Source: Azolla caroliniana
Taxonomy: Eukaryota > Plantae > Polypodiophyta
NCBI GenBank assembly: GCA_043228905.1
Contig: JBHGNT010000015.1
Coordinates: 14,384,001-14,448,000, forward strand
Length of the DNA: 64,000 bases
Direction of reading: 5' to 3'
Shown: positions 1 to 64,000 of the stretch, in pieces
Position numbering within the stretch: the stretch's first letter is position 1
Layout: each line of letters opens with the position of its first letter
The notes under the pieces: generated by a model
The model's input: the letters and a program-made list of their open reading frames with translations, nothing else
Databases searched by the model: none
What the model was told of the DNA's origin: nothing
Position numbers and translations under genes: made by a program

Positions 1-266
1 GGAAGATACGTGCGTCGATTGGGCCACAGAGTGAAGGTCTACGATGTCGAGATTGATCAACACTTATTCATGCAGGAGACGTCTTCCCATTTGGTAATTC
101 TAGGCGAACCCTACATCATGGTGGCCTGGATGGAAACCAAGGTGCTGGACAACGGCTCGGCCTACGCGTATGTAAAAAGTCTGGACGGTCGGCACTCCGT
201 CCAGTTCTTGACGGTCCGGCCAAACCACGAGCGGAATCGGGATTCTCTTGGCGACGAAGGCCGAGA

Positions 267-332
267 GGATTTTTGAAGAGGGCTATCAAGGCGTGGGGCT
301 GGGATAGTCCGGACAGCCAGAGGAAACCCCAC
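267..332 (+). promoter_or_regulatory. Putative -1 programmed ribosomal frameshift signal (G_GAU_UUU slippery site plus H-type pseudoknot)
   Basis: GGATTTT 267-273, TGA 274-276, stem1 GGGCTATC(280-287)/GATAGTCC(303-310), stem2 GTGGGG(293-298)/CCCCAC(327-332). The downstream ORF 273-644 is in the -1 frame. The same arrangement occurs at 7895-7958(-) and 29973-30038(+). Confidence 0.75.
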
Positions 333-1282
333 ACTTGTACCATAAGTACGAAATTTTGGCTCTCCGAACACAGAGATTGTACAATAGCCGGTATCGGTGG
401 ACCCATACGTCTGAAGCAAGTTGAAAGACATTTGAAGGAATGTGGAGCCTTGGACCCGAACGATTCGATTAGCAGCGCCATGGAGGCAGTCTCATTCGTC
501 GACACCCTGGGGGAAATCAAGAGGGTAGTCGAGGAGGATCTGAGCGAAGATCGGATCATACTGGTTAATTCGGTCGAGCTGTACGAAGTCATCGTCGACT
601 TTGGGAGGATGGTCAGGTTGGATCGGATGGCCAGAGTAAATTAGAAATACAAGAATATGGATTAGAAAGTGAGGCTATCGCGGGTCCCTTGCCCGACGAT
701 AGCTGGGAGCGGATGAAGGGGGTTGCGACAGACCTCAGTTTGTGAGATCTGGCTAACACAAGACATTGGTTTATCGACGAGAAGCTACGGGAGCTGAAGA
801 TCGGTGGGGGTGGCTTCCTACTGCCGACGGAGGAGGACTAGTTTCAGAGTATGCTTGGGAGGCATGGGAAAGCCTTCGCATTCTCGTTGGGGGAGATCGG
901 GTGCGTCGACCCGAAAATCGTGGAACCAATGGTGATCTTCACATTCCAGTACCGAGAGCTCACATCCCGAAGCTAATGGAGCTGCTCAAGCAGAAGGTCG
1001 AAATGGGTATCCTTGAACTGTCGAGTACCCCTTATTCGAATATGCTTTACGATGCCGAAGAAGAAGGACACACTGTGCTTCATTTAGGACCTGCAGTCGG
1101 TCAACAAAGTGGCCATTTGGAATGCCAAGATCGGTAGGGATCTGCCCAACGATTGATGAGTTCGCATAGGACTTCACTGGAAGGTCGATCCAATCGATCG
1201 GGGACCTATACTCAGGGTATGACCAATTCCAGTTGGTCGTGGAAAGTGGGGATATCACGATGATGTGAACCCCTCTTGGCGT

Positions 1283-2099
1283 AGTTTGGAAACAGGTCCC
1301 TCCGGATGCGAAGGGAGAAGAACAGTGCTGATGAGCAAACACGGCTGAGGCCGAAATCAGATGAGAAGTAACCGGCTACGGAGAGCCGGATAGCGCAGAC
1401 CCGGTGAGAACCGGATGAGGAGTACCCGGCTACGGAGAGCCGGATGGCGCAAACCCGGTGAGAACCGGATGAGGAGTACTCGGCTACGGAGAGCCGGATG
1501 GCGCAGACCCGGTGAGAACCGGATGAGGAGTACTCGGCTACGGAGAACCGGATGGTGCAGACCTAGTGAGAACCGGATGACGAGTGCCCGGCAAGATCCG
1601 GATGATGCAGGCCCGGTGAGGAGCGCTCTCCGGATGAAGAGACATATTCGTAAATATGTTTCTGAGAGTCCATCGTGGCTATAATTGTAAATAGCCGAAA
1701 AGTCATATTAGTATAAATATGACTTAGGGCAAACTTTTGCTGGGGGCTGTTATCATTCTTGTTGGTGCAAGACTAGAGAGCCAGTAACAGTGTACAGAGA
1801 GAGAGAGAGAGAGAGAGAGGAAGAGGTCGTTGCCTCTATTGTAACCTCCACCTGTGGCGAAGATCGTGAGCACGAGGTTGTTGCCTCTGTGAACTCACTG
1901 TTGTAATCATTGTGATATAGTGATAGTTTGGAGTCGGTGGACTTCCATGGTTTTTCCCTCTCAGGGTTTTTCCACGTTAAACATCCTGTGCACTCTTCTC
2001 TCTCACCTTTGTGTCGTGCGTTCATTACCTGTTTTCTGTGTTTGATTTTAGACTCGGTTGTGGCCGAGCGTTGTTCACCGGAGCATGTAGTTCCTATCA
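1283..2099 (+). repeat. 5' LTR of C1, with a 54-bp CCGG-rich tandem array (~1357-1620), TATA module and (GA)n
   Basis: Direct repeat of 6116-6926. Ends ...CCTATCA just before the PBS. Unit CCGGATGAGGAGTACCCGGCTACGGAGAGCCGGATGGCGCAGACCCGGTGAGAA has period 54. Confidence 0.93.
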
Positions 2100-2130
2100 A
2101 AGTGGTATCAGAGCGAGGTTACATAGAAAA

Positions 2131-5100
2131 ATGGATGATTAGTTGGGAGGCATGTTCAAGCTCACCGGCTCCAACTATTCGGTGTGGAAGTCGAAGATGA
2201 GGGACATGCTCGTGGTTAAAGATCTTTGGCTGCCGGTTCAGTTCGGGGACAAGAGACTGGACAAAATCAACGCCGCGATATGGGAGGTGATGCACATGAA
2301 GACAACGGCGTACATACGGTGCTTCATCGACATGAGTCTATACAACAACTTCAATGAAGAGAGCAAGGCTCATGAGCTCTGGGAGAAGATCGGCATTATG
2401 TTTCAAAACAAAAATGCTGTTAACCAGGTTTCGGTATTCCGGAAGCTAGTAAGACTCCGGTACCAAGATGGCTCTAGCATGGCGGAGCACATGAATGCCT
2501 TCCAGGGGCTGATACACCAGGCAACATCATTGGAAGTACGTCTCGCCGATGAGGTACTAGCACTACTCCTGCTCAGTTCCCTCCTGGATAGCTGGGAGAC
2601 GTTGGTTGTCACCTTGGGCAACGCCGGGCTGGAAGGGAAACGGTTATCCCTAGCAAGAGTGAAATCGAGCTTGCTAGATGAGGAGGCATGTCGGAAAGAT
2701 AAGGATACGAGCTGCGACTCCAAAGCGCTCCTTACCGAATCCGAACGCGGAAGACAAAGGAGCCGTAGTCCCCAGAACCGGGAAAAGTCGGGGACGCGGT
2801 CAAAGTCAAGGGGGAGGCCTACTTGCTTCTATTGCGGCAAGCCGGGACACTTTCAAAAGAACTGTCGGCATTTCCGAAAAGACAAGGAATCCGACGACAC
2901 CGATTTGTAGCGGACTTTGGACCGGAACGGTAAAGACAGGAGGGGAACGAACCGGAAGGGAACAACGGCAATCGCGGCAAGTGAAGAAGAGTTGATGCTC
3001 ATCACCGAGGAGAGTGAGATAAACCTTGCCGGCGACGAGCTGACCTGGGTGGTCGATTCCGGAGCGTCGTTCCACCTTACCCCGGACCGCAAATGCTTCT
3101 CATCCTACACAGTCGGTGATCACGGTTGTGTCCGGATGGGGAATGAAGGTACATGCCGAATTGTCGGCATAGGAGACGTGTGGTTGACAACACCAACCGG
3201 ATGCAAGTTGCTGCTAAAGGATGTCCGACACGTTTCGGAGGTTCGCCTGAACCTGATATCAACCGGTCGGCTAGATGATGAAGGCTACATGGGTAGCATC
3301 CAGAATGGTGTCATGAAGTTCAGCAAAGGAAGCTTGATTGTGGCTCGGGCCCGGAAGGTCAACACGTTGTACCTGATTTATGGCCGGTTATGTTCGGAGG
3401 AAGTGAACGTGGCATCTGACACTGCGTGGCAGAAGAGGCCGTGTCACATGAGCGAGAAGGGGATGAAGAGGCTTGGAGAAGTGCACTGATTGTCTGGCCA
3501 GTAAACAAAACCGGACCTCCTTCCGATCAAGGCCACCGATGAGACGTAATGCACCACTAGAGTTGGTGCATACTCATGTGTGTCAAGTGGACACGACGTC
3601 ACATGCCGGAGCGCAATACTTCGTGACGTTCATAGATGACCACAGCCGGAAACTGTGGGCCACACCGTTGAAGACGAAGGATCAGGTGTTATCCATTTTC
3701 AAAGAGCTCCACGCGAGAGTGGAAAGAGAAACCGGCCGGAAGCTAAAGGTGATTCGAGCTGATAACGGAAGTGAATACTGGGGGCAGTTTGAGGAGTACT
3801 GTCGCTCGAAGGGAATCCGACTCGAATTTACCGTGCCAAAGACGTCAGAACTAAATGGGCTGGCCGAGAGGATGAACCAGACCATAATGGAGAGGGTCCG
3901 GAGTATGCTGGCGCATGCAAAACTACCCAAGAAGTTTTGGGCTGAGGCACTGTCAACGACGACATATGTGATAAATAGATCACCCTCAGTACCCTTGCAC
4001 GGAGACATGCCATAGAGAGTCTGGACCGGTAAGGAAGTGTCCTATCGGCATCTGAAGGTATTCGGGTGTCTCACGTATGTGCATGTAGCTAAGGACCGGA
4101 GAGGAAAGTTAGATCCAAAGACCCGGCCATGCATATTCCTCGGTTACGGCGACGATGATTTCGGCTACCGAGTGTTGGACCTGGTCGACAAGAAGGTATT
4201 CCGGAGTCGAGATATTATCTTCATGGAGGACAAGACGCTCACCGACTAGGAGTCGGAGAAGAAGATAATGAACTCCGAGTCAACCGGTAAGGATCGATTC
4301 TACGATGAACAGACCCAACCGACAACAGACCGGTTAGCACTCGAGGAACCAGCCGGTTACGGTGAGGATACCGAACTGGCAGAAGAAAAAGTAAAGGAAG
4401 CTGAAATCGGAACCGGCCAAGACCCCGAATCGGATTCGGATGAAAAGCAAATGGAGGAGCCGGTCACCGAAGCCCAAGGACGGAGATATCCTCTTAGAGA
4501 GAGAAGGCCCCCCCGGAGATTTCCGGAGGCAGAGCATGTGCTGCTGACCAATGAGGGGGAGCTAGAAAGCTTCGAAGAAGCGAAGGATGACACCCACAAC
4601 CGCAAATGGTTAAGTGCCATGCAGGATGAGATGGATTCCCTGCATGAGAACCATACGTATGAATTGGTGGAGTTGCCGAAAGGAAAGCGGGCACTCCGAA
4701 ATAAGTGGGTGTATAAGTTGAAACCGGGAGATTCCGGCAACCCCCCAAGATACAAAGCCAGGATCGTGGTGAAGGGGTTCCAGCAGAAGAAGGGCGTGGA
4801 CTTCGACGAGATATTTGCCCCGGTAGTAAAGATGACCTCCATCCGGATGGTGCTGAGTATAGCGGCAAGCATGGACCTCGAGGTAGAACAGCTAGACGTG
4901 AAGACGACATTTCTTCACGGTGACCTTGAAGAGGAGATCTACATGCAGCAACCGGAAGGATTCGTGGAGAAAGGGAAGGAGCACCTGGTATGCCGGTTGA
5001 GGAAGAGCCTGTACGGACTGAAGCAGGCTCCCCGACAATGGTATCGGAAGTTCGACTCCTTCATGGCCGATCAAGGGTACCACAAGACGCAGGCCGATCA

Positions 5101-6105
5101 CTGCGTGTTTGTGAAGAAGTTTGAAGGAGGCAACTTCCTGATACTCCTTCTGTACGTGGATGACATGTTGATCGTCGGACGGGACCAAGTCAAAATACGG
5201 ATGCTGAAGAAGGCTCTCAATCAGACTTTCTCAATGAAAGACTTGGATCCGGCAAGACAGATGATGGGGATGCATATTATCCGGAACCGGTCAGTGAAGC
5301 AATTGTGGTTGTCAGAGGAGAAGTACGTGACAAGGGTGCTTCACCGGTTCAACATGTCAGATGCGAAACCGGTCGGATCGACACTTCCGGCAAACTGCAG
5401 GTTATCCGGTAAGCAAAGCCCGACGATGAAAGCAGAGAAGGCGGATATGATGAAGATTCCATATGCCTCTGCCGTCGAGAGCTTAATGTACACAATGGTG
5501 TGTACCCGACTGGATATAGGATACGCAGTCGGAGTGGTGAGCCGGTTCATGAGCAATCCCGACAAGGAGCACTGGAACGCGGTCAAATGGATACTCCGAT
5601 ACTTGAAGGGCACTTCGAATATGTGTCTCCGATTCGGCTCCGGAAAACCTCAACTTGACGGTTTTACCGATTCGGACATGTCGGCTGATGCGGATACCAG
5701 CCGGTCTACATCCGGGTATGTAATGACATATGCAGGGGGAGCTGTTTCGTGGCGTTGTCAACGACGGAGGTGGAGTACATGGCGGATGTGGAAGCCGGCA
5801 AGGAAATATTATGGATGAAGAACTTCATTGGAGAGCTCGGTATCCGGCAAGATGAATACCGGCTCTATTGCGACAATCAAAGTGCCATCCACCTTGCTAA
5901 GAATGCGGCCTACCATTCCCGGACGAAGCATATTCAGCGAAGGTATCACTGGATCCAGGAAAGAGTAGATAACCAGGAGTTCGCGCTGACGATGATCTAC
6001 ACGGTCGAGAACGGGTCAGATATGTTGACCAAAGTACTGATACCAGAGAGGCTGGATGCATGCCGGAAGCGAGTCGGACTAGTATGACATCCCATGACGG
6101 AGTGA
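2131..6105 (+). pseudogene. Disrupted gag-pol polyprotein of C1
   Basis: ORF pieces 2143-2910, 2917-3489, 3473-4015, 4037-4249, 4268-5818 and 5749-6087 are colinear with the intact 1358-aa polyprotein at 24304-28380, with in-frame stops and small deletions. Confidence 0.92.
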
Positions 6106-6115
6106 AGGGGGAGTT

Positions 6116-6926
6116 TGTTAGGAAACATGTCCCTCCGGATGGGAAGGGAGAAGAACAGTGTTGATTAGCAAACTCGGTCGAGGCCGAAACCGGATGAGGA
6201 GTACCCGGCTACGGAGAGCCGAATAGTGCAGACCCGGTGAGAACCGGATGAGGAGTACCCGGCTACGGAGAGCCGGATGGCGCAGACCCGGTGAGAACCG
6301 GATGAGGAGTACTCGGCTACGGAGAGTCGGATGGCGTAGACCCGGTGAGAACCGGATGAGGAGTACTTGGCTACGGAGAGCCGGATGGTGCAGACCCGGT
6401 GAGAACCGAATGACGAGTGCCCAGCAAGATCCGGATGATGCAGGCCCGGTGAGGAGCGCTCTCCGGATGAAGAGACATATTCATAAATATGTTTCTGAGA
6501 GTCCATCGTGGCTATAATTGTAAATAGCCGAAAAGTCATATTAGTATAAATATGACTTAGGGCAAACTTTTGCTGGGGGCTGTTATCATTCTTGTTGGTG
6601 CAAGACTAGAGAGCCAGTAACAGTGTACAGAGAGAGATAGAGAGGGGAAGAGGTTGTTGCCTCTATTGTAACCTCCACCTGTGGCGAAGATCGTGAGCAC
6701 GAGGTTGTTGCCTCCGTGAACTCACTGTTGTAATCATTGTGATATAGTGATAGTTTGGAGTCGGTGGACTTCCGTGGTTTTTCCCTCTTAGGGTTTTTCC
6801 ACGTTAAACATCCTGTGCACTCTTCTCTCTCACCTTTATGTCGTGCGTTCATTACCTGTTTTTTGTGTTTGATTTTAGACTCGGTTGTGGCCAAACGTTG
6901 TTCACTGGAGCGTGTAATTCCTATCA
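6116..6926 (+). repeat. 3' LTR of C1
   Basis: TGTTAGGAAAC...CCTATCA following the PPT; direct repeat of 1283-2099. Confidence 0.93.
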
Positions 6927-7200
6927 AAAAGTACTGAGTGAACAACAGTGAGGGTATGCCTTGGTTAAGCGTGAACTGTGGGGTATCGTTTCGGTGGTCA
7001 AGGCCAACAAAGACTACTTGATCGGGGCAGAGGTTATAATCGAGACGGACTACCTACCGATTCTCAGTATGGTTTTCAGATGCGCGACTCCAGACCTGGT
7101 GTTGCTCAGGTGGATCACATACATCAAGTCCCTAAATCCAGAGATACGGCACATCTCCGTAAAGGACAATGCCATGGCTAATATGCTTTCAAGAGCACGG

Positions 7201-10200
7201 TGTCGTGAAGATCCGTCACTACGCACGGATCGTGAGGCGGAACCACCAGGGTTCTAGACCGGAAGGACTCGAAGTTTGTACTAGCTTTAGTGAGAAAGGA
7301 ATTAAGATAGATTGAAAGAGAGAGAGATTCAGATAAGATAGAACACTTGACTTTAGATTGAAGAACAAGATTGATACATCAATTGGATAACAAATTTCTT
7401 ACCAACTCGTAGCTTCCCCTTCGTCTCTTTGGTGAAGACATGACCTATTGTCTTCGGATCTCTTAAGCTTGGATCGTTAGCGACTTCCTTCATCTTTTGC
7501 CAACTATCTTCCATTAACGGAACCGTAACTGGCTTAATCTTCCTATCCACCGTTTTATATTTTGTGTTGATGTCAGCTTCCTTCATCAAGATGTTTCGAT
7601 GATATTCATTGATGATAGCGTACATGTTGATGGAGCTAACCGAAATCATGCGATGATCGTGTAGGTAGCTGAAGTCCACGACATCCTCGATTTCGCCAAT
7701 TGTGTCGTTAAATGAGGCTTCTTCCATAATATGAGTCATGAACTCTTCTTTTTCTATTATGTTTTCTTCTTTCAGCATCTTCTCGAAGTCTTGTATCCGA
7801 CACATGTCCTTCTTGTCGGGTAGTACTAGTTTATATGCGCCACTAGGTGTGACACATGTTGCTTCTCCTCGCAATCCACGCGCTCTACTCTCTTGTGGGG
7901 ACTTGTGATCGCTCGGACTATTTGTGCCCCATGTTTCAATAGCCTGCTCTAAAAATCTAAGGATTCGCCTCCAAGACTATCTCAATTTCTTTCATGATTA
8001 GCTCGCACCGTTAGGAATTGAACAGATCTTTGATTGTCAAGACTCTTGATTCGTGCGAAGGTTGCTCCATTATCGAACACCTTGGTCTCCATCCAGGATG
8101 ATGTGATATACGGTTGTCCTAGGATGACAGGATGCGACGCCAATTCTTGCATGAAGAAGTGTTGATCCATCTCCACATCCCCGACCGTGACTTTAACATA
8201 GGGACAAGCTCCGTACAAGTCCTTCGTAGACTTTGTTGCCACTCGAATCTTCCATCCGTGGTTTGTATTGATTGGCCATCTTCCTTTTTTGTAGAACTCG
8301 GTTGACATGAGGTTGATCTCCGAGCCATGGTCGATCAAGGCTACCACGGTCTCTTTCTTCTCCCCGATCTTCACTGGTGTCTCCGTTGTCGCTTGTGCCC
8401 AATGAGGTCGAGCATAGTGGCTGTCAACCATATCTTCATCGACTTCGTCCCTTGTCATTGTTATGGCATTTGTCTTTGCTTTTTGTGGCTTCTCTTCTTC
8501 CTCGTCCAATTGTTGTCGTTTTCTCTTTACAAGGTCCACGATCGTGTCATGGAACTCCTTCTTCATAATGCCGAGTAATTCCCTCAAGGACAAAGTGACA
8601 TGGCTATCAAGAACGCGTTCCTCGAGAATCTTCTTCAGGTCTGTCGTCTACTCTATGTCCGACCTTAGCTTATAGCTAGGCATAGTTCTTGTCTTCCGAG
8701 CGGGGTCTTCAACACCAACCTTCACAGGTCGAACCGTTTCTTTGACTCGTTTACTTGACTCTTCTTTCCAGCTTGAGTCTCCATCCTCCGTTTGTAAAGC
8801 TCGAGTTGCTTCTACATCTTCTTTCTTCTTCGTGCTCCTTGTTTCATGTCTTTTTGATGGGCTATCTTGCCCTTCCATTCTTTTTCTCTTTTCATCCACG
8901 AACACCTCGTGGTTGTCACACATCATTTCCACGAGTATGGTGTTGTCATCTACCGGATCCGACCATCCGGTTATACTTTGTACACTTCGATCCGCAAGCT
9001 CTACCTCGTTCGAAGTGACTTTTCCCTTCTTCTCATACTCAAAAACGGTAGACCAAAACTTTGTTCCCGTTCTAGCAGCTTCATTTTTATATTTTCTGAC
9101 TCTAATTCCAGCCGTTGCAGCATAGTGCATCGCATCCACATGAGTCGCCTCAACATCTTCCATAGATTTCTTCATTCCCCCTCTTCCGAAATTCACCCGC
9201 AGGGGTCTTTGAGTTTCAGTCGAGCAGATCATGTTGTCATCCATGTATACAATATTTTGTCGGATCGCCTCTCGAAGGCTCGCGCAATCCCTTCTCATGT
9301 GGTCCATGCTATCGCACCACACGCATCTAAAGGGTTCTTTTCCTTTGGGGCCCCGACGATTCATGTTGGCTAGCGTGACCATCTCGAACTTCTTTGCTAG
9401 CTCTTCGATGATGTCGTTATCAATCTTCTTTTCTTCCGGGCTGCTTTGTTTGGGCGGCTCAGCTACTTTCGGTTGCCTTGTTTTCTCCACGACAGTCGAT
9501 CCCGCCAAGTCGGTGTCATCAACCCACTGACGACGCTTGTCGAGCCTAGTGCATGCTTGCTTCACCGCAACCCAGTTCGCCACAAGCCCGTTCGCTTGGG
9601 TATCATCTTCGAGGAGAGTACCCAGTTCTCGTCTATCCTTCATATCCACAGCCTTTAGGAAGTACAAAGTTTTGTCCTCCTCAAGTAACATTTGGTCAAT
9701 GGCGAGGAAACGACAAAACATTTGGTCGAACTCGTCGTACACCCTCGAAGCACGCATGATCCTCTTATTCTTCTTTTCTATCCACTTCATCAAGGCATGT
9801 CGAGTCATTCTTGACAAATCTTCCGTCGCGAACTTCGCTAGTATCACTTTCTCGAACTCCGACCACGTTGTCTTCCCTTCTTGAAGCTCGATGACGCGCC
9901 TTTGGGTGTTGTTGGAAACTTGTGATTTGACGTGCTTTAGACACGTCCCTCTGATTCATCTCCCTTTTGTATGCATCAAGGAACTTTGTAATGTTCCTTC
10001 CATCAAATTGACCCTCGAGCTCAACGACACGGTCAACAGCCTTCTCCACGCTTGCATCGTTGTCTTGAGATCTCATCATTTGTTCGACGATCAGCATCAT
10101 CCTTTCGAACTCTCCCACTTGGTTGCTTGAGGATGTCATCTCCAAGTATCGGTTGATCCTTGATTTGATCATTCTTGCCGCCTCTTTCATGTCAGGTTCA

Positions 10201-11357
10201 CCATTTAATTATGTCGTGAAAATCCGTCACTACGCACAGATCGTGAGGCGGAACCACCGGGGTTCTGGACGGGAAGGACTCGAAGTTTGCACTAGCTTTA
10301 ACGAGAAAGGAATTAAGATAGATTGAAAGAGAGAGAGATTGACATAAGATAGAACACTTGACTTTAGATTGAAGAACAACATTGATACATCAATTGGATA
10401 ACGAATTTCTTACTTTTAATTTCTTGATTAATACATCGCCCCCCCCTTTTGTCTTTTTCAACCCCTGTTTTATAGACACCCCCATGCATATGATGCATGT
10501 GAGGCTACAAGACATGCATATAATGCATGTGATGCATGTGATGCATGTTTGCCATTTGGCGCTCATGCATTACATTTGATGCATGATAACCATGTCACTC
10601 AATCAAGCTCTAATATGAGAATTTACATGTAAAAGTATAATGATAGAAAAAACATTTTTAAGCAAATGACTTAGCTTAGTGGTAAGTCTATTGCCTCCTA
10701 TCTTGGAGGTGCAAGGTTCAAGCCTCCTATCTTGGAGGTACAAATTTCTAATAGGTTTTTTAGTCTAGATGATTTTGTTCATTTCACACTAAAATCGTCG
10801 TGATTAACCTATCCGAGCGATCCGTCTATCCGGTCGGGTTCCGACCTGGTGATTTGGTCTATCCGGTCAGGTTCCGGTCCTGGTCCCGGTTCGATCGCTG
10901 TCACCGTCCGGTTCTGGATCCGGTTCGATCACTGTCACCGTCCGGTTCTGGATCCGGTTCCGGTTTCGTCGCCGTCCGGTCACCCAAAACCATTACGAGC
11001 AGTTAAGCCACAGTTTAGCCCAAGAACAATCTGTGCTCCACTCATAGACAAAAATTTATAAGTTTTGGCTCTGGTTATATACTGTGGGATCCTGATTTGT
11101 CCTATCTATGTGGGATATCTCACAATTTTGTTTTTCTCTTTTTCTTCTCAAACTTCACACTCACATAACTTGACACTAAGTTGTACATTTCACATGTAGT
11201 AAAATGCATTCGGAAGCTCTTGAAGACATCCATCTTTTCGTACCAAGATATAAAATAATATCTACATTATTATTGTTTCATATTGTGTGTGAAGAACCAC
11301 ACTCGATTTTGTACGTTCCATGCAATTTTCACACCGTTCCCGAAAATCTTCATGACA
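7201..11357 (-). mobile_element. Internally deleted Ty3/gypsy element G4, nested in the RNase H region of G1
   Basis: Termini TGTCGTGAA/TTCATGACA with 4-bp TSD ACGG (7197-7200, 11358-11361); the host frame SRAR|FENEDD is restored when the insert is removed. 5' LTR 10212-11357. 3' LTR truncated to 7201-~7402, matching 10212-10412. Gag with CVWCDSMDHMRRDC knuckle, protease LIDHGSEINLM, pol start TKYKTVDRKIKPV; RT to integrase deleted. Confidence 0.9.
10186..10203 (-). promoter_or_regulatory. Primer-binding site complementary to the tRNA-Trp 3' end
   Basis: Minus strand TGGTGAACCTGACATGAA versus the complement of plant tRNA-Trp(CCA) 3' end as I recall it, TGGTGAACCCGACGTGAA. Both mismatches are CpG-deamination type. 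Lies 8 nt inside the LTR end. Confidence 0.72.
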
Positions 11358-11640
11358 ACGGTTCGAGAACGAGGACGACATGGTGTCGGAGAACGAAGAA
11401 GTCAGTGTGGATTTCTTCGAATCGGCCCAAATGTCGGTGAACAATCAAAGCACTCTGTCCTTGAATGAGTTCTGCGAGGACGATTACGACGGGGAGTAGC
11501 TTCAAATAAGGCGGTTCCTAAGCACGATGGCGCCGGATGTGGACGAAAGAGGAAACGGGTTGGATTAGGAAGAAGGCTTACCGGCACTTCCTACAGGACG
11601 GGAAGGTCGGGCGACATTCAAAGTAGCGAACCAGCACACC

Positions 11641-12583
11641 ACTCCGGACGGAGACAAAGGAGGAGGAACAGTCGATGCTCGTGTCGGAGTTCCACGAGAG
11701 TCCTTGGTCAGGACATCGGGGAACGTGGACCATGTTCGAGAAGATAAAGGAGAAGTTCTAGTGGCCTAGAATGTATGGGGATGTGTACTCCGGACGGTGA
11801 CAAAGGAGGAGGAACAGTCGATGCTCGTGTTAGAGTTCCACGAGAGTCCTTGGTCTGGACATCGGGGAACGTGGGCCATGTTCGAGAAGATAAAGGAGGA
11901 GTTCTAGTGGCCCAGAATGTACGGGAATGTGTACTAGTTCGTGATGACATGCAAAAGCTGCCAGATGCATTCCAGAGTCTAGCTCCACAATGAGCTACAC
12001 CTGACCTACCCGCCAATCGTTCACTTTAAGTGGATGGTTGATTTAGTGACGATGTTGATGGGGGTAGGGAAACTGCGATATCTAGTGCTCGCACAAGAGG
12101 ACCTGACGAATCAAGTGGAGGGTCGAGCCCTAACGAACCAAACGATTGTGGCGGTATGCCGGTTCATGATCGAGGATGTGATTTGTCGGTACAGAAGGGG
12201 GAGGAATAGTCCATGCTCATGTCGGAGTTCCACGAGAGTCCTTGGTCTAGACATCGGGGAATGTGGGCCATGTTCGAGAAGATAAAGGAGAAGTTCTAGT
12301 GGCCCAGAATGTACGGGGATGTGTACTAGTTCGTGACAACATGCGAAAGCTGCCAGATGCACTCCAAAGTCCAGCACCACAACGAGCTACATCTAACCTA
12401 CCCGCCAAAGTTCACTTTAAGTGGATGGTCGATTTAGTGACGATGCTCATGGGGGTAGGGCAACTGCGATATCTAGTGCTCGCACAAGAGGACCTGACGA
12501 ATCAGGTGGACGGTCGAGCCCTAACGAACAAAACAATTGTGGCGGTATGTCGGTTCTTGATTGAGGATGTGATTTGTCGGTAC
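11641..12583 (+). repeat. Nested tandem duplications (~146 bp and ~390 bp) within the G1 integrase region
   Basis: ACTCCGGACGG...GATGTGT repeats at 11641 and 11787; block ~11808-12192 repeats at ~12200-12583. Confidence 0.85.
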
Positions 12584-13456
12584 GGGTGTGTCGGGAAGAT
12601 AATAGCCGATCGAGGGGAGTTGGATGCGCACGAAGCTGAGGAGTTGTTCAACCTGCTAGGGGTCAAGCTCTCCCTCATGACCGCGTACAACCCGAAAGCG
12701 AATAGGAAGGTCGAGCGCGGGCACAGGCCAATTGTGAAAGCATTGGTACGAGCATGTGACGGATGGGTCGGCAATTGACCGAGACTACTTCCTTATGCTT
12801 TATGGGCCGACCAGAGTACGCACAGTTCGGTGACTGGATACATGCCGGCGGAACTTATGTTCGAACAGAAGTTGATCATGCCAGTGGAACAGACAATCCC
12901 TTCATGGATGACGGTCGAATGGATGGAGGATATGAGCCGAGAAGAGTTGTTGGCGGCGCAGATTCGATAACTCGAGCGAAGACCGGAGGATGTAGAGCGC
13001 GCTAAGAAAAAGCTAGGGGCAGCGCGAGAAAGGAACAAAAGGCGGTTCGACCAGACGCACCGACTCCAACCAAAGAAAATCGAGGAAGGCAACCAGGTGC
13101 TAGTTTATGACAGCAACCTCGACAATCAACACAGATCAACAAGGAAGTTTGTGCGGCGGTGGTTCGGGCCGTACGTGATAACAAGTACCAACAATAATGC
13201 GACATACCACCTTGCGGAGCTTGATGGGACGAGGATAGCGGTATAGATTGTGGGGAAGAGGATCAAGGCCTTCAAGAGACGGTATGAAGCGGATCCGGAT
13301 CCGGAGATCGAAGACGGAAGTGCCAGTGAGGGCGACGAGTTGGATGAAGACCGGACCAGCGCCTGATCGGGGGAGGACGAGTGAAGAGTAAGCCAAAATC
13401 CCCACCGCTTCACTACTTGGCACATGCCGGAGGATGTGCAGTTTGTTGGGGGTGGA

Positions 13457-14147
13457 TGTCCTGGAAAATTCCGACTACCAGGAGAACGGGGGTGTGCATC
13501 GATGCACTCAGAATATGTCTATGTACAAACGTGTGTAAATAGTATAATGTTAGTTTAAATGTTGAGGAGTACTAGGTAGGAGATTCGATAAAGAGAATAA
13601 TAATAATATATGATGGAGAGAATCGAGGGAAATCTCCGCCCGAAAGTGGTTGTCTTTAGTGGTAATGTAACGACCCCCATTTGTTCTATAAAAGGAGAGG
13701 TTTGAGACTGTTTTAGGGAATGAAGTGTTGTCGGTTTGAGATCCGAGCTATGTTGTTCTCTCCATTCTCTATTTTGAGCTGATTTCAAGAAGGTGTAGTC
13801 CTTTGTTCACGTAAGTAGCTCGTGTGCTCCCGACCAGCGATGCATCTTTCTGAGTCTATGTGCGTGCATCGTGAGCTCATAGCTCCTTTACTAGCTACAT
13901 ACGATTGTACTATTTTTGTTCCTCTATTAATCATTAGTTTTGTCGATTCCCCGTGTGTTTGGTACCCCCCGTGCTTTATTTCCGCTCTGATCTTGTTCGA
14001 GAGTGCGTTTTTGGGAGCGTGAGCTCGTGAGTTCTTCATTCTACCCAACATCCGGTCCAGACGACCTTTCTTCTTTCGTTGGTTCCTTGGTCCGAGACCC
14101 CGGTGGTCCCGCCCCATTCCTACACGTACCTGCAAATTTCCGCAACA
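13457..14147 (+). repeat. 3' LTR of G1
   Basis: Starts TGTCCTGGAAAATTCCG after the PPT; TATAAAAG at ~13687; ends ...TTTCCGCAACA. Ends are homologous to the G3 LTR at 22506-22710. Confidence 0.82.
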
Positions 14148-14338
14148 ACGTACTTTTTTTTGTGAAAGCCACAATAGCTTCTTCGTCCAATCCTAGATTA
14201 TGTGCATCCCCAGGATCTGTCTCGCTGGACCCATATCTTTCATTGAGAAGGACCTACTCAAGGCCTTCTTCAAAATCCAGATTTTGATACAGTCTTTTCT
14301 GACGATATGCATGTCTTCCATGTACTGTCATAGACACG

Positions 14339-14410
14339 ATGGAATGTAGGGGGTTCAACCCATGACCTCCTAGTCTTATTGGGAAACCTTACCAATTGAG
14401 CCACATCCAT
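14339..14410 (-). other. tRNA-like / tRNA-SINE-head Pol III A+B box cassette in U3 of the G2 LTR (second copy ~19682-19753)
   Basis: Minus strand ATGGATG-TGGCTCAATTGG(A box)-TAAGG...GAGGTC-ATGGGTT(C/G)AACCCCC(B box, T arm)-..CATTCCAT. Confidence 0.6.
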
Positions 14411-14465
14411 CTATGCATTATTGTCTTGTATAAGTTTCAACTTATTACATTCTATGTTAATCACT

Positions 14466-14490
14466 AGAACTTTCAAGAAACTTCTAGAGA
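14466..14490 (+). promoter_or_regulatory. Heat-shock-element array in G2 LTR U3
   Basis: aGAAc tTTCa aGAAa cTTCt: four alternating nGAAn units about 80 bp upstream of TATAAA 14567-14572. Confidence 0.55.
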
Positions 14491-14773
14491 ATGCATCTTC
14501 ATGCACTCTCTAGAAGTTTCCATGCACTCTCTAGATGTTTCCTAGCTTGCATGCATACCACCACATTATAAACACTTCGGTGCACCTTGATTACAATCAA
14601 GGTGAACAACACCAGTTACGGAAGCATAATTTAATTCTTTCTCTTTTGTCTACCTTCTCTCTCTCTTGTTCTCTTGTCTATGCTCTCTCTCTATCTATAT
14701 ATCTATCTTTCGCTCTCTCTGAATATTTAGCTCGCCTACTTATCCATGTCATGGTCTACCTGTCCGTGACAGT

Positions 14774-14784
14774 TTGTTCACCTT
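14774..14784 (+). promoter_or_regulatory. Self-priming PBS (Tf1-like) of G2
   Basis: TTGTTCACCTT is the exact complement of AAGGTGAACAA (14599-14609), which begins 32 nt after the start of the TATA box. No TGG-type tRNA PBS is present. Confidence 0.8.
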
Positions 14785-14797
14785 CCCTTCTTGTTAC

Positions 14798-15072
14798 TGA
14801 CGGAAACTCAACGCTCCTTATGCACAACGCTCGGCCACAACCGAGCTTAGAATCAAACACAGAAAACAGGAAACGGAAAAGCATGACACAAAGGAGAGGA
14901 AAGGTGCACAGGATGTTTAACGTGGAAAACCCAAACTAAGGGAAAAACCACGGCAGCTCACAGGTTCCAAACTATCACTATGTTGGAATGTACAAAACAG
15001 TGAGTTCACGGAGGCAACGACCTCGTGCTCAGGATCTTCGCCACAGGCGGCGGTTACAACAGAGGCAACGAC

Positions 15073-15109
<37 letters not shown>

Positions 15110-15580
15110 CGCTGTTACGCGCTCTGATCTCACACAGACAAGAAATAATAACAACAACAGACATATAAAAAAGTTGCCCTAAGTCATATTTATACTAATA
15201 TGACTTTTCGGCTATTTACAAATATAGCCTCGATGGACTCTCAGAAACATATTTACGAATATGTCTCTTCATCCGGTTCTCACCGGGTCTGTACCATCCG
15301 GTTCTCCGTAGCCGGGCACTCCTCATCCGGTCTTCACCGGGTCTGTATCATCCGGCTCTCCGTAGCCGGGTACTCCTCATCCGGTCTTCACCGGGTCTGT
15401 ATCATCCGGCTCTCTATCGCCGGGTACTCCTCATCCGGTTCATACCGGGTCTGCACCATCCGGCTCTCCGTAGCCGGGTCCTCCTCATACGGTTTCGGTC
15501 GAGGCCTATCGGCCTCGGCCGAGTTTGTTCATCGGCACTGTTCTTCTCCCTTCCCATCCGGAGGGACCATTCTCCCAACA
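14798..15580 (-). mobile_element. Solo LTR of the C1 copia family
   Basis: TG...CA ends, perfect 5-bp TSD GTTAC (14793-14797, 15581-15585), same 54-bp array and TATA module as the C1 LTRs. Confidence 0.93.
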
Positions 15581-17119
15581 GTTACCATGTCTGACTCGGT
15601 CTTAAGCCAAGTAATGGCAGCCTTGGAACAACTTCAATTAGAAAATGAAAGCCTTCGTCAATCATTACAAGAGCTTCAAAATAGCATAGCCAACAACCTG
15701 TTGAGCCTCACCTTCCGTTAGCACCTAACCCAACCCCTTCCTCTTCCCATTCATATGTCCTCGAACCTAAGATCAGCCTACTTGACAAATTCAATAGCTC
15801 AAGAGTCAAGGGCACATCTTCGTGACTTCATTAATCAAATTCGGTTTATCATCCGCTTACAACCCCAATGTTATGCTAGTGATTTCTCTCGGGTCTATCT
15901 TGTTGGCACCCTTCTCTCGGGGCCAGCACAAGCGTGGTTTGCACCATTGATCGAGACCTCATCCCCACTCTTAGACAACTATCCTAGCTTCCTTGCGGAG
16001 CTTGAAGCCACATTTGGAGAGACACATCGACAACGAATGACACTCACAAAACTCTATTCCTTACAACAAGGCTCTCGTCCAGCTTCCGTCTATGCTTCAG
16101 AGTTTCGTCAGATCGCATGCGATGTCAGCTGGGATGACCAAGCTTTATGCGACCAATTTCGTCGAGGCCTTAGAAATGATGTCAAGACTCTTCTCTTAAA
16201 TTTTCCGGAGCCCACATCATTGTTCCAAGTAATCTCCCAAGCCGTTCAATGTGATAATCACCTTTTCGAGCTTCGACAAGAGGAACGGGGGACTTGAGGA
16301 TTTCCATCTTCCTCCCGCAATGCTCCACTCACAAGGCCATATATATCAGTTTCGCCAAGCATGCCACAGTTGCCATCTTCCAATGATACTCATACCCCGA
16401 TGGAGGTCAACCCCCGTATTCCAATGGAGATCGACCACGCTCAGTTCCAACCATTAACCGATGTCCAACGGCAACATCGACGTGACAATGGCCTCTGCCT
16501 CTATTGTGGTGCCCCCGGCCATGTCATCCACCACTGCCCGATGCGCGGCCCTCGTCATCAATCCCACCGTGCAGTAGGAGCCATGCCACTGGACACTTCC
16601 CGTCGCCCTACTTCTTTGTGCTCCTAAAATTCAATCACGCCAGCAAGAGGTTTTACTTTGCAAGTAAGTTCTTGTTTTGGGTCTATTTCAGTAAAATCCC
16701 ATGCCTTGCTCGATTCTGGTGCATCTACTTGCTTCATCAATATCGCATTCGTCCGAACACATAAAATCCCCACCGTCCGCACAAAACAACCCATATCCGT
16801 TGAAGCTATCGACAGACGGGTTCTCTCTTCGGGGCGGTTGCTGAAGCCATTGTCTCGTTGGTACTTCAAGTCGGTTTCCACCAGGAGGTATTAACATTCT
16901 ATCTCATTGCAACACCTTGACATCCGATTGTTTTAGGGCTCTCCTAGTTGGAAACACACAATCCGATGGTGGATTGGTGCATCCACTCCATCACCTTTCC
17001 ACAAACACTAGCGCGGGTCTCTTCCACAAACACCGTTACTTGTGTGGGGGTTGCTTTCAGCTTGGTGCACATTCTTCTGATTTCAACTCAATCTCCAACG
17101 TTGCTGATTCTGTTGTGGT

Positions 17120-18336
17120 CAATTCAAGACCTTCATAACGCATTTTACTACACATAAAATGGATAAACAAGTATCAAGTTATGTGAGTGTGAAGTTTGAG
17201 AAGATTGGGAAAAACAAAACTATGAGATATCCCACATAGATAGGACAACATTGGATCCCATATTATATAAGGAGAGCCAGAACCTATTACTTTATGTCTA
17301 TGTGTGAAGCATAGAATGTTCAAGGTGACTTGGGCTAAATTCTGTGGATAAATTGCTCAAATGATTTTGGGTCACGGCGTACGGCCCGGTCGGGATGCGC
17401 GTGCGTGCAGACGAGTGCGCGGACATGTACATGGTGTGTGTGTGTGTGCGAACACGCACACAGATGCGTACACGGCGTGATTAGGACACGCGCGTGTGTG
17501 GATGCGTACATTGCGCACGCGGACACGTCTACAATTTGGTTGCAATGCATGTACCGATTACGCACGGGCTGAACTTTATGGATGATTGTGGATCATGTGG
17601 CCGAATTATACGAACGGTCGCATGCAACTAAAAGTAAAGGTCAAGCAACTAAAAAAGGAGGCCATGCAACTAAAAGTAAAGGTGAAGCAACTAAAAAAGG
17701 GGACGCATGCAAAGGAACATGGGAGGCTATGATCAAGAAGGAACTCCGTATATGTTCCACTTTTTTTTTCTCTTCCCATTCTTTTCTTCTCTCTCCCATC
17801 CCTTGGGGAAGAATAATCTCTCATTTTCATATCGGACCACTCCTTACATGGTTGTTGGCTCCTTTCTTCCAAGGATAATCTCTCATACTCATATCAGACC
17901 ACTCCTTACATGGTTGTGGGCTACTTTCTTCCAAGGATAATCTCTCATACTCATATCGAACCACTCCTTACATGGTTGTTGGCTCCTTTCTTCCAAGGAT
18001 AATCTCTCATACTCATATCGAACCACTCCTTACATGGTTGTTGGCTCCTTTCTTCCAAGGATAATCTCTCATACTCATATCGAACCACTCCTTACATGGT
18101 TGTTGGCTCCTTTCTTTCCAGAATAATCTTTCAAATTCATATCCAATCCGTTGTAACATGATTCTAGAATTATAAAGAATCTATTTCCTTTTGCAATAAA
18201 CAAATATTTTATTTTACCTACTTGTCTCATGTGCAATTCATGCTTGTGCTAAGCATGTGAGCCTTAATTCCTTCCAACCCATAACCCCGGCGGTTCCGCC
18301 TCACGATCCGCACATAGTGACGGATTTTTCACGACA
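17120..18336 (+). mobile_element. 5'-truncated LTR related to the G4 LTR, located where G2 RT/RNase H is missing
   Basis: 17125-17360 matches the reverse complement of ~11000-11230. The end GGTTCCGCCTCACGATCCGCACATAGTGACGGATTTTTCACGACA matches the G4 LTR terminus. Left boundary uncertain (~17040-17120). Confidence 0.78.
17811..18144 (+). repeat. 62-bp tandem repeat, 5 copies plus a partial
   Basis: GGATAATCTCTCATACTCATATCGAACCACTCCTTACATGGTTGTTGGCTCCTTTCTTCCAA at 17811, 17873, 17935, 17997 and 18059. Confidence 0.95.
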
Positions 18337-21300
18337 CCAGGATGGGTTACTATATCGTAATCATCTCTTGTACGTTCCCGAAGGATCATGTCTAACACGG
18401 GTACGACAAAACTGTCATGGTGATCCTCTTGCCGGCCACTTTGGGGTCATGAAAACCCTCGAATTGCTATCTCGAGGGTTTTGGTGGCCCCAACCTTGGA
18501 AATTTGTCAAGGAATTTATCAAATGCGATGTATGTGCTCGGTCGAAAATGCCTCACCATCGGCCATATGGTCTTCTCCACCCGCTCCCCATTCCAAGTCG
18601 ACCATGGGTCTCTCTATCCATGGACTTTATCACCGACCTCCCTCTGGTTGGTGGCCATGACACAGTGTTAGTCATTGTCGATCGGTTTTCGAAGATGGCT
18701 CACTTTGTCCCATGTTCCAAAACCATTTCCAGGGAAGAGACAGTAGACCTTTTTCTTAAAAATGTTGTCCAATTACATGGCTTACCCGAGGATATCACCT
18801 TTGATCGAGGTTCTTAGTTCATTTCCCACTTTTGGCGACGACTTCTACAAACATTCGGGACTTTTGTAAACTTGTCCTCAGCATACCATCCTCAAACTGA
18901 TGGACAAACGGAATGAGTCAACCAAATCCTCCAACAATACCTTCAGTGTACCGTGAGCTACCAACAAGAGGATTGGGTGGCCTTCCTTGCAATGACGGAA
19001 TTTGCCTACAATAATAGTATCCATACTTCGACTAAGGTTTCCCCCTTCTTTGCAAACTATGGATTTCACCCTCGTTTCAACATTTCCATACCTGCAACTT
19101 CGGTCAATCCATCGGCAGAGACACATGCCCGCGCTTTACACTATGTCCGTTGTGATATCTCCTTGGAGCTCTGTGTCGCTAGCAACTAGTATAAACATCA
19201 AGCGGACGAGATCTCTTGGTTGCACCGACGTTTGCAGTCGGGGACATGGTTTGGTTGTTACGTCGTCACATCGCCACCACACGTCCTTGTGCAAAATTGG
19301 ACTACAAAAGACTAGGCCCTTTTCGTATCACCGAGCGGATCAACCCAGTCGCCTTCCGGTTAGCACTTCCTCCAACATTCAAGATTCACAACGTTTTTCA
19401 CATTTCTCTCCTCAAACTCTACCATCCTTCTCGAATTCTGGGACGACAACCTCCTCCACCACCACCTATGGAATTGTCGACGGGCAAAGAATATGAGGTT
19501 GACCAAATCCCCAACTCCAATATTTGGTCTTATGGAAAGGTTACCCCATTTCCGACGCCACATGGGAACCAGTTACACATTTGCAAAATGCTCCGGAGGC
19601 CATTCGTGATTTTCATCAACGATACCCACATAAGCCAAAACTCGTGGCCTTAGAGGGAGGATAATGTCATAGACACGATGGATGGAATGTCGGGGGTTGA
19701 ACCCATGACCTCTTGGTCTTATTGGGCAACCTTACCAATTGAACCACATCCATCTATACATTATTATATTGTATAAATTTCAACTTATTACATTCTATGT
19801 TAATCACTAGAACTTTCAAGAAACATCCATCTATACATTATTGTATTGTATAAGTTTCAACTTATTACATTCTATGTTAATCATTAGAACTTCTAGAGAA
19901 TGCATCTTCATGCACTCTCTAGAAGTTTCCATGCACTCTCTAGATGTTCCCTAGCTTGCATGCATACCACCACATTATAAATACTTCGGTGACCTTGATT
20001 ACAATCAAGGTGAACAACACCAGTTACAGAAGCATAATTTAGTTCTTGCTCTTTTGTCTACCTTCTCTCTCTCTTGTTATCTTGTCTATGCTCTCTCTCT
20101 ATCTATATATCTATCTTTCGCTCTCTCCGAATATTTAGCTCACCTACTTATCCCTGTCCTGGTCTACCCATCTGTGGCACGTACAGCAGGAATATTAGGA
20201 AGTCTCCTCCATTGAACTTCTTCACGAACATGCAGTGGTCAACCAGCGTCTTATGGTATCATTGGTCGGTCATGAAGGAGTCGAACTTCCGATAACATTA
20301 CCGAGGAGCTTGTTTAAGTCCGTATAAGCTCTTCGTCTATTGGTACACGAGGTTCTCCTTTCCTTTCTTGATGAATCCTTCTGGCTCCTGCTTGTAGATC
20401 TCCTCCTCGAGGTCACCGTGCAAGAATGTAGTCTTGACATCTAATTGCTCGACCTTGAGATCCATGCATGCTTGCCGCTATGCTCAACACCGTCCGGATG
20501 GATGTCATCTTCACGACCGGGGTAAAGATCTCATTGAAATCCACTCCTTTCTTCTGCTAGAACCCCTTCACCAAAATGCAGGCTTTGTACCTTGGAGGAT
20601 TTCTGACATCTCCCGATTTCAACTTGCGTATGTGTGGTTCTCATGTAGGGAATCCATCTCATCCTGCATGACACTGAACCACTTGCGGCTGTGAGTGTGA
20701 GTGTTTTTCTTTGCTTCTTTGAAGCTCTCTGGCTCCCCCTTGTCGATCAACAAAACATGCTCTTTATCCGGAAATCTCCAAGGCGGGGGGGGGGGGGGGG
20801 GGGGGCTTCTCTCTCTAAAAGGGTATCTTCTTTAGTCGGTACTTCATCCGAATCCAATTTAGGGTCTTGTCCGGTTTCGGTGTCCAATCCGTCTTCGATC
20901 GTTCCAGTTCCTTGTTCGAATCCGTCTCCCAACTATCAATGCGAATTCGATTGACTCTCCATGTTCTTTAGTCAGCTGTCAGCTTCCGACTGTTCAGGAG
21001 GATGTGTTCTTCTCTGACTCCCAGTCGACAATAGTCTTCTCCTCCATGAACACTATGTCTCAGCTCCGAATGACCTTCTTGTCGACTAAGTCCCTTCCGT
21101 ATTCGTCGTCACCGTATCCAAGGAATATGCATGGCCGAGTTTTTGGGCCTAGTTCACCCCGTTTATCCTTTGCGATATGCACATAGGCAAGGCAGCCGAA
21201 CACCTTTAGATGCTGGTACGAAACAACTTTGTTGGTTCACACTCTCTATGGTACATCTTCATCCAAGGGTGTCAAGGGTGATCTGTTTATCACGTTTGTC

Positions 21301-23590
21301 ATTGTCATCAGCACCGAATCCCAAAACATGTTGGACAACTTCGCATGTGCCAACATACTTCGTACTCTCTCCATGATGGTCTGGTTCATTCTCTTGGCCA
21401 AAACGTTCAGCTTTGGCATCTTTGGCACAGTGTACTCAAGCCGGATTCCCTTCGACTGGTAGTACTCCTCAAACTCCCCTCGGTATTCGGGACCGTTGTC
21501 CGCTCGAACTGCTTTCAGCTTCCAGTTGTTTTCTCTTTCTACTCTCACATGAAGCTCCTTCGTCTTCAGCGTGGAGACCCATAGCTTCTGATTGTGGTCA
21601 TCTATGAAAGTCACGAAGTACTACGACCCGGCATGTGACTTCATGTCCACAGAGCATAGCCTTTCGTCTCATCGGTGGTCTCAACCGGAAAGAGGTTCTA
21701 TTTTGCTTGCCAGCTAGGAAAGCGCTGCACTTCTCAAGTTGCACGTTCTTCACCTCCGGAATGAGGTTATCTTTAGCAAATCTCCACATCCCCTTCTGGC
21801 TCATGTGACACAACCTCTTGTGTCATAGCTCACCAGAAACATTTACTTCCTCACTTACTTCCTCTCGGCATATCCGAGCATGCATTAGGTATAGCATGTT
21901 TGTCTTTTGGGCTCGAGCCACAATCATGCTTCCTCTGCGGAACCTCGTTGTGCCGTTCCGTATGCTACCTGTGTAGCCTTCATCATCCAATCGACCAATT
22001 GATATTAGATTCAATCTGACCTCCGAAACGTGTCGCACCTCTCTCAACAGTAGTTTGCGCCTGGTTGATCTTGTCAAACACACATCTCCTATGCCGAAAA
22101 TTCGGCATGCTCCTTCATTCCCCATCCTTACACAACCGTGATCTTTGGCTCTGTATCATAAGAAGCACTTCCGGTAGGGGGTCAGATGGAACGACGCTCC
22201 AGAGTCGACCACCCACGTCATTTTGTCATTGACAAGGTGTAGCTCACTCTCCTTCATGATGAGCAGTAGTTCCTCTTCACTTGTCGTGATTGCCAATGTT
22301 CCTCTTCTTTCCGAAATCTTCTTCGGTTCGGAGTCGTCAACTCCCCCTTTTGCTTTCTGGAAGTGTCTGCAATTCTTTTGGAAGTGCCCCGACTTTCCGC
22401 TATAGAAGCAGGTGACCTCCCCCTCGACTTCGACCTTGTTCCTGACTTTTCCCAGTTCTTGGGACTTCTGTTCCGGCCTCTTCCCCAGTTTGTGTCGCCT
22501 TCCATTGTTGTGGAGGATTCCGTCCATAGGGAGAAAAGGAGTCGGATGTCCATGAACGAGGGTGTGCGCGGATGCACACTAACTAGTCTTTATGTACAAA
22601 CATATGCAAATAATTTTGTGTTATTCAATCTCTCTTCCCTTCCGGCTCCTTGGTCCGAGACCCCGGTGGTGCTACCCCGTTTCAACACATACTCGTGGAA
22701 AACCGCGGCATCTTTGGTGAAAAGGGGCGGCAAAGGAGTCTGAAGATGAGAAACGATCCGCACCGGCTCTCGACGCTGGACCAGACTGTGCTCGATACGA
22801 GCAAGGTCCTATTGTTCACCAACCTAGTCGATCCACTTGACAGGGAGAAGGTGGGTCTCCTCTTGGAGACAGATGAGAGGCTCACGACCGACTAGGCCAT
22901 AGTCAAAAGAGTTTGTAGCCATTTCAAAAAGTGGCTAGATTGGAACAACACGGGGTCGTCGTCGACCGGGCTAGCTGTCAGGAGGAAGTCGAAAGAACCG
23001 ATTTCAACTCAGTTGGAAGATACAAGGAGGTGGCTCGAGTAAGGCGCGGTTCCGACCGACGTGGTAAAGGGGTCATCCCGGGGCGCAACTCTTGAGGAAT
23101 TAACGAAGTTGGTACGAGACCTTCAGATTGCCCAAGCTTAGAGGAAAGGCAACAACCAATCACGAGCTCGGTGCCTGCTGGTAGACCATGTGGTGCGATG
23201 TGATCGGCCAAATACGGAGAGACTGCGTTGACTTCATCGACGCGCTCACAAACAACAATGATAGTGTACTTATGAAACAGTCTGGTACACACGTGCGAGA
23301 CCCGGAAACCCCTCAAGATGAACATCAGCCGAAGGGGAATGAAAAGATTAATGGAGGAAGTCGCGGCCTAGAACGTCGAGGCTATTCACTACTAGGCCTT
23401 GGCCAGGAATCCGGGTAGGGGGAGAGAAGGGCACCGGCCCCGAAACGAACGTCGGATTATGGCCACTAGTACTTGAGGGCTTATCCGGAGTGAGGCTAAG
23501 AAAGGAGGAGACGGACCGCACGGAGAGACAGGTCCAAGAGGGAACCGGATGGAACGATCCAGTAGAAGTGAAAACTAGCTTCGTGGAAGC

Positions 23591-26500
23591 TGTTATACGC
23601 AGTGCTCGGCCGCAACCGAGAAATAGGATTAACTTTCAGAAAACAGGAATTACAAAAATGCACGAAGAACAACAGAGAGAAGAGCACACAGGATGTTTAC
23701 GTGGAAAACCCTAAATGGGAAAAAACCACGGGAGTCCTCTAACTCCAACTATCACTATACACAGAGATGTACAATGGTGAGGCTACAAGGCAACAACCTT
23801 GAGCTCGCTGTCCTCGCCACAGGCGGCGGTATTACACAGAGGCGTCGACCTCTTCCTTCCTCTCTCTCTCTCTCACTCTCGCTCGGCTGCTCTCACTTCG
23901 CTCCCTCTTCGTGGAAAACAGAAAATGAGCAACAACCGCATAAAACTGTTTGCCCTAAGTCATATTTATACACATATGACTTTTGGGCTATTTACAAATA
24001 TAGCCTCAAGGGCTCTTGGCAAACATATTCACAAATATGTCCCCGCATCCGGATCTCTCTCCGGGTACATTCGTCATCCGGCTCCGTAACCGGGGTCTTC
24101 AGCATCCGGCTCCGTAACCGGGGTCTTCATCATCCGGCTCCGTAACCGGGGTCTTCATCATCCGGCTCCGTATCCGGGTACTCTTTATCCGGCTTCATGC
24201 CGGGTACTCTTCATCATCCGGTTCCGTAACCGCAACCGGGCTTGCCGTCATTCATCTCCGGACATCCCATCCGGAGGGACCGAAATCCCAACAAACTCCC
24301 CCTTCACTTCGGCATGGGATGTCTCTCCAATCCGACTCTCTTCCGGCACGCTCCCAGCTTGTCGGGTGTGAGCACTTTGGTCAGCATATCCGACCCGTTC
24401 TCGTCCGTGTGGACCTTCGTCAGCACGAACTCCTTGTCTTCTATCCTTTCCCGGATCCAGTGATATCTTCGCTGGATGTGCTTCGTCCGGGAGTGATAGG
24501 CCGCGTTCTTCGCAAGGTGGATGGCACTCTGACTGTCGCAGTAGAGTCGGTACTCCTCCTGCTGGATACCGAGCTCTCTAATGAAGTCCTTCATCCATAT
24601 TATTTCTTTGCCGGCTTCAACAGCCGCCATGTACTCCGCCTCCGTGGTTGACAACGCAACCGTCTTCTGCAGCCTCGACTGCCACGAAACAGCTCCCCCT
24701 GCATACGTCATCACATACCCTGATGTGGACCGGCTGGTATCTGCATCAGCCGACATATCCGAATCGGTGAAACCGTCGAGTTCGGGTTTACCGGAGCCGA
24801 ATCGGAGGCACACATTCGATGTGCCCTTCAGGTATCGGAGTATCCACTTGACCGCGTTCCAATGCTCTTTGCCGGGATTGCTCATGTACCGGCTCACCAC
24901 TCCGACTGCATATCCGATGTCCGGTCTCGTACATACCATGGCGTACATCAAGCTCCCGACGGCTGAGGCATATGGTACTTTCATCATATCCTCCTTTTCA
25001 GCCTTTGTCTTGGGGCTTTGCTTGCTGGACAGCTTGCAGTTTGCCGGGAGGGTCGATCCGACCGGTCTTGCCTCCGACATGTTGAACCGGTGAAGCACCT
25101 TCGTCACGTACTTCTCCTGTGACAGCCACAACTGCTTCTTCTTCCGGTCCCGGATGATGTGCATCCCTAATATTTGCCTCGCCGGACCCAGGTCCTTCAT
25201 TGAGAAGGTTCGGTGAAGCGCTTTCTTCAGCGTCCGTATCTTGACCTGGTCCCGTCCGACGATCAACATGTCGTCCACGTATAGGAGGAGTATTAGAGAG
25301 TCTCCTCCTTCGAACTTCTTCACAAACACGCAGTGATCGGACTGCGTTTTGTGGTACCCTTCGTCGGTCATGAAGGAGTCGAACTTCCGGTACCATTGCC
25401 GGGGAGCCTGCTTCAATCCGTACAGGCTTTTCTTCAATCGGCATACCAGGTGCTCCTTCCCTTTCTTCTCGAATCCTTCCGGTTGCTGCATGTAGATTTC
25501 TTCTTCGAGGTCACCGTGAAGGAATGCTGTCTTCACGTCCATCTGTTCTACCTCGAGGTCCATGCTTGCCGCTATGCTCAGCACCGTCCGGATGGAGGTC
25601 ATCTTCACTACCGGGGCAAATATCTCGTCGAAGTCGACGCCCTTCTTTTGCTGGAACCCCTTCACCACGATCCTGGCTTTGTATCTCGTGGGGTTTCCGG
25701 CATCTCCCGGTTTCAGCTTGAACACCCACTTGTTTCGAAGTGCCCGCTTTCCTTTCGGCAACTCCACAAGTTCATATGTGTGGTTCTCATGCAGGGAATC
25801 CATCTCGTCCTGCATGGCACTCAACCACCTGCGGCTCTGGGTGTCATGCTTTGCTTCTTCAAAGCTCTCCGGCTCCCCCTCGTCGGTTAGCAGCACGTGC
25901 TCTGGTTCCGGAAATCTCCGGGGGGCTCTCCTCTCTCTTAGAGGATATCTCCGTTCGGGAGCTTCGGTAACCGGTTCTTCCGATTCTTCTTCTTCATCCG
26001 AATCCATTTCGGGATCGGGGCCGGTTCCGGTATCATTTTCATCTTCTTCGGCCGGTTCTGTTTCTTCACCGTCTTCGGCCGGATCCTCGAGTGTTAACCG
26101 GTCCCTTGCCGGTCGGGACTGCTCCTCGTAGAGTTGATCCTCACCGGTCGACTTGGAGCTCCTTACCTTCTTGTCCGACTCCCAGTCGGCGAGTGTCTTG
26201 TCCTCCATGAAGATGATGTCTCGACTCCTGAATATCTTCTTGTCGACCGGGTCCCATACTCGGTAGCCGAACTCGTCGTCGCCGTAACCGAGGAATATGC
26301 ATGGCCGGGTCTTAGGATCTAGCTTTCCTCTCCGGTCCTTTGCCACATGCACGTATGCGAGACACCCGAACACCTTCAGATGCCGGTAGGACACTTCCTT
26401 ACCGGTCCACACTCTCTGCGGCGTGTCTCCGTCCAAAGGAACTGAGGGTGATCTGTTTATCACATATGTCGCCGTCGACATTGCCTCAGCCCAAAACCCC

Positions 26501-29142
26501 TTGGGTAATTTCGCATGCGCCAGCATACTCCGGACCCGCTCCATTATGGTCCGGTTCATCCTCTCGGCCAGCCCGTTCAGTTCCGGCGTCTTCGGCACAG
26601 TAAACTCGAGCCGGATTCCCTTCGAGCGACAGTACTCCTGGAACTGCCCCCGGTATTCCCCTCCGTTATCCGCTCGTATCGCTTTCAGCTTCTTGCCGGA
26701 TTCCCTTTCCACTCTCGCGTGGAGTTCTTTGAAGACGCACAACACTTGGTCCTTTGTCTTCAACGGTGCCGTCCACAGCTTCCGGCTGTGATCATCAATG
26801 AATGTTACGAAGTACTGGGCTCCGCCATGTGACTTCGTTTCTACCTGACACACATCGGTGTGCACCAACTCCAATGGTGCGCTACGTCTCGTCGGTGGCC
26901 TTGAGTGGAAGGAGGTCCGGTTTTGCTTACCGGCCAGGCAGTCGGTGCACTTCTCCAGGTGCACATGCTTCACTGGAATGAGGTTGTCTTCTGCAAGCCT
27001 CTTCATCCCCTTCTCACTCATGTGGCACAGTCTTTTGTGCCACAGCTCACCGGCAGTGTCGGCTGCCACATTCAGCTCTTCCAGACATAGCCGGGAATTC
27101 ATCAGGTACAGTGTGTTGACCTTCCGGGCCCGAGCCACTATCAGGCTCCCCTTGCTGAACTTCATGACACCGTTCCGGATGCTACCCGTGTAGCCTTCAT
27201 CATCTAGCCTCCCGGCCGAGATCAGGTTCAATCGGACCTCCGGAACGTGTCGCACATCCTTCAGCAGCATCTTGCATCCGGTTGATGTCATCAGCCACAC
27301 GTCTCCTATGCCGGCTATCCGGCACGTACCTTCATTTCCCATCCGGACACAGCCATGCTCACCGGCTGTGTAGGATGAGAAGTATCTTCTCTCCGGGGTC
27401 AGGTGGAACGATGCTCCGGAATCGACCACCCAGGTCGTCTCATCGCCGGCAACGTTTAGCTCACCTTCTTCGGTGATGAGCATGATTTCTTCCTCACTTG
27501 CCGCGAGTGCCGTTGTTCCTTTCCGGTCCTGCCCTCGCCGATCCGAACCTCTCCGGTCCGTGGCTCCCCGGTATGCACCGTTTCTCTCCGGTGACTTCTT
27601 CGAGTCGGTGTCGTCGGCTCCGTTGTCTTTTCGGTAATGCCGACAATTCTTTCGGAAGTGCCCCGGCTTCCCACAGTGGAAGCATGTTGGCCTTCCTCTT
27701 GACTGCGACCGGGTCCCCGACTTCTCCCGTCTTTGCGGACTCCGGTTCCACTGTCTTCCCCGTTCCGATTCGGTAAGCAGCGCCTTCGAGTCGGAGACCG
27801 GTTCTTTATCTCTCCGACGCGCTTCTTCGTTCAAAATACTTGTCTTTACCGTTTGTAGAGACAAGTTATCTTCGGTGCAGGAGGTGCTGAGAGTCACCAC
27901 CAAGTTCTCCCAGCTGTCCGGCAATGTACACATCAGGATGATGGCTTGCATTGCATCCTCCAACGGGAACTTGATCGCCGCAAGCTGGTTCACGAATCCC
28001 ATGAACGTGCTTACGTGTTCCACCATACTCTCGCCGTCCCGGTACTTGAGGTTCACTATCTTCCTCATCAGGGAGGTCCGGTTCAACGCATTCTTCCTCT
28101 CATAGAGGCCCGACAGCTTCTTCCACATCTCATAGGCGTTCGTATCGTTCGCCACATGTTGCAGGACACTTACATCGACATATTGCCGGATCGTCGCTAC
28201 GGCTTTCCGGTTCAGGAGCTTCCACTCCGACTCAAGTACCCCTTTCGGTATTTCCGACCTGTCAATCGGTTCGTACAGGTCCCGAACAATCAGAAGATCC
28301 TCCATCTTGATCTTCCAGTCGGCGTAATTCTGTGCATTCAGCACCATCATCATCGGCTGCCCGCTGCCGCCGCCTTCCATTTTCTGTGTTACCGTCGCTC
28401 TGATACCAATTTGTTATACGCAGTGCTCGGCCACAACCGAGAAATAGGATTAACTTTCAGAAAACAGGAATTACAAAAATGCACGAAGAACAACAGAGAG
28501 AAGAGCACACAGGATGTTTACGTGGAAAACCCTAAATGGGAAAAAACCACGGGAGTCCTCTAACTCCAACTATCACTATACACAGAGATGTACAATGGTG
28601 AGGCTACAAGGCAACAACCTTGAGCTCGCTGTCCTCGCCACAGGCGGCGGTATTACACAGAGGCGTCGACCTCTTCCTTCCTCTCTCTCTCTCTCACTCT
28701 CGCTCGGCTGCTCTCACTTCGCTCCCTCTTCGTGGAAAACAGAAAATGAGCAACAACCGCATAAAACTGTTTGCCCTAAGTCATATTTATACACATATGA
28801 CTTTTGGGCTATTTACAAATATAGCCTCAAGGGCTCTTGGCAAACATATTCACAAATATGTCCCCGCATCCGGATCTCTCTCCGGGTACATTCGTCATCC
28901 GGCTCCGTAACCGGGGTCTTCAGCATCCGGCTCCGTAACCGGGGTCTTCATCATCCGGCTCCGTAACCGGGGTCTTCATCATCCGGCTCCGTAACCGGGG
29001 TCTTCATCATCCGGCTCCGTATCCGGGTACTCTTTATCCGGCTTCATGCCGGGTACTCTTCATCATCCGGTTCCGTAACCGCAACCGGGCTTGCCGTCAT
29101 TCATCTCCGGACATCCCATCCGGAGGGACCGAAATCCCAACA
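23591..29142 (-). mobile_element. Intact, young Ty1/copia LTR retrotransposon C2
   Basis: LTRs 28412-29142 (5') and 23591-24293 (3') are nearly identical; the 5' LTR has one extra 28-bp unit. Perfect TSD GAAGC (23586-23590, 29143-29147). tRNA-iMet PBS 28397-28408. PPT adjacent to 24293. Single uninterrupted ORF. Confidence 0.97.
24304..28380 (-). CDS. Copia gag-pol polyprotein (Gag, zinc knuckle, protease, GAG-pre-integrase, integrase, RT, RNase H), 1358 aa
   Basis: CFHCGKPGHFRKNC; WVVDSGASFH; LWHKRLCHMS...CTDC; VHTD...ADNGGEY...NGLAERMNRT; MDVKTAFLHG; SLYGLKQAPRQW; LLYVDDML; FTDSD...STTEAEY...CDSQSAI. Confidence 0.97.
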   Translation of the reverse strand: MEGGGSGQPMMMVLNAQNYADWKIKMEDLLIVRDLYEPIDRSEIPKGVLESEWKLLNRKAVATIRQYVDVSVLQHVANDTNAYEMWKKLSGLYERKNALNRTSLMRKIVNLKYRDGESMVEHVSTFMGFVNQLAAIKFPLEDAMQAIILMCTLPDSWENLVVTLSTSCTEDNLSLQTVKTSILNEEARRRDKEPVSDSKALLTESERGRQWNRSPQRREKSGTRSQSRGRPTCFHCGKPGHFRKNCRHYRKDNGADDTDSKKSPERNGAYRGATDRRGSDRRGQDRKGTTALAASEEEIMLITEEGELNVAGDETTWVVDSGASFHLTPERRYFSSYTAGEHGCVRMGNEGTCRIAGIGDVWLMTSTGCKMLLKDVRHVPEVRLNLISAGRLDDEGYTGSIRNGVMKFSKGSLIVARARKVNTLYLMNSRLCLEELNVAADTAGELWHKRLCHMSEKGMKRLAEDNLIPVKHVHLEKCTDCLAGKQNRTSFHSRPPTRRSAPLELVHTDVCQVETKSHGGAQYFVTFIDDHSRKLWTAPLKTKDQVLCVFKELHARVERESGKKLKAIRADNGGEYRGQFQEYCRSKGIRLEFTVPKTPELNGLAERMNRTIMERVRSMLAHAKLPKGFWAEAMSTATYVINRSPSVPLDGDTPQRVWTGKEVSYRHLKVFGCLAYVHVAKDRRGKLDPKTRPCIFLGYGDDEFGYRVWDPVDKKIFRSRDIIFMEDKTLADWESDKKVRSSKSTGEDQLYEEQSRPARDRLTLEDPAEDGEETEPAEEDENDTGTGPDPEMDSDEEEESEEPVTEAPERRYPLRERRAPRRFPEPEHVLLTDEGEPESFEEAKHDTQSRRWLSAMQDEMDSLHENHTYELVELPKGKRALRNKWVFKLKPGDAGNPTRYKARIVVKGFQQKKGVDFDEIFAPVVKMTSIRTVLSIAASMDLEVEQMDVKTAFLHGDLEEEIYMQQPEGFEKKGKEHLVCRLKKSLYGLKQAPRQWYRKFDSFMTDEGYHKTQSDHCVFVKKFEGGDSLILLLYVDDMLIVGRDQVKIRTLKKALHRTFSMKDLGPARQILGMHIIRDRKKKQLWLSQEKYVTKVLHRFNMSEARPVGSTLPANCKLSSKQSPKTKAEKEDMMKVPYASAVGSLMYAMVCTRPDIGYAVGVVSRYMSNPGKEHWNAVKWILRYLKGTSNVCLRFGSGKPELDGFTDSDMSADADTSRSTSGYVMTYAGGAVSWQSRLQKTVALSTTEAEYMAAVEAGKEIIWMKDFIRELGIQQEEYRLYCDSQSAIHLAKNAAYHSRTKHIQRRYHWIRERIEDKEFVLTKVHTDENGSDMLTKVLTPDKLGACRKRVGLERHPMPK

Positions 29143-30075
29143 GAAGCCACGTGCAAGAACTACGAAGTTCTAGTGGAAGATAAGCGGGTCAAAAAAGCCG
29201 GAGGGGCCGGGGCGGTTCGGAAAAAAAAGACAGAGGCCCTACCGGCTCACAAGAAAAGGCGAAGTTCCCGCTCAGAGATAGAGAGAGCAACGGACCTACA
29301 AAAGGTCTTGGAGGAATGGATTCTCGATAGCCGGGTGGAACTCATTCTGAGGGAGGTGCTAGGGATAGCAAAGAAAGAGTTCCACGATTCCATCGTTGAG
29401 CTCGTGAGGAGGAAGCGACTCTCATCGGAGCCGGAGAACGAGAGGTCGGTCCAAGTGAAGGTTGCGCACATCGACGAAGTGGCCATAGAGGAAGAATTTT
29501 TGGACAACGACTACATGAAGCCACACTAGGCAAGGGCGAAAACGGAGACCCCAGTCCGGAACGGGGATGTGAAAGAACCGGTGGTGGCTTTGATCGACCA
29601 TGGATTAGAGATAAATCTAATGTCGATGGAGTTCTATAAGAAGGGAAAGTGGCTGATCAACACGAAGCACTGCTGGAAGATACGCACGGTGACCCATCCC
29701 ACATAAGAGCTTCATGCGGCATGCCCAAACGTCTGGGTGAAAGTCGGTGACGTCAAGACCGGCCAACATTTCTTCATGCAGGAGTTGTCATCGCATCTTG
29801 TCATACTCGGCGAGCCCTACATCACGGCGGCCCAGATGGAAACAAAGGTGTTGGACAACGGTTCAGCCTATGTGCGGGTAAAAAGCCAGGACAGTCGGCA
29901 CTTCGTCCAATTCTTAACAGTTCGGCCGAACCATGAGTAGAACCGGAACTCCCTCGGCACAGAGTGCCAAGAGGATTTTTAGAGAGGGCTAGCAAGCCGT
30001 GGTGTTGCGATAGTCCAGACATCTGGAAAAATCCCCACACCTATACAATAGGTAGGAAATTTTGACCGTCTGTTA

Positions 30076-33000
30076 TGTTAGGAAACAGGTCCCTCTTGAT
30101 GGGAAGTTAGAAGAACCGGATGTGGAGTACCCGGCAACGGAAGACCTGGTGAGAACCGGATGTGGAGTACCCGGCAACGGAAGACCCGGTGAGAACCGGA
30201 TGTTGCAGGCCCGGTGAGAACCTCTCATCGGATGGAAGGGGCATATGTGTAAATATGTTCCAGAGAGCCCACTGGGGCTATATTTGTAAATAGCCCAAAA
30301 GTCATATTAGTATAAATATGACCTAGGGCAAACTTAATAGTGATGATGATAGAGTTATTTGGTGTAACCTCTGTACAGTGCGTAAGTGAGAGAGAGAGAG
30401 AGAGAGCGATATACAGAGATTGTGTCTCTGTTGTAACCGCTGCTAGGCGAAGATTGTGAGCAAGAGGTCGTTGCCTCTATGCTCCCTGTTGTATTACTAA
30501 CTGAGTGATAGTTTGGAGTCTGTGGACTCCAGTGGTTTTTACCTCTCAGGGTTTTCCATGTTAATATCTTGTGTATTCTCTTTTCTCTGTTCGTGCACTT
30601 ACCTCCATTCCCATTTCTTCTATGTTCGATTGTTATCAAGTGATTTACCCTTCGGTTGTCACCGGAGATTATTCCGCATATTCCACGTCAAACTGGTATC
30701 AGAGCGAAACAACACAAAAAAAATATGGACGATTCGTTGGGAGGCATGTTCAAGCTCACCGGCTCCAATTACTCAGTGTGGAAGTCGAAGATGAGGGACA
30801 TGCTCGTGGTTAAAGATCTTTGGTTGCCGGTTCAATTCGGGCACAAGAGACCGGACAAAATCGATGCCACGATATGGGAGGTGATGCACATGAAGACAAC
30901 GACGTACATACAGTGCTTCATCGACATGAGTCTATACAACAATTTCAATGAAGACAGCAAGGTTCATGAGCTCTGGGAGAAGATTGGCATTATGTTTCAA
31001 AACAAAAATGTTGTAAATCAGGTTTCGATATTTCGGAAGCTAGTAAGACTCCGGTACCAAGATGGCTCCAGCATGGTGGACCACATGAATGCCTTCCAGG
31101 GGCTGATCCACCAGGCAACATCATTGGAAGTACCTCTCACCGATGAGGTACTAGCACTACTCCTGCTCGGTTCCCTTCCAGATAGTTGGGAGACGTTGGT
31201 TGTCACTTTGGGCAACGCCGGGCCGGAATGAAAACGGTTATCCCTTGCAAGAGTGAAGTCGAGCTTGCTAGATGAGGAGGCGCGTCGAAAAGACAAGTAT
31301 ACGAACTCCAACTCCAAAGTGCTCATTACTGAATCCGAACGCGGAAGACAAAGGAACCGTAGTCCCCAGAACCGTGAAAAGTCGGGGACACGGTCAAAGT
31401 CAAGGGGAAAGCCTACCTGCTTCTATTGCGGTAAGCTGGGACACTTCCAGAAGAACTGTTGACACTTCCGAAAAAACAAGGAAACCGATGGTACCAATTC
31501 GAAGCGGACATCGGACCAGAACGGTAAATACAGGAGGGGGACGGACCAGAAGGGAACGACGGCAATCGCGGCAAGTGAAGAAGAGTTGATGCTCATCACC
31601 GAGGAGAGTGAGTTGAACCTTGCCGGCGACGAGACAACATGGGTTGTTGATTCCGGAGCGTCGTTCCACCTTACCCCGAACCGTAAATACTTCTCATCCT
31701 ACATAGCCGGTGATCATGGTTGTGTCCGGATGGGGAATGAAGGTACATGCCGAATTGTCGGCATAGGAGACGTGTGGTTGACAACACCAACCGGATGCAA
31801 GCTGGTGCTGAAGGATGTCCGACACGTTCTGGAGGTTCGACTGAACCTGATATCAGCCGGTCGGCTAGATGATGAAGGCTACACAGGTAGCAACCGGAAC
31901 GGATTCATGAAATTTAGCAAAGGGAGCCTGATAGTGGCTCGGGCCCGGAAGGTTAACACGTTGTACCTGATGAATGCTCGATTATGCCCGAAAGAAGTGA
32001 ACGTGGCTTCCAACACTGCCGGTGAGTTGTGGCACAAGAGACTGTGTCACATGAGCGTGAAGGGGATGAAGAGGCTTGCCGATGACAACCTCATTCCGGT
32101 GAAGAACGTGCATCTTGAGAGGTGCACTGACTGCCTAGCCGGTAAGCAGAACCAGACCTCCTTCCAATCAAGGCCACCAATGAGACATAATGCACCATTG
32201 GAGTTGGTGCATACCGATGTCTGTCAAGTGGACACGAAGTCCCATGCCGGAGCACAGTACTTCGTGACGTTCATAGATGACCACAGCAGGAGGTTGTGGG
32301 CCACACCGTTGAAGATGAAGGATCAGGTGCTATCCGTCTTCAAAGAGCTCCACGCGATAGTGGAAAGAGAAACCAGCCGGACGCTGAAGCCAGTTCGAGC
32401 AGATAACGGAGGAGAATACTGGGGGCAGTTTGAGGAGTACTATCGCTCGAAGGGAATCCGGCTCGAATTTACCGTGCCGAAGACGTCGGAACTAAACGGG
32501 TTGGCCGAGAGGATGAACCGGACCATAATGGAGAGGGTCCGGAGTATGCTGGCGCATGCAAAATTACCCAAGACGTTTTGGGCTGAGGCATTGTCGACGG
32601 CGACATATGTGATAAATAGATCACCATCAGTACCCTTGAACGGAGACATGTCGTAGAGAGTCTGGACCGGTAAGGAAGTGTCCTACCGGCATCTGAAGGT
32701 ATTCGGGTGTCTCGCGTACGTGCATGTTGCTAAGGACCGGAGAGGAAAGTTGGATCCAAAGACCCAGCCATGCATATTCCTCGGATACGGCGATGATGAG
32801 TTCGGCTACCAAGTGTGGGATTCGGTTGACAAGAAGGTTTTCCGGAGCCAAGAAATTATCTTCATGGAGGACAAGACTCTTGCCGACTAGGAGTCGGAGA
32901 AGAAGATAATGAACTCCGATGAGATCCGGACCCACCCAGCTAAGAGCCGGTTGACACTCGAGGAACCAGCCGATTACGGTGTGGATACCGAACCGGCAGA

Positions 33001-35375
33001 AGAAGAAGTAGAGGAAGCTTAAACCGGAACCGGCCAAAACCCCGAATCGGATTCGGATGAAGAGCAAATAGAGGAGTCGGTTACCGAAGCCCAAGGATGC
33101 AGATATCCTATCCTCTCAGAGAGAGAAGGGCCCCCCGAAGATTTCCGGATCCAGAGCACGTGCTACTAACCGATGAGGGGGAGCCAGAAAGCTTCGAGGA
33201 AGCTAAAAGTGACGCCCATAGCCGCAAATGGTTAAGTGCCATGCAGGATGAGATGGATTCTCTACATGACAACCATACATACAAATTGGTGGAGTTGCCG
33301 AAAGGAAAGTGGGCACTCCGAAACAAGTAGGTGTACAACTTGAAATCGGGAGATGTCGGCACCCCCCCGAGATACAAAGCCAGGATCGTGGTGAAGGGGT
33401 TCCAACAGAAGAAGGGCGTGGACTTCGACGAGATATTTGCCCCGGTAGTAAAGATGACTTCCATCCGGACGGTGCTGAGCATAGCGGCAAGCATGGAGAC
33501 CTCGACGTAGAGCAGTTAGACGTGAAGACAACGTTCCTCCACAGTAATCTCGAAGAGGAGATCTACATGCAGCAACCAAAGGGATTTGTGAAGAAAGGGA
33601 AGGAGCACCTGGCTTGCCGGTTAAAAACGAGCCTCTACGGGTTGAAGCAGGCTCCCCGGCAATGGTACCGGAAGTTCGACTCCTTCATGACCGACCAAGG
33701 GTATCACAAAACGCAAACCGATCACTGCGTGTTTGTGAAGAAGTTCGAAGGAGGCGACTTCCTGATTCTCCTTCTGTACGTGGACGACATGTTGATCATC
33801 GGACGGGACCAAGCCAAAATACGGATGCTGAAGAAGGCTCTCAACCGAACTTTCGAAATGAAAGACTTGGGGCCGGCAAGACAGATACTAGGGATGCACA
33901 TCATCCGAGACCGGTCAAAGAAGCAATTGTGGCTGTCACAGGAGAAATAGGTGACAAAGGTGCTTCAACGGTTCAACATGTTAGAAGTGAAACCGGTCGG
34001 ATCGACACTCCCGGCAAACTGCAGATTATCCAATAAGCAAAGCCCAAAGACGAAAGCTGAGAAGGCGGAGATGATGAAGGTTCCATACGCCTCTACCGTC
34101 GGGAGCTTGATGTACGCAATGGTGTGTACTCGGCCAAATATTGGATACGCAGTCGGAGTGGTGAGCTGGTTTATGAGCAATCCCGGCAAGGAGCACTGGA
34201 ACGCGGTCAAATGGATACTCCGGTACTTGAAGGGCACTTCGAATATGTGTCTCCGATTCGGCTCCGGAAAACCTCAACTTGACGGTTTTACCGATTCGGA
34301 TATGTCGGCTGATGTGGATACCAGCCGGTCTACATCCGGGTATGTAATGACATATGCAGGGGGAGCTGTTTCATGGCAGTCGAGGCCGCAGAAGACGGTT
34401 GCGTTGTCAACCACGGAGGCGGAGTACATGGCGGCTGTAGAAGCCGGCAAGGAAATATTATGGATGAAGGACTTCATCGGAGAGCTCGGTATCCGGCAAG
34501 ATGAATATCGGCTCTATTGCGACAATCAAAGTGCCATCCATTTTGCTAAGAACTCAGCATACCATTCCAAGACGAAGCACATCCAGCGTAGGTATCACTG
34601 GATCCGAGAGCGAGTAGAAGATCGAGAGTTCACGCTGACGAAGATCCACACGGCTGAGAACGGGTCAGATATGTTGACCAAAGTATTGATACCTGACAAG
34701 TTGGATGCATGTCGGAAGCGGATCGGACTAGTAAGAATTCCCATGCCGGAGTGAAGGGGGAGTTTGTTAGGAAACAGGTCCCTCCGGATGGGAAGTTAGA
34801 AGAACCGGATGTGGAGTACCCGGCAACGGAAGACCCAGTGAGAACCGGATGTGGAGTACCCGGCAAGGAAGACCCAGTGAGAACCAGATGTTGCAAGCCC
34901 GGTGAGAACCTCTCATCGGATGGAAGGGACATATGTGTAAATATGTTCCAGAGAGCCCACTGGGGCTATATTTGTAAATAGCCCGAAAGTCATATTAGTA
35001 TAAATATGACCTAGGGCAAACTTAATAGTGATGATGATAGAGTTATTTGGTGTAACCTCTGTACAGTGCGTAAGTGAGAGAGAGAGAGAGCAACATACAG
35101 AGATTGTGTCTCTATTGTAACCGCCGCTAGGCGAAGATTGTGAGCAAGAGGTCGTTGCCTCTATGCTCCCTATTGTATTACTTTACTGAGTGATAGTTTG
35201 GAGTCTGTGGACTCCTGTGGTTTTTACCTCTCAGGGTTTTCCATGTTAATATCCTGTGTAATCTCTTTTTTCTATTCGTGCACTTACCTCCATTCCCATT
35301 TCTTCTGTGTTCGATTGTTATCAAGTGATTTACCCTTCGGTTGTCGCCAGAGATTATTCCGCGTATTCCACGTCA
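30076..35375 (+). mobile_element. Ty1/copia LTR retrotransposon C3, full length but mutated
   Basis: LTRs 30076-30690 and 34765-35375 with a 40-bp CCGG-rich array. TSD TGTTA (30071-30075, 35376-35380). PBS 30694-30705. PPT before 34765. Confidence 0.95.
30724..34754 (+). pseudogene. Disrupted gag-pol of C3
   Basis: MDDSLGGMFKL... followed by multiple in-frame stops and frameshifts; colinear with C1 and C2. Confidence 0.9.
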
Positions 35376-35439
35376 TGTTAATGGAGGTTGTACCATAGTC
35401 GGCATCCGTGGCCGAAAAAAGACACAGGTCGAAGGGCAC

Positions 35440-35815
35440 CCTTACCGGAGGATAGATGGGAGAGGATGAGAGGGGTCGTAATCGACCGGAGTTTACGAGA
35501 TCCGGCAGGCATAGGGCACCGGTTCACTAACGAGACACTACGGAAGTTGAAGATCGGTGGGGGTGGCTTCCTACTGCCGGTGGAGGAGGACCGGTTCTTG
35601 AGAATGCTCGAAAGGCACGAGAAAGCCTTACCGGAGGATAGATGGGAGAGGATGAGAGGGGTCGTAATCGACCGGAGTTTACGAGATCCGGCAGGCATAG
35701 GGCACCGGTTCACTGACGAGACACTACGGAAGTTGAAGATCGGTGGGGGTGGCTTCCTACTGCCGGTGGAGGAGGACCGGTTCTTGAGAATGCTCGAAAG
35801 GCACGAGAAAGCCTT
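35440..35815 (+). repeat. 186-bp in-frame tandem duplication in G3 pol
   Basis: LPEDRWERM...RHEKA occurs twice (35440, 35626) with one visible SNP and CCTT microhomology at the junction. Confidence 0.93.
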
Positions 35816-36073
35816 TGCGTTCTCCCCGAGGGAGATCGGGTATGTTGACCCGATCAACGTTGAATCGATGGTAATATTCACAGTATTGCATGTACCGTGA
35901 AACCTGAAGCCGATTTTGGTACCGAGGGCTAGCATCCTGAAGTTGATGGAGTTGTTCAAGGAGAAGGTGGAGATGGGGATTCTCGAACCTTAGAGTGCCC
36001 CTTATTCGAATTGGTGGTTTACGATGCTAAAGAAGAACAACACGTTGTGTTTCATCCAAGACTTGCAACCTGT

Positions 36074-36986
36074 CAATAGTGTTGTCGACCACGGAAGTCG
36101 AGTATATGGTTGCAGCGGAAGCCTACAAGGAGATAATTTGGATGAAGGAGTTCATCGGAGAGTTGGGAATTCGGCAAGAGGAATTCTGACTCCACTACGA
36201 TAACCAGAGTGCCATCCACGTTGCGAAAAATGCCGCCTACCACTCGAGGACCAAGCACATCCAAAGAAGATACCATTGTCTCCGAGAGCAAGTAGAAGAA
36301 AAGGAGTTTGATCTGATGAAGATCCACACGACCGAAAATGGGTCGGACATACTAACGAAAGTGTTGTCAGTAGAAACACTGAACGAGTGTCGATAGAGGG
36401 TCGGATTGGTGAAGTACCCCATGCCGGAGTGTAGGCGGAGTTTGTTGGGAAAATAGATCCCTCCGGATGGGAAGAAGAGAATGAACCAAATCGAAGCCAC
36501 ATTCGGTCGAGGCCGAAATCGAAATCGAGAACTGAAATCGAAAATCAACTTAATAGCCGATTCGGGGGACTATAGTTGTAAATAGTCAGATTGTGCCCTT
36601 GGTGGGCCATATTTGTAAATAGCCTTGAATGTTGTATTAGTATATAAACATCTAGGGAAATCATTATGTGAGTTGAGTGTTGATCATTATTGTAGTATGG
36701 TTAGAGAAGGTTGTTGCCTCTGTAATTGTGAGAGAGTGAGAGACTGACAGAGTAAGAGTGTGAGTAACTCTGCAACCGTCATTTTGACGAAGACGAGCTC
36801 GAGGTTGTTACCTCCGAGTCTCCTTATAGCGATTATGTTTCTCGGGGTTTGTGGACCCCCATGGTTTTTCCCTTTTTTAGGTTTTCCACGTAAAATATTT
36901 GTCTCATTTCTGAGTTTCTCGTTTTTCTGTCTATGCATTACCTTGCTCGTTTCCTTTGCACCCGAACACGTATTCGTGAGCACAAC
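36074..36986 (+). mobile_element. Copia 3' fragment (RNase H, PPT, LTR from 36443)
   Basis: LSTTEVEY...AYHSRTKHIQRRYH remnant; LTR start TGTTGGGAAAATAGATCCCTCCGGATGGG. Confidence 0.8.
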
Positions 36987-37014
36987 TGGTTGTGGTTGGT
37001 CACGATCCTAATAT

Positions 37015-37191
37015 AACTTTAGGGCTATTTACAAATATGGCCTCTACAGACACATCCGAACATATTTACTAATATGTCCCTACTTTTGGTTCACACCGGA
37101 TACCTTCCGGATCCATCCGGTCCGGTTTCTTCCTTTGGCTCATCTAATCCGGCTCATCCGGTTCCCATCCAGAGGGATCGATTTCCCAACA
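37015..37191 (-). repeat. Copia LTR remnant (possibly the 5' LTR of C0)
   Basis: Reverse complement begins TGTTGGGAAATCGATCCCTCTGGATGGG and contains the conserved ATATTTGTAAATAGCCC module. Confidence 0.7.
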
Positions 37192-37249
37192 AAATGTAAG
37201 AATTAAGTCTTTTACATTATTACAAAGTCTACATCAGTATTAATCTATA

Positions 37250-38030
37250 AAGTCTTCTTCATACGAAGGGATATCACACGCAAAAGGATGGAAATCTATC
37301 ATAAGACAAGGCAAGATGAGCTCTTTATCATGACCTTTGAATATGTTGATGATTGTCCTTACAACATTCATGAAACTCCCTGATAAACCTATCCAAATTT
37401 GTTGAAAATCGAGAAGTTTTCTCTAATAATGGGGCAAACCATGATAGGGCCATGATAATGTTGTATCAATCAACTAGGATCAAACTCTAGCTATGTCGGT
37501 TAGATATTATATAGGATGCATGTGAAATAATAAATGAACCTGGTTTAAAATCCTCAAATTTGAGACAATGTATCATCAAACTTACTTGGCAAGCTAATCG
37601 TAAGCTCCTTTGAAGAGTAGTATTGTGTAGAACCTTGTCGTCGCAAAGATATTAGTTATTTGGAGTTGATAGACTTGTTTGGAAAGTTCATCATGTTGTC
37701 TTGCCTTATGGACCCTCACTTTTTGTAAATCTTGATGTAACTCTTGGTTCCCTTGTTCTATTGCCATTAATTTGGTTGTGTGGCAATCTAGCTTAGCTAG
37801 AACCCTCAGATATTCATCCCTAGTAACGTACTCCACTGGGATGCATTTGAATGATGAGTCATACTTACTTAAAAATCTCCTAAATTGAGACCTCGTACCA
37901 TCAAATTGTGCGGGTATGCTAATCTTGGTTTCTTTAATAACCCCTTGATCTCCTATCGAATGTTGTTGCAAAGCCACCAACACCGACTCTAATTGTTGTA
38001 TGCATCATGTGAACTCATCATGATGTTGTT
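37250..38030 (-). mobile_element. Degenerate chromovirus-like gag fragment
   Basis: ETKISIPAQFDGTRSQFRRFL resembles the G2 gag segment EPKISLLDKF...LRDFINQI. Confidence 0.45.
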
Positions 38031-38204
38031 TTTCCATAGTCATCTTTTCAAGATCCTCAAGCAATCATTGATTCTCCATCTCAAGCACCACAAATTTGGT
38101 TTTAGGGCTTTGCAATTTAGAGACAACAATCATAAAATCTTGTTAGCTAACAACAGCCATAGTTATATAGGACTTAGGAGGTGGATAAAGAAAGGGGAAT
38201 TCTG

Positions 38205-39640
38205 GTTCGAACTGTCATGGTGAGCTCAACTATTGCTAAGTTGTATAGCAATATCATGGAGCAAATGATAAGTGCATGGGCTTAAATTCAAAACAAACAA
38301 GTGCTTAGGCAAGCAAGTTTGAGACGAAAATACTCCACGATAGATCATCTTGTTACATTAAGAGTAATTATGGAAGAAAGTTGACTACAAGGAAAGACAC
38401 TCTATTGTTGCTTTGTTTATTTTTTAAAAACATTTGATAGAATACCACGAAGTGAGCTTTGAAATAAAATGGTGGAAATTGGCATCCCATTAGAGTATCA
38501 AGTTGTTATTGCATGATTATATGAGCAAGTTAGATGATAACTAAAAACTTAGAATGATTTCTCATAACACTTTTTAAGTAACATGGGGGTTATGCAAGGA
38601 TGTCCATCGTCACCTACACTCTTTTGTTTATGGATTGATAAATTGGAAGACGTGGTAAATAAGGTTGCAAGAGAAGAAGGATTAGATGCCACAAAACTTA
38701 TGCAACATGTTATCTTACTGCTTTTACATACAGATGACATGGTTATCTTTTTATATGGTGTTGATGGTATGCAACGTTTGTTGGAGCATTCAAAGAATTT
38801 TGCCAAAGTAGTGGACTAACTGTAAATATGGAAACAAAAATGATGATAGTGCAAACCATCGAACCTCACAAATACCCTATTCTTACATATAACGGAGAAC
38901 ATGTACAATTTGTACAAAGCTTTAAGTATCTTGGCATCTATGTACTTGTGACAAAGAGCGTGCTTTGAATCTAGACTTCAAGTTGGTTGCAAAAGTTACT
39001 ATATGTTGAAAAATAGATGCTACCAAAGTGATACTCATGGATACAAAGTGAAACTATTATTATTTAATGTTGTGGTAACACAAGTTTGCTTTACAGAGTA
39101 GAACTATGAGGAATCCCTATCTCTCTTCATATATGAGATTGAGAACATTCACTACATGTGTTTGAGGAGACAATTTGGAGTTAAATCCACCACCTCCTAT
39201 CAAGTTATGCTCTTGAAAAAAGGTGTCTAATCTATAGAGATATTGGCGCTATAGAGAGTATATAGATACATTACAAAAGCCAAGAATATGCCAAATCATT
39301 GATTATTGAATCGTGCTTGGAATGTTGGATATAAACTACAAAAGAATCACAAGAGCAAAATTCTCTCATCTACTAGGTAATTGACATCAAAAAATAGTTC
39401 AAAAGAGGGATGTAAAAGATCACCTAGAGCTTTCAAGTGATGTTATGAAATATGTTGTTATTGAGGAAAGATTAATGAACCTACTAAGGAAGAAGTGGAA
39501 AGATGCTAAAAGGACAAAATTAGAATATTACACTACAAACATCAATCCTAAATGTTGAGCTCTATGTAGGGCAAGAAAGCCTATTGATCGTATTCAACCT
39601 TACCTCATTACTAACATGAGTATTAACTGTCGTAGAGCAC
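38205..39640 (+). mobile_element. Non-LTR retrotransposon (LINE) reverse transcriptase remnant
   Basis: STIDHLVTLRVIMEE...LYCCFV.F.KTFD.IPR; GVMQGCPSSPTLF; LLHTDDMV; FKYLGI. Many stops. Confidence 0.8.
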
Positions 39641-39992
39641 TAAACACACTTGTGTTTCACTACATGTCCCACACTGATCCCACAATGTTGTCTCAACAAT
39701 TGCTTAATCCCTGTCAATGTGCTTTGAATGCATATGCCAATCTCATATTCTTCAATTCTATGTTCACACTGGAGTTCCTTAGATTCTATTGAGCAAAATA
39801 CCCTCAATGCTATTGGCAGCAAAACAGAAGAAAAGCCTCTTACCCTATCAGTAGTTTTTCCTCCTATTTTGCAAATGGTTTCAACAAATTTACTGCATTC
39901 ATACTGAGGATTATTCTTAAACAAGCAAACTGTTACAAATCCACTCAAACGTTGAAAACAAAAATTCCCATACAAACAGAAACCCTTTTTTG

Positions 39993-42900
39993 TTACTGCC
40001 ACCCAGCCACATAATCTAGGACAGCAACAAGGCCAAGAGAGAAAGGATATAAAAGCAATGCAATGCCAGCCATCCATGTGGGGAACACTGTCCTGAAAGA
40101 CGCCAATAAACCCATGATAATGGTGACAAGGCATACAATTAGCACCTCTGACGAGAAGTCCCATACGAGATCTCGGAAGTACACCAATGCCAAGAAGATA
40201 CCTAATCCCATTGTACAATTCATCGTCACACCTCCGTAGATCTGTAATACATCATGAATCAAGAACACTAGTCATCCTCTCCTCATCTCATTTTACACAC
40301 AATTCACAAGACAGATTTATCATCAAGCCCTATAATCTTATATGGGTACACACCTATGTCATGCATTCTAGGACCTCTTCACAGAGACAGGCAAATATGC
40401 ACACAATTCTATGGAAGAACATATCTGCCAATCGTGCTTTCGAGATGTGGAATCAGATAAAAACTGTTCACTAATCTTATTTTCTATGGAATTAAGGGGG
40501 AGATACCACAGCCTCTTCAAACAGGATTTGCCCCACATACAAGGTAATGGAATAAGAAAACCAACAATGGTTGGAAACCTTCTTGCTAAAAATCAAGAGA
40601 AAATAGAAGTTATTGTAGACAACAATAAAACCACGAACTTGTCTTCTGCACCACTCATGTTACAAGCAATCAAAGGCTACACAAGCAGGTTCTCAATCAA
40701 ACATTCAAAAGGGGTTAAAATAGATCGGGAAGCAGCAATTTGTCATCCATTTAAACCACATCACCCTTGTTGTTGACAAATTAAGGTCATCATCACCAGA
40801 CACCGAATGTACTCTTTTACTTCGGAGTCCTCTCCAGCTTGGATTGGCCCTTCTTGGAGATCTTTCGAAGGCAGAAGTTTCAGTCCATCTAAGCTCAGAA
40901 TCTTAAGATCTTAGTTAATGAGATTATCTGGTATTTTAGCTGGTTTTACTAATTTTGTTACATTTCTTTTGGTTTGTTGTCAGAAAGATGAAAGAACAAG
41001 ATGTAATCACTCATTTGGCTTCCGCATCTTTTCAAAATTTTGTATAAAATATAAGGCATCACATTTGACTAGTACATAGCCAATGATACTAGTTCTCTTT
41101 ATTGCATGTGAGGACATCAGGCATGATTTTCAGGATTCCCTACAAGGTTGTATTAGCTTTCAAGGACTCCTAATGAGAACTAACACATCGCCAATGACAC
41201 TACACAAGCTTTTGCTTGTCAACTCAACAAAACAAATTTATGGAAGGCCAAAACTGTGAGTTTGGAAACCAGCGTTTCCGTTTTCTTTGAATTCTATCAT
41301 TTCCTCCACCAACACGACTGGGAGGAGTGCTTTGTAGCAATTGTTGATTCTGTGGATCATTTGGAATCCCTGCAAACACTAATTTGTCATCATCATCTTT
41401 GAATTCAGTGCCAAATGCTATTAACAGAAGGTGAGACGCTTCCCTTGAGGCTGAGGCACTATAGGTAAGTTACTTACATTTATAAAGTAGCCTATAGTGT
41501 AGTACATGTTAGGACTCATCAAAACGCTTGCAACATTCATCTATGAAAGGGTGTAGTAAGATAATCTCATATGACCCAGTGGTATCACTGATGAAAATAA
41601 AATATTTCAGCTCAATTTCTCTTACCAATCCTACGGGTTAAGGTTCATAGAGACTCATGTTGTCCAACAGTATTCATCCACTTCAACGAAAATGTTTAAG
41701 ACTGCCATGGCATTCTGAAACCACCTTCCAAATGAGAAAATGTCAATACAAAAAGGGTACGGCACGTCACTTTGTTCTTCCAGGTTTCTCTTCATCAGTA
41801 TAAAAAGAGCTTCGCTTGAATAAAAATGTTACCATCAGTGCTGCTAAACGCCATTTGAATCAGAGACACCTCAGACAGGGAATGAAAATGGAAAATGCAA
41901 ACAGGGTCAGGGACTGTACAACAGGAAATGAAGTCGGGAAAAGGGGTCAAGGACACCAGATATGGAAGGTTAAAAAATATAAATATTTACATAAAAAACG
42001 AATTCATAAAATAGTTATGTGTTTATCACTTTGATAATGAAAATAAAGATAAGACTTAAATTTAACATCTATAACGAGGATTTAAGCTTGAAGATTTATC
42101 GTTTAGACTCTAGAAAATGAATTAAATCATTAAGGCTGAACAATAGGAACTAAATGACTCTCAATAAATGGAAGAAATAGGGAAGAACAAGGGAGTTACA
42201 GAAATGGATAAAGAAGTAAAGTTTTGAGATTTGAAGGTTCATTTCCAATAAGGGATTGCACTTATTACCTATCTTCCCAAAGTTAAGAGTGTAAGTGTGA
42301 GTCAAGGGGACATCCCCCTGTGAGAAAGGTTAATCGAGGGATGTCCCCAACCACAGCATTCCAGCCAGACAGCATAGCAAATACTGGAAATGAATTAATT
42401 AATCCTCGAGATTCGTATACTAACTCATGTCAAATACTGGAAATGAATTTGAAATAATTACGTATTTTTACCTGGGAGTATGTCAATGACATATTCCTCT
42501 TTTTCTTGCGAGCTGAGAAGAGGATAGATGATACTGCTTCACTTGAGTTTGAAGCAAGCGGAAGTAAAACAAAGGAGATGAAAAAAGATGGGATATGACT
42601 TGATGTAGAGAACTCTGATACAGCATCCACGAGCGGATCTGCAAACACAGCTGCAATGATAGTCCCCATGATTAGCAGCAACACTGCTTTTCTGATTATC
42701 TGAGATTTGGTCCGTAAGCCGTTTTCTGCTTCTTCTTCTTCTGTTTCTTCGCGCTCAAGTCTCTCGAGATCGTCCAGATAAGTCCGTGCCTGAATGCATA
42801 TAACCCATGATGAAAATTGCTGACAGAATCTTCTGAGAAAGAAGACTTCCAACCATATTTATTTGAACAAACTAAATTGAGACAAACAAAAACAAAAACT

Positions 42901-45900
42901 GAAAAGCTCTTGAATGAGAAGCTCACTCGGTTCAGTTTTTCCTGATTCAATTCTATACTCCATTTCCGTAAACCATTCAGAAATTCATCAAATGTTATTT
43001 TCTCATCATGGTTAACGTCATATTCCTCCATAATCTGGTTTGATGACATCTCAGCAGACTGATTGCCTTCACCTTCAACAAAAGCAACTGCCAATACAAG
43101 CCTGAGTTCTTTTCTTTCCACTAGGCCATCCCCATTGTTGTCAATTGTTTCAAATAGCCTGAGGAAACATGATAATATACCAGCTGAATTATTCAGCGCA
43201 TAATTAAATCAAGTAATAATCAAATGAAAATGGAAACTTGGACCAATAAATCAGCATTCTTTTGAATGTTAAGACAGATGTTCAAGACATAAGTTCTCCC
43301 TCCATTATCACTGATTTCAACAAGGGGTACACAGTGCACGCTTCACTTACTTTTTGGCAACATCAAGATCTACGATCCCACGGTCATTGATCAAATGAGC
43401 ATTCGGAACTTTATGACGAAAATGCTTCAGTACACCATCCTTTAATAGAACCTTTTGTGCTATTTCTTTCCGTCGCATCTGTATCAGTGGAGTGAATACC
43501 TGTAATATAGTGCAATACAAACAGTTCACAAACAATCAGCTATCTTCAGGCACTAGCAATCATATATTCAACATAGTTCCATTTTTAAACATAATATTTA
43601 ATATATGATCACGGTGTAGGAATAACTGGACCTATGTTGCACAATGATGCATCTTGTGAGGTTGTGCTGTTGGTTTAAGACAAGGATAAAAACTGATGAT
43701 TTTTTGTAGATTTATTAAGAGCATATAAGCAAGCTAGATCAGCTATATAGTCATCGGAAGAATGTGTTGAAGAAAATTCATGATGTTTTGGAGGATGCAA
43801 GCAAAGACGTCGAGAGGAAGAAAGCAATGTTTATATGCCGAACGATATCTCAAAGAGTTAGCACACAAGATTCCAAGACGTGGATATTTATGAACACCAA
43901 CAAGGGGATAGTGCTTCCAATTAGCAAAGGGTTTTACACAGAGCAAAAGGCGTGACAAACTGAAGCAATGTATCATCCTAAGACATTTAAATTTTCCTAA
44001 GACATTTGTTGCAATGTTTTCACACTGTGCTCTAGCAAAAAACGTTTTGCAGTGCATTTTGCTCCTTTGCCTGTCCTCCATTCCTTCATTCTCGTTTCCT
44101 CTGCATTTCTGCTATGTTTACTACAAAATATAATTGCTTCTCCATAGGAGGCATATGAATATGAAACCATATTATTCAAAACCAGTCCTCTAAACTCCAG
44201 AGACTGCAGCCTGGAAATCTCCTCTGAAGATTATTCACCTCCCATGTTTCAACAATTTCTTCGAGGCTAATGGGCATCCTGGAAAAAAAGTCAAATAGTT
44301 TTCTATTGACCATTCATTGGCTTCTTTCTCTGATAACCTGTTCTTAAAGCAATGAAACAAGAGTGTTATCCCAACAACTTTACTGGGAGCTGCCAGCCAT
44401 TCACAGGGAACCCTTGACTGTATTATTCATACTCTATTGATGGGACCATTGATATAATCTATTTAAGGGAACTTCATCCATTGGACATCCCTTAATATGA
44501 AAATTCAAAGTGGAAGTAATTATAGCAGACTTAGCTTTAAGAAATAAACATAACAGGTAGCAAACCTGGAACAGACAGTAGCTCAACAGTCCAGCCAAGG
44601 ATAGCACTAAAGCTACTATGATAGGAATATTCCCAATGCCAGTGAAATTAAATATTCTTGAAAGTTGGGCTACAATGAAAGGAATAACAGATAAGATCAT
44701 GATTCGAGCTGACAGCATGGTCAACTCATCATTTTCGACTCCCGTTCCTGCACCAACAATACAAGAAAAGTAAGGAAGACCATATAATGATATAAAAGTG
44801 TAAAGGTAACTTTTCCTGCAAGACCCAATTTGAAGAATATTTTTAAAATTTTCCAGAAAGAAAAACAAACTAATAGAAGATATTGTTGATACCTGTCAGA
44901 TCAAAATGCCTTGTAAGTTTTTTGTCTTCTGCGGTAAGCTTGTGGCTATCATCAACCTTTAAGTCACATCGTCCAAGTAAAAGGCAGCTTCCCCACAGAA
45001 CCGTTAAGAGCATCACAATTGACCCTGCTAGCAACCCAATACCAACTAGTATCTGTTCCTGAGCTTCCGTTTGTGTGCCGCCTAAGCCAGACACTACCAA
45101 ACAGCAAGAAACTCATTACACCAGTATTCTGCTGCTGATGAGAGTAGCAAGACATATGCATATTATAAAGTCTGATAAGATCCTACAAACCATAAAAACA
45201 GTTTTTTAAACATGCTTGTTTATTTCACCAACATATCTAGAAGGATGCTGAAGCTTACTTAATAATCAGAAACAGAACAATCTCCCTAGCTTAATTTGCA
45301 GTTAATTTTTTTATGCATTCTATTTGTTTCACCAAACATATACGGAAAGGGTATATATACTATCTATACATGTTATGCTGTAACATACTTCTCATCTTAC
45401 AAGATTGAAATGACCCAAATTATCTGATGCGAACCATATTTTAAGGTTTATTTGGACTTAAACTTTACCTTGATGCTTTAGTCCAAATATACTTGTATTT
45501 TAATATAGTGTACGATGATGAAAACAAGATCTATGCATCTGATTAGAACATAACGCCAAATCATGTGCGCATAAAACTGTGTGGTCAAGCAAACGTACGC
45601 AATATTAGACTTTGTGTTCTCAAACCAAGTTGCATGGAGATAATCATTGCTGGTTTGCTGAATTACAAGAATGATTCCTATCACATGGCACAAATATAAA
45701 TGCATTACCCTAGTTTGAAATATAGGTTGGATTGTCCACACTTGGACATGACAAAGTAGAAAAGAACAGAGTGATATGAACTGATATCATCAAATTTGAT
45801 AATGAAAGAATCCGGATCAGCCCCACAACAGCTCTTGGTAGGAATATGACACGCGCAAAGGGCCACTTTTTCCATTCAGCACAACATGGATAAATCATCA

Positions 45901-47000
45901 GGCCTCTTATATGGATACACATCTCTGTATTGTGCTTCATAGTGTGATAAGGCAACTCAAGACTTTTTCACATCAATTGTATTATCAGGATATGGAGTCG
46001 AAGTCTATATGATGTTTATGTCAGGAGGGGATACCCGAAGACCAGTTTTCTGGAAATTCACCTTTAAATTTACTTCCTAAATTATCTAGTTGAAAGCAAA
46101 CTTCATTTGAAGATGAGTCAAATACTTCAGACAAATCATTATTTTCACAGAATTTAACTTCACTTTGATAGTGTGGAGAGGTAAGGTGACATAAAATTAC
46201 CTCAGCTATCAAGTCATCTGCCTAATATTATTCAATTTAGAGTGGGTAAATGTGTGGAGAGGTAGGTTTAAGCATATTCCCCGTTCTACATCCTTGTGCT
46301 CAAATCTAATGGTATTGTGCTAATAACTACTAGAGAGCGTCAGACCTAGAGTCTAAGACCATTCTCTACCAAGAATGACGACAATGGTTGTCCATTGCAT
46401 TCTGAAGAATTGTTTCCCAGATATACATACAACATATGTATCCATGTATGGACGGATTGACGCATGTATGTATGTATGTAAGTAAGTAAGTAAGTTTGTA
46501 TGTATGTATGTAAAGGATGAGAAAGAGTTAGATGAGGCATTACCAAGTATAAGAATGGAATCGGGTAGGGCACCCAAGATCGGAAGGAGAAGGCCGCCGA
46601 TGAGACCCACATCGAGAATGGTGAGGAGAAGCTCACTGCCTTTCGCCATAAGCTTTGCTGCAACATAGAGTAGGTAGGCATAGACTGCCAGGAGGAAGAG
46701 ATTTCCAAGGACTGAATCGGTGCAGGGGAGGAACCCATATGTGGGTTCGCAAGAAGATGATGATTTGATGGAAGATGCATTAGTATCTGATGAAGTGGAC
46801 CCTGGAATATCTTCTATTATGGCTTCATCCGAGAATGTAGTGTAGCCGATGGAATGGAAGTGGTCATCTGAGAGCAGCAAGGGGCGTGGGCTAAAAGGGG
46901 TAGCTGAAGAAGGAAAGGAAGAAGAGAGTATGAATGATAAAATCATGAACAAAGAGAAGAAGGGTATTGAAAATGAAGAAGAAGAAGAAGAAGAAGCCAT
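39993..47000 (-). CDS. NCL: Na+/Ca2+ exchanger-like protein with two EF-hands (NCL/EFCAX family), ~595 aa, 7 exons
   Basis: GT-AG, phase-consistent exons 47000-46544, 45093-44893, 44747-44566, 43499-43351, 43158-42927, 42789-42472, 40241-39993. Signal peptide, CEPTYGFLPC, GLIGGLLLPILGALPD, EF-hands DNNGDGLVERKEL and DVNHDEKITFDEF, FADPLVDAV, PLASNSSEAVS, LTYSQIYGGVTMN. Confidence 0.93.
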
Positions 47001-47120
47001 GGACTCTCCTTTAATCTCTCCTACTTTACTGAGCACACAGAGAGAGGGAGGTTAGTCTCAGCATTTTACTGCTTGGCTCTTCCTTCGTGGAGTTCAGTTT
47101 GCTTCACTTCCTCTGCATGC

Positions 47121-47267
47121 ATGTATGTATGTATGTATGTATGTATGTATGTATGATTGTTTGTTTGTTTGTTTGTTTGTATGTATGATTGTTTGTTTGT
47201 TTGTATGTATGATTGTTTGTTTGTTTGTATGTATGTATGTTTGTTTGTATGTATGTATGTATGTATG

Positions 47268-47301
<34 letters not shown>

Positions 47302-47509
47302 TGTATGTATGTATGTATGTATGTATGTATGTATGTATGTATGTATGTTTGTTTGTTTGTATGTATGTATGTATGTTTGTGTGTATGTATGTATGTATGT
47401 ATGTATGTATGTATGTATGTATGTATGTATGTATGTATGTATGTATGTATGTATGTATGTATGTATGTATGTATGTATGTATGTATGTATGTATGTATGT
47501 ATGTATGTA

Positions 47510-47567
<58 letters not shown>
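47121..47567. repeat. Compound microsatellite (TATG)n/(TTTG)n/(TG)n
   Basis: About 450 bp of tetra- and dinucleotide repeats, starting ~120 bp upstream of the NCL ATG. Confidence 0.97.
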
Positions 47568-49257
47568 CATTCTTGCATGTAAGATTGTAGCTTATCTATT
47601 CATACATTCTATTCAGATAAGGGCGTAGACAATATTCTTTTATTTTTGTTTCAAAGATATCCATTCATTAGTACACACTTGCTCCTGTCAAGTGATGGAT
47701 CAGCTACCATCTAAGCCACGAGTGGAATACCTTTCGAGAGACTAATAAACTCAAGATAGGGAGTAATTGTAACATCTGAAACCCCAGTAAACCCATCCCA
47801 TTGTGCTTTTAAAGCATGGACAATGTCCAACCAAATATTATGCACTGCGTCAATTGGCAAGGACCCTTACTATATGAAAAATAAGAATGATCAAGTTGTA
47901 GTATATATTGGGAATTCCTAGTAATTCCCATAATGGTTGCATCTCCTTTCTTCTTCTTAAAATTTGCACAGTCACTAAGGGAACTATGGAGACAATTTCA
48001 TAACAAGTATTGAAATTTTGGTCAAGAGGCACAACATCATAACAGAACACATAGCAAACAAGTGATGTCCAAACCACCATTCCCGACGTGAATACAGATT
48101 GTGGAAAGTAGTTGGCAAAGATTCTAAGAAGACATTTCCATACACCAATTGGGACTCAAGGCATTCCCATAAACAATGCTTCTATGATTCCTATTCATCG
48201 ATCTCAATTAGAGGATACACCCATTTTATGCTTCTATTACCAAGAGGCAAGGGTTGATGCGCAAGCAACCATTGCAAATGAATGATTTAGCATGATTATT
48301 TCCTTGCCCAGAGCTTTCCCTAGGACTTAGAATGAAATTTTCGGAGTAAGACAATGTTGACTCTAGTATTAAAATATTTGGTGAATTAGACAATATGTAT
48401 ACACCTAATTACATAGAATATTGTAAAATTTTGAATTTGTTACTAACAAACAGATCTCTCCACCAATTGGGTCCCATGCTAGCCTAAACTAAGGCTCCTT
48501 ACCTTACACCCACAACTGCCAATGCAACTTTATGTCCTCTTTTGATGGGAGGGCATAGACAAGGTTGTGAAATACATGCTTATGGTTTTGCTTAAGAACT
48601 CCGACCAACTTCTTATAATTGAATGGGCAAGAAAGAAAAAACATTAAACACACACACACACATCACAAATATAGAGTTCCCATAATGCAAAACTTGCAAA
48701 ACAATGATGTGTCAATATATTCCACAAAGATGAGGTTTTTACAACATGAGAGATATATGAGGCTCATGCTTTGCACATTTTATTAGGTCGGCTCTTAAAA
48801 TCTCACGTTAGACTTGCTCTTACAACAAAACATGGAGTGTGTGAATGTACTTTTTCTCCTTTCATTTTCTTTAAATTGAACTTTTGATCGAAAGTTCATT
48901 CAATGGGAAAGAAATGAAATATTAAAATTATTTTGGATGTACGATGTCTAAGATCTAGTATTCAAGCACAGGAAATGAACATTTGTAGTTTAGCTCTTGA
49001 ATTCAGGGAGAGGTGACAATGACATGTGGAGCTACTTCTATTCAACAACATGGAGCTTCTTTAAAGCTACTACATTCATCTCTATTAGCTCATGACTTAA
49101 TGTGGGTAGATTGTTATAATATTTGGAAATAGTAGACATATTCTTAAATTATGGTTGTGTGAGCAATAACATTGGCCAAATAAAGTCTAAGAAACAACAT
49201 TTAATGAAAACATTGGGTTGTTAAATCTAATAAACAATTGGATTATGTGGGACTAGG

Positions 49258-49818
49258 TGAAGTCGGTTTTGGGGCACTTAACCTCTACGGTAGGATCCTT
49301 TAATCCTCCCAAGTGGGAAGGGGCATTTACAAGGCTTCAAGTGTTGGTGGGGGTAAGGGGACATTTGTCTTGCAGACGATTGTTGGCCGTTGGCGGCCAA
49401 GTATGTAATGAGGAAGGGGCAAGCCAGTTTCCGGATATATAATAATATTATTAGTTATAGGAACGGATGGATCCTAACATATTTGTAGCTGGTTGCCGGT
49501 TAGGCACCGTTTTGTAACACAGAACCGGATGCCTATAAAAGGATCCAGGCATCGATGTATTTAGATGATGGAATATTAATATAAGGAAGTTTTGTTATTG
49601 TATATTGGGGATCTTTATGTTCCTATTCCGTTCTACGCTCAATGTATGGATCTTACGTGTGTAATTGATGTGTGTTGTTAATCCGGATACTGAATCAGAA
49701 GATAACCGGTTATGGTTGTTAGTGTTGAATCCCTTACCGTAACCACCCTTTGAAGAAGTGTTCTGAAGGGACACCTTGTGTTAGAGGCAAGTCTAGCCTA
49801 GGAGTAACAACGATTTCA
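49258..49818. mobile_element. Solo-LTR-like element
   Basis: TGAAGTCG...CGATTTCA inverted termini, internal TATAAAAGG and CCGGAT motifs; no clear TSD. Confidence 0.5.
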
Positions 49819-51022
49819 AGACTATAATGTGGAGGAAGATGGCATTATACTTAGATCAATGATACAACCAAAGATCTTGCAATATGCTACATTCTCTAAA
49901 ATAAGGGTCCTTGCTTATGATGGATCTAAGTGGATCATTGACCCACAAGTTGATGCAGTCAAGGAGCATTGGAAATTGAGAGTTTTTTAAAAGAAACCTT
50001 TGATAAGGTTAGAATGGGATACGGGAGAATTTTGGTGGAAAGATTTGTTTGACTGTGCAGGGAAAAGGTGTGGTTTTTTTCAGTACTCAATTAAGATTGG
50101 ATGGGACATTTTGGCAGCTCAACGTAGGACTACACCACTGACTAGTCAATTTTGGACCCATCAAGGGGTCACATCCAAATTCCTAGCAAAGTTTTGGAGG
50201 ACATTATGGAAAAGGAAGCAATATATGAAAATAAATGTCTTCCAATGGCTAGTAATACATAGAGCATTACCAGTCGGCCAGTGGCTGCAACAATCAGCTG
50301 GACCGAGTGCATGCATCTATTGTAGTTGCCAAGTGGAGACATTGAAACATTGCTTGTGGGAATGTCATGTTGCACAACAAGTTTGGAGATGAGTGTTTTG
50401 AATTTTGACCTTTATGTTTAGGAATGGCAGTTTTTCGTGGGGTATGATAGTATGGGCTACAGTGGTACAAATGATGTGACCATATGAGGCGTGTCCAAAT
50501 GATACGATTATTAGAATTCAAAGAGGAAGGATAACGGTGGTGCAACGAAGTGATATGAAAGCTCCTTATATGTTAAAGGCAATGCAAGAAGTATAGGAGC
50601 TGCTATGCACCACCACAATGTGGTTTATTTGGACTTCTAGGTGTTCTGAGGTGTTTGGTAATACTACTGTTCATCCAGTGGAAAGTGTACGGAATGTTTG
50701 GATGCAAAAGGTGCATACCTTGAAAGGGTTGTATGATGAAATTAAAGGTGAGACACATGTTGCAATGTTGCAACACCTCGAATTTATTGCCTATTGAAAG
50801 AATGCCCCTTTTCTCACGTTACAAAATGCAAGACCCAAATGGTGATTAGCACCACCAGCAAGTAATGGAGTGGTGGAGTATTGATATTATTTATCCTTTA
50901 GGGATGGGGACCTAAGGAAGAATGTAACATACCAATGGTAGCTTGACAATAGGTCAACATGCTTGTAATAACTGTTTATAACTAATGAAAGGATATTTTC
51001 CAGGAAATTAAAAATAAAAAAA
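49819..51022 (+). mobile_element. L1-type LINE 3' remnant (zf-RVT domain, A-rich tail)
   Basis: FWRTLWK...KINVFQWLVIHRALPV...CIYC...ETLKHCLWECHVAQQVW; A-rich run ~51010-51022. Confidence 0.75.
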
Positions 51023-52432
51023 TCCAATAAACAGCAAGCAAAACCTAAGAAAGAGCACTCAATGTAGTATGTATAGTGCTACTAAATCTAACATTCACTA
51101 TAAAATCTAACAAAATTAATGCAACACTAGATCGCTTTTTTGAGCTTATTTTTGTTTTCTCTAACCTCAATATCACAATTCGCAATAATAAAGTGAGCAT
51201 TAATATGTTGTAACTAATTAGAATTAATGAGAGTTAATCTTCCAATAACCAAAGTTAGTCTACAATAGTTATCTGATGTATGTGGATGATGGATCATTCT
51301 AGACCAACCATGACCAATTTTAATGAATGCACAATCTTATGTATTGGGATGGGAGAGAAGTTGATTGGTCACATTTTTTACAACTTAATGTAAGTTCCAC
51401 AACAAATGACACAAATTGTGAATATTTTGCCATAACATTAAAGAACAATTTCTCTTCTTCTTTTTCCTTGTTTTTTTGGTAAATTTTAGAAGTACACAAG
51501 AAGTCATCCATACCAATATATAATTACGAAAAATGAAAAATAAAGCCCAAAGTCCCGTGTTCCATGGAATTGACAAGATAAGGATCATCTGATTCAACTT
51601 TAACCAATAAATAAATGACTCAAAGTCAAAATTAAATGTTTCAGTATGATAATTGTGTAGTGTATCTAAGAATAGTACTGTATGATTTGACAATAAACAT
51701 AGAGCATTGCACATATTGTGTTTGTGCATGTAGAAATACATATTGTGACACATACACCAAGATGGCCTACTCAGATGGATGACCATTTACAAGCTCTACT
51801 TGTTTACTTGATACTTCACACATTAATGAAGACATTGTGAAGATCAATGTGGTCATACATAGAGCCATGGTGACCATAATACTAAACATAAAAATGATGC
51901 CAGCGATGTTATTCATGCTCTAATTGTAATGCTCACCCTAATCATTAGACAAATTACCATAAATAATTATTATTTCTTCTATGAATATTCTATCAGATTT
52001 ATTCACAAGGCATTGCAAAGTATAAAGTTCTAATTCAATCACTAATTGCATCATCATTGTGGCAAAGTTTGAGCTTAACAATATAGGTAACTCGTGTCCT
52101 CTTCTTCATTAGTTATTAATTCTTCCACATGTTAATAAGTTGTAATAGCTCCTTGGAAAGCATTTAACAAGCATTCACTTTAATGTCAAATTATAATGAC
52201 CAATGAGAATAATCACCTACTCTTGAAGAACGATGGCACTCACATTAAAATAAAAGAGATGTACCCTCAATAGAGATTGCAGATGAAATTTCTATTTTGC
52301 CGCTGGCACGAATACATAAAGATATTATATTCAAGTCAACTTTGCTAGGTAACTTTGTTAAGTCACGCAAGGGAAAGCATTTTCATAAAGATGGACAGAT
52401 GTGATCCATACATTTCAATGCCACACAAGAAA

Positions 52433-52941
52433 GTATTGATGACGATGATTAGAAGGTTTTGCATCCTCAATAGTAAATGCATTTCCAAATGGGTGGATAG
52501 GCATTGCGAAAGAAAATTGCTTCAACAATGCATACACATCAAGCTTCAATCATTTCCATGTATGCAAGGGCAGTCTAGAAGAATAATTATACATCAAGGT
52601 TAACTAGCAAAGTAAACTTTACCATACATGTACAGCGAGCTTCAATCATTTCCAAGAAGGTATTGATGAAGATGATTAGAAGGTTTTGCATCCTCAATAG
52701 CAAATGCATTTCCAAATGGGTGGATAGGCACTGCGAAAGAGAATTGCTTCAACAATGCACACATCAAGCTTCAATCATTTCCATGTATGCAATGGTACTC
52801 TTAGAAGAATAATTATACATCAAGGTTAACTAGCAAAGTTAACTTTACCATACATGTACAGTGAGCTTCAACCATTTCCAAGTACGATAGGGTACTCGAG
52901 AAGAATCATTATACATCAAGGTTAACTAGCAAAGTTGACTT
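52433..52941. repeat. ~227-bp tandem duplication plus a partial third copy
   Basis: GTATTGATGA.GATGATTAGAAGGTTTTGCATCC... at 52433 and 52660; sub-block repeated at ~52864-52941. Confidence 0.88.
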
Positions 52942-53479
52942 CAACAATCACTCCTAATTGAAAGTCAGTTAGACCACAATGCAAGAGACGGACAACTACT
53001 TAAGGCGTCTTTACCTTTGATGTCTGTACCAAACAGATTGTGATCATTATTGGATTTTTTTAATCTTCATAGAATTACATGTATACACACCTCTATCAGT
53101 AATATCAAAACCTTATAACAATAGTTTGGGTTTATCTTATCAAATGCAAGGGGATGCTTTTACAGCAATATGAGATCTGACACGTCTTCTGTTGTATATA
53201 ACATAACCCAGAAGCCCAATATCTTGCACTACATCCAAAATACGTCCCTACCATGCCACCCAAAGTTCAAGCTAAGATGTTGAAAAAATCAATTTAGTGG
53301 AGGGAACGCGATGTTCCTTTCAACAATTATACGAGAGCAGCAAGTACAAGAAAGTGTAAACAAACAATTAACAATTAACATAGTGATTATTAAAATCAGC
53401 TCCTTCAAACACTTTTAACACAGATGTAAAGAGTGATTTCTTGAGTTGGGACTTCCTTACATACAAATTTCGAAATTGT

Positions 53480-54460
53480 TCATGTGAGGCCAGGCAGCAT
53501 TCATGATGCCATTAAGACTTGTCTTTTGCAACCAACAGCATAGACTTAGTAGTACCTCAAGTCGAGTTTGGTTGAAATGGTTGGGAGTTCAATTCCTTTT
53601 TTAACATGATTTCCATGCTACCAACCTGTACGAAAACACCATGCTTGATGATAGTTTTGGAATTAGGGGCAAGACCCATTCATCTAAAAGCAATGATGAG
53701 AGCTGGCAAGTGAGTCACTAAGGTAAAGGACATGGAGACATCCTCTACAATCAGAATCTAGAACAAGTCCCCAATACGTCACATAAATGCTTGAGCCTTC
53801 ACCCTTTTGCAGTCTTGATCAAGCAAGATAACAGAAACATCTTTAGCATGAGCATGACCATGTGGAAGAAGAGAACCAGGCCCTCAAGGCATGGGTAAAC
53901 ATACTCGACATCCACTTTAATGCAGTGTAGACTCAATGTCAAGAACATAGAGGAGGTGACGAGAAGATTGTACACAAGCATGCAGAAAATAAAGGCAAGA
54001 AACAGATAACTTCATACAAGTAGAAAAATAAACCTCATAATGCACACACAGGAGGGATACAACCAACATCAAATGTTCTCTTCGCTGATGATGATGACAA
54101 AACATCTGATCTGCGTGAGGAGATCCTCCCTCTGATCTCCCTTGATAGTATCATGTGTGGAGTGAGTCACAAGGTCAAAACATCCCACTGATGAGCACAT
54201 CCTAACGGATGGGTCAAGCCATCATTTGTCCCGAAGAGACCCTGTCTCAAGTACTTACACCAATTTTGCCTCCCAAAAAGAACAACACAATCAATTGTGG
54301 AGGAGGAGATCGCCCCACATAAACACAAAGTTGAGAAACTCACGAAGAAGCACCAACCTAGGCAAACGGTAATTCTCAGTGAAGGTCAAGTAATCATTCA
54401 ACAGTTCTGATATCCCAGACCCTCAGCCACCTCTCCACATAATAGCAAACACCATAGGAT
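53480..54460 (-). mobile_element. Possible degenerate LINE ORF1 remnant
   Basis: More GC-rich than its flanks, with broken frames weakly resembling L1 ORF1 (YEVYF, V.HLPAL). Identity not secure. Confidence 0.3.
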
Positions 54461-54844
54461 TTACTGTTTGTGTTTGTTCTACTTTCTACTCTTCCTTGTA
54501 CCCCAACTTATGTCATGAAAGTAGCAGAGTGCTTTGAATGCTTATTTTGGTTCCATAGGCATGTTTTTGGTCTCCCCTGGGGGATGTTTTGGTCAAATGT
54601 CATGACCTTCAACTAAGACCTGATTTCAGCTGACAAATGCTAAGTTCTAACATATGGTAGCATCTTTTATAATGATTATTAGATTCTTGAGGAAGGAGAT
54701 TAACCTTATTTTAAGAATTAATAGTGCTGAACAAAAAATGTTGTTTTTCAATACAAACAGGAAACTCTTCCAGAATCGATCAACCCACAATAGACCTGAA
54801 TTGATCGCACCAGTCTGAATACCATAGCTGATCACATATACTAT

Positions 54845-57800
54845 TCAATGTCTCCATTTCTTTGCATGACCATACTCCATTTGTGGCTCAAGAAATCCTC
54901 GGAACTGTTTAACAAAGAAGAGAAACAAATTGAAGACAACTCTGGATGAGAGTAAATATATCTTAGATTTTGCTAGGCAGCAATTTAGCAAGCTCATAGC
55001 GAAAGTTCTGCTTTGGTCTACAGAGATTACATCACAATTATAACACAGTATCTACTAAGTCTACAGAGTTGCCAATCAGGCTAAAGAAACCTCCTCAGTA
55101 ATAGGTGAGGAATTGGCTACAACAGGCAAAACTCAAGATTGTGCCAAGTTATTGCTCATTGTACATTTTGACATTGACCTCGATTTAGGGAAATTCATTT
55201 AGAAAATGCTTATTTGTATTCAAAATTACCTATATCTGGTGGGTCGAACTGAGGCAACTAACCATACGAAAATTAAAATTTCGCATGTAATTAATACCTT
55301 AGGCAATAATTGCAATATGAGTTTTGTTAAATGCAGACTTGCTACTTTTTCTCTCGAATAAAAAAGTGTTCATGTTACTTTTCACTGTCTAATAAAAAGT
55401 GTTGATCCATTAATAAATATCACTAATTATGCTTTTAACTTGAAACTGAGAACATTGTAATTGAGAGAATCAGACACTCATTGTACAAACTGACTTCTTG
55501 TTAGAACGTGGACTTGGCAGTCATTAGGATTAAATATTATTCTATTAGTAGATGCTTCAATGTGAGATTGCACATAGCTTTGCCCTTCACAAAGACGACG
55601 ACTGACACCAATGAAGATCATTACAACAAATGAGGGATCAGGCAAATGTTGGATAGAGTGACTTCTCCAGATTCAAATAATAAATAAAAGAAAGAAGGTG
55701 AAGGAATAAACAAACAAATGAAGTCATATTACTATTACCAGAAGTCTACCAGATTTTGGAGGATTTGAGTAGAAAGATGTCTTGATCTAAGAACTAAAAC
55801 TAACCATGACAGCATTCCAACAACGAGATAATAGAATAAGACTTCAAAGCCAATTCATGATCTTGGCATTTTCAAGTTGTGTTACTATTACTTCAGAACT
55901 ATATCTAAGAAGCTAGAATACAGACTAAGATCATGATGAATACATTTCCACGTCGATCATGATGAATACATTTCCACATCGATCATGATGAATACATTTC
56001 CACATCGATCATGATGAATACATTTCCACATCGATTAGAAAGCTTCATGCCCCTTCATGACCTAGGGGTTTTATTTAGTAATATGGATCCATACTTTGAA
56101 CTTAATTGAAGAGAAATCAATTTCTTTGCCAGAAGATAAGAAGGAATAAAAAGGTCAATGAATAGAGCTCCAACACAGTGATCACAATCAGCGCTGTCAC
56201 AAACATAGTATTCTCACCGGGATCTCATACTTCCAGCAGCTAAACAGTAATTGCATTAATTAATGTAGCGACTCAAACAGGATCATAAAGAATAGAAGAA
56301 AGAATACCTTGGATCCATCTGCTGTCCACCGTGCTCCATAACCTTCTCTCACCCGAATTTCGAAGACATGTAAATCTGGAGGTACAAAATGGACATTCAA
56401 CCAGTATGCATTCTCCATTATCTGAGTAATGATATTCAGTGCTAGCATGTTTTTCACATCATCTGCATTCCGATACACAAGTACACACATAACTCTCAAA
56501 TGGACAAAAATACATATGATAGAAGAAACTCTTCAAACATCAATAATCAAACTAGAAGGACTGTAACATCATCTTAGAAGATGGATATCTCCAGAGTATC
56601 CTGTGGACACAATTTGCAGCAGGCGATCAGTATCTAGAATTTCTGACGCAAATTGACACAATTTGATTATCCAAGATTTCCAACACCATTTTCATGTGAG
56701 CTTATATTGATCAGTATACGCTTTTAATCTACATTATTACAATAATGTAATTGAAGATTTATTTAGCTGTTATTAAAGCTAAGGGAACGCTATTAGATTC
56801 AATCATAACACTCATTGAAATTCGATCAATATAATTGTTACATGGTGTAGCATGCACAAAACAGATCAGATGTTAGGGAAAGTTGTAGACTGTGTCTAGA
56901 ATTACTGATATATTTTGACAAAGACCATTTATGCAATTGGCAAGATTTTAGAATGAACTTGCATGCATCATTAATAAGATTCCAAATCTTGCTTATACCA
57001 GCAAATTTCAGGCAAGATTTGCAATTATTCTTAACCGCCTCTAATGCACCCAATTTAGAGAATATCCTTTTCAGTCATCAAGCATCATGTTGCACTATTA
57101 AAACCACATTGCCTACAGACCCTTGTCTCAAACCAACATCGTGTCAAACGCAAAATCATGGAGATTGCAAGTTAGTAGATGCAGGCATCATATTTGCCCT
57201 TGGCAAAGAAAAGTATAGCCTTTATGGTATCAGGCAAACAATACTTCTAGCATCAGATTCCAAGCTTTTGTTTCATCCATCTTTCAAATGAAACCAACTA
57301 AGTGCCTCACTTAAGTTGAGATTTTGCAATTTCAATGTGACAATGCGCATTGAGAAGAGATGATGCTTCAATCATAACACCAGATGATGATTTCACTTGA
57401 GATCAAGTTTTCTGAGTTAAGTATGTGCGTATATATTGATTCTATTGCTTAAAATGGAGGATTTGCATTCTAAGCATCACGCCCAAAAGAAATGATCATA
57501 CCACTTCCTGAGAAATGGCCCCACCAGCCAGATATGCTTCGATGGACATGCTTTGCCAAGGCCCTTGCACCAACTGTTAATTTACAGCCTGAAATCTTTA
57601 CAACAGAGTTTACTTCGAAACATAAAAACATTTCATATATCTTTAAATTCGGAACATGAATATTTACATGGGAACTTACATCTGTGCAGTTAAATGCTAA
57701 AAATGATCCCAATAGAGTAGCCCACCCAGGAGATAAGGCATCTTTGACACTTCCAACTGTGCACCGAAATCCCATCAAAGCCTTAATACCGTCTACGCCT

Positions 57801-60800
57801 AACACCTGATATCATAAAAACATTAATCAAGAACTAAATAAAATGATACATGAACTCATAAGCATGCAAAAATAAAGGTTATATGTTAACAGAACATGAT
57901 GAATGTAGGTATTGAAATTATCAACACTTTTCTTGAACCTCTAATATGTCCATTATTTCTATAGTTGCTCTGGCTGAAAGTTGCATTTGTCACAAGTTTT
58001 AAATTCGCCTTAAATCAAGATTTATAAGCGCAGAAAATGCGAAGTGGATTACTTCAAGTATATTCTTTATTATGTGAAGTGGTTGTCTGTCTGCATGCAA
58101 TGCTTGAATCCAGAAAACATGGTCAGGTTGAACAATCTGGAAATTATGAATATCCATCACGATGCCTGTTTCATATTTCATACAAAAAATGTTCCCAAGT
58201 TAAGGTTTGTTACAAACCAGCATAAGTTCCACCTCTAGAGATAATCAACAAGAATGCATATCTGAATGCTCCAAATGTTGTTAAAAAATCAATGCGACCA
58301 TCAGCATACCATTAATTGAATCTTCATTGTCCAGAATTGCTTCATACACCTTTCTTGATGTTTTGCAAGCATGCTCTTGTTTATTTAAAACCTGAGAACA
58401 ATTTGGCGAATGAGCTTCATAAAAAGCATCCTTCTGATGGAATCGGTCTTCATCCATTCATTCAACTTAAACTTGATGAACATAATCAGAAAAAATCCAA
58501 GCACATTGAGGACATAATCCATTCATTAGATTGAATTTCAACATATCAAGAAAAATATTAACAGCCAGACAAGCTTTTGTTTTGGTGAATACAAGGCCTC
58601 TAGAGGTTTCTAATGTACGCTACCTACCGTAACATCACCTCTAAGTTGGGAGAATCACCTAGAATTCTAAGGGGTCATCCATGAGTGCATGATGAACGGG
58701 AAGGCCCAATTCCTCACAGCTCACAAGTTCAATAATGAATTCTACAAGGCATTTCATGCGTATAGGAAAAAAAATTGAACCTGAATTTCATAAAGAAAAG
58801 TCTTATTGAGGAGAACGAAATCCCCTTCTAAGATTGCCCTGCAAAATAGTAAAATGATGTCTATAAATTAGCACCGCAGTTCCTGCACATCATTGGTATA
58901 TTCAATATTCTCTCAACCCAGTCATTACATAATTCAGACTATGACATTATGTGCCGATTTGAATCAAGTGCAACAGAAAAAAATGGGTAAATGAGCTGTT
59001 TCAGCATAGCAAGTTCTCATTTCTCACCAGTATAACTAAGACGCAGCATTTCAAATAGCATCCAATGAAAGCAATTGACTAAATTCTTCAAAAAGTGATT
59101 TCTGACAAACTAACACTAGCTCAACTTCTCACACAAACCTTCTGTTTTGAATTGCAATTGCAGGTTCATCTTCTGTCTTATACTTCAGAAAGACATGTAA
59201 TGCATCTTCAGTTTTTTCAAGATCTGTGCAAACTTCAAAAGCATGTTTCAGAAATTGCCAAACAACCCACTGTAAATCAATTTATCGCTCTTCTTTGGTG
59301 AATCATGAAACTCCACAGAAAAACATCACAGGAAAGCCGTATGAATCACCTCTCAATTCAGCCAAGAGCATTCTTTCGCCGTGAAGATCAAGCTTCACAT
59401 GTTGTATCAACTGGATGAAATAGTGTGCCCATGGTCATCATACATTCTGAGAGCAAAGATACCCTTCAAAGATGACAGCAATACCACTGATTACATATTG
59501 CTGATAGTAAAGAATGAATGCCTTAATTTACCTTCTGCAGCATAGCTAAGGATTCTATTGTCTTCTCTGTCCATATCTTTATTTTCTCCTCCAGAAAATG
59601 GTCATATGGTAAACCAGGTATGAGATCTACCTGCCTCGGAAAGACAGAATTGGCAACCATCTCCAACAAAGCATATGCCAGGTACTTAAAAAGAGGATGA
59701 ACAGGTACACCACATTTCACTGATAAAGGAGCTTCTAAGACATCAGAGAAACAGAATTATGATTACATTGATAAAAAACTGAGTATACTTCCAAATCACA
59801 TTTGAATTGCAAACTTGAACATAAAGAAACCTTTTTTAACAAAGAAACAGAACTTACATCTATTTAGCATGAAGCTTCCAATAGTGCCAAAGAAACAGCA
59901 ATTACATTATCCAACTTTCCATGTGCCTTGGAAACAGCATTTGCTTTTGATTTGAGGCTTCTGAGCAGCCAAACCAATGGCATTTTCTTTTCTTTTAGAC
60001 TTCTTCAGTGCTAAAGACATATCTCTAACATTGACTTTGACAGTGCCAAAGAAACAGTGCTTACTTTGCCCTCACGCTAATACAAATTGCTTCTATAGTG
60101 CCAAGGAAAGAACATTATTGCTCTGGCTACTACAGTGTGAGAGAAAAAAGCAATGGCTTTTAAAATGATGTGAATCCTCTACATGGTAAAGAAACGGCAT
60201 TTACTTTGCGCTGAGGCTTCTAATGAGACCAGAAAAACTGCATTTACTTTGATACATTGTGCTTTCACAACATCTATGGTGAAGCCTGGCTTTGGTTTGA
60301 AATTGAATACATGCATACACATGGAGCCTCTACAGAGCCCAAAAAATGCATTTACATTGATCTGAGGTTAGAAAATGGAAATTGCTTTGATAGGTAGCTG
60401 CTGGAAGGCTTAGGAAATATATTTGGCTTTGATACAAGAGCTTCAATGACACCTGAGAAATGTCTCTTACTTTAATTTGATATCAAATACATTTCCTTTC
60501 TGTCCTTCAGTACTTTGGATTAGAGATAGATCCTACAAAAGTTGATTAAAAATGATGCATGAGTGCTGTATTTTTTTTTAATTAGAGAACCCAAAATCTT
60601 CTCTGGCAGTGAGTTTTTGTCAAACTAGTGATTCAATTGGGGTTTACCAACCACTAGGAGTTCTATGGGCTGGTTTCATGATTCCATCAATGGGATTTCA
60701 TGACTTTTCCTGAAAAAGTGATGCTTGGTTAGTTGTGGGTGACCAAAACATAATCACAGCAAATGGCAACAAGGAAGGGCATCAAATCCCACCTATTTAT

Positions 60801-62997
60801 CATTAGTTGAACAATTCCTACAATGATATTGGGCATACATCAACAAGGAAGTATGTCAAAACTGTCGTTGAAGGTTGTAGGGTTAGGTATAGCAATGGAC
60901 TGTCATTGTCATGAACGTGCATTTTCTCTCAGTATTGAGGTACTGATTGTGCTTTGAAACGGGGAGGTTACTTGAAATGAAAAGGCAGGGAAGATTTGTT
61001 TCCAAAACTTAACATTCATTATTAATTTTTCAAGATAGCAGAAAATATTAGTGATGCAGTTTACCAGCTAAGGCTACAGAAATCTAGACTATTCATGATG
61101 CATTCCATGTGGAATCTCCTTAGGCCTATGTGGGACATGCTGATGATATGCCATTTCAGGAGCAATACAAATTCAAAAGATGGAATGAAATTCTTGTCCA
61201 CGAAAAAACTTTGGCAAATAAAGAAAGAAAAATGAAGGGTAAAATTACTACAGATTACTGGGCAATAATTAAGGAAATTTAGCAACCAATGCAAAGCGGA
61301 TGGAAAAGGCTGAATTAGGTGATTCCCTCAACTTTTACAACTTTACTTAGCAGCATTTTGATCAGAACCCAGCATGAGTTAAGTTTGACAAAGTTAAACT
61401 TCTAGAGCATAGTTTCACAGTCAAAGGACGAGTCATCTATTTGGTTTTCACACCAATTCAACGCTATAGGGATGGTGCTGCTTAACTTTGTTAAGCATAT
61501 ATCATAAACTTCTGTAATGTAAATACGTGTGGGTTCTCCATATTAGCCTCCATAATTCTTTTCCAGATACACATGCATATAGTTCAGCTCATACCAGAGA
61601 TAACTCATTAGATGAGACAAATAGTGCGAGACACTATCGTCCAATTTATCTGTTAGCATATATTGTAGACATGCAAACAAGCTTGCTTGCATTATTTTAC
61701 GTGGGAGATGTGTCAAGAGGAGTTATCTTCCATGCTCAGCAGAACTCTTGAAATTGGCCAAGGCCCCAACAGTCCCTAGACCTAACAATTGGCAACGCTT
61801 CGGTTTGAACCAAACCGAACCACGGTTTAATCGGTTCGGTTCGATTCGGTTCAGGTTCAGTTTTTTTTAAACAGTTCGGTTTCAACAGTCAGAAAACGCA
61901 CTTTAAACGGTTAAACGGTTTTTCTTTTCTTTTTTTTAAAATTTAAAAAAAACAGTTTACAAATTTTTAAAATTTTTTTTTAAATTTTTTTTCATTTTTA
62001 GACCTTATTCTCACATTTTAGGAACATCTTTAAATTTAAAATTTTAAAATTTGACCTAAGTTGAAAACCGAAACCTAACCACGAAATCGTGGTTTTATCA
62101 GTTTAATGGTTTAATGGCTTGAAAATTATTTAACGGTTTCGTGGTTCAGTTCGGTTTAGGTTTCAAACTTTTTAAACGGTTTGGTTTTGACCCTCTCAAA
62201 CCGAACCAAACCGTTGTCAATTGTTACCTAGACCAGAGGAGCCACATTTGACTAGCCCCGGAATTGGCATGTGGCCAACTCAATGGATACCAAGGTGTGG
62301 AGGTTTATGCAAATTCATACGAAAATGTATAAATTGGTTGAACTTAGGTTTTGGATTTTATCTCAAAATATCGTCTTCTATCAATGATGAATAAAGAAAT
62401 ACTGAGAAGAGAGCCAATCTTTTGGACCAACGAGGAGCTAAAATCCTAGTTCAAACACAATGTAGCTTCGTGGATATGAAATTAAGCCTTAATGAATAAG
62501 GACGTTTTTGTTCATTTACAGGGTTTTCTCCAGTGGTGCCTATTGCCTACAGTAAGTTCCATACACCAGACCGTTCTTCATCTAAGCATGGTAAGTAACG
62601 GCTTGTTTACATTAATCCAACGCATCTGCTGCACAACAAAAAGGAAACGCAGGTTTCATCTGCTCTAACGAGCACCATTTGCTGTTGATTGAGAGCCATT
62701 TCCTGTTGATTGATCCCGTGTCTTTTTTCTATCGCATAGTGTGTGGGTAGACGAATTGATTTCATAGAGAATAGAACACACGCACGCAGGCTAGGGTTTT
62801 TGGAACTCACCAGAAGAGCAGGCGAGAAGGCGACGAACGTGGGATTGGAGCTGAGCAGGGAGGGAAGGGTGGGGATCCACTTCCGGGAGCAGAAGAGAAG
62901 ATCGGAGGTGGGCAGGGAGGAAGTCGGAGAGGTCGGATTGTCGAAGAATCGTGTCTATCAGGGAGGCAAGAAGCTCCGGGAAAGGGAACGCAGACAT
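54845..62997 (-). CDS. ASCH/PUA-like domain-containing protein (plant 'RNA-binding ASCH domain protein' family), ~407 aa, 11 exons
   Basis: Phase-consistent GT-AG exons 62997-62811, 59734-59532, 59410-59350, 59223-59139, 58838-58781, 58391-58310, 58165-58053, 57805-57680, 57595-57502, 56462-56308, 54904-54845. Family-like motifs PLFKYLA, ILEGDFVLLNK, LTVGARALAKHVHRS..GWWG, WLNVHFVPP..VFEIRVREGYGARW..DGSKFRGFLEP...GHAKKWRH. Small middle exons are less certain. Confidence 0.82.
55929..56035. repeat. 26-bp intronic tandem repeat, 4 copies
   Basis: GATCATGATGAATACATTTCCACATC at 55929, 55955, 55981 and 56007. Confidence 0.95.
59870..60480. repeat. Diverged intronic minisatellite
   Basis: Recurrent AGTGCCAAAGAAACAGCATTTACTTTG-like units. 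Confidence 0.6.
61783..62226. mobile_element. Non-autonomous hAT-type DNA transposon (MITE) in intron 1
   Basis: TIR TAACAATTGGCAACG/CGTTGTCAATTGTTA; perfect 8-bp TSD CCTAGACC (61775-61782, 62227-62234); subterminal AAACCG/CGGTT repeats. Confidence 0.9.
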
Positions 62998-63051
62998 GGC
63001 CGCAAAAGCTCCTTCCTTCCATCTCTGTTTTGCCTTCCCCTTCGCCCCCTG

Positions 63052-63121
63052 AGAAGCTTCTAGAAGCTTCTAGAAGGTTCCAGGAGCCCCCTGGTTTTTC
63101 ATATCAAGAAGGTTCTAGAAG
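63052..63121. promoter_or_regulatory. Heat-shock elements upstream of the ASCH gene
   Basis: aGAAg cTTCt aGAAg cTTCt aGAAg gTTCc (6 units, 63052-63081) and aGAAg gTTCt aGAAg (63107-63121), 55-125 bp upstream of the ATG. Confidence 0.75.
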
Positions 63122-63302
63122 GTCCCGCAAAAAGATCGGGCACTCTTGGGGCCTCCTGAGATCAATCATCGGTCAAGAAGTTTTCTTTTGGATGCCCTAC
63201 TCTCGGCAAAAAATAATAAAAAAAACCCTCTCCCCATCTCTGCGCGTTCATTCATTAGTGGGGCGACATACCTGTGATCATGCATGGAAGTGTGGAGGCA
63301 TG

Positions 63303-63634
63303 TTGGAGTCGGCAACAGCTCCGCTCAAGCCTAAATCGAGCCATTAAACCGTTTTTAAAACGGTTTGTTGGTTTGCCGAATCGGCTCGACTCAGTTTGGG
63401 CTTGAGCTTCTCAAACTGGTTTTGAGCTCGGCTTGGCAAAGGTCAAGCCAAGTCGAACCATTTTGGGCCAAACCGGTTAAGGCTTAATCGGTTTAGCCAA
63501 TTTAGGTAAGCTTAACCAGTTTAGGAACCAATTCGATTCAAGTTTGAATTTCTCCAAACCGGTTGCGGCTTAACTGGATTGATTCCTAGAAGGCCAAACC
63601 AGTTGAGTCAAAATTGAACCGTTGCCGATTCCTA
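63303..63634. mobile_element. Second hAT-type MITE in the promoter region
   Basis: TIR TTGGAGTCGGCAAC/GTTGCCGATTCCTA; 8-bp TSD GAGGCATG/GAAGCATG; AAACCG repeats. Confidence 0.8.
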
Positions 63635-64000
63635 GAAGCATGCACGTGTCATGAAAGAGCAACGACATGTACGAAGCAAAGGCAAACCTTCATATGTTAT
63701 CCATCAACATCTCTTGCACCTCCTTGTTGGCATGTTTTCTCTTTGCACCCAAATTATAGATCTGAGCATTTTTCTCCATTTTCAAGGCCAATCTAAATTC
63801 AAACATTTGTTTTACCTCTAACTTAATCTACGCAAAATGACCTAACGTCAGATGGTCACACTCCCTCTCTCTCCCCCTTGTACATTTTGCAATATGAAAA
63901 CCCCACGATTTACATATGATACCTTATTGAGTGCCATACATCTATGTATATCCACATTCACCTCCTCTCCCCCCATATCTATAGTGAAACCATTCATCGT

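Follow-up and report, generated by a model that had tools for sequence, protein, structure and literature searches.

Predicted programmed -1 frameshifting between gag-protease and pol in a plant Ty3/gypsy retrotransposon lineage

Three LTR-retrotransposon copies (G1, G3 and G4) in the window, i.e. the whole 64,000-nucleotide stretch of Azolla caroliniana DNA analysed here, end their gag-protease frame at Asp-Phe-stop and continue into pol in the -1 frame, raising the question of how a polymerase encoded in this way would be expressed. It had been proposed from the letters of this stretch that Gag-PR is made by default and Pol via a programmed -1 frameshift of the ribosome (-1 PRF), a proposal that is supported by the data described below: pol lies in the -1 frame in 22/24 relatives and in frame 0 in 0/24, heptamer and spacer are conserved, and the stems covary. 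On this sequence evidence we put at about 85% the probability that pol is made by -1 PRF at the heptamer G_GAU_UUY, with a predicted H-type pseudoknot 6 nt downstream acting as stimulator.

Cassettes and elements in the window

The first 36 kb of the window consist of nested LTR retrotransposons stacked together, in which the cassettes and the elements that carry them are placed as follows.

1..276, + strand: 3' end of the G1 gag-protease frame, closing E-D-F-stop (69% amino acid identity to the G4 protease end)
267-273, + strand: G1 slippery heptamer GGATTTT, G_GAU_UUU in the gag register, the same site as in 20/20 intact -1 representatives
274-276, + strand: G1 stop codon TGA
274..279, + strand: G1 6-nt spacer, containing the gag-protease stop codon
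280-287 with 303-310, + strand: G1 predicted stem 1, with a 15-nt loop
293-298 (loop GTGGGG) with 327-332 (CCCCAC), + strand: G1 predicted stem 2, closing the H-type pseudoknot
267..13321, + strand: G1 decayed pol (leader, RT, RH, INT), in pieces 255-1286, 6928-7236 and 11359-13321
7201..11357, - strand: G4, an internally deleted element with the 4-bp duplication CCGT on both flanks
About 11357-10212, - strand: G4 5' LTR, followed by the PBS (from about 10203), gag, protease and cassette
3' part of G4, - strand: about 190 codons of pol, then the final 200 nt of the 3' LTR
7895..7958, - strand: G4 cassette, with AGATTTT (A_GAU_UUU) at 7958-7952, then TAG
7945-7938 with 7922-7915, - strand: G4 stem 1, with a mismatch at the stem base
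7900-7896, - strand: downstream arm of the 5-bp G4 stem 2 (CCCCAC at 7900-7895)
22748..36086, + strand: G3, a decayed element with two copia insertions (23591-29142 and 30076-35375)
29973..30038, + strand: G3 cassette, with GGATTTT (G_GAU_UUU) at 29973-29979, then TAG
29986-29993 with 30009-30016, + strand: G3 stem 1, with one mismatch
30033-30038, + strand: CCCCAC of the decayed G3 stem 2, whose loop reads GTGGTG

Re-reading of the window placed the three cassettes exactly where the original prediction had them, at 267-332 (+) in G1, 7958-7895 (-) in G4 and 29973-30038 (+) in G3. Its description of three independent elements did not hold, as they are paralogues of one lineage (66-77% nucleotide identity overall, 71-77% between G1 and G3, and 66-69% from G4 to G1 and G3), and G4 sits within the pol of G1. 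The stems that it quoted are exact in G1 alone, G3 and G4 deviating from them, and the D-F-stop end that it ascribed to the three copies is present in each, although the frames of G3 and G4 are already stopped upstream of it (at 29938-29940 and 7984-7982, respectively). A degenerate pattern made from the three copies gave three matches in the window versus none in 100 shuffles, a result that speaks for homology of the three cassettes only, and not for function.

The window copies G1, G3 and G4 are dead. Both a nested block that contains copia (1284-6928) and G4 interrupt the pol of G1, whose frame closes after about 126 codons; the pol of G4 is missing after 7403, and that of G3 is broken at 30076 by a copia insertion (30076-35375) with a 5-bp duplication, TGTTA. 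Evidence for function was drawn from intact relatives, of which those nearest to the G4 cassette are L046, L047 and L057 (82-86% nucleotide identity).

Several neighbouring features were recorded alongside. The copia element at 24304-28413 (-), within the 23591-29142 insertion in the gag of G3, retains an intact 1369-codon polyprotein frame and has LTRs that are 96% alike, and a decayed member of another gypsy lineage, with a Ty3-capsid gag and an integrase only 24% alike to that of the cassette-bearing family, lies at 15722-19072 (+). Exons of a host gene for an NCL-type sodium/calcium exchanger with EF hands occur at 39996-47051 (-), the closest named proteins to one of these exons coming from the fern Ceratopteris (75-77%). 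A short-unit tandem repeat at 47114-47589 adjoins the first listed NCL exon, and a similar repeat is found at L046:8465-8889.

Reading frame and cassette in intact relatives

Relatives were fetched by alignment to the protease end, with no use of the motif, and the best 80 of 168 were taken (L001-L080); their contig names belong to one accession series, and the number of hosts behind them may be small. Long downstream ORFs, defined as those of at least 550 codons, were present at 24/80 loci, 55 having none (short contig or decay) and one having no stop. Relative to gag-protease, pol lay in the -1 frame at 22 of these 24 loci and in the +1/-2 frame at two; intact copies with both in one frame, which the original prediction had named as refuting, numbered 0/24. 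The 22 loci form 13 clusters at 92% identity. In L031 and L032 the -1 frame opens only 3 codons upstream of the gag stop, which confines the point of entry to the heptamer. Typical ORFs in the relatives comprise about 720-770 codons for gag-protease and about 1100-1180 for pol.

Among the 92 homologues that extend to the C-terminal region, 49 end in DF and three in NF, and over both protein searches (103 ends, a count that omits 7 more proteins ending soon after the anchor) there were 59 DF or NF ends, 17 with DF plus 1-7 residues, one VFx and 26 others. A distant DUF4100-type singleton, P0196 (an ENA contig of 8.8 kb), runs from protease into RT in a single frame, and could be either a genuine relative with one ORF or a copy that has decayed.

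Three other sources of the layout were considered and rejected: assembly error in the U-run, since the layout recurs in 13 clusters and in the deep sub-lineage L201; stop read-through, since no pol ORF of the 24 lies in frame 0; and polymerase slippage, since U-runs of 3-6 are short. L201 (53% amino acid identity) has an identical heptamer, 6-nt spacer and -1 pol; it was the one relative among 47 matches in genome contigs, and lies in an assembly labelled cyanobacterial, on a contig that is probably a contaminant. None of the 18 pattern matches in viral contigs was related.

The cassette was aligned over 22 of 46 clusters, picked by ORF length, together with the three window copies (25 rows). 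G_GAU_UUY, a 6-nt spacer and a stem with a 15-nt loop were present in 20/20 intact -1 representatives. Eight residues are found before Asp (S, Q, E, A, L, P, G and T), and the codon concerned ends in G in all 20 (log10 probability -9.2, a value that assumes independence and is thus overstated), whilst GAT is used at the site in 20/20 and TTT in 18/20, versus 0.49 and 0.38 over the rest of these ORFs. When all 46 clusters were scanned automatically, 25 had G_GAU_UUY at 6 nt, five a variant heptamer, three an indel and two the -2 type, the stem being mislocated in 11. Synonymous change over pol codons 1-14 is 0-0.36, versus 0.25-0.80 in the flanks. A protein-level cause of the conservation was rejected, because the amino acids encoded across the stems differ whereas pairing is kept, and synonymous change is low. 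The canonical components of -1 PRF, i.e. heptamer, spacer, (predicted) downstream structure and overlapping -1 ORF, are all found here, and both G_GA heptamers and spacers of 5-9 nt are on record for -1 PRF (PMC5009743).

Of the stem 1 cells, 89.8% are paired, versus 24-43% in slid controls, and the loop is 15 nt in 25/25 rows. The covariation score of stem 1 was reached by 0/500 shuffles, although kinship alone can beat such shuffles; both sides change in 4/9 pairs only, a figure reached by 26/500 shuffles. For stem 2, pairing of each loop with its own downstream arm exceeded cross-pairing between rows (p=1.5e-4, n=25; p=1e-4, n=19; p=5.9e-3, n=12), and changes in both arms are seen in GGGAC/GTCCC, GAGGG/CCCTC and CAAGG/CCTTG. 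Nested minimum-energy folds lack stem 1 in 4/8 cassettes (z-scores -0.3 to -2.9). The stems of L201 differ in sequence from those of other cassettes, and both helices are possible when read by eye; no Rfam family was matched in L071, L046, L201 or L021. Covariation and frame conservation across copies had been proposed as a check; in the relatives analysed, both stems covary and pol is in the -1 frame in 22/24. The predicted arrangement of heptamer, 6-nt spacer and pseudoknot stands as regards nucleotide-level conservation and covariation, but single-sequence folds lend it little.

The unassigned sequence of about 120 aa that had been noted before the RT-proximal motif (YK..K..P) was recovered as 121-133 codons in 13/14 intact loci, the length in L063 being left uncounted because the motif regex missed it. 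This pol leader (~125 codons) is under purifying selection, dN/dS over codons 24-125 being 0.17-0.43 in 9/10 pairs, with one pair saturated.

If pol is indeed expressed by -1 PRF, most ribosomes would stop at the gag-protease stop and yield Gag-PR (about 720-770 codons), whilst a minority would slip in tandem, GAU to GGA and UUY to UUU, and continue to a Gag-PR-leader-RT-RH-INT product. The ratio of capsid to enzymes would then follow from the slip rate, as it does in gag-pro/pol of avian retroviruses.

Frameshifting might be real and yet be stimulated by a plain stem-loop (stem 1) or by the adjacent stop codon, with stem 2 incidental. The register of stem 2 varies, its partner lying 15-18 nt past stem 1 in 23/25 rows and the best helix of G3 and L042 being off the usual register; it beats shuffles in only 9/25 single sequences; and a stop just past G_GAU_UUU matters in pea enation mosaic virus RNA 2 (PMC5009743). 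However, the preference for self- over cross-pairing is significant at three redundancy levels and both arms change together, and L072 and L080 keep the heptamer with the stop further downstream, so we regard an incidental stem 2 as unlikely.

Routes that dispense with frameshifting fare less well. Splicing, as found in Ogre, could take the gag-protease stop out of the RNA, with the U-run and AG serving as a 3' splice site and the structure as a regulator; TTTTTAG stands at the stop in many copies, the Ogre intron lies between GAG-PROT and RT (PMC6317226), and moss, liverwort and fern gene models (Physcomitrium, Riccia, Adiantum) join the two ORFs. Yet the junctions of these models disagree in position, the acceptor AG has no fixed place (L012 and L031 lack an AG after the U-run, and the stops are TAA, TAG or TGA), and the ORFs overlap without a spacer, with purifying selection on the leader from codon 24. 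A 191-nt contig from a run guessed to be RNA, which may be DNA and is weak evidence, spans the junction gap-free, and of four runs whose RNA nature is a guess, one gave 11 pieces on each of L057 and L021 (thin coverage), with a single go-back joint, located in RT, and none of splice type. Splicing is, on balance, very improbable. Reinitiation, or a shorter RNA, at an internal AUG would make the overlap incidental, and an AUG does precede the RT-proximal motif in every pol ORF; its position is not conserved, the first falling anywhere from codon 5 to codon 110, codons 24-75 have dN/dS of 0.07-0.67 even where the first AUG of a pair comes later, and the constraint on G_GAU_UUY would be left unexplained. 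We consider this route scarcely credible, and -1 PRF remains by far the preferred account.

A branch with pol in the +1/-2 frame

The two loci with pol in the +1/-2 frame, from which this branch is known at the DNA level, carry the following cassettes.

L070:2836-2900: -2-type cassette, AG_GUU_UUU with a 5-nt spacer
L071:2498-2560: -2-type cassette, AG_GUU_UUU with a 5-nt spacer

L070 and L071 form a clade (support 100/100; divergence in RT-RH 0.24 changes per column) placed among -1 lineages in a tree whose deepest forks are not firmly resolved. In both, gag-protease ends at Q-V-F-x-stop on AG_GUU_UUU, the predicted stem 1 is extendable to 10-12 pairs and stem 2 has 8 pairs; the intact pol frames in +1/-2 comprise 1150 and 1097 codons, and the -1 frames close after 0 and 4 codons. 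There is one stop in mid-gag of L070. Near the junction dN/dS is 0.05 and 0.07-0.17, both ORFs being under purifying selection. The QVFD end is shared by 12/16 members of one protein cluster (L070 included) from ENA and JGI, with two KVFD ends in addition, and this recurrence across sources indicates that this end is not an assembly slip.

Given recoding, a net -2 shift in L070 and L071, direct or in two -1 steps, appears likely. The same frame could result if ribosomes slipped by +1 on the U-run: the six U of L071 permit UUU to UUU re-pairing, and antizyme +1 frameshifting uses a pseudoknot (PMC3458567). Against this, L070 has five U and then G, where tRNA-Phe would land on UUG; the site matches RG_GUU_UUU, at which arteriviruses make their -2/-1 shift (PMC11818727, PMC4937337); and, compared with that of the -1 relatives, the spacer is short by 1 nt, a direction favouring -2, since -2 shifting is optimal at spacers 1-2 nt shorter than for -1 (PMC3458567). 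A +1 slip is therefore rather doubtful in our estimation.

For the -2 shift, the switch in this branch would have involved G_GAU_UUU becoming G_GUU_UUU, the loss of one spacer base and lengthening of stem 1. We lean, with some reserve, towards the broader reading that one lineage carries -1 and -2 forms of a single pseudoknot-driven signal, L070 and L071 making their polymerase by -2 frameshifting. If true, this would amount to a naturally occurring -2 shift driven by RNA structure, and would put the mRNA-tension model to an evolutionary test; the two versions are set apart by one base in the heptamer, one in the spacer and the length of the stem, making frameshift direction testable on natural sequences.

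Lineage and comparison with known systems

The elements bearing the cassette belong to one lineage of Ty3/gypsy LTR retrotransposons that occurs in ferns, mosses and liverworts and is likely the Phygy of REXdb. The protease end of G4 as query found 306 relatives, the named ones among the 120 listed being from Physcomitrium and Adiantum, and a second protein search added Riccia. Homologues in Physcomitrium patens have 48-52% amino acid identity. The ESM Atlas groups a moss homologue with DUF4100/aspartyl-protease clusters (streptophytes, basidiomycetes). RT, RNase H and integrase were identified in 8/8 pol ORFs scanned, in which there was no chromo family at E 0.001 and no second RNase H family was seen. 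The LTR-to-LTR period of 6.5-6.9 kb (four loci) together with an LTR of about 1.1 kb gives an element of about 7.6-8 kb, and the target duplication NCGN is read from CCGT on either side of G4 (one insertion). Long ORFs lie beside intact elements at L021:7395-10688 (+) and, antisense and of 933 codons, in L032, and may lie outside the element; that of L021 has internal repeats and no Pfam match.

A single PBS sequence, exact or with one change, was present in 17/19 loci examined, and may be that for tRNA-Trp. A tRNA gene matching it was sought in viral contigs, where only chance matches were found, and in 60 loci, where a tRNA scan returned one tRNA-Met and none matching the PBS. The PBS is complementary to miR894, a widely reported small RNA with a CCA end (PMC5846777, table), exactly so in most loci and with two changes in G4 (window about 10203-10186, -), which suggests that miR894 may be a fragment from the 3' end of a tRNA, with these elements as possible targets.

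REXdb describes Phygy as non-chromovirus Ty3/gypsy with a 4-bp NCGN duplication, a PBS for tRNA-Trp, a length of 7.7-10 kb, no extra ORF and no aRH (PMC6317226), and calls it species-specific with ORF organisation 'ND' (PMC6317226, Additional file 5). The 4-bp NCGN duplication fits this lineage, as do the lack of a chromodomain and the homologues in Physcomitrium patens; the PBS and the length of about 7.6-8 kb may fit it too. Unlike the listed entry, GAG-PROT here overlaps RT-RH-INT, and relatives also occur in Riccia and Adiantum. An ORF layout listed as 'not determined' for a plant LTR lineage is thereby filled, and the overlap explains the inconsistent joins made by gene predictors in these elements.

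The original prediction had set this layout against plant LTR elements that are usually single-ORF or spliced, a generalisation that needs qualifying, as plant elements with overlapping frames are already on the REXdb list (PMC6317226). Tcn1, Selgy and some SIRE have a GAG:o:PROT overlap, i.e. before PROT, and Ogre and Retand are split after PROT without overlap, the Ogre spacer being spliced and Retand having a single stop (PMC6317226). All five resemble the present elements as plant LTR elements with two ORFs; the novelty relative to the known plant overlaps lies in frames that overlap after PROT and carry a -1 cassette. The REXdb lineage table has no lineage with GAG-PROT overlapping RT as the prevailing form, though its per-element notes may mention frameshifts (PMC6317226), and the plant cases that a 2016 recoding review draws from a 2003 survey are only +1-frame (PMC5009743). 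No description of the cassette signal was found in a search of the open literature, nor in passages of PMC12786077 and PMC7466625. What emerges is a predicted pseudoknot-type -1 signal in a plant retrotransposon.

Avian sarcoma-leukosis virus likewise encodes its protease with Gag and reaches RT-RH-INT via a -1 shift, but in a different host and with a different heptamer and structure, and the fern and moss element has a 125-codon leader and no env ORF was seen in it. The -1 sites of umbraviruses and dianthoviruses are G_GAU_UUU, and they employ a bulged stem-loop that base-pairs to a loop some 4 kb distant (PMC5009743); the heptamer is identical, plant ribosomes are used and a stop follows closely, whereas a local H-type pseudoknot, rather than distant-loop pairing, is predicted in the retrotransposons. 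Arterivirus nsp2TF depends on nsp1beta/PCBP acting on a C-rich motif, and shows no evident RNA structure (PMC4937337). AG_GUU_UUU is shared by L070 and L071, and their early -1 closure resembles nsp2N; in contrast, they have a predicted pseudoknot 5 nt downstream, and their putative -2 product is the essential polymerase. Read directly, neither contains a C-rich motif 10-11 nt downstream, the stem starting at 5 nt. As a predicted signal, that of L070 and L071 works like arterivirus -2/-1 PRF without being a member of that system.
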